A stretch of DNA of 64,000 nucleotides from Dipteris shenzhenensis (Eukaryota): assembly GCA_047967505.1 (NCBI GenBank), contig CM106538.1. The stretch is one strand, 5' to 3'. Made by a program: the position numbers and the translations under genes. Shown piece by piece: positions 1 to 64,000 of this stretch (position 1 is the first letter of the stretch; every line of letters begins with the position of its first letter). The notes below the pieces were generated by a model that had not been told where the DNA came from, made no database searches, and saw nothing but the letters and a program-made list of their open reading frames with translations.

Positions 1-99
1 TCCCATGCACATTGAATTCTTGGTGTTTTGGAGATTCTACCACGTGGCAAAATTTTCCCTTGCCACTCTTTTGACCACTCACTCCAAGGCCAAACACTT

Positions 100-320
100 C
101 AAGGCACATTAATTCCTAGGGGGGGCCTTTGCACACCTAACAATCCAGGGCCTTGCCCTCTTATTTTTCCTGGGGTCCTGCCCACATACAAGCCCAAAAA
201 CTCAACCCCCAAGGCACATTAATTCCTAGGGGGGCCTTTGCACACCTAACAATCCAAGGCCTTGCCCACTTATTTTTCCCAGGGTGCTACTCACATACAA
301 GCCCAAAACTCGCACCCTTG
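100..320. repeat. Tandem duplication, ~110-bp unit x2
   Basis: caaggcacattaattcctagg... begins at ~100 and again at ~210 with few substitutions. Confidence 0.85.
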
Positions 321-825
321 CGATATATTGATCCCACTTGCCCCCTCGATTCCCCTAGGGGTTGCTCCCAGATGCCCCTGTAATGTGACCTCAATCTGGT
401 TTGGGGGGGGCTCTCTAGTCACATTGAGGGGGGATGTGATCCCACATCCCCCCTCAATGTGACTAGAGAGCCCCCCCAAAACCAGATTGAGGTGCTACTC
501 ACATGCAAGCCCAAAACTCGCACCCTTGCGATATATTGATCCCACTTGCCCCCTTGATTCCCCTAGGGGTTGCTCCCAGATGCCCCCGTAATGTGACCTC
601 AATCTAGTTTTGGGGGGGCTCTCTAGTCACATTGAGGGGGGTTGTGGGACTAGAGAGCCCCCCCAAAACCAGATTGAGGTCACATTACAGGGGCATCTGG
701 GAGCAACCCCTAGGGGAATCGAGGGGGCAAGTGGAATCAATATATTGCAAGGGTGCGAGTTTTGGGCTTGCATGTGAGTAGCACCCACATCCCCCCTCAA
801 TGTGACTAGAGAGCCCCTCCCCAAA
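283..825. repeat. Fold-back complex of direct and inverted copies of a ~150-bp unit
   Basis: Near-perfect hairpin 388-493 (loop atcc, 439-442); ~138-bp inverted arms 491-628 and 648-785; 491-640 is a direct copy of 283-432. Confidence 0.9.
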
Positions 826-2904
826 CCAAAGATCCTCGCCTTCCTTCGCCATCCCTTGATGCTTAGCTTGAGCCTCCCAAGCCACCCTACATAATTTTTA
901 TTCATTATGCTCCTTTCTAACCTTTGTATCTCATGCTAGTCCTTCCGTCGTGAAGTTAGCTTAGAATCTGTATAAAATATTTGTTATTAATTACAATATA
1001 TTTATGATAAACAAGAAAGACTAGGATATTTTAAGAGCATTATAATCTTTCAAGTTCATAAAGCATCTTTAGTTGTCATAAGTTGTACAAGGAACACTTT
1101 GCGAACAAGAAACTAAATTGATTATGAAGAACTTCCTTCGAGAGCAAAGGTAATCGTAAGTTGTGCAAAAAAAAATTTCCAAAATAGAAAATAGCTTTAT
1201 TATGAGAAAAACTTCCTTCAAGAGCAAACGTTAAGAGTTGTCACACCATTGGTTTAGAGAAACTCAGCCAAAAAAAAAAAACTTTTAGGGGTGAGCCCCC
1301 TAAGGTATATCTTTTATCCCCACTCGTAGACAAGTAAATGCTATGGGCAATTTCCCACATGTGAGGAAGGAGATTAAACGTCCATGCAAAATATATACTC
1401 ATCAATGATGGGAAAAAAATTTTGCAAGCTTTTTTTCGTAAGCTTTTCTAGGAAATCTGTGAGCTTTTTACACTAACCCAACACACACACACACACACAC
1501 GCATGCACTCCTTTTAGGTGTGGACAAAAAACTCCCAACTCCAAAGAGACCAAGAATCCTACATTAAAGTACGGAATCTTTTCATAAACTTTTCAGGCTT
1601 CGTGGAGAGTGTGCAAACTCTTTTCACACATTCGCACCTAGGTCTTTAGCCATATCTATGGATTACATGAAGACATTAAATTTATCTATATAGATCCTAG
1701 ATACCTATATCTGTATATATCTCCATATGCACCATGGTCGAGATATCAAGAATCACATATCAGATTAAAAGTATATATTTATAGTCTAAGTCCCTTGAAA
1801 AAAAAAATCCACACTTGATACACATAATTTGGCGCAAACTCTAGCTGGGCCCTGCAGATGCACTTTTTCCTAGACGGGGTTTTGAAAAATCGTCCAAAGG
1901 TATCCGTGTTTATAATCGTTTCTAGGGTTTTTGGGCCTTTTGAGCTCATTACAGGTGTTAAAAGTGCCAAATTATGCATATATAAAAAGTTTGCATTGAA
2001 AAAAAAAAAGAAATTAGAGCTCCCAAAGGTTTTATCTAATGATTACTAGATATTTATAATAATTCCTCATTGAAACATTGAGCGCTTCATTAGAGGCATC
2101 AAGTTCACTAAATACATCATTACATTAAGAGAGCTCATCCATAGCCTTCATTACCATATATGTTGATGATCTTATCATGCTCGTATTGGATTAAAGGTGT
2201 ACCAATACTTATTAAAGGCAAAAATTTAATCTAATGAGAATTTTGTTGCTAATCTATATCTTAATCCTTGTTTCTAAAAGCATTGTACACTACTTAGGAG
2301 TGTTAGTAATGGTCATGGCACATTGAGATTTATATATTTTTTAAAAACATCAACATTTATCAACATTTCATTAAATATACCAATAAAATGTCTTTTGGAT
2401 TTGTATGTGTAGGAGGGGGGAGGGGGATGTCAAAAAAGATCACAAATTTTATTGACTTCCCGAAAAAGCTCGCGACAAAAAGCTCACTAATCACGCCCTA
2501 TTTTGATGATGACCTCTTTCTAGAGCTAGTCCACTAGGCCCACTTCTTCCATGGATCCAACAAACAATTCCAAAGAAATAAGGGAGCAAGCGTGCCAATC
2601 AAGAGCCAAGCATCTACATGAAGATAAGAGAATCTTCTATGAAAACTTAGGTGCCCATGCATGTGGTCTCCGAGTTGTTGTTTCTATGTGCGTGCGCATA
2701 TGTGTGCATGCGCGTGTGTGCGCAGCGCGCATGGGTACACGAGTTTGCATGCACAAGCAAGCACATCAAGAACCAAGAACCTTCAATCAAGCCAAGAGAA
2801 GTTTGAACATCTCATGTGCAAAACCATGTGTCCATGCACTTGGTCTCCTTCTATAGAAAGTTGGTGGGTGTGGGTGTGGGTGTGAGTGTGTGTGTGTATG
2901 GATA

Positions 2905-3694
2905 GGGTTGATGCTATTGGGCATTCAGAGGCTAGATGCCCAAACTTATGGCAGGCAAAGCAAGCGCCTGCAAATACACCCCATTTCAAGTCAAAAAACT
3001 TTTTCCCCAATTGCACACCTTCAACTTCCACTGCAATGGAAGGAGGGGTGGGTATGTCAGTGTCCCAGAGGATGCAGAATCTGTTACGATTTCCCATGGG
3101 GCGTGGAGGGCAAATGACCTGTCCCAAAGAAGCAGCCAGACCAGGCAATTCTTCATGCATATAGTCCGGGAAGTTAACAACCTCCACCCATACAGGACAA
3201 TGATGGCGTATAAGACTTTGATAATCCTTATTTGGGGACCAAGGCATGGCATGTACCATCTGCTTCCCATAAAAGAGGGGAGAAAGCTCAAGGAGCTTTT
3301 GCTTGCACAAAGCATCAGATAAATGCACCTCATAAAAGCCTCTGGAGGCAAAATATACACCCTCTACAAAGCATCCTCCAAGAATAGACTTGATCCATTG
3401 CGCAACATCACTGGCAGCTGGAATTCTTCCTGGAAAGAAAATAATGACCGCAGTTTGAGATAGCTTCCTGAGAGGATTCACAAGGGAGGGCAATTTCAAT
3501 TTGTAAGTGACCTCAGGAACTGGTTTGCCCCATTCTTGTCGTGACTGCTGAAAGTCATCCTTGAGTGTATCAAACACATATTGAGCTTCCAAAGTGAGCT
3601 CATCATCCTGAGATGCAGGCAGAGAAGGACGACGCTTTGCATCTGCAGGTCTATCTTTTCTAGCATATGTACAGACATCAGAACCTGAAGCCAT
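2905..3694 (-). pseudogene. L1 ORF1 N-terminal part (DUF4283-like RRM region plus CCHC zinc knuckle), in the inverted segment
   Basis: Starts MASGSDVCTY at 3694; contains PVWVEV and CFACHKFGHLASEC; nearly identical protein at 37348-38140. Confidence 0.9.
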
Positions 3695-3759
3695 GGTTGA
3701 GGGATGGCAAAGCAAACAAGAAATGGAGAAAAGACAAAGCACCAGGAGAAGGTGCAGAA

Positions 3760-4100
3760 AAGTACGGGGAGGCTGTACGGAAGGCCTATGCAGGTAGGCT
3801 GTACAAAAAACTGTACGGAGAACACTGAACGGAGAAACCCCACGAAGAGCAATGTACGGAAAGAAAATGTACGGAAAAGTTGTACGGGATTCTGTACGGA
3901 GGATCGTACAACTGCGATAAGAAAGGCTGACAAAGATGTACAAGATTGTACGAAAGGAGGCGGGGAGGTACAGAAAAGCTGGAAACCCTGACGATGTCAC
4001 GTCATACGGAAAGGCGGATGGAGAAGGTAGCAACGTAACGGAGGGACGACGAGGCTTACGGTCCTGCACAGCAGGAGCGTCCGTACGGCGATCGTACGGA
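3760..4100 (-). promoter_or_regulatory. L1 5' UTR with a dense GTAC/CCGTAC motif cluster
   Basis: About 14 GTAC, of which about 9 are CCGTAC on the element strand, in ~340 bp (manual count). A regulatory role is inferred. Confidence 0.6.
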
Positions 4101-4202
4101 CGTATGGACGGGAGGAGAAAACCTAAGGGGGTCGGGTGCCTGCACTCTCCGTCGCTCACTCACCGTCGACCTGCCTCTCACACACACACCACACACACAC
4201 AC

Positions 4203-4600
4203 CTCAGACAAGGGAAAAGAATGAGAATTTGCAAGTCAAGCCAGCCACCCGAAATGGAGCAAAGAATGCTAAACCGGTTAATCAGGTGCAATCACTTGTT
4301 GGAAAAGGGAAAGAAAAAGAAAAGGAGAAGATGAAGGAATCTGTGGGGACAGATCGGGATGGTTTTCAACAGCCAAAGAAGGTGATTGTATTGAAGCCAC
4401 GCCCCTTTCAATCTCGGCAATGGGATGCTTCTTCTCCCTTACCAGGACAGGCTTCTACTTCAGCTCCTGTCCTTCAAAATTGGGTGGGGGTTTTGAAGAA
4501 GGGTATCCCCATATGTGATTCTGAAGAAGGGGAAAATGCCATATCTTTCATGGATCATGAAAGCCTGCAACCCATGCAGGCAGAGGCATTGCCTCTTTGA
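4203..4600 (+). pseudogene. L1 ORF1 C-terminal part
   Basis: PQTREKNENLQ...GFQQPKKV...LKKGIPICDSEEGEN matches the ORF1 tail at 38160-38530. Confidence 0.88.
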
Positions 4601-4643
4601 AGATCTTGTTTCATACTTATACTTTATTGTATGTATCTCTTTC

Positions 4644-5618
4644 ATGCTTCAAACACTCAAATGTTTTACATACAATGTACAGAGCCTCTGCAATGTCTCA
4701 AAGTGGAGGCTTTTCTGGAATTATGTACATAAAATGCAGCCAGATATTGTTTGTTTGCAAGAGCATAATCAACACTCTAAGGCTGGTCATCATGATCACT
4801 TTGGTGGCTATGATATATATTATGCCGGTACCACAACCTACTCAGGGGTATGCATAATGGCCAGACATGAGCTGGACCCTCAGCTAGCATTCAATGACAG
4901 CAATGGCCGATGGATAGTCATACAATGTAATGTCAATGGAGACATTATTGAGCTTGCATCAGTCTATGCCTCCCAGACTTCTGCCATGAGGGCCACTCTA
5001 TGGGAATCTTTAAGCAAATATCCATGGAGATCTAATGCATTTATCTGTGGAGATTTTAACAATTCTCCTCTGCTGAGAGATAATACCACTTCACGATCTC
5101 ATATGCTTTCATCGGAAAGACAGAAATGGGATAGCATGCTTCTCTCCGTGCAGGCTGAAGATTTATGGCTTCTTCTACAAGGGTCAGTGCCCGGATATAC
5201 TTTCCATCATAATGCATTTACCACATACTGGGCAAGGCTTGACAGATGGTATCTGTTCTTTCCACAACAATATGCAGATTTCAGCCTTCATCTCCTCATT
5301 GATTTCTCATTGGGATTGTCAGATCATGCCCCATTATGGTTAAATCTGCAATTTGGTATGCCACTGGATGATTTGCCGACTCTCTCCAGCAGATTACTGC
5401 ATGTTAATCAGGCTTATTTTCGACATCAATATTTCCAGCAAATGATCAGAGTTGCAATTCATCCCTTGCTTTTGCATGCTCAGGAGGACATGAATTATGC
5501 ATGGGACAGCTTTGTCTCTCGTATACAGAATGTTATTAGGGACTATGGAAAATGGCACATGGCTACATGGAGGAATGAGGTCAAATGGGCAAAAAGGACA
5601 GTACAACAGCTGACTGAA
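4644..5618 (+). pseudogene. L1 ORF2 APE-type endonuclease domain, truncated before RT
   Basis: TYNVQSL, CLQEH, SVYA, GDFNN, ARLDRWY and SDHAP motifs. Confidence 0.92.
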
Positions 5619-5829
5619 TTTTCACCTCCATTTTGGAGACTTTCCCTCTTGTAAAGTTTTGATATTATAAATATATAGCACTGGATTTACTAAAAAAAAA
5701 AGTGTGTGTGTATGGATATGTGTGCGTGTGTGAAAGCATAAATGCATGCCATAGCTTAACTTATAACCATGTATGCAGAAAGCTAAAGATGAGCTACAAA
5801 ATGCTTCAATTTGTAAAGGTTATAATAAC

Positions 5830-6930
5830 AAGAGGAATGGGATGCCAATCGCACAACTCTTTTCGAAAAGACTCAGATGAACAAGATAGAGCACAATGTC
5901 TATCACACCATTTAGCCACTTGAAGGAAAAGAACGGATATCCAGACCACATACCGCCATTTTCTGGAAGCATCATTCCCATCTTTGGGCGTTATGACCAC
6001 AATAGGATAGTCCAGGAATCTAGCCTCTGAAGAGGGCAATGCTACAAGCGAAGTTGTGATTGGTAGAAGACCTTGGAAGGAGGTTGGACAAGATTATCCC
6101 ACCTTATAGAGAGGATTGATTGAAATCAAAAGCACAGCAAATGAGTCTCGCAAGCAGAAGAAGCCTTGAATGCTCACATGGCCATTGGCAGAACTCTGTT
6201 CGATCATAGATTATACAAGGAGGCTCATTAGAGCACCAAAGGTCTACAAGCTAAAACCCACAGATGTTTGACCTCACTTCCAGCTTGGTAACATTCTCTA
6301 CACATTGGGAAGAATCTCAGAGGCAAGAGAAGACCCCTAAGAATAAAGCAAGCAAGCGAACACCTAGTGTGGTCGCAATGCTTATGGGTCTTGAAGCTAT
6401 GCCATATCTGGAGCCTCGTGGAGAAAGGTGGAATGGAATATCAGTTGAGCTAAGATCTGTTGTTGCAGGAAGGGCACTAGGCAAAGGGCGCTAGGCAATG
6501 GGAGACTGAGGCCGATAAGTAAAATCCAGAACTTCATCATTCAATGGGAATCGATCGGACAAGAGAGAGATCCAATGGAGAAATATCTAAGTTAAACAAA
6601 CTATGCCCACTTCGACCAAAGAAATGAATGAAAATCCGCCACATAAATATTAGGATGGAGATTGATGAAGAGGCGAAAGATGGTAGAAAGGAAATTCATT
6701 TGCAAGATTCCTTTGCTTGGGTTGTCCCATCAAGGGTCCTTTGGCATGAAAGAGCACAGTCTGCTTATTTGAAGCTGCAGCAAAGATGCTTGAACCGAGT
6801 ATGCAACCAAGCGTTGGTGCTTGGAATTCAAGAATCCAATCCTATGTCCAAAAGCCACTGTTGGGAGATGATGATGAAGAGGTGAAATGCGGTAAAAAGG
6901 AAAGTCTATTCATAAGAAATTGAAATAGAA
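5830..6930 (+). pseudogene. Degraded fragment of a TRM/LONGIFOLIA-like gene (VARLMGL motif)
   Basis: KRTPSVVAMLMGLEAMP in ORF 6264-6494 matches the VARLMGL motif; a VY..EIE-like remnant lies near 6905-6925; many stops and frameshifts; boundaries approximate. Confidence 0.5.
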
Positions 6931-7433
6931 GTAATTGGCTTCCATGCTTAGCATGTCCACTTAAGATGGGAAAGCATTTCATTGCTATAGCGGGTCAGTG
7001 ATAAAAATGACCAATAATTCTAAAGAGTACACAATTACCAACTATCGCACTGCATTTATGAGAAACGTAGTGGGGACATAAGAAATTGAAATAGAAGTAA
7101 TTCGCTTCCATGCTCAGCATGTCCACTTTAGATGGGAAAGCATTTCATTGCTATAGCTTGCGGCTCGCTATAGCGGGTCAGTGCTAAAAATGACCAATAA
7201 TTCTAAAGAGTACACAAATACCAACTATCCCACTACATTTATGAGAAACATATTAGGGACATAAGAAAGTAATTTGGCTTCCATGCTTAGCATGTCCACT
7301 TTAGATGGGAAAGCATTTCATTGCTATAGCCTGTGGCTCGCTATAGCGGGTCAGTGCTAAAAATGACCAATAATTCTAAAGAGTACACAATTACCAACTA
7401 TCCCACTGCATTTATGAGAAACATATTGGGGAC
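6911..7433. repeat. Tandem repeat, ~170-180-bp unit x3
   Basis: cataagaaa...gcttccatgct...tttatgagaaac units start at ~6911, ~7077 and ~7260. Confidence 0.92.
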
Positions 7434-8116
7434 CATGATTATGAGGTCTTTCCCTTCCCCTTGGTTTCTCCATCTCTTGACATGGTGTTTATACTCTTCA
7501 CTCCCGTCCTCTTCCTATTTTCCTTTGTGCATACTCCCCTACGTCCTCCCCCTCCCTTTTGCCTTGTTGACTTGTTCATAATCATGCTCACTTTCTCCCC
7601 CATGTCCTCTCTGACGTCTCTCTTCACCGTGCCACTCATTTCACTTAACGCAAAATTGCCACGCTTTCTCTGTTTTTACAAGGCACGTGTGTGGACGTGC
7701 CTCTAAGAGTTTATAATCATATAAAAATAGATTTCCATCTCTTAATGATTTTCATAGCATCTTTCAAAGTGGCAATTTTTAGATTACAAAGTGTGTGTCT
7801 CATTAAGTACTTGTAAAAATCTCCTCGAAACAAAAATAGGAGAAAATAGTAGAAGCACAATCATTATATTTACATCGGATCTACGACACAAGACATAAAC
7901 CAATTAAGATAAGGCTATCTCAAACCTTGCAGAAAAAGATTGGAGAGAAACGCACGTCCTTGCTCCTCACAATCAAGTTGTTTGACTGCCAATAATATTC
8001 AAATAACTTGATCAGTATGAAACATTGAAGAAATGTCTTATATAAAACCACACTTTCCCTTATCTTTTTTATTATCGGTTGAGTTATTGGTTGAAAGCCA
8101 TGACACGATCAAATAG

Positions 8117-8163
<47 letters not shown>

Positions 8164-8976
8164 CGACAAAAACACATGAGTGAACCCTCTGATTCCTCAA
8201 AGGAGATTGCTATGTAATGCTCTTGCTAGGTTCCATAGGTCATGTCTCACTGGCCTCCCGTGGACGTTAACACATCATCATCATCTCTCTCCATTGTCGA
8301 GCGTACACACGCATCAAGGAAAAATACAGCAACAATGCCACCAACCTAAAAACCTTTTGGGAATGCTAGCCAAGTAGCTAGGCGCCTACATAAAGGAAGT
8401 CCTAGGCCACGGCAACAAAGTCCTAGACAAGCCGCAACAATTAACTAGATACGTGCTCGTAGCATAGCATAGCAAGCAATCTATAAAGTTTTCTTAGATT
8501 CTTAAATGCAATGAACCACTATCATCTTGATAGTGATCACTGGTCCCATAGAACTTGAAGGGTCCCTAGAGGACTATAATACAACCAACGGAGGCGACAA
8601 TGGCACTTGTCTGACGCAAGGCCATAGCTAGGAGACCAGACATGCTGGCCATCGTCTGTGCCCCATCACAAGCTTCATGCTATCGCAGCCTCGCACATCG
8701 CCGGGTTCCCACTTAGGCTTGCCTCCTCTACTAGCTTCGAGATAATCATCACACAGATGCCTCATCACAACCTCTCCATAAGATCAGAGAGAGATTTCTT
8801 ATGTATTGGTATCTCTATCATTATGGATATGTTGTATACGTCTTCGGTGTTGATGCCCACTCAAAAGGTCCACCTTTCTCAGCTCATTGTATTAGGTTCT
8901 TTCAATCTCATAGACCCTTCGGTCTTTCAAACACTTTTAATAAGATTCTTTCTCTATCTCTCATGCACACACACAC

Positions 8977-9124
8977 TTTTTTTATATAGTGAAATCTTAT
9001 ATTTCTCTGTGGGAAACCTCAAAACGAGGTGAACACCCACCAATAAGTACAAAGATAAAATTTACAAGCAAGCCTCAGAGAGAAAAACTCATGAGGCGAC
9101 CAAGATAAAATTTACATATCAGTT
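8977..9124 (-). mobile_element. Very short LINE 3'-end insertion (family A-like)
   Basis: Poly(T) 8977-8983; flanked by tcatgcacacacacac at 8961-8976 and 9125-9140; stem-loop acctc-aaaac-gaggt. Confidence 0.65.
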
Positions 9125-9142
9125 TCATGCACACACACACAC

Positions 9143-10113
9143 TTTTTTTTTTTTTGGGTGAAAACTTTGATTGATTATATTACAAGAATAGTCACCTCAG
9201 AAAAGAGGTGCTAGAAAATACATCAACTGAAGATCTCAGTATAAGCCAAATATACATCCTGATCTATTTGGCGAGTCTGCAAGCAATCGAAGAAAGATTG
9301 CTGCAGAGAACGCTTAAAGAAAGCAAACAAAGAAAAATTGGGATCACTAAAGACTTTACAATTGCGGTCTATCCATAAAGTCCAAAGTGCCCAATATCGA
9401 GTCCAAACAAAGAAAAAATGAAACTCCAGTCGCTGTGGTGGATGAAAGCCAAAGAGCCAGAAAATTTTCCCGAAGAGAAGAGTCGGGAATCTCGCTCGTA
9501 GCTGTTGTCGAAGAGAATCCAGAAACTGCCGAGAAGCCAGAATAAATGAGGCACGGTCTCCTGAGAAGTCAAACACCGATGACATAAAGCAGGAGCAATG
9601 TGCCTACAGGCCAGCAACTGTCCAGATGGAAAAATTTCCATAAGCACTCACCATTAAAAAACTTGTTGCCAAAGTGGAACCTTGTATGCCCAAAGTTCCC
9701 GCAGTCTTTTCCTCCACCACTTAGCTAGCCGATTCAATCGCCAAATAGAATTACCCTTTTCTAAAACCCACGGTTGAGGCAAAAAGATTTTGTATAATGC
9801 AAGCACAGTAATTTGAGATAGCCTCAAAGGACGAGAGGAGGACCCAAGAGAAATCAGACTCCAATCCTCTAATCGATCCTGGAGTTCCAAAGGGGGAATC
9901 GAGACCAAAGGTGAAAGCATACAAGTGATTTGCTGCCACAAAGTACGATAATGAGAACCCAAACCATACTGCGTGGCTGCCAAAGAAAAGGAAAGCATAG
10001 AGCCATCATCATGAATAACATCAGCAACAGTATTGATCCCTTTAAAAGAAATAAAGTAAGGACGGCGAGGCTCCTGTAAAGCAAGCGGAGGCTGAAAAAC
10101 TTTTGACCATTGA
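9143..10113 (-). mobile_element. 5'-truncated L1 (family A subfamily): zf-RVT region, 3' UTR and poly(A)
   Basis: Poly(T) 9143-9155; WWRKRLRELW, CHRCLTSQETVPHLFW and FWLFG motifs; TSD atgcacacacacacac at 9127-9142 and 10114-10129. Confidence 0.88.
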
Positions 10114-10151
10114 ATGCACACACACACACACACACACATAAAGATGTTAAT

Positions 10152-10189
<38 letters not shown>

Positions 10190-10191
<2 letters not shown>

Positions 10192-10556
10192 ATGGGAGTA
10201 TGAGGGAAACACATCCCCAGAAATGCAAAGAATCTTTGTTAAAACACAAATAGGAGGACAAGGGTTTGGAGGGATAGCATGGTACATTACCTAATGACAT
10301 GGGAGAGGACAGCAAAAAAGGTAAAAGTGGACCCACACAACAGTATAAGTGGTTAGAATCATGGCAAAGAAGCAGAATATCAAGCTGGCAGCATGGTATT
10401 TGCACCCCCACAATCACCCATCTACAAAAACAGTAGCAACATATCTCAAGAAGACCCCTCATGCATTTAAGGGAGGATATAGCCAAGTACTGCAAAGAGA
10501 ATACATTCTCCTTGTAAGAGATTTTAATGTACAAACACGATCAATGCAAGGCCTCA
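10190..10556 (+). mobile_element. Old RTE/RTEX-like LINE, endonuclease N-part (host of the 12.8-kb L1 insertion)
   Basis: IKLAAWYLHP...ILLVRDFNVQT; the domain resumes after the TSD at 23404. Confidence 0.7.
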
Positions 10557-11238
10557 AGAAGGTGAAACATCGGGGTGAAGAAGAGTTTCAAGCACAAGTG
10601 TGTGTGGACATAGGAAGAGAAGAGCTGCTCCCGCTGGTGTCTTGCTGCTCCCGCTGCCCCTCCCCGCCATCTCCTCCTTCCCACAGCCTCCCCTATCTCC
10701 TCCTCCGCCATCGCCTCCCCTTCTCCCCCGTCTCTTCCGCCACCTCCTTCCCCCGCCTCCTCCTCTATCTTCTCCGCCCCCCCTCCCCGTCTTCTCCTCC
10801 CGCCTACCCTCTCCGCCTCTCCCACCTCCCCCCCACTGCCCCCCCCCCCCACCTCCCCTCTCCACCTCCTCCGCTCCCCCTCCTTTCCTCCCCTCTCCGC
10901 TGCACCTCTGCCACCTCCTGCCGCCCCTCTCACCTCCCCCCTCTGCCTTCTCCACCTCCTCCTCCCCACCCCCCTCTCCGCATCCTCCTCCCTGCCTTCT
11001 CCGCTGCCTCCTCCACGCCATTCCCTGCCTCATCTCCGCCTCCCTCCCTGCCTTCTTCTGCCCTCCCCCCCCCGGCCTCATATCCTTTTCTCTGCTTCCC
11101 CTCTTCGCCTCCTTCCTTGGCCACCTTCCTGGTGGCTTCACCCTTTTTTCCTCTTCCTTCGTAGCAACGGGAGTTTTTTGTGCTTGTTTGGAGAAAGAAG
11201 TTCTTGGTGGTGACCCTTGGTCTAGCCAGAGGGGCTCT

Positions 11239-13881
11239 ATGGCACCACCCTCGAATCCCACATCCATCAAGGTCCTCCTTTCTCCAACCAACAAGCAACA
11301 GGTACAGCAAGCAGTTCAGTCCCTCCAGGACAAGGCGATCGTGGGCAGAATTGTGGGCCTCACACCCACAAGGCGACAAGTGCGAGAATGGATCCAGGCG
11401 AGCTTGGCACTAGAGGGTGACCACATTCAGGAGGTCACCATCTATGGAAGAGGCGTCTTCCTCATCTAGCTGAGCTCCCCTGATACTGCCTTGACACTTG
11501 TGGAGCAGAGTCCCATCCTCCTTAGCCCGCATTTGATGTACCTCTTTCCTTGGTACCATGGCTTTACAGAGGAGGACATAGACACAACACACCATGTTCT
11601 CTGCTTCCCAGGGCTCCCAAAGGAGTATAGAGCCATCCTCCCCTCCATTGGTCGGCCATTTGGCACCGTGCTCGAGTCTCCTCCAGATTCGGCTCCAACA
11701 GTAGCAGATGACGGGGTCCCCAGGATCAGACTGGTGGTTGAGAGCCCAAAGTCCCTCCTAGAGTTGATTCTCCTAGAGACCCTTGAAGGGGGTACACTTC
11801 GCCAGCGAGTGGAGATTTCTGGGTTACTAGGCCAGTGTCTTCGTTTTGCAGACAGATGGATCACCTAGCTAGAGATTGCCCCCGTGGCCATGGCCGAGCG
11901 CCTCCCCCCCCACCCTCGCAGAGCAAGCAGAGTCAGCATGCCAAAGTCCAGCACCCCCTCAGACAAGAGCATCAGGAGTCTCAGACCCCCTGGGTGTCCC
12001 TCTCAGAAGGAGACTGGACCCAGGTTAAAAAGGAAAAGAAACCAAGCAAATAGGCCTGCAAGCGCCACAGGCAGAGGGCAAGACGCAGAGAGAGAGACAG
12101 GGTTGTCCGAGAGGCACCTGAGGAGCCGTAGCAGCAGGAGCCCTTACGTGGAGACCCACCTCCCCAAGTGAAAGGGACCACCGCCCAGCCAGATGATCCT
12201 CCCGTGTTGGAGGTTCAGTGTCCGCATTCACCCTTGCATCAGCAACGAGCCCTAGGAGCTCCAGATGCGGCGATGGCGGAAGCCACGGACGTTAGCCCGA
12301 CAGCGACGGCTGAGAAGCGGATCTAGAGGCCTGACAAGCCTAATTAGCAGGGGGGGGCTATGGTCACCCCTATTCGCCCTCCTCCCCCTCCCCCTCCCCC
12401 TCCCCCTCCAGATCCCTCCCTCTTCCTCTCCACTCGCCCCCCCATCCTAGGTTCCCCCGCCACCTCCTCCCCCCCTCGCCCCTCCTGCTATGATCCCTCT
12501 CACCACCTGCCCCCTCCCTCCCTCCTCCCCCCCCAACTGCCCCCCTCTCCACCTCCGTAGTAGCAGGTTCTTCAGCCTCCCTCCCCTCCCCTGCCTCGAC
12601 ACCCTTGCCAACGGGCAAGGGTAAGACGACGTCCCCTTCTGCTTCCTCATTGCAGCATCTAGTCCATTCGGGGAGTAAGCCAGAGCGACAAGGCTCGTCC
12701 TCTCGGTCAGTAGCTCCCAACCTCCATCCTAAGCATCCCTTGCCGAGGGACTTTCTGGAGATTGGGACCCTAGAACTATCTGGAGATTCCGGACTCTTAT
12801 CCTTTACCGCTGGAGGTAACGCTTATGGTCTTGCAGCCCCAAAAGGGGGGTATGAACAGCTTAGTGGACTCTCAGACACACCCCATTTGGAGATTCTAGT
12901 TCGTCTCCACAAGGTTGGAGAAATGGTCCCTAGAGGTGTTCGATGCTATTATGGGAGATCACTCTTCTTCTTCGGACATAGGAGACATGATGGATTGCTT
13001 GAGAGACTAGACCGCTTCTATGTTGGAGACTCGGCACTGCACAGAGGCGGATCTACCGAGATTCTGGCAGGTACCACGATGTCAGAACACTCTCCAGTAG
13101 TACTTCACTTAGATCAGCCCCGCCAAGGTCTTTTCCAAAAGGAGGTATGCATTCCAGAGGACCTCCTGTAGGACGAGGAGATTAAGCAGGTCATGGCAAG
13201 GATTTGGGAGCAGTCAGAGACGTCAGTGCGAGGGCTGGGCTTCGTGGGTGGCCGTTGCAAACCAGAGGAGCAGTGAGGAGTTGCAGGCTCATGCCCTTAG
13301 GCGGAGGACTCTTCAGGAGCGCGAGCAAGCTTTGAGGAGAGACCTCGCCTCCATAGAGTAGATCAACGAGCAGGACCTAGGTTCTTAGTGGCTTAGCGAA
13401 AGATTCGAGAGCGCTCGCCTTGAGCTTTAAGACATGGAGATTTGGCAGGCTGAGTTCTCCTATCACTCTTCCCAAGCCCGGTGGCGTCTCTATGATCCGT
13501 AGACCCGCAGGAGATTTTAGACCAGACCCACAAGAGGTTTTTACAGCCAGCTCTTTCAGACTGAGAGGATGACACCAACTGGTCTTGTGGCCTGAGAGGT
13601 AGTTTGGGATCACGTTCCGACAGTAGTCTCGCAGGATTTATGCAGCAGACTGGAGGAGCTTTTCACAAATGAGGAGCTCTGGGAAGCCCTCAAGGCTCTC
13701 CCGACCCAGAAGTGTCTTGGCGAGGATGGCTTGACTCCGGCCTTCTTACGAAACTTTTGGGAGATTATCTCCACCCCTTTCCGACTAGCTTGCCAGGAGA
13801 TATTTGACACGGGCTCCCTCCCTCAATCCCTGAGCAAGGGGTGGATTTGTTTGATCCTGAAAGGGGGAGATACGTCACAAG
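11239..13881 (+). pseudogene. Family B ORF1 (DUF4283-like, degenerate zinc knuckle) and ORF2 EN C-part / RT N-part
   Basis: AIVGRIVG..WIQ..GRGVFLI; DHLARDCP; RLDRFYV..SEHSPV; KCLGEDGLTPAFLRNFWE; multiple stops. Confidence 0.85.
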
Positions 13882-15350
13882 GTTGAGGCTCCCAATCAGG
13901 TAGTAGGAGGAGCTGCTAGTTTCTGAATTTGCAGAAGTGCAAGAAAGCAATTCTGAAACCAAGACCTTGGTGTCTTGGTGAGGATGTTTGACCTTGAGAT
14001 GTGGTTGGATGAGTCGTCGAAAACTTTTGTGAAAGTGAAGGATATTGATGAGTGCTTGGAGTCATCCAGGTGCTAGCTGGTATGGCTGACGTAGAGGAGG
14101 ATTCTTTGCCAGAGCCTATAGATTCCTTGATGTAGGAGGGGGCTACACATGGAAGCTGGGAGCTCAGTGCAAGCTCATGGTCTAGGTAATCTGGATTTAT
14201 GCTTGGGATTTGATTTCTCGAGTATGTTGTTTAGTTGCGGACTTGACAGACCCTGAGAGCATGGTGTTTGGAGAAACTCAAGCAGTTATCCTTTTAAGAA
14301 GGGGACATTTGGAGGATGCCGATGCCTAGAGTGCTGAAGTTCAAAGGTGGGTACGTGATTGAAGGATGTGGTGCCATCAGGTCCTACCAAAGATGGACCG
14401 GTGTACCAAGTTGGTTTGCTTGCACGGGACCAGACCTGCTGGAGCAGGAGCCACTGGTTAAAAGAGCAGGAAGTAATATAGACACCGCATTGTTCCAAGG
14501 GGCTACAACATGGGCGCTGCGTGAGCATCTTCATCAATGAGTTGGGATATGAATGAGATGTGTCGGTAAGTGGGGGTGTTGGGAAATTCCTCCCCATCTG
14601 TAAGCCTCCATATGAGGAGAGCATGGGGGAGGTGGACCTAGGGTTAGGGCTACCACATGGGCAGCTTATCGACGGCTGTCATGTGGGTAGCAAACTCAGA
14701 GGGAATACAAAGAAGAGGGGGCTGCCACATGGGAACATCTAGGCTGCCAGGTGGGCAGCATACAAGCAATCAAGAAAAGGAATATGGGGCTGTCCCATGG
14801 GTAGCACATAGGCTTCCATATGGGCAGCACAATCATAGACTTACCCGGCCATGAGTGGAGCTCTTGGTGGAGAGATTCTGTATGGAGCAAACATGTGACA
14901 AGGTGGAACTGTTCACAGTAGTTCTGGGCAAGATCTGGAGCTTGGAACATGTTGACTAGAGAATGGAGGCCTGTGCAAGACTGTGTGGACATCCTGGAGC
15001 AGTCAAGTTGAGATTGGATGGATTGGAAGAGCTGGTACAGCCCAGAAGTGCATGGATCTGTAGTTGCCTTCATGACAGGTGTCTGCAGCAGCAAGTATGA
15101 GGCCGGTACGGTAGATCTAGGGCAAGATGTAGCACTGGTACAGATGTGAAACAGTAGGTAGAAGGCTAGAGCTGATAGGCGATTGGCAGGAGTAGACCAT
15201 GGGCTAGAGATCAGGGCTAAAACAGGCCTAGGAAGATGGCGAACAGATGCAGCATGGGGGCGACTATCAGGTCGGCAGGATCTTTGGCAAAAATGCCTTG
15301 CAACAGGGCATTGGTGAATTATAGATAGAAGTGCAAGAAAGTAATTGTGG
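13882..15350 (+). mobile_element. Partial non-autonomous Copia-derived element (internal region, PPT, 3' LTR from 14577)
   Basis: 14250-14576 aligns with 31835-32161; aagtggggg is followed by TGTTGG; conserved LTR hairpin at 14589-14632; right end uncertain. Confidence 0.75.
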
Positions 15351-15639
15351 CAAAGCAAAAATTCAAGTCACTTATATCATATAGATGGTCTTGTAGATGA
15401 AGAACCAGTACTGCGTGGTCATAGGCAAATACAGCGTTTGTCTTCTATGTCCCTTTGCCATGAGTAGTCTTTCTCTGTATGCATTTGAGGGTTGAATAAC
15501 ATTGCATTGTTGTTTTGTTAATGGTGTGTTGCAGCTTCTACTCCTTGATGTGGTCTGCTTTCCTCTTAAGGTCACATTGTACATATGGGCCTACTAGACC
15601 ATGGATGTCACAGGTGGTTGTTTACAGCAGAGGTGTAGG

Positions 15640-15935
15640 AGTATATTCACCCCACGAGTGTATGGATTTTGTATAGACCCAGAAGCAAGGGTATATATGC
15701 TTTGTATAGACTGGGGAGTATATTCATTTTGTATAGATCCAAGAGCCAACATATTCATTTTGTGTAGACTTTGGAGTAAATTCATTTTGTATAGAGTTGA
15801 AGCCAGTATATTTGTTTTGTATGGAGTCAAGAGTGAGATGTATAGTATATTCATTTCAGGAGGGTTATTTTTTTTTGTATAGATTCATGGGGATATTTGT
15901 TTCATATTGATCCATAGTATGTTCATTTTATTTGG
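15640..15935. repeat. Degenerate ~30-bp tandem array (attcattttgtataga core)
   Basis: ttttgtataga-like core recurs about 8 times. Confidence 0.75.
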
Positions 15936-15999
15936 GTCAGCAAGCTTTTGCTTGCATATTAAGATTAGGCATCGTGTCTTGGAAATCTCGCCCTTCTCA

Positions 16000-16690
16000 G
16001 ATGTTCTCTCTTGGAATGCATTGATCTCGCAGGATACACATAATAGGGCCAAGGTGAGCAGGCAATGGACGCATGCAGCATGAGAGCTATGATATCATAT
16101 TGTGCTGCTCTTATGGACATGTATACATTACAGGATATGTATAACAGAGATAGGGTGAGCAAGCACTGGACTGTTTTTGAACTTATGCAACATGAGGGCT
16201 ACGATATAATACTGTGCTTGGCATTGCTCTTCTGGACATGTATGGAAAATGTCGTGCTCTCTCTCTCTCTCTCTCCCCCTCAATGCGCAGGTCCCTTCTC
16301 GGAATTTTCGCTGTCTTGGAATGCATTGATCTCACAGGAACAACACAATAGGACCAAGCCCATGGTCTTTTGGCAATGATCTTTTGGACATGTATGCCAA
16401 GCGTGTGCTTGAGGAGCTTCCAGCTCAGAATGTTCTCTCTTGGAATGCATTGACAAGGTCAAGGTAAGCAAGCACTGGATTGTTTTGAAAGCATTCATCA
16501 TGAAGGCATCCCTCCAAATGCAATGACCTATGCTTGCATCTCTAAAGCCTGTGGTAGTTGCGAGAGTGAGCTGTCTGCAAAATATTATGTGTGCTTGAGG
16601 AGCTGCCTTCGCGAAATTTGTCTCTCTTGGAATGCATTGAAAGCCTCTCTCTCTCTCTCTCTCAGCCTATTTTGAATGCATGCAACACGA
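16000..16690. repeat. Dispersed short repeats ctctcttggaatgcattga
   Basis: Copies near 16005, 16312, 16436 and 16623, plus a variant at 16672. Confidence 0.7.
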
Positions 16691-16849
16691 GGGTGGCCCT
16701 TTGGATGCAGTGATCTGTGGGTGTGCCTTGAAAGAGTGGGAGATGTAGAGAGAAAGAGAGAAGGAGAGAGTGATGGAAGTAGTGAGGAAAGGAGAGAGAC
16801 AAAGAGTGATGGAAGCATCTGCAGAGCCCGTGGCCATGCTGGCTACAGC

Positions 16850-17378
16850 CAGCACACATTGCCATGCAAGCAACCACATTAGCTGCCACATAGGTAGCCA
16901 AGTCGGCTGTCACATAGGTAGTCAACGACAGCAGACAATCATACAGACAGCACCACATTAGTGCACAATAGCCACATCGGCAACGTGGCAGTCGGTGATT
17001 GGAGCAGATGCAGCCCGACCAGCTTGGTCGGGACAGATTTGGCCAGGGGGTTGCCTGCCTTGGTCGGTCATTTCTAAGGCCCAAGGGAGCCTATAAAAGG
17101 TAGCCGCCTTCGCCTCTTTCGTCATTCACTTCCAGGGTTGAAGAGTGCAGCCAACAGTAGTATTTTGCAGCTGAGGTCAGGCTAGGATTAGGAGCAGCGA
17201 ATCTGGTTCATCCTTGGCGTCTATAGGACATCTTCCAGGCCCCTTCATTTTGGACAGCAGCAGCAGCATTAGGGTCTGCATCAAAGCATCCCTCTTCTGC
17301 TTATCTACAGTGAGGGTTCATCCCTCCATACAGTACTTATTCTTTGAGTTGTATTCAGCCCTATTGGGAATACATTTA
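16850..17378 (+). mobile_element. Probable older LTR fragment related to the hairpin-LTR family
   Basis: gctgccacataggtagc motifs and cctataaaagg (~17090) resemble the 30254 LTR. Confidence 0.4.
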
Positions 17379-18775
17379 TGTTGGCAATGGGCAGGTCACC
17401 TCCCCATCTGTAAGTTCCCAAATGAGGAGAGCGTGGGGGAGGTGGACCTAGGGCCAGGGCTACCACATGAGCATTTGATTGGATGCCTTTGTGGACAGCA
17501 TGCCCCGAGGGAAAAAGAAAGAGAGGGGGTTGCCACATGGGCAAGCACCTTACAGTAGAGCAAGGGGACTACCACATGGGCGGCACATGGGTAGCCATGT
17601 GTGCAACACAAGAAATGAGTACCTGGCACCAAGATGGACAACAACAGGCTGCATAAAGAGACTGAGAAAGACCACGATGTTGTCAGCATGGGTACAGCTT
17701 GGTATGGATGCTTGGAGCAGACTATACAGAGGTCCATGTGGCCTGACAAAAGGCGGATCCAAGGCAGAAAGGAGGTGCAGCTGTGGTGCAAATCTATAGG
17801 TGTCTGGCAAACCCTTAGGGCTTGCATTGGACCACGGTTTGGGGCAGGAAAGGCCCTGGACAGATGGCAGGGAAGATGGAGCAGATAGGCGAGGGTTATG
17901 GGCAGGTGGCAGGCCTGCAATAGGCCCTGGGATAGGGCAGATATGCTAGGCACCCAGGTGGCCAGGAGCAGCAGTAAAAGGGCTGGCCATGGGGCCTTAG
18001 ATAGAGCCTACTGGGTCGGCCCAGTAGGCTGGTCAGCCAATAGGGGGGGCTGCTGGGTTGGCCCATTTCCCCCTACTGGATCGGTTGGTTTTGGGCCTTA
18101 TAAAAGGGCCCCTTCTGGGGCTCATAAGGCATCACTTGGAGCAGCAATCCAAGAGTAGGAAGGCCTGCAATAGGCCCTAGGATAGGGCAGGTGGAAGGCC
18201 TGCAATAGGCCCTGGGATAGGGCAGATATGCTAGGCACCCAGGTGGCCGGGAGCAGCAATAAAAGGGCTGGCCATGGGGCCTTAAATAGAGCCCTACTGG
18301 CTCAGCCCAGTAGGCAGGTCGGCCAATAGGGGGGGCTGCTGGGTCGGCCCATTTCCCCCTATTGGGTCGGTTGGTTTTGGGCCTTATAAAAGGGCCCCTT
18401 CTAGGGCTCATAAGGCATCACTTGGAGCAGCAATCCAGGAGTAGGAAGGAGCGGCAATGCAATAGCAAGGAGCAGCAGCAATAGGTCCATCCTTGGGCCT
18501 ATACATAGGAGCTGAAGGAGACGTACAAGGGCTGTAGTCTGAGCTCAAGGTACTGTCCACCTAGGCTGGCTACCCGGATAGCAAGGTAGAAGGGATCACT
18601 GACAGAGAGTCTACATAAGCTCAGTGGAGCATGCAATATTAGGGATCTGGAGGTGACAGCAAGATAGTAGTACAACATTTTGGTAAGGTAAGAGGACCAT
18701 GTATTGGTGGGACTCTAAGCCTCTCTTTTGTATTGTGTCTTTCTGTGGTTGGACAGAAATATCTTTGGCAATAAG
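17379..18775 (+). mobile_element. LTR of the hairpin-LTR family, 3'-truncated, with an internal ~290-bp tandem duplication that includes the TATA box
   Basis: TGTTGG start at 17379; hairpin 17394-17448; 17900-18160 is repeated at 18186-18447; 18700-18765 resembles 31360-31420. Confidence 0.8.
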
Positions 18776-19469
18776 AGGTGGAGTGGAGGGAGAGCTAGGA
18801 GATTTGCCACGTGTTGTTATGGTGCCCTTTCCATCTTGACACGCCATAGCAGAGGCACTTGGGCATCACTGTGTAGGAGCAAGGCAGAAGAGAGAAGCCA
18901 TCTACTAACACGAGTGAGGACTCAGAGGTGGCAAGTCATGACTGTAGACAGCAAGCAAATATGAGTTGGGAACTTTGGCAATGGGACTGACCAGAGATGT
19001 GAGAATAGATTGGTGTCACGGTGACTGGTCTTCACGGCTAACAAGTGATGGAGTGGAGTGGAGAGTGTGCATAGCAAAGAACAATCGCGCAGATTGGAAC
19101 AGTCGAGCTGAAGGATTGGCTACACATTGGTAGAGTGGATGGCAACGCAGAAGAGCATGGTTGGCAATGCAACAGACAGAGCACAGTGATTGACCTCTTT
19201 TGCTGTTTTAACAACAGTAGAAGGGGAAGCATAGTCTGGATGAGGGGTTGCGAGGCAGGCACATGTCGGTCCACATGGATGCACATTGTCTGTCAGACAG
19301 CCACGAGGCGAGTTGCTGACGTGCGATGCCACAGCAATAAGCGGTTTAAATGAAATATTTTTTTTTCAAAATTTTGTGCTTGGTTTATATATTCACACAC
19401 ACACACATAACATTTTTAAAACCTTTTAATAATCCTTTGTCAAATGCTTTTCATTTAATTTTTATTTCT

Positions 19470-19475
19470 TTTTGA

Positions 19476-19522
<47 letters not shown>

Positions 19523-19736
19523 TATATTATGTATACAATATTTACATTTCATGTTTAATTTATATATATATACACATATATGAATTGCCTTTTAAATTAA
19601 TCCTTTTTTAAATGCTTTTCATTTAATTTTTATCGCTTTTTGGAGGCATGAGAGAGAGAGAGAGAGAGAGAGAATATTACATATATGATATTTATTTATA
19701 TTTATACATTTCATGTTTAGAGAGAGAGAGAGAGAG

Positions 19737-19790
<54 letters not shown>

Positions 19791-20746
19791 AACATACGCG
19801 CACACAAACACACACACACACACACACACACACGTGGGTAACAAGGCAATAGGGTGGGTTTATGCTTTATTTTCAAATATGTGGCACATTGTGAGGGCTC
19901 TAGAAGATAGGCTCAAATGACTCCACATGTAACAAGAGAGGCTAAGACACAAGCTTGACAACCATGTGTGTGGAGTGGGCATGCGGTGAGTTATTGCCAT
20001 GAAATGACACATGTGGCCTTTGTGCAACAAGCTACCACCTTCAAGCCTCTAGCCATACCCGCACACGTGCGTGTGCACACACACACGTATGTACATTTAT
20101 ACGTACATACAAATGTACATACATATGTATGTTTATACAGATAGAGACATGGTGCAAGATCGATGGAATTGACACACTTATGTGCATGGGTGCAGATATT
20201 CTAGCCATGTGCATTCAAAGGTGCACATACATCACATGAACATATACAGACACTTATAGGGACACAAGCACACATGTACATGAGTACACAATCATATTGG
20301 ATTGCACATGGACATATAGATGCATACATCCACTTGCATTGGCCTACACATAGACACACATGCAATCATCCACAATGCACAAAAAAACCCACACACTCCT
20401 AAGCAAACATACAAACATTATCATCATACACACACCTCTTCTTTAAAAACAAGCTTCTCCAAAATTGCATTTCTTCAATTTTAGGACTTGACTTTAATTA
20501 ACGACATTTTAATGTTCAAATAAAAATTCTTCATGTGTGTGTGTGTGTGTGTGTGTGAAATAAATAATATATATTTTATTTATACCTTCAAATGAAAAAT
20601 CAATATATAATAATTAATGTGATGATTGATTATAGTCGGTCAATTTAATTCAATTAATTTAGATCATATTATTAATAAAGACACTCCTAGGGATTCATTT
20701 GGATTTGATTAGAAAATTTAATAAAAAGCTTACAAATGTTGAGATT

Positions 20747-20815
<69 letters not shown>
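19470..20815. repeat. AT-rich region with clustered (GA)n, (CA)n and (GT)n microsatellites
   Basis: Direct reading, e.g. 19478-19519, 19718-19832, 20535-20557, 20750-20815. Confidence 0.9.
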
Positions 20816-20818
<3 letters not shown>

Positions 20819-20894
20819 GAGATACAATTTGAAAATTTCTTAAAGTTATAAATAAAACCTTAAATTTAATTCCTCGAAATTAAAGGTAACTTAT

Positions 20895-20958
20895 GGTCTC
20901 AACTTTGAGACCCAGCGAAGAGGGTCTGTAACCCGTCATAGACGGGTCATGCTACTCG
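20895..20958 (+). mobile_element. Candidate Helitron 3' terminus
   Basis: Hairpin acccgtc-ata-gacgggt (20931-20947), then 7 nt and CTCG|T exactly where the L1 coding sequence resumes; second hairpin 20895-20912; CTCG is non-canonical (CTRR expected). Confidence 0.4.
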
Positions 20959-23110
20959 TGTATGTAGAGGGCACCACAGCGAGTTTGAAGAGAGTCAGGG
21001 GAGCCCTGACTATTTACTACGAGGCCTTGGGTGCGCGGATCAAGTGGACAAAGTCCATAGGTTTCTTCACAAGCTATGAGGAGACACAGGAGATTCATGA
21101 GTGGGGGGGTGACTTTGACTTCAGATGGATACCACGGGGCTAGACAGCGAGATACCTCGGATGCCAGGTTGGTATTGACATTACAGGAGAGCAATAGATC
21201 ACCTCGGTCCTTGAGAGTGTTCGGTGCAAGCTTCTCTACTGGAGCTCGACCAAACTCTCCCTAGCAAGTCGGGCCTTAGTGGCAAACCAGGTCCTTGCCA
21301 CGGCCTGGTATATCGCCTCCTGCTAGTGTTTTCACAGAGGGTGCATTGGGCAGCTCCGACGGTTGGTTCGGAACTTCCTTTGGGCACGTTCGGATGGCAC
21401 GAGGAATACTAGAGCCCGGGTCGCTTGGTAGACGGTGATCATGCCGCAGGCACTGGGAGGCTTGGGTATCATTGATCCGGAGATGCAGAGCATAGCCCTC
21501 CTGGGCAAGTTGGTTGTTCGCGGCGTCACCCTAGGTGCAGAGCCCTGGAAGCTCCTCTTACAGCAAGGGCTTCTCAGGAACACCCCACGCACTAGGGGGT
21601 AGTGGCAGCTTTCACACAGATGGATCTTCTCAGAGGCCCCCCCTTGATGAGGAGCCTTCACAGGGTCTGGCAGAGACTAGCAGAGGGGCTCATTCGTGCT
21701 CCACCCAGATGTAGAGAGGAGTTTGAGCGTCAGCCCCTTGTGTGGCACCCAGAGATCCGAGATCAGGAGGGGTGCATTGGTTGGGCACAGTGGGACAGTG
21801 GACCAGCCGGGTCTTTTGGCAGATAGAGCAGAGAAAGGCAGAGGTAAGGCTTGGCGCCTTAGCGCATCTGAGAGGGGCAGGGCAGCGGATGAGAGAGATT
21901 GACCTAGCCATCCCTGAGTCCTGGTGGGAGGGACTTCACGTATGGAGGGACAGTAGATGGTTGGGCCAGTTTTCTCAGACTAGTGTCTCCTCGAGGATGA
22001 TGATGCAACGAGGCAACGCACCCCGATTTTCCCCGTGTAGGACCTAGAGGCCTACTTCAGCCACTTACTGAGAGAGACCCTGAGATGGATGAGAGTCTTG
22101 ATGGGATTAACTGGCAAATGATCAGAGTCGTGGGACGTTTGGGGAAGGAGTGGCACATTGACCCTCCCAGTATCTCAGAGCAGGATGCCCTCAGATGGCG
22201 CCTCTGGCTTTGGGAGGGTAGACCCTTGAGGGAGGTCTAGTGGGACCCAGGAGGGTGGTTCTGGCCCTCTAGGGGCGGCCTTGCCGAGCAGGTGGACGAG
22301 GTGCCCTTCTTTTCCTACACCACACAGATTGGCAAGAGGCTTCAGATGGACTCTTCCATGTGGACCCCCTCGAGGGAGAGGCATTGGGTGGCCCAAAGAG
22401 TGCCCCGAGATGTTCGTTCCAGGTTTTGGACGCGGTTATGGTCCAATTTGCGGCCGAGGAAGATTTCATACTTCTTATGGCTGGTTGCCACGGAGGCCTG
22501 TCCATCGGATCGTGGTTGGAGTAGATGCGGGTGGAGGGGCAGTGCCATTGTTGCTCTGCTAGTTTCCTGGAGATGATCCCACACTGCTTCTGGAGCTGTC
22601 GTAGCGTAGCGAGGATCTGGATGGGAGCCCTCAGGATCATGACCCGTATGCAGAGTCTTCAAAGGGACTACACCTAGGGGATGGTGGCCTGGTTGACTGA
22701 GGGAGGACACATGTTCCAGATTGATAAGATCTCCCCCACTTACCGGATACAGGGTCAGAGCATTCAGAGGATAGCACTCCATGAGGCAGTCCCTCCTGAT
22801 AGCCTAGCTCCTCCTCCTCCGGAGGACAACGTTTGGGAGGTGGTATGCCAGTATCACTGCGTGGAACATTTGGGTGGCTCGTTGCAGTCTCGTGATGGGT
22901 GAGCATCTGGTTCCACCCTCGGCTACCTTGGTCGCCACATGGCAGGATATCATCTAAACCCTACGCTCCACCTGGGAGCGTGGGACCCCAGGCTCTAGGG
23001 CGATTGTCGAGAGGTGTGCTCAATTCTGCAAGGCTTGGCCTGCATGAGTTATCTACATCGTCACTCCGCGAGGGATTCTTTGGTTGTATAGTCCCCCCAC
23101 CTGGCTCCTA
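20959..23110 (+). pseudogene. Family B ORF2 C-terminal half (RT end and zf-RVT)
   Basis: GARIKWTKS, YLGCQVG, GGLGIIDP, FWTRLWSNLRPRKISYFLWL; many stops and frameshifts. Confidence 0.88.
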
Positions 23111-23131
23111 GCCCCAGTACCAGAGATCTGG

Positions 23132-23392
23132 GTTTCTCTAGAACAGGCCGGTCTTTTCTTTCAGCCTTTTCCGGTTTTTCGCCATACTCAGCACTGCTGT
23201 TTTGTATGAAGTTTTTCAAGCATTAATAGAAGGTTCCTTTCTTTGGAAAAAAAAAAAAGTTTCTCTGGAACAGGCCGTTTTTTCTTTCAGCCTTTTCCCG
23301 GTTTTTTTCCATACTCAGCACCTTCGGGGCTGCTGTCTTGTATGAAAATCTTTCAAGCATTAATAGAAGGTTCCTTTCTTTGAAGAAAAAAA
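23132..23392 (+). repeat. Tandemly duplicated L1 3' UTR, each copy with its own A-tail
   Basis: gtttctct.gaacaggccg...ttcctttcttt plus A-run at 23132-23258 and 23259-23392. Confidence 0.9.
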
Positions 23393-23403
23393 GTTAAAAA
23401 AAT

Positions 23404-26149
23404 TGCAAGGCCTCATAACAATAAAGGGGAGAGATCCCATATGGATGGATGAAGTGAAAGAGGACAGCGAAGAAAGAAGGGGTTGGAAAAGGACATCAAA
23501 GGATGCAGGGGAAATCACACATATGGAAAGGCAAGTCTTGATATTGTGTGGATGTTTTGGGCTGTAAATATGCAATGGGACACTGAATTTTCAAAACGCA
23601 GGAGGATACACACGCAAGACAGCTCAAGGGTCAAGTGTGGTTGATTATGTGATCACAAATTCCAATGCAAAACACATGATTGACTATATCAATGTCGAGG
23701 ACTCTTGAATCTGGTCATAGGGCAATATCTATTCGCATAAAGGGGACAAGTAATGCTGTGAAAAAACAGAAAGTAACTGCAAACCCCAGGTTAATAATGG
23801 ACTTCAAAAAAGCTTACATCTATGAAAGGGAAATAGAGGAGGCAATGGCAAAAGGAACATGCCTTCTACATGTCATGAAAGGAGCACTTACATAACAAAT
23901 ATGCTGCTGTCAACAGCCCAAAAATGCTTCACCAAAAGCAAGGGAAGAAACAAATGAATGCCATGTAATCATTGGCTGCCACATGCACCCCTGCACTTGG
24001 GTACAAAGTGACACACTACTAGCTACTTCAACAAGTGTGTAATAGTTCCCTAATATGCTGTGACCCCTTTGTGAGCCCTTGTCCAGGGACAGCTAGGCAC
24101 AAGCTACGTATGTCAGTGTCTCAGCCTTAGGCCAAGTCGGAAGATCAGTCCTTGTTCACTAGTATCCACTAGAGAACCGTAGGGTAGTGTTTCCGTCTTT
24201 GGTTTAGGGAGTGGTTTAGGTTCAGCCTAGGATAGGAGCCCTTATGGGCCCCCTCAGGGCTGGAACAAGTGAAGAGAATGGCAGGGGAAGGGCTGCCTTT
24301 ATAGGCTACCACCCTGCACACCTCCCTAGACTGCCATTTATGGGGCCTAGGGGTGCCTTTATGGGGACAAGGGACCAGCAAACCAGCCCCGAAAGCCCTA
24401 TAAATAGGGGCCTCCAGGCCCTCTTTCCTCATTCAGTTCTCCCAGCACTTCAGCCTCCTACAGCTCCTCCTCAGCCCCCTCTGAACAGCCTGACACTCAC
24501 CCCCAATGGCCCTCTGACCAGCCTCAGCCTTTGGCATTAGTTCAGCCCTCTGGGAAGGTGTTCCCGCAGCGCATCAGACGGGGAGTCAGGACAGTGAACG
24601 GAGTAAGGTTTGGGGTCTGTTTCAGCAGCCTTTTTCAGTTCTCTCTTACAGTTTTACACAGATCATTCTCATCTCTTTATTTCAGTCATCTCTCAGGTCT
24701 CTTATAGGATCTATCACTCCTAGCTTTCACTCTCTCTCATGCAGTAACCCTGCATTCTGGTGGATAGCACAAGCCTCTCCCGTGCCTTGCAGAAGCATCC
24801 TACATCGTCAGTGTGGACAGCATCAAGGTCTCAGTATTGGTCGGCGTTGCCTCTCAGATGTTTGGGTCTGCTATACGTGTGCACAGTGAGCTCTTTAGAA
24901 GTGCGTTTCCGTGCTCTTTCGAAGAGTGTTCTTTGTATTTCTCAGTTCTCCAAGTATAAAGAAAATTCTCCCTGATTAAGGGAGGGGGCCCTCAGTTGGT
25001 ACAGGGACCCAATCGACAGCAGTCATAACTGAAAACGGGGACAAAGATCGAATATAAACAAGTGATAAGGGTAAAAAATGATTATTTCTCAAGAGTCAGC
25101 AGCTTGAAAGATTTGAAGAGCTGAAACAGAATCCCAAAAAGGTTTTCCAAAATTTGCATGGTAGCAAACCCCAAGAAAGGAAGGCAAAATGGGAAAAAAA
25201 GCCTATACGAAAGGCAAGGTGAAGAAAGATAAATCAACATATGAATCATAACAAAGGAAGACATATTACATAAGAAAAGGCCTGAACAAGTTTGCTAATG
25301 GAAAGGGCTATGAATTTGGTTGATTATTCTTATGGAGGAGGCGAAGGATTCACAAAAGGAGGTAGACCTTCGGTGTCACCTTGCCCCAGATACACAAGGG
25401 CTAGTAGCAGAAATGTTGACATGGGGAGCAAAAAAAACAAAGAAAATGCTTCCAAGTTTATGAAGATGGCACTAGAAGAAGGTTTCCCATCAGATTGGTA
25501 GCTTAGTAGGATTGTATTGATCCATAAGGGGGGAGATAGAAAGATGGCAAAGAATTATCAAACAATCATGGTGAGCAACCTAATGGCAAAGATAAATGGC
25601 ACGACTCTTGAGCAAAAATTCAGAAAGTGGGCGGAGGAGCAAGGAGTCTGGGCACCATCTCAAGCAGGGTTCCGTCCCAAGTACTCAATAGTTGATCATT
25701 TGGTTGCCATAAATGCTGCAACTAAAGGATTCAAGCATAAGAAAGAGTCTATCTACGATTGCTTTGTAGACTTCCTCTGAGCAACACTATTTGGTCTCTT
25801 TATTGATGATTTGGAGGTATGGATGAGAATACACAGCAAGGACATTTGGATGCGCTGAGAGAATTCTACAAACACTCAGGAATGCAGGTGAACATAAATA
25901 AGACAAAGGTAATGGTGATCTGAACATGCAATGAACAAGTGGATGTCACCTTTGAAGGGAAGCCCCTAGAAATAGTCAACACATATAAATACCCAAGGTT
26001 GAATTTCACAGAAATGTTTCCTGATATGAGAGTTACGGGCAAAGGCACAGGCACCCTACCCCATCCTACTGGCCGAAACAAGTATGAAAGCATTATGTCA
26101 ATTCATGGCTTATTTCAACAAACTTGAGAAGATGGACGTCAATAGAAAT

Positions 26150-26194
<45 letters not shown>

Positions 26195-26345
26195 ACAGAA
26201 ACTATGGCAAAACCTGGGGACAAAAATGCACTTCTACAAACAAGCAATCAACTCGATGGACAGCTATGGAATGCAGAAATACCTTGGGGAAGACATCAAT
26301 ATTCAAAAGACTGGTAATCTGCCAAAACAGAACTACTCCACATGA
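23404..26345 (+). mobile_element. Old RTE/RTEX-like LINE continued (EN C-part, degenerate RT), interrupted at 23964-25018
   Basis: SSVVDYV, IHKGGD..NYQTIMV, QAGFRPKYSIVDHL, CFVDF and VNINKTKVM motifs. Confidence 0.78.
23964..25018 (+). mobile_element. Probable solo LTR
   Basis: TGT...ACA ends, cctataaatagg at ~24397, and it interrupts the LINE frame; no TSD found. Confidence 0.45.
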
Positions 26346-26929
26346 TCTTTGTTAGCATTAGTTAGCATTTGTGACAAGCATTAAGGTTAATGGAGGGGTA
26401 GAAAGGCAAGTGCCATGTGGCACCCTCACACACAAACTTCTATGTAGCACCATTAGAGAGTCAGAATCTCTAACACTTGTGGGCACGCAGATACAACCAA
26501 CCATGAATGCTATTGGTACATGGCTGTTGGCGGATCCATTGGAGGTGCAGTTCATTCTTTCGTGATCTCAAGCGACTCTTCACGACCTCGGGTACCTCTA
26601 CACCGACGTCTATATATTCAAATCTCTTCTGCATAGTTTGCAGTGTGTGAGCAATGTTTGGCTCATTCTTGTAGCTTTGAGTGTTTGGAGCAAAGCGGTG
26701 TTGTCAGCCTTTGTGGCTTGGGTGCTAGGTTCTCTTGTAAGCAGATGCAACAAGCCCCGTAGGGATGAACATCTGCTAGAGTGAGGTTTGAGACTTTGAT
26801 GTTTGTCAACTTTTCATTTGAATGCATACTGACTTTGTGGTCTAAGATTTGGAATTCTCTTTCTTTGTCTCGGGCAGAGTTCGGGCAGGATCTGAGTGGA
26901 CTGCAGAGACTTTGAGTACGATTGGTGTC

Positions 26930-29171
26930 AAAGACCCTCATGAGCACGAGGGTGACCTTGAAAGGAACCCGGATCTACCTAGACAATGACCTCACCTTCC
27001 TACAGCAGGAACATCGGAGGGAAGGTATGGTACACGTCAAGGCAGCGAGAGAAGCAGGGAAATGGGCAGCATACAAAGATGGAAGGGTGCTCATCCGAGA
27101 GAGAGGAGATCAGGACCGGGGGGAGAAGGAAGAAAAGGAAGAAAGAAAGAAAGAAAGAAAGTTTATTAAAGTCTTTAGAAGACCGATGGGTCTATGAGAC
27201 TGTGAAAAACCTGGTACAAAAGAGCTGTGGTGGTGGTAAACGAGCATCCACACCAATGCAAATGCAAAATATGCAGAATGTCAGTACTAAATCCTAAGAA
27301 GAGGGTGAATTATGACGGTGTCTGGCCAAGGGGACACAAAGTGGACTGAGAATTGCAGTGTGGAATTGCAACGGCACACTCTGGTCTGATCCAGGTGGTT
27401 TCTCGGAGACATACACTAACAGAGACATGGTCTTCTACACTGAGACACATGAGAGCCCCGAGAGAGGACTGCCCACTGTGACAGGATATACATGGGAGTC
27501 ATTTCATAGGAAGGAGACGAGGAGAGACACTGGTGTGCGGGGTTCGGGGGGAGTGGGTATCCTCTTTAGATCACACATGAGACCTCTCATATCAGTGGCA
27601 CAGAGAGAGAAGCATGTGCGACACATGTGGATACGAGTCCAGCTACCAGACGCACGGCCGATTCTCATAGCAGTGTGTTATTTCCCTCTAGATACTTCAT
27701 CCTATGCACGTGAGGTCACCACAGAAGGGCACAGCCCGTATGAGTCGATTCAGGATGATATCACTAAATTCTCTAGTCAAGGGGACATCCTCCTTCTTGG
27801 TGACTTCAATGCACGCACAGGGAATAGGCACGTGGGCCTTTCCCCACGACTCAATCTACACGTGCATCACTAGGGAAGATGCCATAGTGATTCACCGACA
27901 TAGCTTTACATACTAGAGTTAGCTAGTGGAGATTGTGCAATCCTACACATACTTGGGTAGGTACAGCATGGTTTGCACGGATCACCACATGGTTTGCCAG
28001 TCACGGCATTCAGATGGATCGGCTTCCCCCATTTCAGTATAGCGTGGATGCACCGCCCAAGTTGATCCCACGGGATGAGATTAACCGCATCATACGATTA
28101 GATCTCCTCCAGCTCCACACATCTCGCACTTGGGGGGGGGACCACGAGTTCCCCACCAAGACCCAGCTCTACTATGACCACTTTCTCAGAGTATCGGAGG
28201 ATGGGCTCATCATCAGACCTCAGTATCTCGAGGACAGAGGAGTCTCACACGCATTGAGGATTGCCATCGGATAGATGCATGTCTCATCCCATCAGCTGAG
28301 GCTCGAGACAAGGAGAGCTGCACGCATACTCAGAGAGCAGCGGACTTGCAGGTTGTGCATGATGGGGGCGGTCGAGACAGAGGAGCACTTTCTATGTGTC
28401 TGCCCAGTCTACTTTGAGATCCGAGGAGGCTACCATTGGCTTTTTCAGGAGGCTGATCCACTTCCAGGTACAGGTCTGTATTGGGCTCTACCTGATGGAG
28501 ATGCAACGACACAGGGAGACACTACTACGACATATCAGAGAGCAGCAAGATGGGACCACCACACCACAAAGTACAGAGGTAGACCAAGCGCAGAGACAGG
28601 TCATGGATTTCTATGCATTTGACTCAGCCCTAGGGCAGTTTGGGATAAAGGAGGAGGAGCTAGCCAACATGAGAGATGTATGGATCGGTGGAGAGAGCCG
28701 ACAAAGCACTACTAGGCGAGGGACACAGAGACCGTACATGGCGCAACAAGCAACCAAAGCACACACGATCGAGGTTCGACCTATTTCAGCTCTCCTTAGG
28801 GGAGATCGACCGAGGCGAGGCGTCACCCTTGACATTGCCCATCGAATCCAGAGATCAAGGAGACCATGCCCTCCACCACCACGGGAGACATCCCGACAAA
28901 TGTAGATACGTGAGCTCTTTGCATCTCATCAGAGAGCCACCATGGAGCCTAGATACGTGGAGCCGGTTCATGCACTTGGGACTCTAGTTTTGAGCACTTG
29001 ATATTTTCATGCCACCCTCATGCTATTTTGCTACTTTTTTGCTATTTTGTACTAGTATAGCATTTTAGTACTCAGCAAGGGCCTTAGTGAGCCCTTTGCT
29101 CCAGCCCACAGTGGTATGTATGAGTTACTTGATACTTTGTCCCATAGGCCTGCGAGGCCTCCTGCAAACGT

Positions 29172-29205
<34 letters not shown>
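26930..29205 (+). mobile_element. RTEX-like LINE: ORF1 end, EN N-half, internal deletion of RT, C-terminal Cys/His region, (CT)n tail
   Basis: IYLDNDLT..GKWA; WNCNG, YTETH, CYFP, GDFNART; jump near 27890 to HALRIAIG..SSHQL..CRLC..ETEEHFLCVCP. Confidence 0.82.
27135..27295 (-). mobile_element. Short inverted 3'-end fragment of an RTEX-like element with a (CTTT)n tail
   Basis: The minus strand reads catagacc-catc-ggtctt...aataaa(cttt)n, like the 3' end at 30105-30160. Confidence 0.55.
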
Positions 29206-29237
<32 letters not shown>

Positions 29238-30168
29238 CACTCCGGATTGCCATTGGCCAGATGCGAGTTTCCTCCCATTAGCTTAGGATTGAGGCGGGCC
29301 AAGCTGCAGGTCTACCCAGAGAACACAGGATCTGCACACTATGTGACATGGATACCGTTGAGACTGAGGAGCACTTCCTATGTAGCTGCCCGGTTTACTA
29401 TGAGATACGAGGGCGATATCACTCCCTTTATTAGGAGGGGACCAGCTTCGGCCCGCTCTCTCGGTTGATACACTTCCAAGACCAAGTCTATGTAGGGTTG
29501 TACTTGATGGAGATGCACCGACACCGAGAGGCACTACTAAGACAGGCCAAAGCACTATCAGCACCAGACAGACTACAGGATACAGAGCCGGACCCAGCTC
29601 AGAGACAGGTTACAGACTTCTATGCCTTTGAGACAGCTCCTGGACACAGTGAAGTTGAGGATGAGGAGATTGTCGACATGAGAGCAGCTTGGATCAGCAG
29701 TCAGTCACACCAAACTCTTCGGACTACTAGAGGGCACACCATCAGCGCGCACACCATTGAGGTTCGTCCCATCACAGCACTACTTGTAGGGGACTGCCAG
29801 AGCCAGAGACGAGGAATCACGATCGACGTAGCCCGACGGGTACTGAGATCGAGGCGACCGTGGCCACCACCTAGACGCGAGACAGCCCGACAGTTACAGA
29901 TTTGCGACATCTTCATGGCCCAGCGGAGAGACTTGACCTGACTTGATCTGGACACTCCTGACTCTTGATTCAGATTCTGATTTTGTCTCTATTCTATTCT
30001 ATTTAGACACTAGATTAGTACTTGGCAGGGGCTTTAGCTCACCCCTTGCCCCAGCCCACAAAGGCTTGTATGAGATCTTTTTTTGATGTTGTATCACTCT
30101 ATCCCATAGACCTACGAGGTCTTCCAAGGACGTTACTATGTCTTTCTTTCTTTCTTTCTCTCTCTCTC
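29206..30168 (+). mobile_element. 5'-truncated RTEX-like LINE, head-to-tail behind the previous copy
   Basis: HALRIAIGQMRVSSH begins right after (CT)n(CA)n; same C-terminal extension; (CTTT)n(CT)n tail. Confidence 0.85.
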
Positions 30169-31595
30169 CATTTCTGCCCAGATCCGTTGCACTTAGCACA
30201 TGGTATGAGAGCCACAGTTGGCTAGTGACCTGAGGCGTGGAGGGAGTGTTGAGTGTTGGAATGGTCACCTCCCATCTATAAGCCCCCATATGAGGAGAGC
30301 ATGGGGGAGGTAGACCAAGGGATATTGGGGCTGCCACATGGGCAGCACATCAGCTGCCATGTGGGCAACACACACCAAAAGGTAGAGGCTGCCACATGGG
30401 CAGCACACAGGCTGCCGTGTGGGCAGCTATCCAGACAGGGCCAATGGGCTAACAAGAAGGGTACCTGGCAAGTCGTGGAGCTCCTGATGTACGGAGCAGA
30501 CACGTGGACATCAGGGACCTGCAGCAGCCTGATTGCACAGGGTTTTCCAGCAAGAACAGATGGTGCAGCAGTACAGGAGGGTACGGTAAGCATACGTGGC
30601 TGTACAGCGCTGGTGAAGGCCTGGCAGGAGGCAAGGATGCTGCAGCAGGAAGTCACCTGCATGAAGAAAGATGCGGGGCAGATGGCAGAGGCTATGGGCA
30701 GGTGTGAGGCCTGCAAAAGGCCCTGAATCTAGGGCAGTAGGGCCCTGGCCGGTGGCACAATGCCATGTGGCAGGTCGGCCCTACAAATGCCCTGAAGGGG
30801 CCTAGTGTTGTGAGCCCTTATAGGGCTGGACCAGCCACAGACTGGTCGGCCAGTTTGCTGCAGGCTGGTCGGTTTTTTCAGCAAGGCCTTGGGCCTATAA
30901 AAGGAGAGGCTCTGGGCCTCATTCATCATCCAACTTTCCAGCAAGAGCAGGAGCAGACAGGAGCAGCCAGAAGCCACTCCCTTGACCTCACACTGGGGGT
31001 GAAGCAGGGTGGAAGGTGTGCTGCAGACTGAGTTCCCTAGAGGCTGGACCTTGGCTGTCTTCTAGGGCAGCAAGGTGTTGTGAATATCATACCTTCTGAG
31101 GCAGCCATTCACAAGCAGGTTGGAGCAGTGGAATAGCTATCTTGGGGCCTACATTCAGGAGGACCAAGGGGACCTGTGTGCTGCAGACAAAGCTTGGCAG
31201 GGGCTGCCTACCTAGGCTGATTCACAGGCAGTAAGGTGGAGAAGAACACACTGGACGGAAAGTCTACAGACGCTCGAGGTGGAGCACACGGGCTCGAGTC
31301 TAGAGATATCCAAAAGATAGGAGAAGGACCTTGTGGTTAGATCGGAGGACCACACCATTGGTGGGACTTTGGATCTATCTCTTTTGTATTGTGCCCATAG
31401 TTTTGGACGAAAATATATTATTTTGGTGGTTTCTCTATCTGGCTGGTTCATTGTCTATTGATGAGTCTGCACATCTATTTTATGCACATAAGTTAACAAG
31501 TTTGTGATTCCACACCCCACACCACACTATGTGAGCTCCTGGGCATTACTATAAGTCTTCCGCTGTGCTAACCCTCTGTTGGGTCATTTCTAACA

Positions 31596-31608
31596 TGGTA
31601 TCAGAGCC
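31596..31608 (+). other. Primer-binding site for initiator tRNA-Met
   Basis: TGGTATCAGAGCC immediately after the 5' LTR. Confidence 0.95.
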
Positions 31609-32152
31609 CAAGTAGGAGGCTCACAGGTGTGGGAGCCTGGAGGCAGGGACCTTGCTGAAGGACGACCCTGATTCAGAAGCTCTTGGGAATCGACTTCCAC
31701 GACTGGAGGATTGTGCCCTTGCGAGAAAGAGAGTGACTCAGGTTCAGTCAGGTGCATTTAAAGTTCGTGGTCTAGGTTATCTGGAGATGTACTTTTGTTG
31801 TAGACCTTGCCAAAGGAAGGATGTGTTGAAACAGACCCTCAGAGCATGGTGCCTGGAAGACTCCAGGTTGTTCACTCATTATGAGGGGGACAACTGGAAG
31901 ATCGTGACAGCTAGATTGCTCGAGTTCGAAGGCGGGAACGTGACTGAAGGTGGTGGTGCCAGGAGGTGCTACCAAAGATGGACCTGTGTACCAGGATGGT
32001 GTGCGGAAGCAGAACCAGACCTGGTGGAGCAGGAGCCACTGGGTGAAAAGCCAAGAAAAAATTTCGACATCGAAAAGTTCCAGAGGACTATGACCAGGGA
32101 GTTACTGGAGCATCTTCATCAACGTGTTGGCATTGGGCCTGCATGTGTCGGT

Positions 32153-32161
32153 GAGAGGGGG
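32153..32161 (+). other. Polypurine tract
   Basis: gagaggggg abutting the TG of the 3' LTR. Confidence 0.85.
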
Positions 32162-33503
32162 TGTTGGAATGGTCACCTCCCCATCTGTAAGCCCCCATAT
32201 GAGGAGAGCATGGGGGAGGTAGACCAAGGGATATTGGGGCTGCCACATGGGCAGCACATCAGCTGCCATATGGGCAAGGCAACACACACCAAAAGGTAGA
32301 GGCTGCCACATGGGCAGCACACAGGCTGCCGTGTGGGCAGCTATCTAGACAGGGCCAATGGGCTAACAAGAAGGGTACCTGGCAAGTCGTGGAGCTCCTG
32401 ATGTACGGAGCAGACACGTGGACATCAGGGACCTGCAGCAGCCTGATTGCACAGGGTTTTCCAGCAAGAACAGATGGTGCAGCAGTACAGGAGGGTACGG
32501 TATGCATACATGCCTGTACGGGGCTGGTGAAGGCCTGGCAGGAGGGAAGGATGCTGCAGCAGGAAGGCGCCTGCATGAAGAAAGATGCGGGGCAGATGGC
32601 AGAGGCTATGGGCAGGAGTGAGGCCTGCAAAAGGCCCTGAATCTAGGGCAGTAGGGCCCTGGCCAGTGGCGCAATGCCATGTGGCAGGTCGGCCCTGCAA
32701 ATGGCCCTGAAGGGGCCTAGTGTTGTGGGCCCTTATAGGACTGGACCAGCCACAGACTGGTCGGCCAGTCTGGTCGGCCAGTTTGCTGCAGGCTGGTCGG
32801 TTTTTTCAGCAAGGCCTTGGGCCTATAAAAGGAGAGGCTCTAGGCCTCATTCATCATCCATTTTTCCAGCAAGAGCAGGAGCAGACAGGAGCAGCCAGAA
32901 GCCACCCCCTTGGGCCTCACACTCGGGGTGAAGCAGGGTGGAAGGTGTGCTGTAGACTGAGCTCCCTAGAGGCTGAACCTTGGCTGTCTTCTAGGGCAGC
33001 AAGGTGTTGTGATCATCATACCTTCTGGAGCAGCCATTCACAAGCAGGTTGGAGCAGTGGAACAGCTATCTTGGGGCCTACATTCAGGAGGACCAAGGGG
33101 ACCTGTGTGCTGTAGACAAAGCTTGGCAGGGGCTGCCGACCTAGGCTGATTCACTGGACGGAAAGTCTACAGACGCTCGAGGTGGAGCACACGGGCTCGA
33201 GTCTAGAGATATCCAGCAAATAGGAGCAGGACCTTGTGGTTAGATCAGAGGACCACACCATTGGTGGGACTCTGGATCTATCTCTTTTGTATTGTGTCCA
33301 TAGTTTTGGACGAAAATATATTATTTTGGTGGTTTCTCTATCTAGCTGGTTCATTGTCTATTGATGAGTCTGCACATCTATTTTATGCACATAAGTTAAG
33401 AAGTTTGTGATTCCACACCCCACATCACACTGTGTGAGCTCCTGGGCATTACTATAAGTCTTCCACTATGCGTACCCTCTGTTGGGTCATTTCTAACATT
33501 GAG

Positions 33504-34544
33504 CCAGCAAATTGAGAGGAGATTTAGGGCTGCTGTTCGGAGGTGTTCGTGAGGAGAACTCTGCAGAGGTGTCAACCATACAGGTGCCATCAAAGGCGTG
33601 GATCTTTGAAGCATGTTTTCAAATTCAAAAGGAGTTATCGAGGGTCGTGATAGCAAAGGTGGGAAGGCCTCTCCCATAAAGAGGGTCTCTTTGGAATTCT
33701 AAATGAGATTGTTGGATCCCACAAAGTCTACCTTGATGCGGAAGCAACTTCAAAAAGAGATCCTCTAAGCAGGGAAGCAAATATCTTCCAAGCTTTGACA
33801 GCTAAGCAGAAGGGCTGGAAGAAGTTGACAGCTGAGGAAAGGGAAGCACTAAAGGCCTCACATACATGTAACCGTTGTGGCCAGAAAGGTCATTATTGGC
33901 AGTAGTGTCCTCAAAGGATAAGTGAGGGACGCAATGAGAAAAAGGAAGATTTTACTGCTGTCACGTCGATTGTTCCAGCCATCTAGCAGCACGAGGCAAG
34001 ATGCGCTACCATCAGGATTTTTCTAGTTCCAAATGGAGGATTGCTTGCTTGTATGTGGCAGCTGGACCTGCCGGAAAGGTGCAATGGTGGTGGAAAAGTC
34101 TTTGATCGAGGCAAGCCTTCACACAGGACCTCGAGCAACAAGGAGTCCCGCTGACTCAGGTGGCAGTGTGTTTACCAGTGTATATTTGTTTGGACGTCAT
34201 AACCTGGCAGATCCAGAGGGGATTCCTGTCTACTGCAACTATTGTTTGTTGAGCTGTTGGAGATCGAGAGGGATCAGATGCTTGCAAGTGAGGGAATTCA
34301 GGCACAACAAATTGATCCTTGTGAGCAATTGGATGCCCATGGAGCCTAGATCATAGAGGTTCATCGATCTAGGAGCAGTATACCAGTTTGGACCTGAGAG
34401 GGGGCTGTATAACTCTGAAATACAGGTGCCCATGCAGCGAAGTAGACCTTGCACCGATTGCAGTATCAGTTGGATTATTGTACCAATTGGATCAGTGTAC
34501 CACTACCAGACCAGAGGAGTATGCCTAAGCACCTATGGCCTGGG
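33504..34544 (+). pseudogene. Degraded gag remnant of the host LTR element
   Basis: Zinc knuckle TCNRCGQKGHYWQ*CP at ~33865-33912. Confidence 0.6.
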
Positions 34545-35571
34545 TGTTAGAAATCAACCAACAGAGGGTACGCATAGCGGAAGACTGATTAAATAGCCCA
34601 GGAGCTCACACAGTGTGTGTGTGGGAGTGCGGAATCACAAACTTCTTTAACTTATGTGCATCACATAGATGTGCAGACTAGTAAATAGACAATGATCCAG
34701 CCAGATATAGAAACAACCAAAAGAATATATTCCGTCCAAAGCCATGGACACAATACAAAAGAGAGATTTGTTGCAGCCACCATGGCTCCTCTAGGTTCTT
34801 CTTTCTTTCTCTGATCTCTACCCCCATGGCAGCCATAGTGCTGCCCATGTGGCCTTCTCTCATGGCCCAGGTCCACCTCCCCCATGCTCTCCTCATATGG
34901 GGGCTTATAGATGGGGAGGTGACCTGCATCAAAACCATGTTTTCAGTAATCGTGCTAAGATGGTTCGTGCCAAGAGGGGCCTTCTTCAATAGTACATATG
35001 ACGGTCTTCAGCAACAGAGCATCACACGACCAGCAACACACCCAGCTCCCTGGAGATCATATTCCATCCACGAGCTCAGAGGTGATGTTGGAAGTCAACA
35101 TTGCTCGCTTGCCTGGCCACGTGGCATCCAACTAATAGCCCGCACTGATCCAGCCTTATTCTCTGCCCCCAAACCAGCCCATAAGGCCTTCCATATCCCA
35201 CCTTTTGCTGTGCCTCTGAAACCTGCCTATTCCGCCTGTGCTCAACCCTTGTTTCAACTCCGTACGGCCTGTAGAAGCTCTCCATTCAATCCGTACACAT
35301 GCTGACATCAATGCCTTGTCCACGCAGTCGTATGTTGCTGTAACCCTACCCAACTCTACCCTTTCCATCTGTGGATAGCCTCTGGAAATGCCTCTCCCAA
35401 ATCTGCCCTCCATGGAGGCTTTCCTTTGCCAGAGATCTCCCTTTCTCTGCTGCCCATATGGCAGCCCATGTGGCAGCCCCATGACCCATCCTATTATCCT
35501 ATGGTCCACCCCCCCGATGCACTCCTCATTTGGGGCTCACAGGTAGGGAGGTGACCAACCCTAATCCAACA
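34545..35571 (-). mobile_element. Two stacked minus-strand LTR pieces of the hairpin-LTR family
   Basis: LTR 3' end at 34545 matches 33300-33498 in reverse; hairpins at 34870-34924 and 35503-35556; TGTTGG start at 35571. Confidence 0.8.
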
Positions 35572-35692
35572 TGTATGTATGTATATGTATATGTATGTAT
35601 TGTAATATATATATGTGTGTGTACACACACACACACATATACATACATACATGCATACATACTTACATACATACACACACACACACATATAT

Positions 35693-35730
<38 letters not shown>

Positions 35731-35754
35731 ACACACACATACATATTGTGTGTA

Positions 35755-36376
35755 TGTCTTGCGTCTGAGCAACTCTTGGCACGGAGACATATTGGTCCAG
35801 CTATTTGTCACAGATGTTTGGCTCCACAAGAATATGTGCCTCATCTCCTTTGGCATTGGTCTTCTTTGGCAGCGTTTGAGAGCTAGATTTCCTACTGCTG
35901 CCTTTGGGAAGCATTTTTGGCTTTTTGGGATTCACCCACGTAGACAGGAGTTTGAGTTGTTCTTCACTTGGGTTCGTTACTAGGCACTCTGGACTCTATG
36001 GAAGGATAGAAATCATATAGTCTTTGGTGGTCCTACTTTTTCCACTTTTCCTTTTTTGGATGCTCTCTGTAGCAATCTTTTTTTTAATTGTCTCCAAACC
36101 AATTACATAGACTATAATGTATACAAGTCATATAGTGAGATCTTCAACTGATGTAATTTTGGGATCCCCAATCAGGGGAAGCCATTGTGTAATATAAAGC
36201 ATCACTCTATGGAACGATAGAAATTATAGAGTCTTTTGTGATCCTACTTTCTCCTTTTTCAGGTGCTCCTTGTTGTCATACAGCGAGATCTTCTGTCGAT
36301 GTACTTTCGCACATCCCATTTTGGGATAGTTACTCTCTAATATAAAGTCTCAAAAATTTTCACCCAAAAAAAAAAA
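35755..36376 (+). mobile_element. 5'-truncated L1 (family A subfamily) with a duplicated 3' end, embedded in GT/AT microsatellites
   Basis: LLARRHIGPAICHRC..VPHLLW..FGKHFWLFG; two 3' ends (~35995-36200 and ~36205-36376); poly(A) followed by (GT)n. Confidence 0.85.
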
Positions 36377-36889
36377 GTGTGTGTGTGTGTGTGTATATAT
36401 GTATATTGGGTGTGTATGTGTGTGTGTGTGTGTGTGTGTACACGAGAAGCCAAGAAAGAAGAATGTTTTCAGTAAATATCTTCCCATATTTTCGAGCTTC
36501 TCTGCTTCAATCTCCATAGGATTCCCATTGCTTTGGAGACCTTCCTCAGGCCCATTTGGAAGTTTTTAATTACTGTTTTTAGTTATGAGTAGTAGCTGTC
36601 CCACTCTGGGACAGCTATGAATGTAAATGCTTTCCTAACGCAAAACTTATTTTACAAAAAAAAAAAGAGTCTACACACACACACATATGAACGTGCGTGC
36701 GCACGCACGCGCGCGCGCGTGTGTGTGTTGTTAGCTGTGTGTGTGTGTGAGAGAGAGAGAGATTTGTGTGTGTGCCAGTGTGTGTGTGTGAGAGAGAGAG
36801 AGAGAGCTGAGGAGCGCGACCGTGCCATCCCCGCGAGCTCGTCAGGGTCCCCGGTGCCTTCCACTCCCCGTCGTGACCTTTGCAGCCTC

Positions 36890-37312
36890 AAGTACAGCCT
36901 GTACGGCTGTTCCGTACAGATTCCAGCCTGCCGCTGCTGTTCAGTACAGGCCCGCGTCCTCCTAGGTTTGATCGCTGCTACCAGCCACCTCTCTAGTCCT
37001 CTATCTGGTCTCTTTTCCGCCTCGTTTCTAGCCTCCTGCAGTTCTCTGTTTTTTTTGTGTGTGTTGTGGTGCGATCTCTGCCTTTCAGCCTTGTCAGGGT
37101 TTCCGTACACCTGTACGGTCCCCGTACAGCTCCCGTACACTGTTCGTACGGTCCAGTCTGCATCTCCGTACGGATCTGCACACAGTTCCGTACAGTCCCG
37201 CTTGCAACTCTGTCCAGTCCCGTGTCTGCATCTCTGTATAGTTCCGTCTCCAACACCGTACACATCTGCTGTTTTTTTCTGTACTTTTCCGTACAGTCCC
37301 GTGTCAGTACGC
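36890..37312 (+). promoter_or_regulatory. L1 5' UTR GTAC/CCGTAC cluster
   Basis: About 15 GTAC in ~420 bp (manual count), mostly CCGTAC. Confidence 0.6.
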
Positions 37313-37347
37313 TCTTTTTCTCCTTCTTGTCTTGCCACAGCTCAATC

Positions 37348-38533
37348 ATGGCTTCAGACTTGGATGTTTGTACATATGCTCGCAAAGAAAGACCTGCAAA
37401 TGCTAAGCGTCGTCTATTAGAACCTGCATCACAAGATGATGAACTTACTGTGGAAGCTCAGTACGTGTTTGACACCCTCAAGGATGACTTTCAGCAGTCA
37501 CGACAGGAATGGGGCAAACCGGTTCCAAAGGTCACGTACAAATTGAAATTGCCTTCTCTCGTGAATCCTCTCAGAGAGTTGTCTCAAACTGCAGTTATAA
37601 TTTTCTTTTGAGGAAGAATCCCAGCGGCCAGCGATGTCGCGCAGTGGATTAAGTCCATCCTTGGAGGATGGTTTGTAGAGGGAGTGTATTTTGCTTCCAG
37701 AGGCTTTTAAGAGGTGCATTTATCAGATACTTTGTGCAAGCAGAGACTCCTTGAATTCTCTCCCCTGTTTTACGGCAAGCAGATGGTACATGCTATGCCC
37801 TGGTCCCCAAACAAGGATTATCAAAGTCTTATACGACATCATTGTCCTGTATGGGTTGAAGTTGTTAACTTCCCGGACTATATGCGTGAAGAGTTGCCTG
37901 GCCTGGCTGCTTCTCTGGGACAGGTCATTTGTCCTCCACGGCCTATGGGAAATCGTAACAGGTTCTGCATTCTCTGGGACATTGATACACCTACCCCTCC
38001 TTCTATTGCAGTGGAAGTTGAGGGAGTGCAATTGGGAAAAAAGTATTTTGAATTGAAGTGGGGAGTGTTTGCAGGAGCTTGTTTTGCCTGCCACAAGTTT
38101 GGGCATCTAGCCTCTGAATGCCCAATGGTTCTGCATCAGCCCCCTCCTAATGCCTTGCCGCCCCAAACACGGGAAATGAATGAGAATTTGCAAGCTAAGA
38201 CAGCAAATAGAAATGGAGCAAAGAGTGCCAAACCAATCAATCAGGTGCAGCCACTTGCTGGAAAAGGAAAAGATAAAGGAAAAGAGAAGATGAAGGAATC
38301 TGCGGGGATTGATCAGGAAGGCTTTCAACAACCTAAGAAGGTGGTTATATTGAAGCAACGCCCCCTTCAATCTCGTCAATGGGATGCTTCTTCTCCCTCA
38401 CCCGGACAGGCTTCTACTTCAGCTCCTATCCTTCGCAATTGGGTGGGGCTATTGAAGAAGGGCATCCCCATATGTGATTCAGAAGAAGGGGAAAATGCTC
38501 TGTCTTTCATGGATCCTGAAGGAATGCAGCCAA
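37348..38533 (+). pseudogene. L1 ORF1 with premature stops
   Basis: MASDLDVCTY start; CFACHKFGHLASEC; stops at ~37609 and ~37708; a ~100-bp deletion removes the ORF1/ORF2 junction seen at 4575-4672. Confidence 0.9.
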
Positions 38534-41500
38534 TGTACAGAGCCTCTGCAATGTCTCCAAGTGGAGGCTTTTCTGGAATTATGTACATAAAATGCAGCCA
38601 GATATTGTTTCCTTGCAAGAACATAATCAACACTCTAAGGTTGGTCATCATGATCACTTTGGCGGTTATGATATATATTATGCTGGTACCACTACCTACT
38701 CCGGTGTATGCATACTGGTTAGACATGAGCTGGAACCTCAGTTAGCATTCAATGACAGCAGTGGCAGATGGATGGTCATACAATTTAATGTCAATGGTGA
38801 TATTTTTGAGTTTGCATCAGTTTATGCTTCCCAGACCTCTGCCATGAGGGCTTCATTATGGGATTCTTTATGCAGATATCCATGGAGATCCAATGCATTC
38901 ATCTGTGGAGATTTTAATAATTCCCCTCTACCAAGAGATAACACCACTTCAAGATCTCATAAGCTATCATTACAAAGGCATTAATGGGATAGCATGCTAC
39001 TTTCTGTGCAGGCTGAAGATTTATGGCTGCTTCTCCAAGGGTCAGTGCCTAGATATACTTTTCATCATAATGCACTTACTACATACTGGGCAAGGCTTGA
39101 CAGATGGTATTTGTTTTACCCACAACAATTTGCAGATTTTAGCCCTCATCTCTTCATAGATTTCTCATTGGGCTTGTCAGATCATGCCCCGTTGTGGATG
39201 AATTTTCAGATTGGCATGCCTCTGGATGATTTGCCACCCCTTTCCAGTAGATTGCTGCATGTTAATCAGGCTTACTTCTGACATCACTATTTCCAGCAAA
39301 TGATCAGACTTGTAATTCATCCTTTGCCTTTGCATGCCCAGGAGGTCATGAATTATGCTTGGGACAGTTTTGTTTCTCGTATACAGAATGTCATTAGTGA
39401 GTATGGCACCTGGCATATGACTGAATGGAGGAATGAGGTTGAATGGGCAAAAAGGACAGCACAACAATTGACTGACCTTCTCAGTCAAGGCCTCTCTCTG
39501 ATTCAGAAAATGATTCCCTTTCACATGCTCGGATTAAATTGACTGCTAATGATCAGAGGAAATTGCACAAATGGCAGATTAGAGCAAGAATGAAGCTCCT
39601 CATGGATAAGGGCTGCTCATCAAAAGCCTTTTTCCAGGGCCTGCATGCTACTCGAAAGAAAAACTCATGTCTAAGGGTAAGGAAGCTAGATGGCTCTTGG
39701 ACGCACTCTTTCTCTGATCTCCAAGATGAATGCCAAAATTATTTCCAGAAATTGTTCTCTGCTCCTGGTTCCCCATCAAATCAAATGACTGATGCGAGGA
39801 CTGAATTCCTCCAATATGTTTCTGAAATAGTGGAAATGGATGATGCTCTTACCTTGGAGAGACCTTTACTGATACAGAACTTGATAATGCATTGTTCCAC
39901 CTCAGCAAATACAAGTCCCCTGACTAGGATGGCCTTACGGTGGAATTTTATATTTCTTTTTGGGATGATTTGAAAGATGTCCTCTTGCAAATGATCAATG
40001 TTGCCTGCCAAGAAAATCAGTTACCGCACTCTTGGAAGCATGGCATAGTCAAACTTGTGCCCAAAAAACATCTGTGTGACCATATGTCAGATTGGAGGCC
40101 TATTACTTTGATGCCTGTAGTTTACAAACTCATTGCCAAAATGATTGTGTATAGGCTTCACAGGATACTGAATGCAGGCCTTCATCCTCAGCAGTATGGG
40201 TTTGTGCCGCGAAGACAAATCCATGACAATATCTCCAATGCATTGATTGCAATTGAATATGCTAAGTACTCGCATCAAGATGTGCTCATATTGCAGGTAG
40301 ATATTGCTAAGGCATTTGACACTGTTCAATGAGATTTTATCTCTCAAATCATGACAAAGTTGGGCTTTGGTCCAAAGATAGCAAATGCAGTTTATTGGCT
40401 TTATTCTGGCTCTACTTCTCAGTGCATTCTTGGGGGTCATCTATCTCGGTCATGGACATTGGGTAGATTAGTTAGACAGGGCTGCCCTCTTAGTGCTCTC
40501 TTCTATGCCATTGCAACCCATCCCCTCTTAATGTATCTTGATCATCTTACAAACACAGGACAGATGACTGGTCTTAAAATCCTTGGACTGCATCTTTTTT
40601 GGCACAAGCATATGCTGATGATTCCTTCTTTATGCCACAGAATTCTCCCCGGGAAGTTCACATGCTTATGACCACTCTATCATTGTATGGATTGGCAACG
40701 GGATTGCATGTTAATTTTGACAAATCTAAATTGCTTCCCCTGAAACAATGTGACTGGCATTCTATTCTCTGGCCAGGTCAGGTGGTGCATTCCAAAGATG
40801 TAGTCAGGCATTTGGGATATCCTATAGGATGGCATATCACCAGGAAGCAGCAGTTAAAATGGATCTTCCAAAGACTTCAACATAAACTAGAATACTAGAA
40901 AATTTCTACTTGGCCGCTTCATGTCAGGCTCAGAATAGTACAGTCCATTGTAATGTCCTATGTCCAGTTCTTTTAGCCTTTGCTGCATTGGTCCTCCGGA
41001 GATATTTCAGCCTTTATGTCTCAAGCTATGAAGATGTTATGGAGGACAAAAACTGCTATGAAAGCATTGAGACTGATGAAGATGGAAATGGTGTGCTCTC
41101 CTAGGATGCATGGTGGACTTAATATCCTCAATATAAGATATCATGTACTTGCAAGGAAGGCAACTATGCTCCATACCTTTTTCCACCAACAACAGCCATG
41201 GACTTGTATGATAGCATCCATGTGTGTCAACATGAGGACTTCTACTTATGGTCATTGGACTGGAGGTTGTCATTGGGAGATTTGTAGGGAAGATACCTGG
41301 CTGTCCTTTCTCTACTGCTCTGATACCTGACTGGAAACAAGTACTTTCTAAGGTCAAATGGGCTCCTGATAATTGCTCGGGGACAAACTCAATGAGGAAA
41401 GAAAGTATTCATTGGAGTGCCATCTTTGACATTCCACTCGCTTTACAGGAACCTGTTAGGACATACAATCTCATGAAATTGGGAATTAGATACATACATG

Positions 41501-42270
41501 ATGTGGTAGATAATCAGGGCTATTTCTTATCTTTTCCTCAGGCCACTGCTTCCTATGCATTGGATTGGGAATGCACCATAGGTCGATATGGAAGAAAATC
41601 GCTGATTTGTTACATCCTTTTCTACCTGTTCCCCCTGTGGCTGACACAGACAGGCTATTGGATTGGCAATTGCAACCCTCTACTACATGCTCTCATCCTG
41701 TTCCTCTGCCTGCCTTGACCTCCATCAAAGCCTACAGGCTTCTTCAGCCTGCTCCATGGATTCAGCAATATGCTAATACTCTGTGGCATATCAGGAAGCC
41801 CCTCTCATGGTGGCGGAAGAATCTCCGGATATCATGGAAGTGTAAAATGCCTTTGAAACAAAGACTTTTTCTTTGGAGATGCATGACAGGCACATTGTCA
41901 GTGGGAGTCACACTTGCCAAACGACGCATTGCACCATCCACATGTTTAAGATGTCAGGCTCCTTCAGAGATTGTCCCTCATTTGCTTTGGCACTGCCCGT
42001 GTTCTAGGAACCTCCTCGGGAGAATTTCAGATCATCTTCGACTCCGTTTCCCAAGTCACAGATTTGGGAAACATTTTTGGTTATTTGGCAGATTTATGAG
42101 GTCTTTGTCTCAATACTCACTATTTCTCTCTTGAGTGAGATATTGGGCTCTTTGGACAATCTGGAGTGAGCATAATTTGGCATACTTGGGTCGGCAAATT
42201 CACAAGTCATATGAATCTTTCCGAGCCTCATTGCGGCAATCTTTATACGATGCCTGCCATGAGGGTGATA
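38534..42270 (+). pseudogene. L1 ORF2 (EN-RT-zf-RVT), frameshifted
   Basis: GDFNN, SDHAP, WRPITL, QYGFVPRRQI, VDIAKAFDTV, RQGCPLS, YADD, HGGLNI, CLRCQAPSEIVPHLLWHCP. Confidence 0.95.
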
Positions 42271-42929
42271 TAGATGCTTCTTGCATAGAGCTTTTCTTTT
42301 AAGTGGACTGAAACTCATAGGAGATGTGTTAAATTGGTACATACCCTAGAGGCAAAGCTATACTAGAATAGTTAGAAAAGAGGACACAGTAATTGAGTTG
42401 AAACCTGGAAGATCGGCACTCCATCGAATGTTCTCCTTTTTGAATCATTTTGTTCTCTAGCCTGAAAAGAAGGAATAACGTGATGAGCTTCTACATATTA
42501 TACTTGATTAGCTTTCTTTCAAAGAAGAAAAGAAAGAAAGAGTTATCTTAGAGATACCATACTTTGACAGCCTATAAAATCCGTACATGATCAAGGAGTA
42601 CAAGTTGAGTCTATATCAATGAGATTAGCCATATTGCCAATAAATAAGTGCACACTGAGATACGACGAATAGTTGGCCCCACTTTGCAAATCGTCAATCT
42701 GCATAGAGATGCTCATTCCCGCTTATAGTTTCTTGCATGAACATGAGACACAATGTGGTGGAGCCTTTGCATTGGAGTTGTTGCCTTTATCAATACTACT
42801 GTATAGACTGCAGTTGGGTTCAGTAGCACTGCTTAAAGAAACTGGGCCATGTGCTATTCCTAAAGCTTGAGATAGTCTGGTCGATTTCCATGGAGACAAG
42901 TACCCATTTCCTTTGTATGGTCATTTTAA

Positions 42930-43720
42930 AAATCCCAAAAAGTGCAAAAACAAAAAACAAGCCATTTAAAGGGAGCTATGGTATAAGCTGAATTTTGGGC
43001 TTCATGTTTGTTGAGCTTGAGACTCTTCAAAAAGCCACCAGAAAAATGAAAATTTTCAACATGTAATTTCAGAACAGCTTCTATGGGACAATTGGAAAAA
43101 TCAGATCTACTCAAGAAACTGTGGATGCAAGATCAATGCATAACACATTGCAGGGATCCAAGCAGAGACTGTGCTCTGTATTTAAAGATCTTAAATTTTC
43201 TGCTATTGGGACAATTTTGCAACCTCAAGGATTGGAAGAAGACAATGGCAAGAAGCTGAAGAAATCTGTTTTGAGGATGTTCATTGTTATGTGACCTGTA
43301 AGCAGTGAGTTCCTGCTGTGAAGACCAATAAGCAGATGAAAGCACAGCAATAAACTTGAACTGCCATCCTAGAAGCAAATTGGAAAGCCAACCGAATGGA
43401 AATGGCACCTCAAATTCATTTCACATCTCAAATTCAAACTCTAGTCCAAACACCTAGCTATCTTCTGACGTGGAGAGTTAGAGTGAACATGAAATGTTAC
43501 TCCACACATTCAGAACCACCAATCACCCTGAGAGGTACTTTTTGCATCATTGTAGCAAACGTTCTACATCTATGAGTTGCCTATCCTGATAGAACCATCT
43601 ATGGTGCCACTTTTTCATACCATTGGCTTGCTTTCATCTTTGACAGGATGGATAAATGACACTCTCGCTGGGTCCTGACCAACACCCCAACAACACTGGT
43701 GACCTGCCATCCAAACCAAC
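42930..43720 (-). pseudogene. Possible highly degraded F-box/LRR-type gene fragment
   Basis: Only faint remnants across frames (SILSK-W-like near 43640; LRLQNCP; LKSLKL). Confidence 0.2.
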
Positions 43721-44047
43721 CAAAGATATTCCAGAGTTGTGCGTGGTGGCTCAATGGCAAGCAAAAATTATCCTCATACTCCTAGTGAGAAGAGAATGTT
43801 TGCACAAACCTACTGGTAATAAATTGAAAAACCAAAGGGCCAAATTAGCATACAAACCCAAAGTACAGCATTCACCCCTACCAATGTTCATTGGTGAATT
43901 GATCCCGCAACAAGTAATCAAAATCCATACAGAAGCACAACCCATAAAACACAAGAAACCTGCAGAGATCCAAATCATTACAAGATGAAAATCGTATGGA
44001 TGTACCATCTTAGAATCTGTGCAAAAAAACTTCTAAGTCCCTTGTGT

Positions 44048-46491
44048 TGTTGTCAGGTGGGCCTTCCTATAGCCCATCTTCCCGTCTTCATACAATTTCA
44101 CCCATGCCACACAAACCCCCTTGATAGTTCTCGACGTCTAACTTATGCACCAAGCACCAGGTAGGTCCCGTGCACCAAGCAACCCTAGAGTGCAAGAGAG
44201 GGCATCTACTACCCAAGCACTAGTACTGTTCACATCCAAGAGCAGGGTTCACTGGTCAACTGAGGGGTGAGAGGAAATGACTGTCAACAAAAACGACCTC
44301 AAAGGGGAGGGCAGAAAAAATAGGTGGAGCGGAGACGCAGACACCAAGGCTGCACACGGACTCTGACTCTAAAACCAACAAGAAGGCTAGTGAAAAGCCC
44401 GTTCTACCTAGATGATTTATTTGAGTTAGCTGCTCCTGCGAGCCCTCCCCCCTCCTTCCGTAGCCTCTACCTCCCTACCCTCCTCCGCTTCACTCCCTCG
44501 CCCTCGCCCCCCCTCGCCCTCGCCTTACCCCCCTCGCCCTCGCCTCACACCCCTCGCCCCTCGCCTCGCCCCGCCACCACGCCCTCACCCCTCGCCCCTC
44601 GCCCCCTCGCAACTCACCCCCCCGCCCCTCGCCTCGCCCCTCCGCCTCGCCCCTCGCCCCTCCGCCCCTCGCCCCTCCGCCCTTCCGCCTCGCCCCTCAC
44701 CCCCCCGCCCTCCGCCCTCGCCCTTCACCCCCCCGCCCTCCGCCCTCGCCCTTCACCCCTCCGCCCCTCCGCCCTCGCCCCTCGCCCTCGTCCCTCCCCC
44801 CCCGCCCTCGCCTCCGCCGCCGTCCCTCTCCCTCGCCTTCGACCTCTGCCCTCCGCTCTCGCCTCCGCCCTCCGCCCCCTTCCGCCTTCCGCCCTCCGCC
44901 CCCGCCATCGCCTCCGCTTCCTCCGCCCGCCTCGCTTCGCCTCGCCTTATCCTCCTCCGTCACACCCAGGCTCCATCCCTCGTCTATCTCCCCCCTTTTT
45001 GGTGGCAGCCTCTTCTTCATCGGAGGTCTCGCAGTTTGTCTTGGCGGTATGGCGGCTCCCTGCCCGGAACCGGAGGCCCAGCCGGACCCTCCCTCTCCAG
45101 ATGCCTACCGCGTGATCTTGACAGAGCAACAGTCGTCTCGGGTACAACAGGTTGCCAATGACTTTGCCCTCACTTCCGTCTATGGCAGAGTCATTGGACA
45201 CTCTCCCTCCAGATCAGCCATTAGGGACTGGCTCCAGTCCACTCTTATGCTAGAGGACAGCCACATCGAGGAGGTGGCCCTTATGGGAAGGGGCATCTCA
45301 CGACATTGGGCAGGAGAGTTCTCGGGAGGATGCAGAGCCGCCCGCCCACCTAGCGGCCCAGTTGGTATGCTCAGGGTATCTCCAGGCTATTTTTGCAGGC
45401 CTTCTGGAAGGCCTTGTGGGAGAGCTGGCGGCCGCGGAAGATTTCCTACTTCCTTTGGCTACTCGCCCACAAGGGTCTCCCAGTGGGGAGCTGGTTGCGG
45501 CAGATTGGTCAGGATGGACTTTGTCAGATTTGTCATGAGGACGAGGAGTCACCAAAACACTGCCTATGGAGCTGCACTCGCGCCCAGGAAGTGTGGAGGT
45601 GGACCTTCGGGATCCTTATTCGCGCAGCACCGGAGCTAGGTTTGATCAACTGGGGCACGTTCTGCTGGTGCAACACCACACCTGGCTTTCATCAGTTGTT
45701 CGAGGCAGACCTGCAGGACCCCATGTTCCTTATCACACAGGGGACTTGGGGGCCGCTCGAGGGCATCCCGCCGCACCTGGCAGAGGCAGACACAGGATCT
45801 CAGGAGAGGCAACCAGTCTGGGAGATTATTAGCAGCATCGCTGGTTGGCACATTTGGACCTCGCGCTGCGCGCAGATCCTCGATGGTACCTCTCTTTCGA
45901 CTGCCCACGTCATGGCCGACATCTGGAGTGAGATTATACACACTCAGAGGCCAGTGGGACCAGATACAGGGAGATTCCCGAGCTGGCCAGGAGAAGCGGA
46001 GACGTTTCCTCCGAGATTGGGATACGCACGTCGCAGGGCCTCTTCTTCGAGCATACTTCTCAGGGCCTTCAGTGGCGCTATTCACCACCTCTCTAGCTGT
46101 TTATTCACACCCGCCTGATCCCTCCGTGAGAGAGAGCTTTTTGTTTCCATTTAGGGCTGCGTCCGATTTGTGAACGCAGCCCCGTCAGCTGCAAAACTGA
46201 CCTCATGTATCTTGTTTTTTTGAAGTAATATAATCAGCACTGTTTTTTCGGCAAAAAAAAGAAAAGCCTGTTCTACATCAGACTCAAGACTTAAGAACCC
46301 TAGGAATCTAGAATATCAATTCCAACAACCGCTTCCCGAAATTGACCTTGGAACCCTGCACAAGCTGCACAAAACGATTGGCCACATAGCATGGCCTTTG
46401 CTTGATCTTCCGGGGTACTCAGGGTGGCGCCGCTTGGCTCCTTGGTGGTAGCAGTTGAATTACGAGTTGGACAGGTAACCAAGGGCCAACA
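44048..46491 (-). mobile_element. Old LTR (starts TGTTGGCCCTT at 46491), interrupted by an L1
   Basis: Homologous to 50131-50738; left end approximate; no TSD. Confidence 0.6.
44408..46260 (+). mobile_element. Internally deleted (bipartite) family B L1 with both termini and a TSD
   Basis: TSD gaaaagcc(c/t)gttctac at 44392-44407 and 46261-46276; C-rich 5' UTR, ORF1 start 45049, junction ~45298 to zf-RVT (RPRKISYFLWLLAH..CQIC..HCLWSC), poly(A). Confidence 0.92.
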
Positions 46492-49048
46492 TTTTGCCTT
46501 GGCTTTAAGTGAGCCGTGTCCTCACGAGTCTACATTGACTCAGACTAGCCATTGTTTAAAACTTGCAGGCCAGATGGAGGGCTTCTGGGTGCCGAGACTC
46601 AAAACTAGCTTTGCGCCTCTTGGGAGTTGGGATGCTACCAATGCAAGGACAATGGTGGCTGGTGCAATTGAGAGCCGTAGAGGGACGAGGTGCCTCTGAT
46701 GGGCTGGGCAAGACCAGCCTATAAAAGAAACCAGGTTGTCCAGGAGCTGGTGGTCGAGGCCAAGGGTAAAGAGAGCTGATGTCGACCAGCTCCTTTTGTG
46801 AAGGTTGCAACCAATGCTCTGCCCATTGTTTAGCAATGAGATCGACATCTGGGTCTACAATGCCAAGTTCCTCAAATTTAAACCTGTAGCATTTGAACTG
46901 TGAAGGGGGCTCAGCCTGCTTGGAGACCCGCCAAGCGATCGGACTTCGCCAAACATCAAGCACATGGGCTGTTCATGGCTTCTCTGACTATCGATCCCAT
47001 TAACTACTCAACTAGTTTCAGCAACTTTGTGTAGTACACAGGCAAAGTATCCATGGTTAGCCTGGGTAAGTCATTGACCTACTGCATGAGCGCCTGGTGC
47101 TCGGTCTTGAATGTCACGTTCCGGTGCTGGGCTGTCTTTTGTTGCCAAGCCCGATCGTGGATGGAGACTTCGGGTGGCAGGTCACCTAGCTGTTCTGTTT
47201 GATGCAAGGGCCATGAGGAATCAAATAGAGCTCGCCGGGGCCCAATTGCCTCTATTGTAGGCAATTCTAGAGTTCTATAGGATACCTGGAAACGAGACCT
47301 ATATAGTACAGAGTGCAAAATGCCGTTGGGGATGTGCACATCATGTAAAACTAGCAAAACTTCTTGTGCAATAGGTAGGGGCTCGGCTTTAGGTGAATGT
47401 CCTAAGGATGTTTGAATGGTTATCTTGACAAAATGAGGTGGAGAAGTTTGAGTACCTATTCCACCCAACAAGGAAAGAAGATCCTGCAAATATGAAGGGT
47501 ACATGTCGAGGCTCAAGACCCAGAAACAATAGAAGCTGTGCCGTAGTCTTCTCATCAAAGTCTGTCGCCTATTTGTTGGTTGGTGCCTGGCCCTTCATAG
47601 TTGCGGTGGTCTTAGACCAAATGGCTTTTGCTGAGATGGTCGAAGTACCAGTCTTGGCACCCCATCAAGAAACTGGGAACCACCCAGCCTATAGGCCCCG
47701 CCCTTGTCATCATCTGGCCCTCAACGCTAGGCCAACGTGCTGACGTGCTCCTCATGGGCATTTAACCGTTGTTGCAGAAAGGCCTAGATCTGTTCTAGAG
47801 TAGCCACCTTCACTTGGAGGGTGGCATTTTCTTGGTGCAGCTAGCGAGTCTCAGCAATTATGGTAGTACACTAGACAAGGGCCTTGTCTAGAGTCGTTTT
47901 TGGTTTGCTGCTAGGAATCGTCCCTGTGTGGCCACCGTGCTCTGGGCTTGCGCCAGCTATGCTAGGGTCTTGTGAAGTTGGCGGGTCACTTCTGCATGCT
48001 CCTCCTGTAGCCTCGTGTAGGTTCCCTAGAGACTATCGAGCTTGGCCTTCAACTTCTTCTATTCTGTGTTCACAAAGTCAAGTTCATCTCATAAAAGGCC
48101 ACAACCTTCTTCTCATAAGCCATATGCTCTCTCCTGTTTTACAGGAGAGCTTATCGAGGAATCCAGCTCCGCGCTACATAGAAGAAGGTACAGATAGGGG
48201 ACAAGGTCCAAGCTAGCGCCAATTGACCACTATAACATCACAGGTAAGATGACATTAAAAAAGGAACAATTGATTAATTCCTTCACCCTGTTATGCCTTT
48301 CAAGGTATCGACAGCATTAAAACATCTTGAGCAGTGTCACGGAACCAGATAGGCTCCAATTCATCCGACTACTCAGATGTTGTCCCGGCTTCATAGATAC
48401 CTAGTTATGCACTTTTCAAGCACATGGCGGATAACTGTTTCCCCCTTGACATTGACTCACTACAGTTGTTGCATGTAGTTGCTCATCATTTACGGACTCC
48501 ATGGTATCTTCGGTCATTGCGTTTTTGCCTTTGAGACGTGCCACAACCAGTTGCACGTCTGAGTTCCCTTGTCAACCAATTGCACGTCTGAGTCCATGGT
48601 AATCTGAGTTCCCTTGATGACTGCTTGGGCACCTAGCTATCCTACTTTATCCATAGGCTGCTCGTTCACTACCATTGCTCCTTCATGCAGCAAGACCCAA
48701 CGGCGTAATACTCCACCATCTGTACCTTGGTGATATAGTTGACCACTAATCAAAGTATATTTCCAAGCTTTCAGAGCCAACCAACTGCATTTGTCTCAGG
48801 GCATTTGCTCAGGAAATGTGCCTTGTGACAAGTACTGAAGCATTTCATCATACTTGGTTTAAGAAAAATCCATAGCAAACAAATATGCATCTGAAATCTC
48901 AGTTATCACTCCTTGATTGTCATCTGAGACAGGCAGCCGCCGTGATAAACAGTCTACCCCTACATGGGACCTACCTGCCTTATGAAGGATTGTGAAGTTG
49001 AACTCCTATAGCAATAGCACCATCTCACCAAACGTCCCTGAAGTACTG
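46492..49048 (-). mobile_element. Degraded Gypsy pol/internal region (RNase H end and downstream remnants)
   Basis: QGRLVRW/LLL*EFNFTILHKAGRSHVGVDCLSR at 49045-48938; the rest is poorly readable. Confidence 0.6.
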
Positions 49049-49620
49049 TTTTTTTCTCTACATAATAGAACTATTAAAGCTCGAAAATCACTATAGAAAA
49101 AACTAGTTGTCACAAAGAAACCGACACACTTTCTAGAGAACCCGGCTCACTGCCTAGGGAGTCTCTATAACAGGGGCTAACAAATAGGGCGGTGGTCTAT
49201 ACATCTAGCAAATATCTCGTGGTACTGATGTGAAAAATGCCTACAGGCCAAGCCTTGCAAAAACGCTCCCTCTTGTGGTGGTCACTCTGGAACCTGGAGT
49301 ACCGCTCTCCCAAATGGTGTGCAGGGTGAATATGATGTCCTATTAGATGGTAATGAGGGTGCCGCCAAGAGACCTGATGGGCTCCCATCACCTGACCGTG
49401 GTGGGCAATCCAGATGTTCCAAACAGTGATGTTAGACACTGTCTCCCAAATACTATCCATTGGCGAAGTCAAAGGGCGCACATGGAAGGGGGGTGATGCA
49501 TCATATGCTTCAGTCCTAGAGACATGTTGGTTTAGGATCTTGTATGCCGAAGAGACTGGGTCAACGGATAAAGTGTGCCTGCCCTCCGTAGGCCATGCCA
49601 CCTCCCCCATGTGAAGTCCT
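49049..49620 (-). mobile_element. 5'-truncated family B-like L1 3' end
   Basis: Poly(T) at 49049; WETVSNITVWNIW resembles WEIISSIAGWHIW at ~45820. Confidence 0.7.
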
Positions 49621-50130
49621 GCTGCGTGTGGTTACAATCCACTGGCTGTCAGTGTAGTAGTTAGTTGTCACCTCGTCGCTCGCTTTTGGTATCGGTGTAG
49701 TAGAGTTGCCGCGTCATCATGTGCAAGCCAGGCCTTCGCTATTCTCAAGCTCCCCGCTCTGCTAGGTGGCCTCTGCTACTCCCACTCATCACCCTCGATT
49801 GTCTATCCTTGGTTCCGATTTCGTTCCAACTTCCATAGCTGGATTTTGCCAACTCCTTTCGCCTCAGCTCAGGTGTTCTTCTGTCCTGGCCGGGTACCTT
49901 TGGTGTCTCTCCAAGCAGACAGGTCTTCAAACACCGTAAATCGTCCTCAAACACTCGGATGTATCTTTTATAGAAATATGCTAATCTAAGAAACTACCGT
50001 AGCTCGTCACCTGTTAGCATGAATTGCTGCTCTCAATGTCTATGCACTCAATCCTATACAGTGCTATGCTCAATCGACTCAATTTCGCACTCGTTCTTTT
50101 AGCACATCATTCCCTAGTAGGATCACCAAA

Positions 50131-50738
50131 TGTTGACGGTCTTTTCCTCTCACCCCTCAGTTGACCAGTCAAGCATGTGCTCAGATGTGAACAATGCTAT
50201 GGTCTCAGTGGTAGATGCCCTCTCTTGCAACTCTAGGTTGCTTGGTGAGCCAGACCTACTCGGTGCTTAGGTGCAGAAGTTCGACCTCTAGAACTATCAT
50301 GAGGGTTTATACTGCATGGGCGAAACCATTTGAAGATGAGTAGATGAGTGTGCACAAGGGAAATACAAGTCATTTTACAAGAATTTAATGCATAATCGAG
50401 ATGCAAAAACGAATACATGTGTTACCAAAAGGCCTCGGCCTGTTACAAACAACCATAGCTGCAGTCCACACACAACTAGAGACACATACACTTGAGGTGC
50501 AAACTCTGACTACAAACCCAACAAGAGGGCAAGTGAAAAGCCCACTCTACATCAAACTCAAGACTAGCCCCACCCCATGCCCCCCCCCCCCCCATTGACA
50601 CCCTAGGATCGGTCACATGGCATGGCCTTCGCTTGCTTTTCATGGGTACTCGGGGTCATGCCACTTAGCTCCTCAGTGAAGCACTCAGGTTACCATTGTT
50701 CGCCTACCTCCTCGTAGGTGGGTAATCAAGGGCCAACA
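50131..50738. mobile_element. Rearranged LTR with one half inverted
   Basis: 50131-50340 is the reverse complement of ~44090-44290, while 50490-50738 is a direct match to 44350-44407 plus 46277-46491. Confidence 0.7.
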
Positions 50739-51348
50739 CTTTTCAGCATCCACGACTCCGCCTCCCTCCCTTTCTTCTCCCCCACCCTTCTTTTCTGGCT
50801 CCTCCAGCCCTTGGTTGTTGCGCTACCAACTGGAAGTTTCTGTGTGCCGAACTGGTGCTAGGCTTTCTTTTTTCTCCCCCGTCCCAAGTTCAACCTCTCC
50901 CCTCGCCCCTTTCCACTCTCTCTTTCTTCCACCCTACACGGTTGTGTGCCCAAGGCAGCCCATCTAGCTGCCTGACTATTTGTAGGTAGCAGGGAAAATC
51001 TTGTGGGTTGCATTCATGCCCCCTCCCTCTCTTTTACCAATCCCTCACCATTTCGCCTTCTCCCAGTTCTTACGCCTCTATGCTTGGGTATTGATGAGAA
51101 ACATAAGTATTGCTTTGCTTACTAAGTTGTTTCCCTTCCATAATTTTTCAAGCCCTCTTCTAAAGCCACCCCCCCCCCTTCTCTCTTTTTTTAAAAAAAA
51201 GAAAAGGGGGGGGGGAAAAGAGAGAAAAAAAAAAAGAAACTTCGACCTCCTGCAGTCCCTTCTTTGCCCCCATAATGAAAGGAACAGGGGGATGAGGACA
51301 GGAGACTAGGCGGGAGACCCCTCGATCCATATCTGCATACGCGTGGAG

Positions 51349-52577
51349 ATGGGGAAGGGGAACGGTGACAAGGCGAAAACACAAAAGCAACTCAATCTGG
51401 AGGACTTCAACAAACGCAGCAACCGGAGCGGTTTGACAGTGGACAGCACCGCGGCCCAAAAGAAAGGGGCCCACCCAAAGCCCATGCCGCTCACCACATC
51501 CTCGACCTCTATGGTTACCACCATCATCCGCCTCATCATCTACGCCACCTTTCTCCTCCCCCTCTCTTGCATCATCATCATAGGTCTCCTCTCCAGTAGC
51601 CTCACCACTAGCCCCATCAGCCACGGCTCCACAATACTTTCCCCTCGTATCACCTCTACCTCTCAGTCAGCCACCCTTCATCACCTCGTCTGACCTCGCT
51701 ACTCCTACATATCACTCCCCCGCCCAGATCATATTGTCCCCACCCTCAGTACAACCTCAGCAGCCCACCTTCATTCCAACCCCTCTCGAGATCCAGTTCC
51801 CACCTGGACCAGGACATCCTAGGCCCCCACCAGATGCTTGGGACTCCCTATTGGCTGAGATACACAGCATCCGAGCTCGTCAGGCAGAGCTGACACATCA
51901 CACCCAAGAGCGGGCCCGATACACCCAAGAGCAGGCTTGGATTATACACAAGCAGGGCACCCTTATCCAGGGACTTAGACACGACATCACAGCTTCGAGA
52001 GGAGCTCGGGACCCTTAGAGCAGCGCCTGGAGGGACCCTAGTCACAGAGATGGAGGCACAGATAGCCACGATACAGTCGGCTATAGCAGAGACGACTAGA
52101 TGGGTGGACGTGGCAAAACGGGAGCCCGCAAAGGCAACCGTTTCAGCTGCCGTACAAGAGCAGCAGCAGACGGCTTCGAAGGCCCTCAACATCCGGATAC
52201 GAGGGATCACGCGAGACAGCACCAGCACCACTACGACGCCCATGGAGGAGGCGATTACCTTTGTGACCACCACCATGGGGGTCCCCGACCATGGCATAGA
52301 GGGAGCATGGCGTGTTGGGAGAGATCCCAACCGAGAGCAGCCCCTAGTCATTCGCTTCAGAGATTCACATGCTCGACTAGCGACACTCCGACGTCGAGCC
52401 TCTCTACGAGAGCATCCCACCCTGTCCATGGACGAGGACTTGACACCACTACAGATTGAGGAGCGACAAGTTCTTCTGCAGCAGCAGGATGTTGCCCGCA
52501 AGGAGGGGAAATGGGCCGTGGTCCGAGATGGTAGGTTGTTGAACGGCACCCGTCAGGCTCCCACCCGTACCCCCTAG
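51349..52577 (+). pseudogene. ORF1: coiled coil plus RRM/CTD of L1-ORF1 (Tnp22) type, frameshifted
   Basis: LNIRIRGI, AWRVGR, PLVIRF, MDEDLTPLQ, GKWAVVRDGRL. Confidence 0.8.
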
Positions 52578-52619
52578 GGGGACGGGGCCTATGAGACTCA
52601 GGTTTTGAGACCCTAGACT

Positions 52620-54908
52620 GCACCATTTGGAACTGTAATGGCATCTTATGGTCAGACCCAGGGAACTTCTCGGAGTCTTATACACGACGAGACATAGTCT
52701 TTTACACGGAGACACACCAGAGCCCAGAGCGTCCACTACCGATAGTCAGTGGCTACACATGGGAGTCAACCTTCAGGGATGAGACGAGGGATACAGGAGG
52801 AGTCCGAGGATCAAGCGGGGTCACAATATTGTACAGGTCTTCCCTCGCTGGAGCCATCTCCATTGAGAGGAAGGACGCACACTCCCGATTCATGTGGATC
52901 CGGATCCGACTCACAGACACCCGTGACCTTTTCATAGCAATATGCTACTTCCCACCAGACACATCCCACTTCGCCACAGTAGCACGAGAAGAGGGTGAGA
53001 CATCGCCATATGCACCCTTACATCAGGATATCCCAAACCTTTCAGCCCGCAGGGAAGTTCTCCTTGTTGGGGACTTCAACGCCAGGATGCGTACACGACA
53101 TGCACCACTCCTGGACTTTCGAGATGACTCTATCATGCTGCCAGACATGGACCTAGACGGAGCAAGTATGACTAGGACCTCATCGGACCGACACGAGCCT
53201 GTTACACCATATGGACACGTGCTCCTTGATTTGGGCAGGATGCATGATCTCATCATCTACAACGGGCTCGACCTATGGCCCTCCTTAGGTGGTTTTACTT
53301 GCTTCCCACACAGGGGGGGCACTAGTGTAGTAGATTACAGCATGGGATCCCCTACCTTCACTTCATGTATCACCGACTTCACCATAGCACCACTCCCTCC
53401 AGGAGCTGATCACACATACCTATTCTTCACTATCGCCACCCCATGCTTAGCCACACCATATAGGAAGCACGACACCTACCACGACATACACTTTGATCAC
53501 AAACTCTCACCAGCCTACTCTGGACGCCTAAACAGACTCCTAACCTACATCGATCATACCACTCATAGAGGACCGTGCTACCCTGATTAGTCGCACACTC
53601 CACGAGGCTTCCCTCCAAATCTTTCCCCACACCACACGGTCCACTAGACCACCACCTCTTGGTTCTGTATCCTGCAAAAATTGGTACGATGCGGAGTGCA
53701 AGGCTTGTATGTCGGAAGAAGCAGGCTTTTCTTCATCAAAATGACGAGGAGCTGCTGCACATCTTGTACAGCAACAACTCTAAGGATTTTTGGCAGAGAT
53801 TCCTTGAGCGTAGGTCCCCATCACCCCTCACCGACACGAGAGTCTGGCACACGTATGCACACCATCTATATGATGTCCCACACCAGCCCACTCCAGACCT
53901 CATACACACACCTCGTCCCACCACTTGCACGTTGTTCACCAGAGGGGGAGTCAAGGACGCGACATTGAAACTGCACAATGGCCGAGCTAAGGATCACGAG
54001 GGGCTATGCACTGAGTTTATCGCATATGGGATCGACACGTTAGCCCTGATCCTAGCAAAGCTATTCAATGATGCTGTTTGCCTTGGCTTCCCCCACACTT
54101 GGACACTCAACACCATCACCCCCATCCACAAGGTAGGGGATCCCATGGACCCGAGTAACTACATGACTATCATGATTGGACATGTGATGTCCAAGATCTA
54201 TGCAACTGTATTGGATGCATCGGTCAGCCTGTTCGCAAAGATGAGAGGGCTCAGAGCAGATGGTCAGGCCGGTTTCAGGCGAGACCATGGGACTATGGAT
54301 CACATACTCACAATCAGGAGTGTCATTGAGGAGGCCAGATCACGGAAGGAGAGGGTATACTATTGCTTTGTGGATTTCCGCAAAGCCTTTGACACAGTAC
54401 CTCGAGCTCGTCTTATCACACGCCTATAGACACTGGGATTTGATCAGGAGATCATCTGGGCAGTCATGGCACTGTATGAGAGAGTCTCAGGCCGAGTTCG
54501 TACAGGCGCAAGTTGGACAGATGAGATCCTAAGTACCATAGGGGTCAAACAGGGTTGTCCCTTATCACCGACCCTGTTTGGCCTCTACATCGATGAGCTT
54601 GAGACTTTCATGGGGACGTTCGGAGGGACTAGTTGCTCACTTGCCGGGATCATCATCAGGATTCTTCTTTATGTAGATGACGTGGCACTCTTGTCGTCCA
54701 CACCCGAGGGGCTCCAGCGACACCTGGATGCACTGCAGGCTTTTTGTTTATCCCATGATTTGGAGGTCAACCTTGGCAAGACCAAGGTCATGATCTTTAA
54801 CACCTCTCGAGCAAACATGCAACGGAAACAGTTTACTTTTACTTTGGGTGGTAAACCAGTTGAGATCGTATCCTCATACACTTACTTGGGGGTCATCTTC
54901 TCCGGCCC
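52620..54908 (+). pseudogene. ORF2 EN and RT, frameshifted
   Basis: WNCNG, CYFPP, GDFNAR, SVVDY, QAGFRR, CFVDFRKAFDTV, GVKQGCPLSPTLF, LYVDD, KTKVMIFN. Confidence 0.93.
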
Positions 54909-54980
54909 TGTCTGAGGGGGGGGGGGTTTCCTAACACTTCCGGAAGTATTACCGGAGGCCTAGGGCCACTGGTGCGAGAA

Positions 54981-56609
54981 GCGAGTAAGACGTGCCATAA
55001 GTGTCACTGATGGTACGTAGGTGAGTGCTTGTCGATGGTGTCAACTATGTGCAAGCGGTAAATGGTGTCAACTATGTGCAAGCGGTACAAGTGCTGAAGT
55101 GATGTGAGCAGAAGAAAACCAAAGCGGAACAACATCATGAAAGCCATCCCTCGACATGAATAGCAAGAACTTCAACCACATGACACAGGTCCGTTGTACC
55201 AGGTGAAGGGAGAGGAGGGGAGGAGAACACAACGAAAAGAGATTTTAGAGTAGCGAGCAGAGATGGGAAGTAGCATAACTCATTAGAAAGCAAGATGATT
55301 GATACACTCCCAGAAGATACACACGAGGCGAGCTCTTGACTCTAGCCTCTCACTCCTTCACTCACGCCTCTCGCCCCTACGAGAATGTCCCTCCTCCTTT
55401 CCCCTTTCCCCCTCTTCACCTTCTCCTCCTCTGCTCCACCCCCCGCTGCCAATCTCCACTCCTTCTTCCTATTGGATGTCTTCTTACACCCTTAGCCATC
55501 CTTAGCCATTCCACCGTTTGTGGGCCGCTCTGTCCTTGATGGCTTCCGCAACACTCCAGCCTGTCCTGGGTCAGTGAATCCCGTGCTCCATGTGTTCTCT
55601 GCGCTCCTGACACTAGGTGGTTGAGAGGGTTGGTGCACCACCTATGCCTCTTAACTGTTGGACTGCTTCCCATGTGCACCAACAGGTGTATCCCGTGTAC
55701 CATTGCGCCAGTACTTCCCTCTGATTGACTTTGACCATGGTGAGTGAGGTTGAGGTTTGGCACTCTTCAGTCATGTATTGCTTCCGCCATACCCAAGTCA
55801 TGTATAGGTCAAGTCATGTCCAAGTCAAGTCCATGTCATGTCCAAGTCATGTCCATGTCAAGTCATGTCCATGTCAAGTCATGTCCAAGTCTGTTCCATG
55901 TCACGTCCAAGATGTGAACACATGTGAACACGCTGCGACTAGGTATGACCAAGGTCTAACAACTTGGCATGTTGCTGAGGTGATCATGACGTGACTCTTG
56001 GTGGGTCGCCATAAACTTTGAGTACACTTTGAGTACAACAGATCCCCCGCCACTATCATTCACCGTCCCGGTGAATGACTGAGGATCTGTGTGAGAGAAA
56101 GTTAAGTATAAATTACAAATAAGAAAGTGACCTTGTGGTTGATATCCCAAAACTGAAAAGAAAGGGTTCATGGCCTTACAACTGTAAAATTGAAAAAAAA
56201 ACTGGCTCATGGCCATACAACTCCAAAATTCCTTATTTACATGAGACTGCAGAATCCAAAGGGACCGAGCTCGCAAAAAGAAATGCCGAACTAAAAGATC
56301 CAGGAGCTACTGCTTGCTGGATGAAGGTCAGGGAGGGGGAGGGGGTGGGTGTGGTGGGTGTGCCGATGTTCCGGGGCTGGTCCTTGCCTCTTCCTCGACT
56401 GTGTCCATGAGGTTGCGGATGTCCTCGTATTTGGATTTATACCTGTGGTAGCCAGACCTGTAATGTTCACATCGAGATTTGAGAGCAGCATTTTCATCTT
56501 GCAGCCCATGGAAGTTGTCCTGCAACTTGGAATGTGAAACTTGGAGATGGTCTTCCGCCTCGCGAATCTGCTTCATTTGACTCCGCACCACCTCCACCTG
56601 TTGATCCAC
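54981..56609. repeat. 1.63-kb direct repeat, copy 1
   Basis: Nearly identical to 58969-60580 (about 6 substitutions, a 1-bp and a 16-bp indel seen). Confidence 0.97.
55794..55912. repeat. Short tandem array of gtcatgtcca/gtcaa units (also at 59781-59883)
   Basis: Direct reading; the two copies differ by one 16-bp unit. Confidence 0.9.
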
Positions 56610-58247
56610 AGTATGCTTATCCGCAGCCAGTGAGGTGTATCTGTCCTGTAGGGCGGCAAGCTCCCGCTGGATTTGAGCCTGTTGGGCTGAATGATGGTCC
56701 TCCAAAACTTTCTTGGTGGCTGTCCACTCTGCCTCCTTTGCGACAAGACATTGCTGAAACTCGTCGTGCTGAGTTTTCCACGCAGCCTCCCTTGCCTGTA
56801 GAATTGCTCCCCACTCCGCTTCTTTCATTTGCAATGTTGTATCCCATTCTTTATGCATGCTGGCTACCTGCTTCTCATGTTCCAAGCGGAGGTGTTGCTT
56901 CTGTGACCGAAGCTTGCAAACCTGACCCGTAGTATTAAAGAGGGAGGCACCCATCTGAATGAAGCTGTCATCTATAATGCGCTGAGCCATATGAAGGGAC
57001 CTTTTAACCCATGCATACCTGTCCCGGTAGGTCATTCGGTCAGCCATGTCAATAAGTTCGCCATATTCCTCGAAGGCTGCTTTCATCCCCTCTTGCTCTG
57101 GGTCCTCGAGAGCTGCCACTAGAGCCAGTGTGTCGATGTCTAGGTAACAGCTTGGAGCTTGGGATACCTTCTTGTTGGAAGCGATTGTCTCTTGCAAGGG
57201 AAGTGTGAAAATTTGGTCCAGGTCCTCCTCCTCCATGCAAACAGGAGACCGCTTCCGCTTTAAGGCATACAGCAGCCGTTTGTGTTCCTGGCTCTGTTCG
57301 TCTATTTGGGCCTCATGGGTGAATAGATCTCCTAAGGAGGTTGCGAAGTAGGTATCCAACATATCATTTTGAGGAAGTGGAGGACAATCCGCTGGAAAAG
57401 GTATCTTACCCCCAGCAAAAATAACCTCGCCAGGTCGAGTTTCCAGTAAGTCCTGTTCAGCAGCCTCCACACTTGGTTCAGGGGTCAGTCGTCGAGACAC
57501 CCGGGGTGGTGTCTTCGCATCACCAGTGGCTCCCAAAGTAAGATTCAAGTTCAATAACCTGTGTCGTTCTGATGCCTCTCCATCAAGAGATTCCAAGGCA
57601 GAGGTGCCTGCTGCCATAACTTCTGTCGAGGGATCCCCCTGAGTTGGGGGGTTAATGTGCATATCTTTGCACCCTACTGACCCTGATGAGATGATCGGAG
57701 GGGAAATGGTCATGACTGCGGGTGAGGTAAGTGGTATTGTCCTGCCATGGTGGGTGAGACCTGAGGAGGGCAGGGGAGTGACCGGAAGAACATCATCAGG
57801 GAAATCAAAATCTACCTCGAAGGGGATGGATGGAGAGGCGACTCCTGCATGAGCAACTGATGGCAAAGCTCCAGAGGCTGGCCCAAGAGGGAATGGCTCA
57901 GAAACCTGTGCTACAGATGTGGGTGGAGCAAGAGTGGGAATGGGGACTGGAGATGCAGATGTGGGGGGAGCAAGAGTGGGAATGGGGACTGGAGATGCAG
58001 ATGTGGGGGGAGCAAGAGTGGGAATGGGGACTGAAGAGGAAGAGAGGATAGAGACTGATGCAGCAGAGGCCGAGGATGCTGGGGCCGCACGAAGGGCCAG
58101 TGGAGCTGATCTCAAGTGGGGGATCATAGGAGCGGAGGGTGGGCGGTGTGAGGAGAGGATGAAGTATGTGAAGGTGGAGGAAAAAGTGCAGGCGTTGCAG
58201 CCCGCCACTGGTGCAAGAGGTAGGTGAGGTGAGGTCCACAAGTACAA
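56328..58247 (-). CDS. Antisense accessory ORF, C-terminal part: Pro/Ser-rich linker and long coiled coil
   Basis: 639-codon open frame; 14-aa repeat PIPTLAPPTSASPV x3; E/Q/K/L-rich helical C-terminus. Confidence 0.8.
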   Translation of the reverse strand: MYLWTSPHLPLAPVAGCNACTFSSTFTYFILSSHRPPSAPMIPHLRSAPLALRAAPASSASAASVSILSSSSVPIPTLAPPTSASPVPIPTLAPPTSASPVPIPTLAPPTSVAQVSEPFPLGPASGALPSVAHAGVASPSIPFEVDFDFPDDVLPVTPLPSSGLTHHGRTIPLTSPAVMTISPPIISSGSVGCKDMHINPPTQGDPSTEVMAAGTSALESLDGEASERHRLLNLNLTLGATGDAKTPPRVSRRLTPEPSVEAAEQDLLETRPGEVIFAGGKIPFPADCPPLPQNDMLDTYFATSLGDLFTHEAQIDEQSQEHKRLLYALKRKRSPVCMEEEDLDQIFTLPLQETIASNKKVSQAPSCYLDIDTLALVAALEDPEQEGMKAAFEEYGELIDMADRMTYRDRYAWVKRSLHMAQRIIDDSFIQMGASLFNTTGQVCKLRSQKQHLRLEHEKQVASMHKEWDTTLQMKEAEWGAILQAREAAWKTQHDEFQQCLVAKEAEWTATKKVLEDHHSAQQAQIQRELAALQDRYTSLAADKHTVDQQVEVVRSQMKQIREAEDHLQVSHSKLQDNFHGLQDENAALKSRCEHYRSGYHRYKSKYEDIRNLMDTVEEEARTSPGTSAHPPHPPPPPP

Positions 58248-58986
58248 GTGTGTGTGCTTCGGTGTGTGCGATTTCGAACAGTGGCCCGGAATGTTGAATA
58301 AAAGAGGGATGCAAAATCATACTGAGTGATGGTGAAGAGAGCATTGAGAGCAGGACGGATACCTTTCGTGATGTAGTAATGCCCGGGTGCTGAATAGAAG
58401 CGAGTGAAGAAGTAGCGTGTGATCACTGCTTCTCTGCTTCCACCTTCCAAAACCTTTTTGCAATCATATCCCCTCCTGTTGGGTTTGCACTGTGAAAGGA
58501 ATGAAAGGAGATGTGGTGAATTGTCGGAAGGAGGCTGAATAGGGAGAGCAGGGAGCCCCATGTACTGTGAGACCAAATTGGGTGTGAGAAGCTGCCTGGA
58601 GCCCATGAACTCAAAAGTGTCTGTGACATAGTCATAAGATCTGATGAATCCTGTACACAGTTCCACATCCACCGGAGGGAAGATGACCTTGTCGAACTCA
58701 GTTAGACTGAGGGTCTGGATCTCGGAAGATGTCAATACGGAGGATAGTTTGAGGTTCGGATCAAGAAGAGGTTTAAACATAACCCGAACGTGGGAGAGGG
58801 AAGGGGTGGTTACCGAAGGGCTCTGTATCTCCGTTGGCCCACCCGACCCTTCTGAATGTGGTCTCCGTGCGGAGGGGGTGTAATCTGAGCCCCCATGGTC
58901 GGAAGAGGAGGCACTGGAGCTCTGAGAGTGGAAAAGAACCCCCCGCTGCTTGCAAAGTACACAGGTAGGCGAGTAAGACGTGCCAT
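58124..58986 (-). CDS. Antisense accessory ORF, N-terminal part: domain resembling plant transposon protein (Transposase_32/ATHILA-ORF-like)
   Basis: VELCTGFIRSYD..LTPNLVSQYMGLP..YDFASLF..CGPHLTYLL; likely start MARLTR at 58986 in another frame; domain name is by-eye only. Confidence 0.62.
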
Positions 58987-60580
58987 AAGTGTCACTGATG
59001 GTACGTAGGTGAGTGCTTGTCGATGGTGTCAACTATGTGCAAGCGGTAAATGGTGTCAACTATGTGCAAGCGGTACAAGTGCTGAAGTGATGTGAGCAGA
59101 AGAAAACCAAAGCGGAACAACATCATGAAAGCCATCCCTCGACATGAACAGCAAGAACTTCAACCACATGACAGAGGTCCGTTGTACCAGGTGAAGGGAG
59201 AGGAGGGGAGGAGAACACAACGAAAAGAGATTTTAGAGTAGCGAGTAGAGATGGGAAGTAGCATAACTCATTAGAAAGCAAGATGACTGATACACTCCCA
59301 GAAGATACACACGAGGCGAGCTCTTGACTCTAGCCTCTCACTCCTTCACTCACGCCTCTCGCCCCTACGAGAATGTCCCTCCTCCTTTCCCCTTTCCCCC
59401 TCTTCACCTTCTCCTCCTCTGCTCCACCCCCCGCTGCCAATCTCCACTCCTTCTTCCTATTGGATGTCTTCTTACACCCTTAGCCATCCTTAGCCATTCC
59501 ACCGTTTGTGGGCCGCTCTGTCCTTGATGGCTTCCGCAACACTCCAGCCTGTCCTGGGTCAGTGAATCCCGTGCTCCATGTGTTCTCTGCGCTCCTGACA
59601 CTAGGTGGTTGAGAGGGTTGGTGCACCACCTATGCCTCTTAACTGTTGGACTGCTTCCCATGTGCACCAACAGGTGTATCCCGTGTACCATTGCGCCATA
59701 CTTCCCTCTGATTGACTTTGACCATGGTGAGTGAGGTTGAGGTTTGGCACTCTTCAGTCATGTATTGCTTCCGCCATACCCAAGTCATGTATAGGTCAAG
59801 TCATGTCCAAGTCAAGTCCATGTCATGTCCAAGTCATGTCCATGTCAAGTCATGTCCAAGTCTGTTCCATGTCACGTCCAAGATGTGAACACATGTGAAC
59901 ACGCTGCGACTAGGTATGACCAAGGTCTAACAACTTGGCATGTTGCTGAGGTGATCATGACGTGACTCTTGGTGGGTCGCCATAAACTTTGAGTACACTT
60001 TGAGTACAACAGATCCCCCGCCACTATCATTCACCGTCCCGGTGAATGACTGAGGATCTGTGTGAGAGAAAGTTAAGTATAAATTACAAATAAGAAAGTG
60101 ACCTTGTGGTTGATATCCCAAAACTGAAAAGAAAGGGCTCATGGCCTTACAACTGTAAAATTGAAAAAAAAACTGGCTCATGGCCATACAACTCCAAAAT
60201 TCCTTATTTACATGAGACTGCAGAATCCAAAGGGACCGAGCTCGCAAAAAGAAATGCCGAACTAAAAGATCCAGGAGCTACTGCTTGCTGGATGAAGGTC
60301 AGGGAGGGGGAGGGGGTGGGTGTGGTGGGTGTGCCGATGTTCCGGGGCTGGTCCTTGCCTCTTCCTCGACTGTGTCCATGAGGTTGCGGATGTCCTCGTA
60401 TTTGGATTTATACCTGTGGTAGCCAGACCTGTAATGTTCACATTGAGATTTGAGAGCAGCATTTTCATCTTGCAGCCCATGGAAGTTGTCCTGCAACTTG
60501 GAATGTGAAACTTGGAGATGGTCTTCCGCCTCGCGAATCTGCTTCATTTGACTCCGCACCACCTCCACCTGTTGATCCAC
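58969..60580. repeat. 1.63-kb direct repeat, copy 2, ending 5 nt before the PBS
   Basis: See copy 1; offset 3988 bp. Confidence 0.97.
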
Positions 60581-60585
60581 CTTTA

Positions 60586-60603
60586 TGGCGATCACGGTGG
60601 GAC
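60586..60603 (+). other. Primer-binding site, probably tRNA-Arg
   Basis: TGGCGATCACGGTGGGAC is complementary to a tRNA-like 3' end GUCCCACCGUGAUCG-CCA; isoacceptor assignment is from memory and unverified. Confidence 0.7.
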
Positions 60604-60662
60604 ACTGCTGGTGTTGAGTAGCACGAGTGAAGTGGTGATCTAGGGTCCTAGAGAGAGGTCTT

Positions 60663-62210
60663 ATGCCGAGTAGTTCTGAAACATTTGAAGGAGCTAGTGA
60701 GAGAACTAGGAGGTACTTGAGGAGAGTGGAGAAAAGACTTCCGGCAAACCAAACTAGGTACAAGAAGCATTACGTGCGACGTAAGTTTGCGAAGTCCTCA
60801 ACTCGAGCACAAAGTGAGCCCATTGGAGCAGTAGCCAGAGCAAGTAACTTCATCGACACTCTCATTGACTTGGACCAACAAGAACCCTGGTGGTCAGATC
60901 CGGACTCCGGAGAAGAAGAAGTGCAAAGCGGAGAACAGGTGAAAGAAGAGGGTACTAAGGACGAGGCCTCCTCAGGGACTCATCAAGGTCAAGGCAGCCC
61001 CTCTCCTCCTCCTGCAACGATGTCTTCATCAACCACCTCTTCTACCGGAGTGGTGACTCCATCTGCTCCCGCCTCAACCTCTTGTGGACAAGCTGCTACC
61101 TCATCTGTTATGCATAGCTCCGGGCTCCTAGCTAATCCTTCTTCTACATCTATTCCATTGGGGGGTACTTTTGCTCCGGCCATGCCTTTACCTGCCATGA
61201 TGGTTTCATCTCCCTTTCCATCCACACCGGTGTTGCCTTTTCCACCACCTTCTTCCTTCCCTTCTGCTTACTCATCCATGACTTCAACTCCGTCCCTCTC
61301 TTTCCCAAATGCTCTCCCATCCTCTTTCACCCCCACATCTTCCATGTTCTCACCCTTTCCTTCTGCAACACCGAGACCCCCCACTTACGCCCTACCATCT
61401 GGGTACACTTCCTCTATGACTACATCAGTAGTGACTTCTCCATTGTGGTCCTCCATAGGAGGGGTTGTCGGGGTGGTCTCCTCCTCGAGAGCACCAACAC
61501 TCATTACAGCTCCATCGGGACTCCCTCCAACTCTTGCATCCTCTCCAACCTCTCGGGTGGGGATGGCTCCCTCTCCAACCTCTCGGGTGGGAATGGCCGT
61601 TCTCAGTCCTCCAGACAGAGCTAGACTTCTCGAGCTACTCAACAAGGTCCACGTGAAGACTCAAAAGTTCAAAGGCCACCTCCATGAAGATGCGGAAGCT
61701 CATGTGAGGAAGTTCCTCACAGCATGTAGAGCTAAAGGTGTGGAGAATGAGCATGCGTTCCTTCACATCTTTCCCTCGTCATTGGAGGATGCTGCGGATG
61801 TATGGTACAGTCAATTTCCTCCGGACCACTTCCAGACGTGGACAGACCTAAGGGAGGAATTCTTACGCACTTTCAAGTTGGAAAAATTCGAACACATGAT
61901 TGTCCAAGAGTTATCCACTGACACCATGAAGCTTGGAGAGAGCATCTCTGAGATGTATACAAGGATGAGGGTCTTGGCGGCAAAGATGTCGGTGCCACCC
62001 AATGACGCCGTCATGAAGGGGTGGTTTTTGAAGGCTTTACCCTCCACCATTGCTATAAGGCTGGTTGACAAACTTCCTGAGCATGCCTCACTACAAGAAT
62101 TTCTGAGGGAAGCGGTGAAGATGGAACGGTCCCAGTTAAGTTTCGCCTCAACACCCGCTCAGACCGCCCAATTTCCGAGAGAAGAGGGCTCACAGGCAAT
62201 GTATTGTTGA
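60663..62210 (+). CDS. gag: Gag with a long Ser/Pro-rich N-terminal region, C-terminally truncated
   Basis: KFKGHLHEDAEAHVRKF..FPSSLEDAADVWY..TWTDLREEFLRTF..MKLGESISEMYTR. Confidence 0.92.
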   Translation: MPSSSETFEGASERTRRYLRRVEKRLPANQTRYKKHYVRRKFAKSSTRAQSEPIGAVARASNFIDTLIDLDQQEPWWSDPDSGEEEVQSGEQVKEEGTKDEASSGTHQGQGSPSPPPATMSSSTTSSTGVVTPSAPASTSCGQAATSSVMHSSGLLANPSSTSIPLGGTFAPAMPLPAMMVSSPFPSTPVLPFPPPSSFPSAYSSMTSTPSLSFPNALPSSFTPTSSMFSPFPSATPRPPTYALPSGYTSSMTTSVVTSPLWSSIGGVVGVVSSSRAPTLITAPSGLPPTLASSPTSRVGMAPSPTSRVGMAVLSPPDRARLLELLNKVHVKTQKFKGHLHEDAEAHVRKFLTACRAKGVENEHAFLHIFPSSLEDAADVWYSQFPPDHFQTWTDLREEFLRTFKLEKFEHMIVQELSTDTMKLGESISEMYTRMRVLAAKMSVPPNDAVMKGWFLKALPSTIAIRLVDKLPEHASLQEFLREAVKMERSQLSFASTPAQTAQFPREEGSQAMYC

Positions 62211-62214
62211 GTAG

Positions 62215-64000
62215 AGAAATGCACATACACTCAAGATCTCTGTTTATGAGTTGAAATTGACAACTGACGTACATTTCCAAGTACGCATGGCGGATCAACG
62301 CAAGGTGAAGCCTATGGGGGCTATAAAAGGTGTTCACATGAAGATTGGGGGAGTTACATTCCTGTCCAATTTTGTTGTACTTAATATGACGGAGGGTGAG
62401 CAGACTTATCCTCTACTTCTTGGTAGACCATGGTTACGCTCAGCAAAGGCCATTCAAGATTGGTCAAGTGATGAAGTTCGACTACCTTTGGGATCCACAT
62501 CCTTAGAAATAGACATGGTTACTGGAAGGGCCCGCCACCGACCTATGGAACTTGGGGAAGAGGATTTTGAAGAAGAAGAAGGGGTGGAAGAGGAGCGATG
62601 GGCACTTGGGGATTGGCCCCTACAGGAAGAAGAGTTGGCCTATGTGGAGGACTCACCCTTCCAAGGTGAAACCGATGTAACAGCGGCACGAGATGTTGGT
62701 GAGAGCTTGACGTACTTGCTGGAACATGCTAGACCAGATGAGGAAGAAGCTGTCATCTTGGATTGGATGGGGGCCTTGGGATCCTTAGCCATCAACATGG
62801 TGGAGTTGTGTCTAGAAGAGGATCCTGAAGCCCATTTTGGTACTTCACGGAATGCGCAAGAGGTGAGCCAGGAAGCCTCTTCCCCACCTGGTTTGGCTGA
62901 TCTCATGTATGAACGGATGCCTTTTGGCCTTCTTAATAATCCCCACATGTATCAGCGAATGATGTCCGCAAGTACCAGACCAAGTGGTGGGGAGGCCACC
63001 AGGGTGACTCAAAGACAAGACCATGAAGCAGCAATGGAAGCAATGGATGCACACGACATGGATGCCTCACACCAAGAAAATGACCATGGGGTCACAACAG
63101 AGGAGGAAGAGGATCCTATGCAAGAAGATGATGAGCGAGCGGAGCATAATGATGGTCCTGAAGAGAACACTCATGAATCTATGGAAGAAGAAGATGACCA
63201 CATAGATCATGGGCTGGCTGAGCACAATGATGGTATTGGAGAATACACTCATGGATCTGCAGAAGAAGAGGATGACCACCTACTTACTGATGTCATTCAA
63301 AGGCAGGAGGTACCGGAAATGACTCTTGGAAGGGTTATTGAATCCATTATGCAATCTGACCAACCTAGGAGGGGTCAAGAGGCCGGACAATTTGAAGGAG
63401 CCGTCCACATTCACACTGGAGTCTGGAACTTCAGACCTTCAAGGCAAGCCCACAGCATACAGGGAGAAGAAGATGTCGCGGACCTTGTTCTACTCGACTT
63501 ATATATGTCAGAAGCTGACTCCCCAACGACACAGGAGGTTCATGACACTACATACGAGGTGGTTGGACTACCATGTAGAGGAATGCTCAAGCAAGCACAA
63601 AAAGGAAAGAAGAGAATGGGCCCAATTGTTGCCTCTACATTTCAACCATTTCCAGAACACACCCAACAGTCCTATCCGAGCTCTTGGATGGAAGAAGTAG
63701 TGGGGAATTTTTCTCTAGATGATTCTCCTGCGCACCCAGCAGTGGGAGTAGAAGAACCGAACAACTCCACATCAGGAAGCATACCTCAGGTTGACCATGC
63801 CAGGGATTGGAGGTATCTGAACATAGGGACAGAAGACCAACCGCGACATCTTAAGGTAGCCAGTTGGGTCTGGGAACATGACTATCTCCTTGCTGCATTG
63901 TCTGATTTTTTTCAAGAGTATGTTGATGTCTTTGCCTGGTCATATAAGGATTTAAAGGGAGTACCCACTGAGTTCATGGAACATCGCATCGATCTATATC
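62215..64000 (+). CDS. pol: Pol 5' part: aspartic protease C-half, ~430-aa acidic spacer and RT N-terminus (open frame to the window end, absent from the ORF track)
   Basis: Translated by hand in frame 1: VRMADQRKVKPMG..FVVLNM..YPLLLGRPWL; EYVDVFAWSYKDLKGVPTEFMEHRIDL. The catalytic Asp motif is not intact. Confidence 0.9.

What the first reader, a model, noticed from the sequence alone, without database searches (positions are those of the whole stretch)
54909..60603. Gypsy 5' region / putative 5.7-kb LTR built from ~1.4 tandem copies of an antisense gene
Seen: between the insertion point in the LINE and the PBS lie two near-identical 1.63-kb repeats 3988 bp apart. The minus-strand coding sequence starts inside repeat 2, crosses both repeat boundaries without a break and ends inside repeat 1. 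Each repeat therefore holds the gene's 3' end, the intergenic/promoter region and its first codons. The LTR end next to the PBS (gatccac, 60580) is a point in the middle of the coiled-coil codons. Known: antisense accessory ORFs of Tat/Retand elements normally lie between pol and the 3' LTR. Inference: the accessory gene has been absorbed into the LTR as a circularly permuted unit (unequal recombination, strand-transfer error or a circular intermediate), so solo LTRs would carry a protein gene.
Basis: partly seen in the sequence, partly recalled or inferred. Interest (0 to 1): 0.75.

Follow-up and report, generated by a model that had tools for sequence, protein, structure and literature searches.

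The report
Tandem antisense gene unit before gag
A 4-kb unit holding one orphan minus-strand gene is present as 1.4 head-to-tail copies directly in front of a plant retrotransposon's gag gene, where its long terminal repeat should be, but whether the whole block really is that repeat cannot be decided from this window.

Summary
The repeat is real. R1 (54981-56609) and R2 (58969-60580) differ by 6 substitutions, one 1-nt indel and one 16-nt indel. Their edges are sharp and the start-to-start period is 3988 bp, giving 1.40 unit copies.

One minus-strand gene runs from M into R1. Its last 93 codons match the rest of the gene in composition, codon-position GC, heptad register and a confident AlphaFold helix. 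The R1|M junction is therefore native. R2's right edge is a break at a codon boundary. It lies 5 nt before a PBS-like TGG and 82 nt before gag's ATG.

- There is no in-frame ATG in R2; the first is at 58780, inside M.
- The coding sequence is split into two ORFs (218 and 599 aa) at an ATGA overlap.
- The ORFs have no TRP28/PMD domain and no detectable homologue.

LTR status cannot be tested, because the 3' end lies outside the window and no eukaryotic DNA collection was open. R1/R2 as an ordinary LTR pair is rejected.

Best reading (0.35): the array sits in, and serves as, the element's terminal repeat. Rivals are a tandem LTR-retrotransposon complex with a smaller hidden LTR, and an LTR-less core joined to an unrelated gene array. 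Interest is moderate.

The parts
52595..54915 (+). Interrupted plant LINE: endonuclease plus reverse transcriptase ORFs. Its 3' part is missing.
   Evidence: Exo_endo_phos E=4.1e-6; RVT_1 E=2.5e-5 and 9.7e-17, with the profile reached to position 204/205 at about 54897. Similarity to other LINE copies ends at 54885-54903. No LINE resumption was found up to 64000.
54910..54980 (.). X: a unique 71-nt stretch between the LINE and R1. It starts with TG and holds a G11-12 run and a 20-nt palindrome. Its origin is unknown: LTR start, filler or LINE tail.
   Evidence: Sequence. No similarity to the end of M. Palindrome at 54932-54951.
54981..56609 (.). R1, repeat copy 1. Read on the minus strand it holds the gene's last 93 codons plus stop, the 3' UTR with an AATAAG signal, the spacer, and a non-functional copy of the promoter-side flank.
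56610..58968 (.). M: a unique 2359-nt segment holding most of the minus-strand coding sequence.
   Evidence: No Pfam domain on either strand.
58969..60580 (.). R2, repeat copy 2. It holds the promoter/5'-UTR side of the complete gene, the spacer, and a truncated second copy of the gene's 3' end.
58124..58780 (-). ORF A from its first ATG (218 aa). Orphan, with no family.
   Evidence: Pfam: none. 0 hits among 727 candidates. Atlas best score 0.84. AF2 pLDDT 33.
56328..58127 (-). ORF B from its first ATG (599 aa): a Pro/Ser/Thr-rich part with three 14-aa repeats, then a long helix, an acidic patch and a poly-Pro end. Its ATG overlaps ORF A's stop (ATGA).
   Evidence: AF2 on residues 430-662 gives one helix covering residues 431-646, mean pLDDT 85.7. 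The exhaustive search gave only 2 spurious hits.
57914..58037 (.). 42-nt x 3 tandem repeat inside ORF B, encoding the 14-aa repeats.
60299..60580 (-). Truncated second copy of ORF B's last 93 codons plus stop, with one R-to-Q change. It is cut at the V570 codon boundary.
   Evidence: tblastn 98.9% over 93 aa.
60586..60603 (+). PBS-like sequence beginning with TGG. It lies 5 nt after R2's end, or 6 nt after the last CA.
   Evidence: Sequence. It is the only one of the TGG sites considered here that also has G at the position pairing with tRNA C61 (one search list plus my own check). No tRNA gene in the window to compare against. Not found in the held supplements of PMC6317226.
60663..62210 (+). 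gag ORF from its first ATG.
   Evidence: Retrotrans_gag E=1.3e-7 at residues 377-451 of the 523-aa frame.
62215..63999 (+). Next ORF, shifted +1 relative to gag and open to the window's end. No detectable domain.
56107..56237 (.). AT-rich signal region. On the plus strand: TATAAA at 56107 and AATAAG at 56118. On the minus strand: AATAAG at 56232-56237 (about 95 nt after the stop) and several TTGTA motifs. The same set recurs in R2 at 60078-60208.
   Evidence: The assignment as the gene's poly(A) region and/or the element's TATA box is inference.

Best explanation
What it is:
- A 3,988-bp unit is present as 1.40 head-to-tail copies (54981-60580). It lies between a broken LINE RT and the PBS-like sequence and gag of a Ty3/gypsy-like retrotransposon.
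- The unit holds one orphan minus-strand gene made of two overlapping ORFs, of 218 and 599 aa. The second ORF ends in a helix of about 216 residues. The unit also holds about 0.8-1 kb of flanking spacer.
- Only one gene copy is complete. Its promoter and 5' UTR lie in R2, its body in M, and its last 93 codons and poly(A) signals in R1.
- The second copy is cut at codon 570. That cut is joined 5 nt before a TGG PBS-like sequence.

Most likely reading:
- The array occupies, and serves as, the element's 5' terminal repeat. Either the whole block or the proximal 3,988-bp unit plays that role. Only 82 nt separate the cut from gag's ATG, so the gag-pol promoter must lie in R2.
- The arrangement arose when a retroelement core (PBS-gag-pol) became joined at its PBS end to a concatemer or array of the accessory-gene unit. 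This could be a forced template switch at the RNase-H-trimmed RNA end, or capture of an LTR-less cDNA. Units flanking the core can then act as LTRs.

Shown: the repeat, the native gene continuity at R1|M, the break at R2|PBS, and the adjacency to gag.
Inferred: the LTR function, the mechanism, and any protein function. By analogy with antisense aORFs, the protein may be a dimerising or regulatory factor, or the antisense RNA itself may act.
For: - Repeat anatomy.
- Native continuity across 56609|56610. The edge is a codon boundary, and the heptad register stays constant for 28-residue windows starting at residues 539-579.
- The 93-aa tail has charged/polar (EKQRD) content 0.37 and codon-position GC 0.65/0.38/0.57. 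The M-encoded part has 0.38 and 0.60/0.37/0.54. The other five frames have EKQRD 0.15-0.23, and the antisense of the PBS side has 0.16.
- AF2 places one continuous helix across the junction, with block pLDDT 87-88 there.
- Immediately right of the break lie a TGG PBS-like 18-mer and gag, with no room for another LTR. The sequence from 60663 onwards reads as a basic, protein-like N-terminus.
- The block begins at the point where the LINE is lost, with TG.
- No plus-strand domain is hidden in R or M: 0 of 19 ORFs reached a curated cut-off.
- Antisense accessory ORFs, some with SMC-like coiled coils, and tandem arrays are typical of plant non-chromovirus gypsy elements (PMC11963269 section 11; PMC7264820 passages).
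Against: - The 3' LTR, the TSD and the PPT are outside the window, so no defining LTR feature is shown.
- TG has a 1-in-16 chance, and the LINE break is only located to within tens of nt.
- The TGG is 6 nt after the last CA, whereas Neumann et al. use 0-5 (PMC6317226). No tRNA match could be tested.
- An LTR with two 99.6%-identical 1.6-kb internal repeats should be unstable to recombination and to strand-transfer slippage.
- A simple retrotransposition cycle from an array-plus-core locus predicts an LTR of M+R. It does not predict X+R+M+R, so X and R1 need a further event.
- No second copy of the family is visible. Neither the antisense ORFs nor gag have database relatives. Multi-copy status is therefore unknown.
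Confidence: 0.35

Rival explanations
1. Tandem or complex LTR-retrotransposon structure with a smaller, ordinary LTR hidden inside the 1.63-kb repeat.
- R would equal a PPT-proximal stretch, plus the true LTR, plus the PBS and a shared 5' leader.
- R1-M-R2 would then be a gag/pol-less derivative that keeps only the antisense accessory gene as its internal region.
- It would share its downstream LTR with the autonomous copy. That copy's long leader would contain a remnant of the gene's 3' end.
- The PBS-like site at 60586 would be a relic or chance.
For: - Near-identical direct repeats flanking 2.4 kb are the normal signature of LTR-internal-LTR units copied at one insertion.
- Tandem LTR-RT arrays sharing internal LTRs are reported as common in plants, especially for gypsy elements (PMC11899658 abstract). 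Template switching can fuse two parent RNAs (PMC1950507 abstract).
- Autonomous and non-autonomous partners typically share the LTR, the PBS, the leader and the PPT region (general knowledge).
- One plus-strand candidate, 58807-59724, has a 15/15 purine tract, TG...CA ends, 5/6 terminal inverted repeat and an adjacent TGG. It would place the whole CDS (58780-56328) inside an internal region.
- 4 of the 6 substitutions cluster at 55161-55299, and none lies between 55300 and 56166.
Against: - Equally strict LTR-like signatures occur 26 times in the window on both strands, about 1 per 5 kb, so the candidate is at chance level.
- Its left copy would lack its first 162 nt.
- No candidate internal PBS has a tRNA-like pattern.
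- The left end of the block is not an LTR start, so an extra truncation is needed.
- The break sitting exactly at a PBS-like site would be a coincidence.
Confidence: 0.25
2. The array is not part of the retrotransposon. It would be a locally tandem-duplicated 4-kb gene unit of two or more copies. A retroelement core lacking its 5' LTR was inserted or joined into copy 2 (a failed second strand transfer, or a deletion). The rest of copy 2, starting at the first base of M, would continue beyond the element's 3' end. The structure would be a private, immobile rearrangement.
For: - It explains in one step why R2 ends where the PBS-like sequence begins, and why R1|M is native.
- It explains the sharp repeat edges.
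- No other copy is seen in the window.
- The gene has no TE-family domain.
Against: - LTR-less insertions starting at the PBS are rare (general knowledge).
- Two rare events would be needed within the time of 0.37% divergence.
- The LINE's loss at the block's left end stays unexplained.
- An antisense coiled-coil ORF with internal tandem repeats looks like known retrotransposon aORFs.
Confidence: 0.2
3. R1 and R2 are simply the two LTRs of a small separate element (R1-M-R2), on either strand.
For: Direct repeats at 99.6% identity flanking 2.36 kb.
Against: - The repeat starts GC and ends AC, not TG...CA.
- There is no TGG or PBS after R1 on the plus strand, or after R2 on the minus strand.
- There is no purine tract adjacent to the second repeat on either strand.
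- The flanks (GAGAA / CTTTA) give no TSD.
- The ORF runs natively through the R1|M edge, so that edge cannot be an LTR|PBS border.
Confidence: 0.03
4. Assembly artefact: a false tandem duplication.
For: Near-identical 1.6-kb repeats are hard to assemble.
Against: - There are no Ns in the window.
- The copies differ by 6 substitutions and two indels.
- The order R-M-R cannot come from merging two alleles of one locus.
Confidence: 0.05

Closest known systems
Antisense accessory ORFs (aORF-3R) of plant Ty3/gypsy elements: Retand, Grande, RIRE2, PvRetro13
   Same: - A long ORF antisense to gag-pol, with its own signals.
- Coiled-coil (SMC-like) parts in some members.
- Tandem repeats nearby.
- No clear homologues outside TEs (PMC11963269 section 11; PMC7264820 passages).
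   Different: - Those ORFs lie between pol and the 3' LTR. This one lies upstream of the PBS, in 1.4 tandem copies.
- 97% of the Retand clusters studied there carry TRP28 (PF04195). Here no TRP28 or PMD hit appears even at E<=10.
- Retand LTRs are 315-1194 bp.
Tandem or complex LTR-retrotransposon structures sharing internal LTRs
   Same: Head-to-tail repetition with near-identical repeats made at one event. The proposed origin is template switching during reverse transcription (PMC11899658 abstract; PMC1950507 abstract).
   Different: - The repeated segment here has no canonical LTR ends, PBS or PPT.
- The two 'internal regions' differ completely: antisense gene versus gag-pol.
- The gene reads through one repeat edge.
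Retroviral genes lying in or starting from LTRs: MMTV sag in U3 and HTLV-1 HBZ, which is transcribed antisense from the 3' LTR (both recalled). Only the search listings were seen, for the MMTV endogenous-virus papers and the HBZ 3'-LTR preprint.
   Same: A protein gene overlapping a terminal repeat. In the HBZ case the gene is antisense, with its promoter in the repeat.
   Different: - Those genes are short and partly internal, and they are found in animal retroviruses.
- Here a complete gene of about 2.5 kb (the two ORFs together) plus partial copies would lie in the repeat of a plant element, and its LTR status is unproven.
Giant LTRs of Ogre/Tat-type elements (recalled).
   Same: LTRs of several kb are not in themselves unheard of in plants.
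   Different: No report was found, in the searches listed, of such an LTR holding a full protein gene or a 4-kb internal duplication. The lineage could not be assigned here.

Membership tests
5' LTR of an LTR retrotransposon (whole block 54910-60580) | A near-identical second copy at the element's 3' end | not testable with these tools
   The element runs off the window at 64000. No eukaryotic DNA collection was available.
5' LTR of an LTR retrotransposon (whole block 54910-60580) | TG...CA termini with a short inverted repeat | tested here: inconclusive
   TG at 54910 and CA at 60578-79, but only TG/CA match. A TGTC...GACA pairing needs the end at 60604. The LINE break is not located to the base.
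5' LTR of an LTR retrotransposon (whole block 54910-60580) | PBS (TGG...) 0-5 nt after the LTR end, complementary to a tRNA 3' end or to a self-primer | tested here: inconclusive
   - TGG at 60586 lies 6 nt after CA, or 5 nt after the repeat end.
- There is no tRNA in the window to compare against.
- A 10-nt complement of 60582-60591 exists at 59977-59986, but such matches are at chance level (E=36).
- Criteria are taken from PMC6317226.
5' LTR of an LTR retrotransposon (whole block 54910-60580) | Target-site duplication and resumption of the interrupted LINE | not testable with these tools
   The 3' flank is outside the window. No LINE resumption was found up to 64000.
R1/R2 as an LTR pair of a separate small element | TG...CA ends, a PBS after the first repeat, a PPT before the second, and a TSD | tested here: not met
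   GC...AC ends, no TGG at the start of M, no adjacent purine tract and no TSD. The ORF is native across the edge.
Retand/Tat antisense aORF (TRP28 type) | Transposase_28 (PF04195) domain in the antisense ORF | tested here: not met
   Pfam finds no such hit at E<=10. The Atlas gives only sub-0.85 leads to PF20167, PF03078, PF09331 and PF10536.
Retand/Tat antisense aORF (TRP28 type) | Position between pol and the 3' LTR; RT phylogeny in the Retand/Tat clade | not testable with these tools
   The RT/RH/INT domains and the 3' region are outside the window.
Ty3/gypsy LTR retrotransposon | gag domain, followed by PR-RT-RH-INT in that order | tested here: inconclusive
   Retrotrans_gag E=1.3e-7. The next ORF has no Pfam or PDB hit. 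The PR-like and RT-start motifs I recognised come from recall only.
Tandem LTR-RT array sharing internal LTRs | Three or more LTR copies with canonical borders alternating with internal regions of one family | tested here: inconclusive
   Only two repeat copies are visible. Internal LTR-like signatures are at chance level.
Coiled-coil protein | A long helix with heptad periodicity | tested here: met
   Heptad scan. AF2 gives a single helix of 216 residues, mean pLDDT 85.7. Oligomeric state was not tested.

The most novel reading that the evidence does not exclude
The terminal repeat of this retrotransposon is itself a circularly permuted protein-gene unit. It would have been born when a PBS-gag-pol core was joined into a head-to-tail array or circle of the accessory gene.

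Consequences:
- Solo LTRs would carry the gene.
- If the LTR is one 3,988-bp unit, the full ORF would be reconstituted only across LTR-LTR junctions, that is, in tandem LTRs or 2-LTR circles.
- Such a structure would be a de novo origin of an LTR from a gene array.
Probability: 0.25. Interest if true: 0.7.

Novelty: new variant of a known kind. Interest (0 to 1): 0.4.

Why it matters
If the block or unit is repeated at the 3' end, three things would follow:
- It would be a plant LTR that carries a complete protein gene with its own promoter and terminator.
- It would be a worked example of how a new LTR can arise from a tandem gene unit.
- It would show how accessory ORFs move between internal and terminal positions.

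It would also bear on annotation, because LTR finders would misread R1/R2 as an LTR pair. If instead it is a private rearrangement or a tandem complex with an ordinary LTR, it is an ordinary by-product of retrotransposon recombination. The only remaining interest would then be the orphan coiled-coil ORF.

Tried and rejected
- R1/R2 as LTRs on the plus or minus strand: rejected. No TG/CA, PBS, PPT or TSD, and the ORF is native across the edge.
- Residual homology beyond the repeat edges (an older, longer array): none found.
- A small canonical LTR inside R: 13 loose candidates against a shuffle mean of 2.27. The strict class occurs 26 times in the window, so it carries no signal. The PBS-like TGG list gave no convincing site.
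- Self-priming: the 10-nt complement is at chance level in the 6-kb self-comparison.
- LINE resumption, or X being LINE sequence: no evidence either way.
- A degraded gag/pol hidden on the plus strand of R/M: 0 of 19 ORFs reached a Pfam cut-off. One had a 16.5-bit PsV_CP_C match, below the 27-bit cut-off.
- Homologues:
  - 0 hits for ORF A among 727 candidates.
  - 0 hits for ORF B residues 300-662 among 4923 candidates.
  - 0 hits for gag residues 330-523 among 669 candidates. The gag result shows the word-indexed set is poor for this family.
  - The exhaustive search of 1.84 billion representatives gave 2 hits at E<=1e-3, both repeat or coiled-coil noise.
- Atlas: best scores 0.84 and 0.86, below the 0.9 lead level.
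- PDB sequence search: nothing for the pol ORF; two non-significant hits for ORF A.
- AF2 of ORF A: pLDDT 33, unusable, so no fold search was run.
- tRNA genes: 0. Rfam families: 0.
- PBS strings in the held supplements of PMC6317226: 0 files with occurrences, and only 17 kb of those supplements is held.
- Not run: complex prediction and fold search.
- Not used: genome contigs, because it holds bacteria and archaea only.
- Closed: the viral contigs and metagenome contigs collections. Other copies of the family stayed unchecked.

Full report
**Setting.** The window is plant DNA rich in LINE fragments. Several ORFs carry Exo_endo_phos, RVT_1, DUF4283 or zf-RVT domains. It has no Ns, no tRNA genes and no Rfam family. 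The finding lies at the right end of the window. There a plus-strand LINE (endonuclease 52595-53590, RT 53587-54915) loses its reading frame and its similarity to other copies at about 54886-54915.

**The repeat.** Self-comparison gives one strong direct repeat: R1 at 54981-56609 and R2 at 58969-60580, start-to-start 3988 bp.
- Aligned, the copies differ by 6 substitutions, a 1-nt indel and a 16-nt indel inside an 11-nt microsatellite. The substitutions are at 55161, 55186, 55258, 55299, 56167 and 56473. That is about 0.37% substitution divergence.
- With plant LTR rates that I recall (about 0.7-1.3e-8 per site per year) this corresponds to roughly 0.15-0.3 Myr. That figure is recall, not a tool result.
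- The edges are sharp. Local alignments of the flanks score no better than shuffles: 433/500, 256/500 and 360/500 shuffles reached the observed score.
- No other copy of R, of M, of the antisense ORFs or of gag/pol exists in the window.
- The block R1-M-R2 is 5600 nt, or 1.40 units.

**The minus-strand gene.** Two long minus-strand frames overlap at 58124-58316: ORF A (58124-59032, 302 aa stop-to-stop) and ORF B (56328-58316, 662 aa).
- The ORF A frame has no ATG until 58780, which lies in M, 189 nt left of R2.
- ORF A's TGA (58126-58124) overlaps the first ATG of the ORF B frame (58127) as ATGA. From their ATGs the products are 218 and 599 aa.
- I could not decide whether they are two cistrons, one gene with an intron, or one gene with a frameshift.
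- ORF B holds three 14-aa repeats encoded by a 42-nt x 3 array. It ends in a long helical region, an acidic patch and a poly-proline tail.

**The R1|M junction is native.** Four observations support this:
- The junction falls between the codons for T569 and V570.
- The best heptad register is the same for all 28-residue windows starting at residues 539-579.
- The 93 residues encoded in R1 have the same charged/polar (EKQRD) content (0.37 against 0.38) and the same codon-position GC (0.65/0.38/0.57 against 0.60/0.37/0.54) as the M-encoded part. The other five frames give EKQRD 0.15-0.23, and the antisense of the sequence right of R2 gives 0.16.
- AlphaFold2 without an alignment predicts one uninterrupted helix over residues 431-646. 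Mean pLDDT is 85.7, with 87-88 in the two blocks flanking the junction.

The right edge of R2 is therefore a break in a second, partial copy of the gene. The R1|M edge is not a deletion scar or an LTR border.

**Signals.**
- On the gene's strand an AATAAG lies about 95 nt after the stop, with several TTGTA motifs further on.
- The same AT-rich patch reads TATAAA and AATAAG on the plus strand (56107/56118 in R1, 60078/60089 in R2).
- A CT-rich tract with a TAAAAT motif at about 59190-59250 on the minus strand would suit a plant promoter and 5' UTR. This is my inference.
- The gene's transcription unit thus seems to start in R2 and end in R1, leaving about 0.8 kb of spacer per unit.

**What the gene is.**
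- Pfam finds nothing for either ORF at E<=0.01. At E<=10 it lists only generic coiled-coil noise for the C-terminal half of ORF B (21 families) and one weak VMAP-M20 hit (E=0.033) for ORF A.
- In particular there is no Transposase_28 (TRP28) or PMD hit.
- The word-indexed protein search gave no hit for ORF A or for ORF B residues 300-662.
- The exhaustive search of 1.84 billion representatives gave two hits at E<=1e-3. Both are repeat or coiled-coil artefacts.
- The Atlas gave only sub-0.9 neighbours. For ORF A these were several plant-transposon families, to be treated as a lead only.
- The gag domain also found nothing in the word-indexed set. Absence of hits therefore partly reflects poor coverage of this TE family.
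- AF2 of ORF A failed, with pLDDT 33.

**The retroelement.**
- Right of R2 come 5 nt, then an 18-mer starting with TGG (60586-60603), then an ORF whose first ATG is at 60663. This ORF carries Retrotrans_gag at E=1.3e-7.
- Its N-terminus reads as a basic protein, so no LTR can hide between the break and gag.
- The next ORF (62215-63999, +1 frame) has no Pfam or PDB match. The RT is outside the window.
- 'Gypsy' therefore rests on gag plus motifs I recognise from memory. 'Tat/Retand' is unsupported.

**Is the 5.7-kb stretch an LTR?** None of the defining features can be tested: the twin copy, the TSD and the PPT are all out of reach. What can be seen is weak.
- There is a TG at the approximate LINE break and a CA 6 nt before the TGG.
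- Neumann et al. accept 0-5 nt (PMC6317226, passages read).
- A 10-nt complement of the post-repeat sequence exists inside R, which would meet their self-priming rule. It is at chance level in the 6-kb self-comparison.

**Alternatives tested.**
- R1/R2 as an ordinary LTR pair fails on every canonical feature on both strands, and on the native ORF continuity.
- A smaller canonical LTR inside R cannot be shown. The neatest candidate (58807-59724) would place the whole CDS in an internal region. Signatures as strict as this one occur 26 times in the window.
- No plus-strand coding remnant lies in R or M.

**Reading.** All surviving models must explain one junction: mid-gene (codon 570) joined to a PBS-like site.
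- I rank first (0.35) the reading that the gene-unit array occupies and serves as the terminal repeat. It would have arisen when a PBS-gag-pol core was joined to a concatemer or array of the unit. A template end at the PBS is a natural switch or capture point. That step is inference.
- I rank second (0.25) a tandem or complex LTR-RT structure with an ordinary LTR hidden in R and a gag/pol-less partner carrying only the antisense gene. Such complexes are reported as common in plants (PMC11899658 abstract; PMC1950507 abstract).
- I rank third (0.2) an unrelated tandem gene array hit by an LTR-less core.
- Each model leaves something unexplained. The first leaves X and R1. The second leaves the PBS coincidence and the left end. 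The third leaves the LINE break and needs two rare events.
- The sequence just after the element's PPT would discriminate them at once.

**Comparison with the literature.**
- Antisense accessory ORFs of Retand, Grande, RIRE2 and PvRetro13 lie between pol and the 3' LTR. They often come with tandem arrays and sometimes with SMC-like coiled coils. 97% of the Retand clusters studied carry TRP28, and their LTRs are 315-1194 bp (PMC11963269, abstract and section 11; PMC7264820, passages).
- The present ORF shares the orientation, the coiled coil and the tandem repeats. It does not share the domain or the position.
- A phrase search for ORFs or genes within LTRs returned 18 papers (16 listed). By their titles and abstract starts, none describes a plant LTR carrying a gene. 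The one I opened (PMC1560396, passage) concerns a host gene embedded within an LTR retrotransposon, not a gene in an LTR.
- The aORF review contains no occurrence of 'in the LTR' or 'within the LTR'.
- These searches do not prove absence from the literature.

**Unchecked.**
Copy number, other family members and the 3' end all stay unchecked.
- The additional files of PMC11963269 were not consulted.
- The supplements of PMC6317226 that were held as text (17 kb) did not contain the PBS strings.

Noticed in passing
window 58124-58127 (minus strand): The stop codon of ORF A and the first ATG of the ORF B frame overlap as ATGA. This could be a stop-start (reinitiation) arrangement, a frameshifted single gene, or chance.
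   Followed up: partly
window 62215-63999 (+): The ORF after gag is 595 aa and open, but has no Pfam or PDB match. By eye it has only the C-terminal half of a retropepsin-like region with no D-T/S-G motif. A very acidic low-complexity stretch of about 430 aa follows, before what looks like the start of an RT. It is in the +1 frame relative to gag.
   Followed up: partly
window 54917-54951: At the LINE/block junction there is a run of 11-12 G followed by a 20-nt near-palindrome (54932-54951). This could be junction filler or a homopolymer-prone site.
   Followed up: no
window 56056-56078 and 60027-60049: A 23-nt palindrome (20 of 23 positions pair) sits in each repeat, about 30 nt upstream of the plus-strand TATAAA. 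On the minus strand it lies just past the gene's poly(A)-signal region.
   Followed up: no
window 55035-55087 / 59023-59075 and 55794-55911 / 59780-59882: Each repeat holds an exact 27-nt x 2 tandem and an 11-nt microsatellite-like array. The only large indel between R1 and R2 (16 nt) lies in the microsatellite-like array.
   Followed up: yes
window 60582-60591 vs 59977-59986 (and 56006-56015): The 10 nt just after R2 have a perfect reverse complement inside R. This formally meets a published self-priming criterion, but it is no rarer than other 10-mers in the region.
   Followed up: yes
window 2783-5654, 25307-27873, 36596-42134, 44464-46118: At least four more degraded plant LINE copies are present, with DUF4283, endonuclease, RT or zf-RVT pieces. 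They are 30-40% identical at the protein level to the interrupted LINE where comparable.
   Followed up: partly
window 10000-14000 and 44000-46000: GC-rich islands (0.55-0.62 against about 0.43-0.50 around them). They hold long overlapping ORFs on both strands (for example 10349-11469) that have no Pfam family.
   Followed up: no
window 61540-61597: A 30-nt x 1.9 tandem repeat inside the Ser/Thr/Pro-rich N-terminal half of the gag ORF duplicates a 10-aa motif.
   Followed up: no
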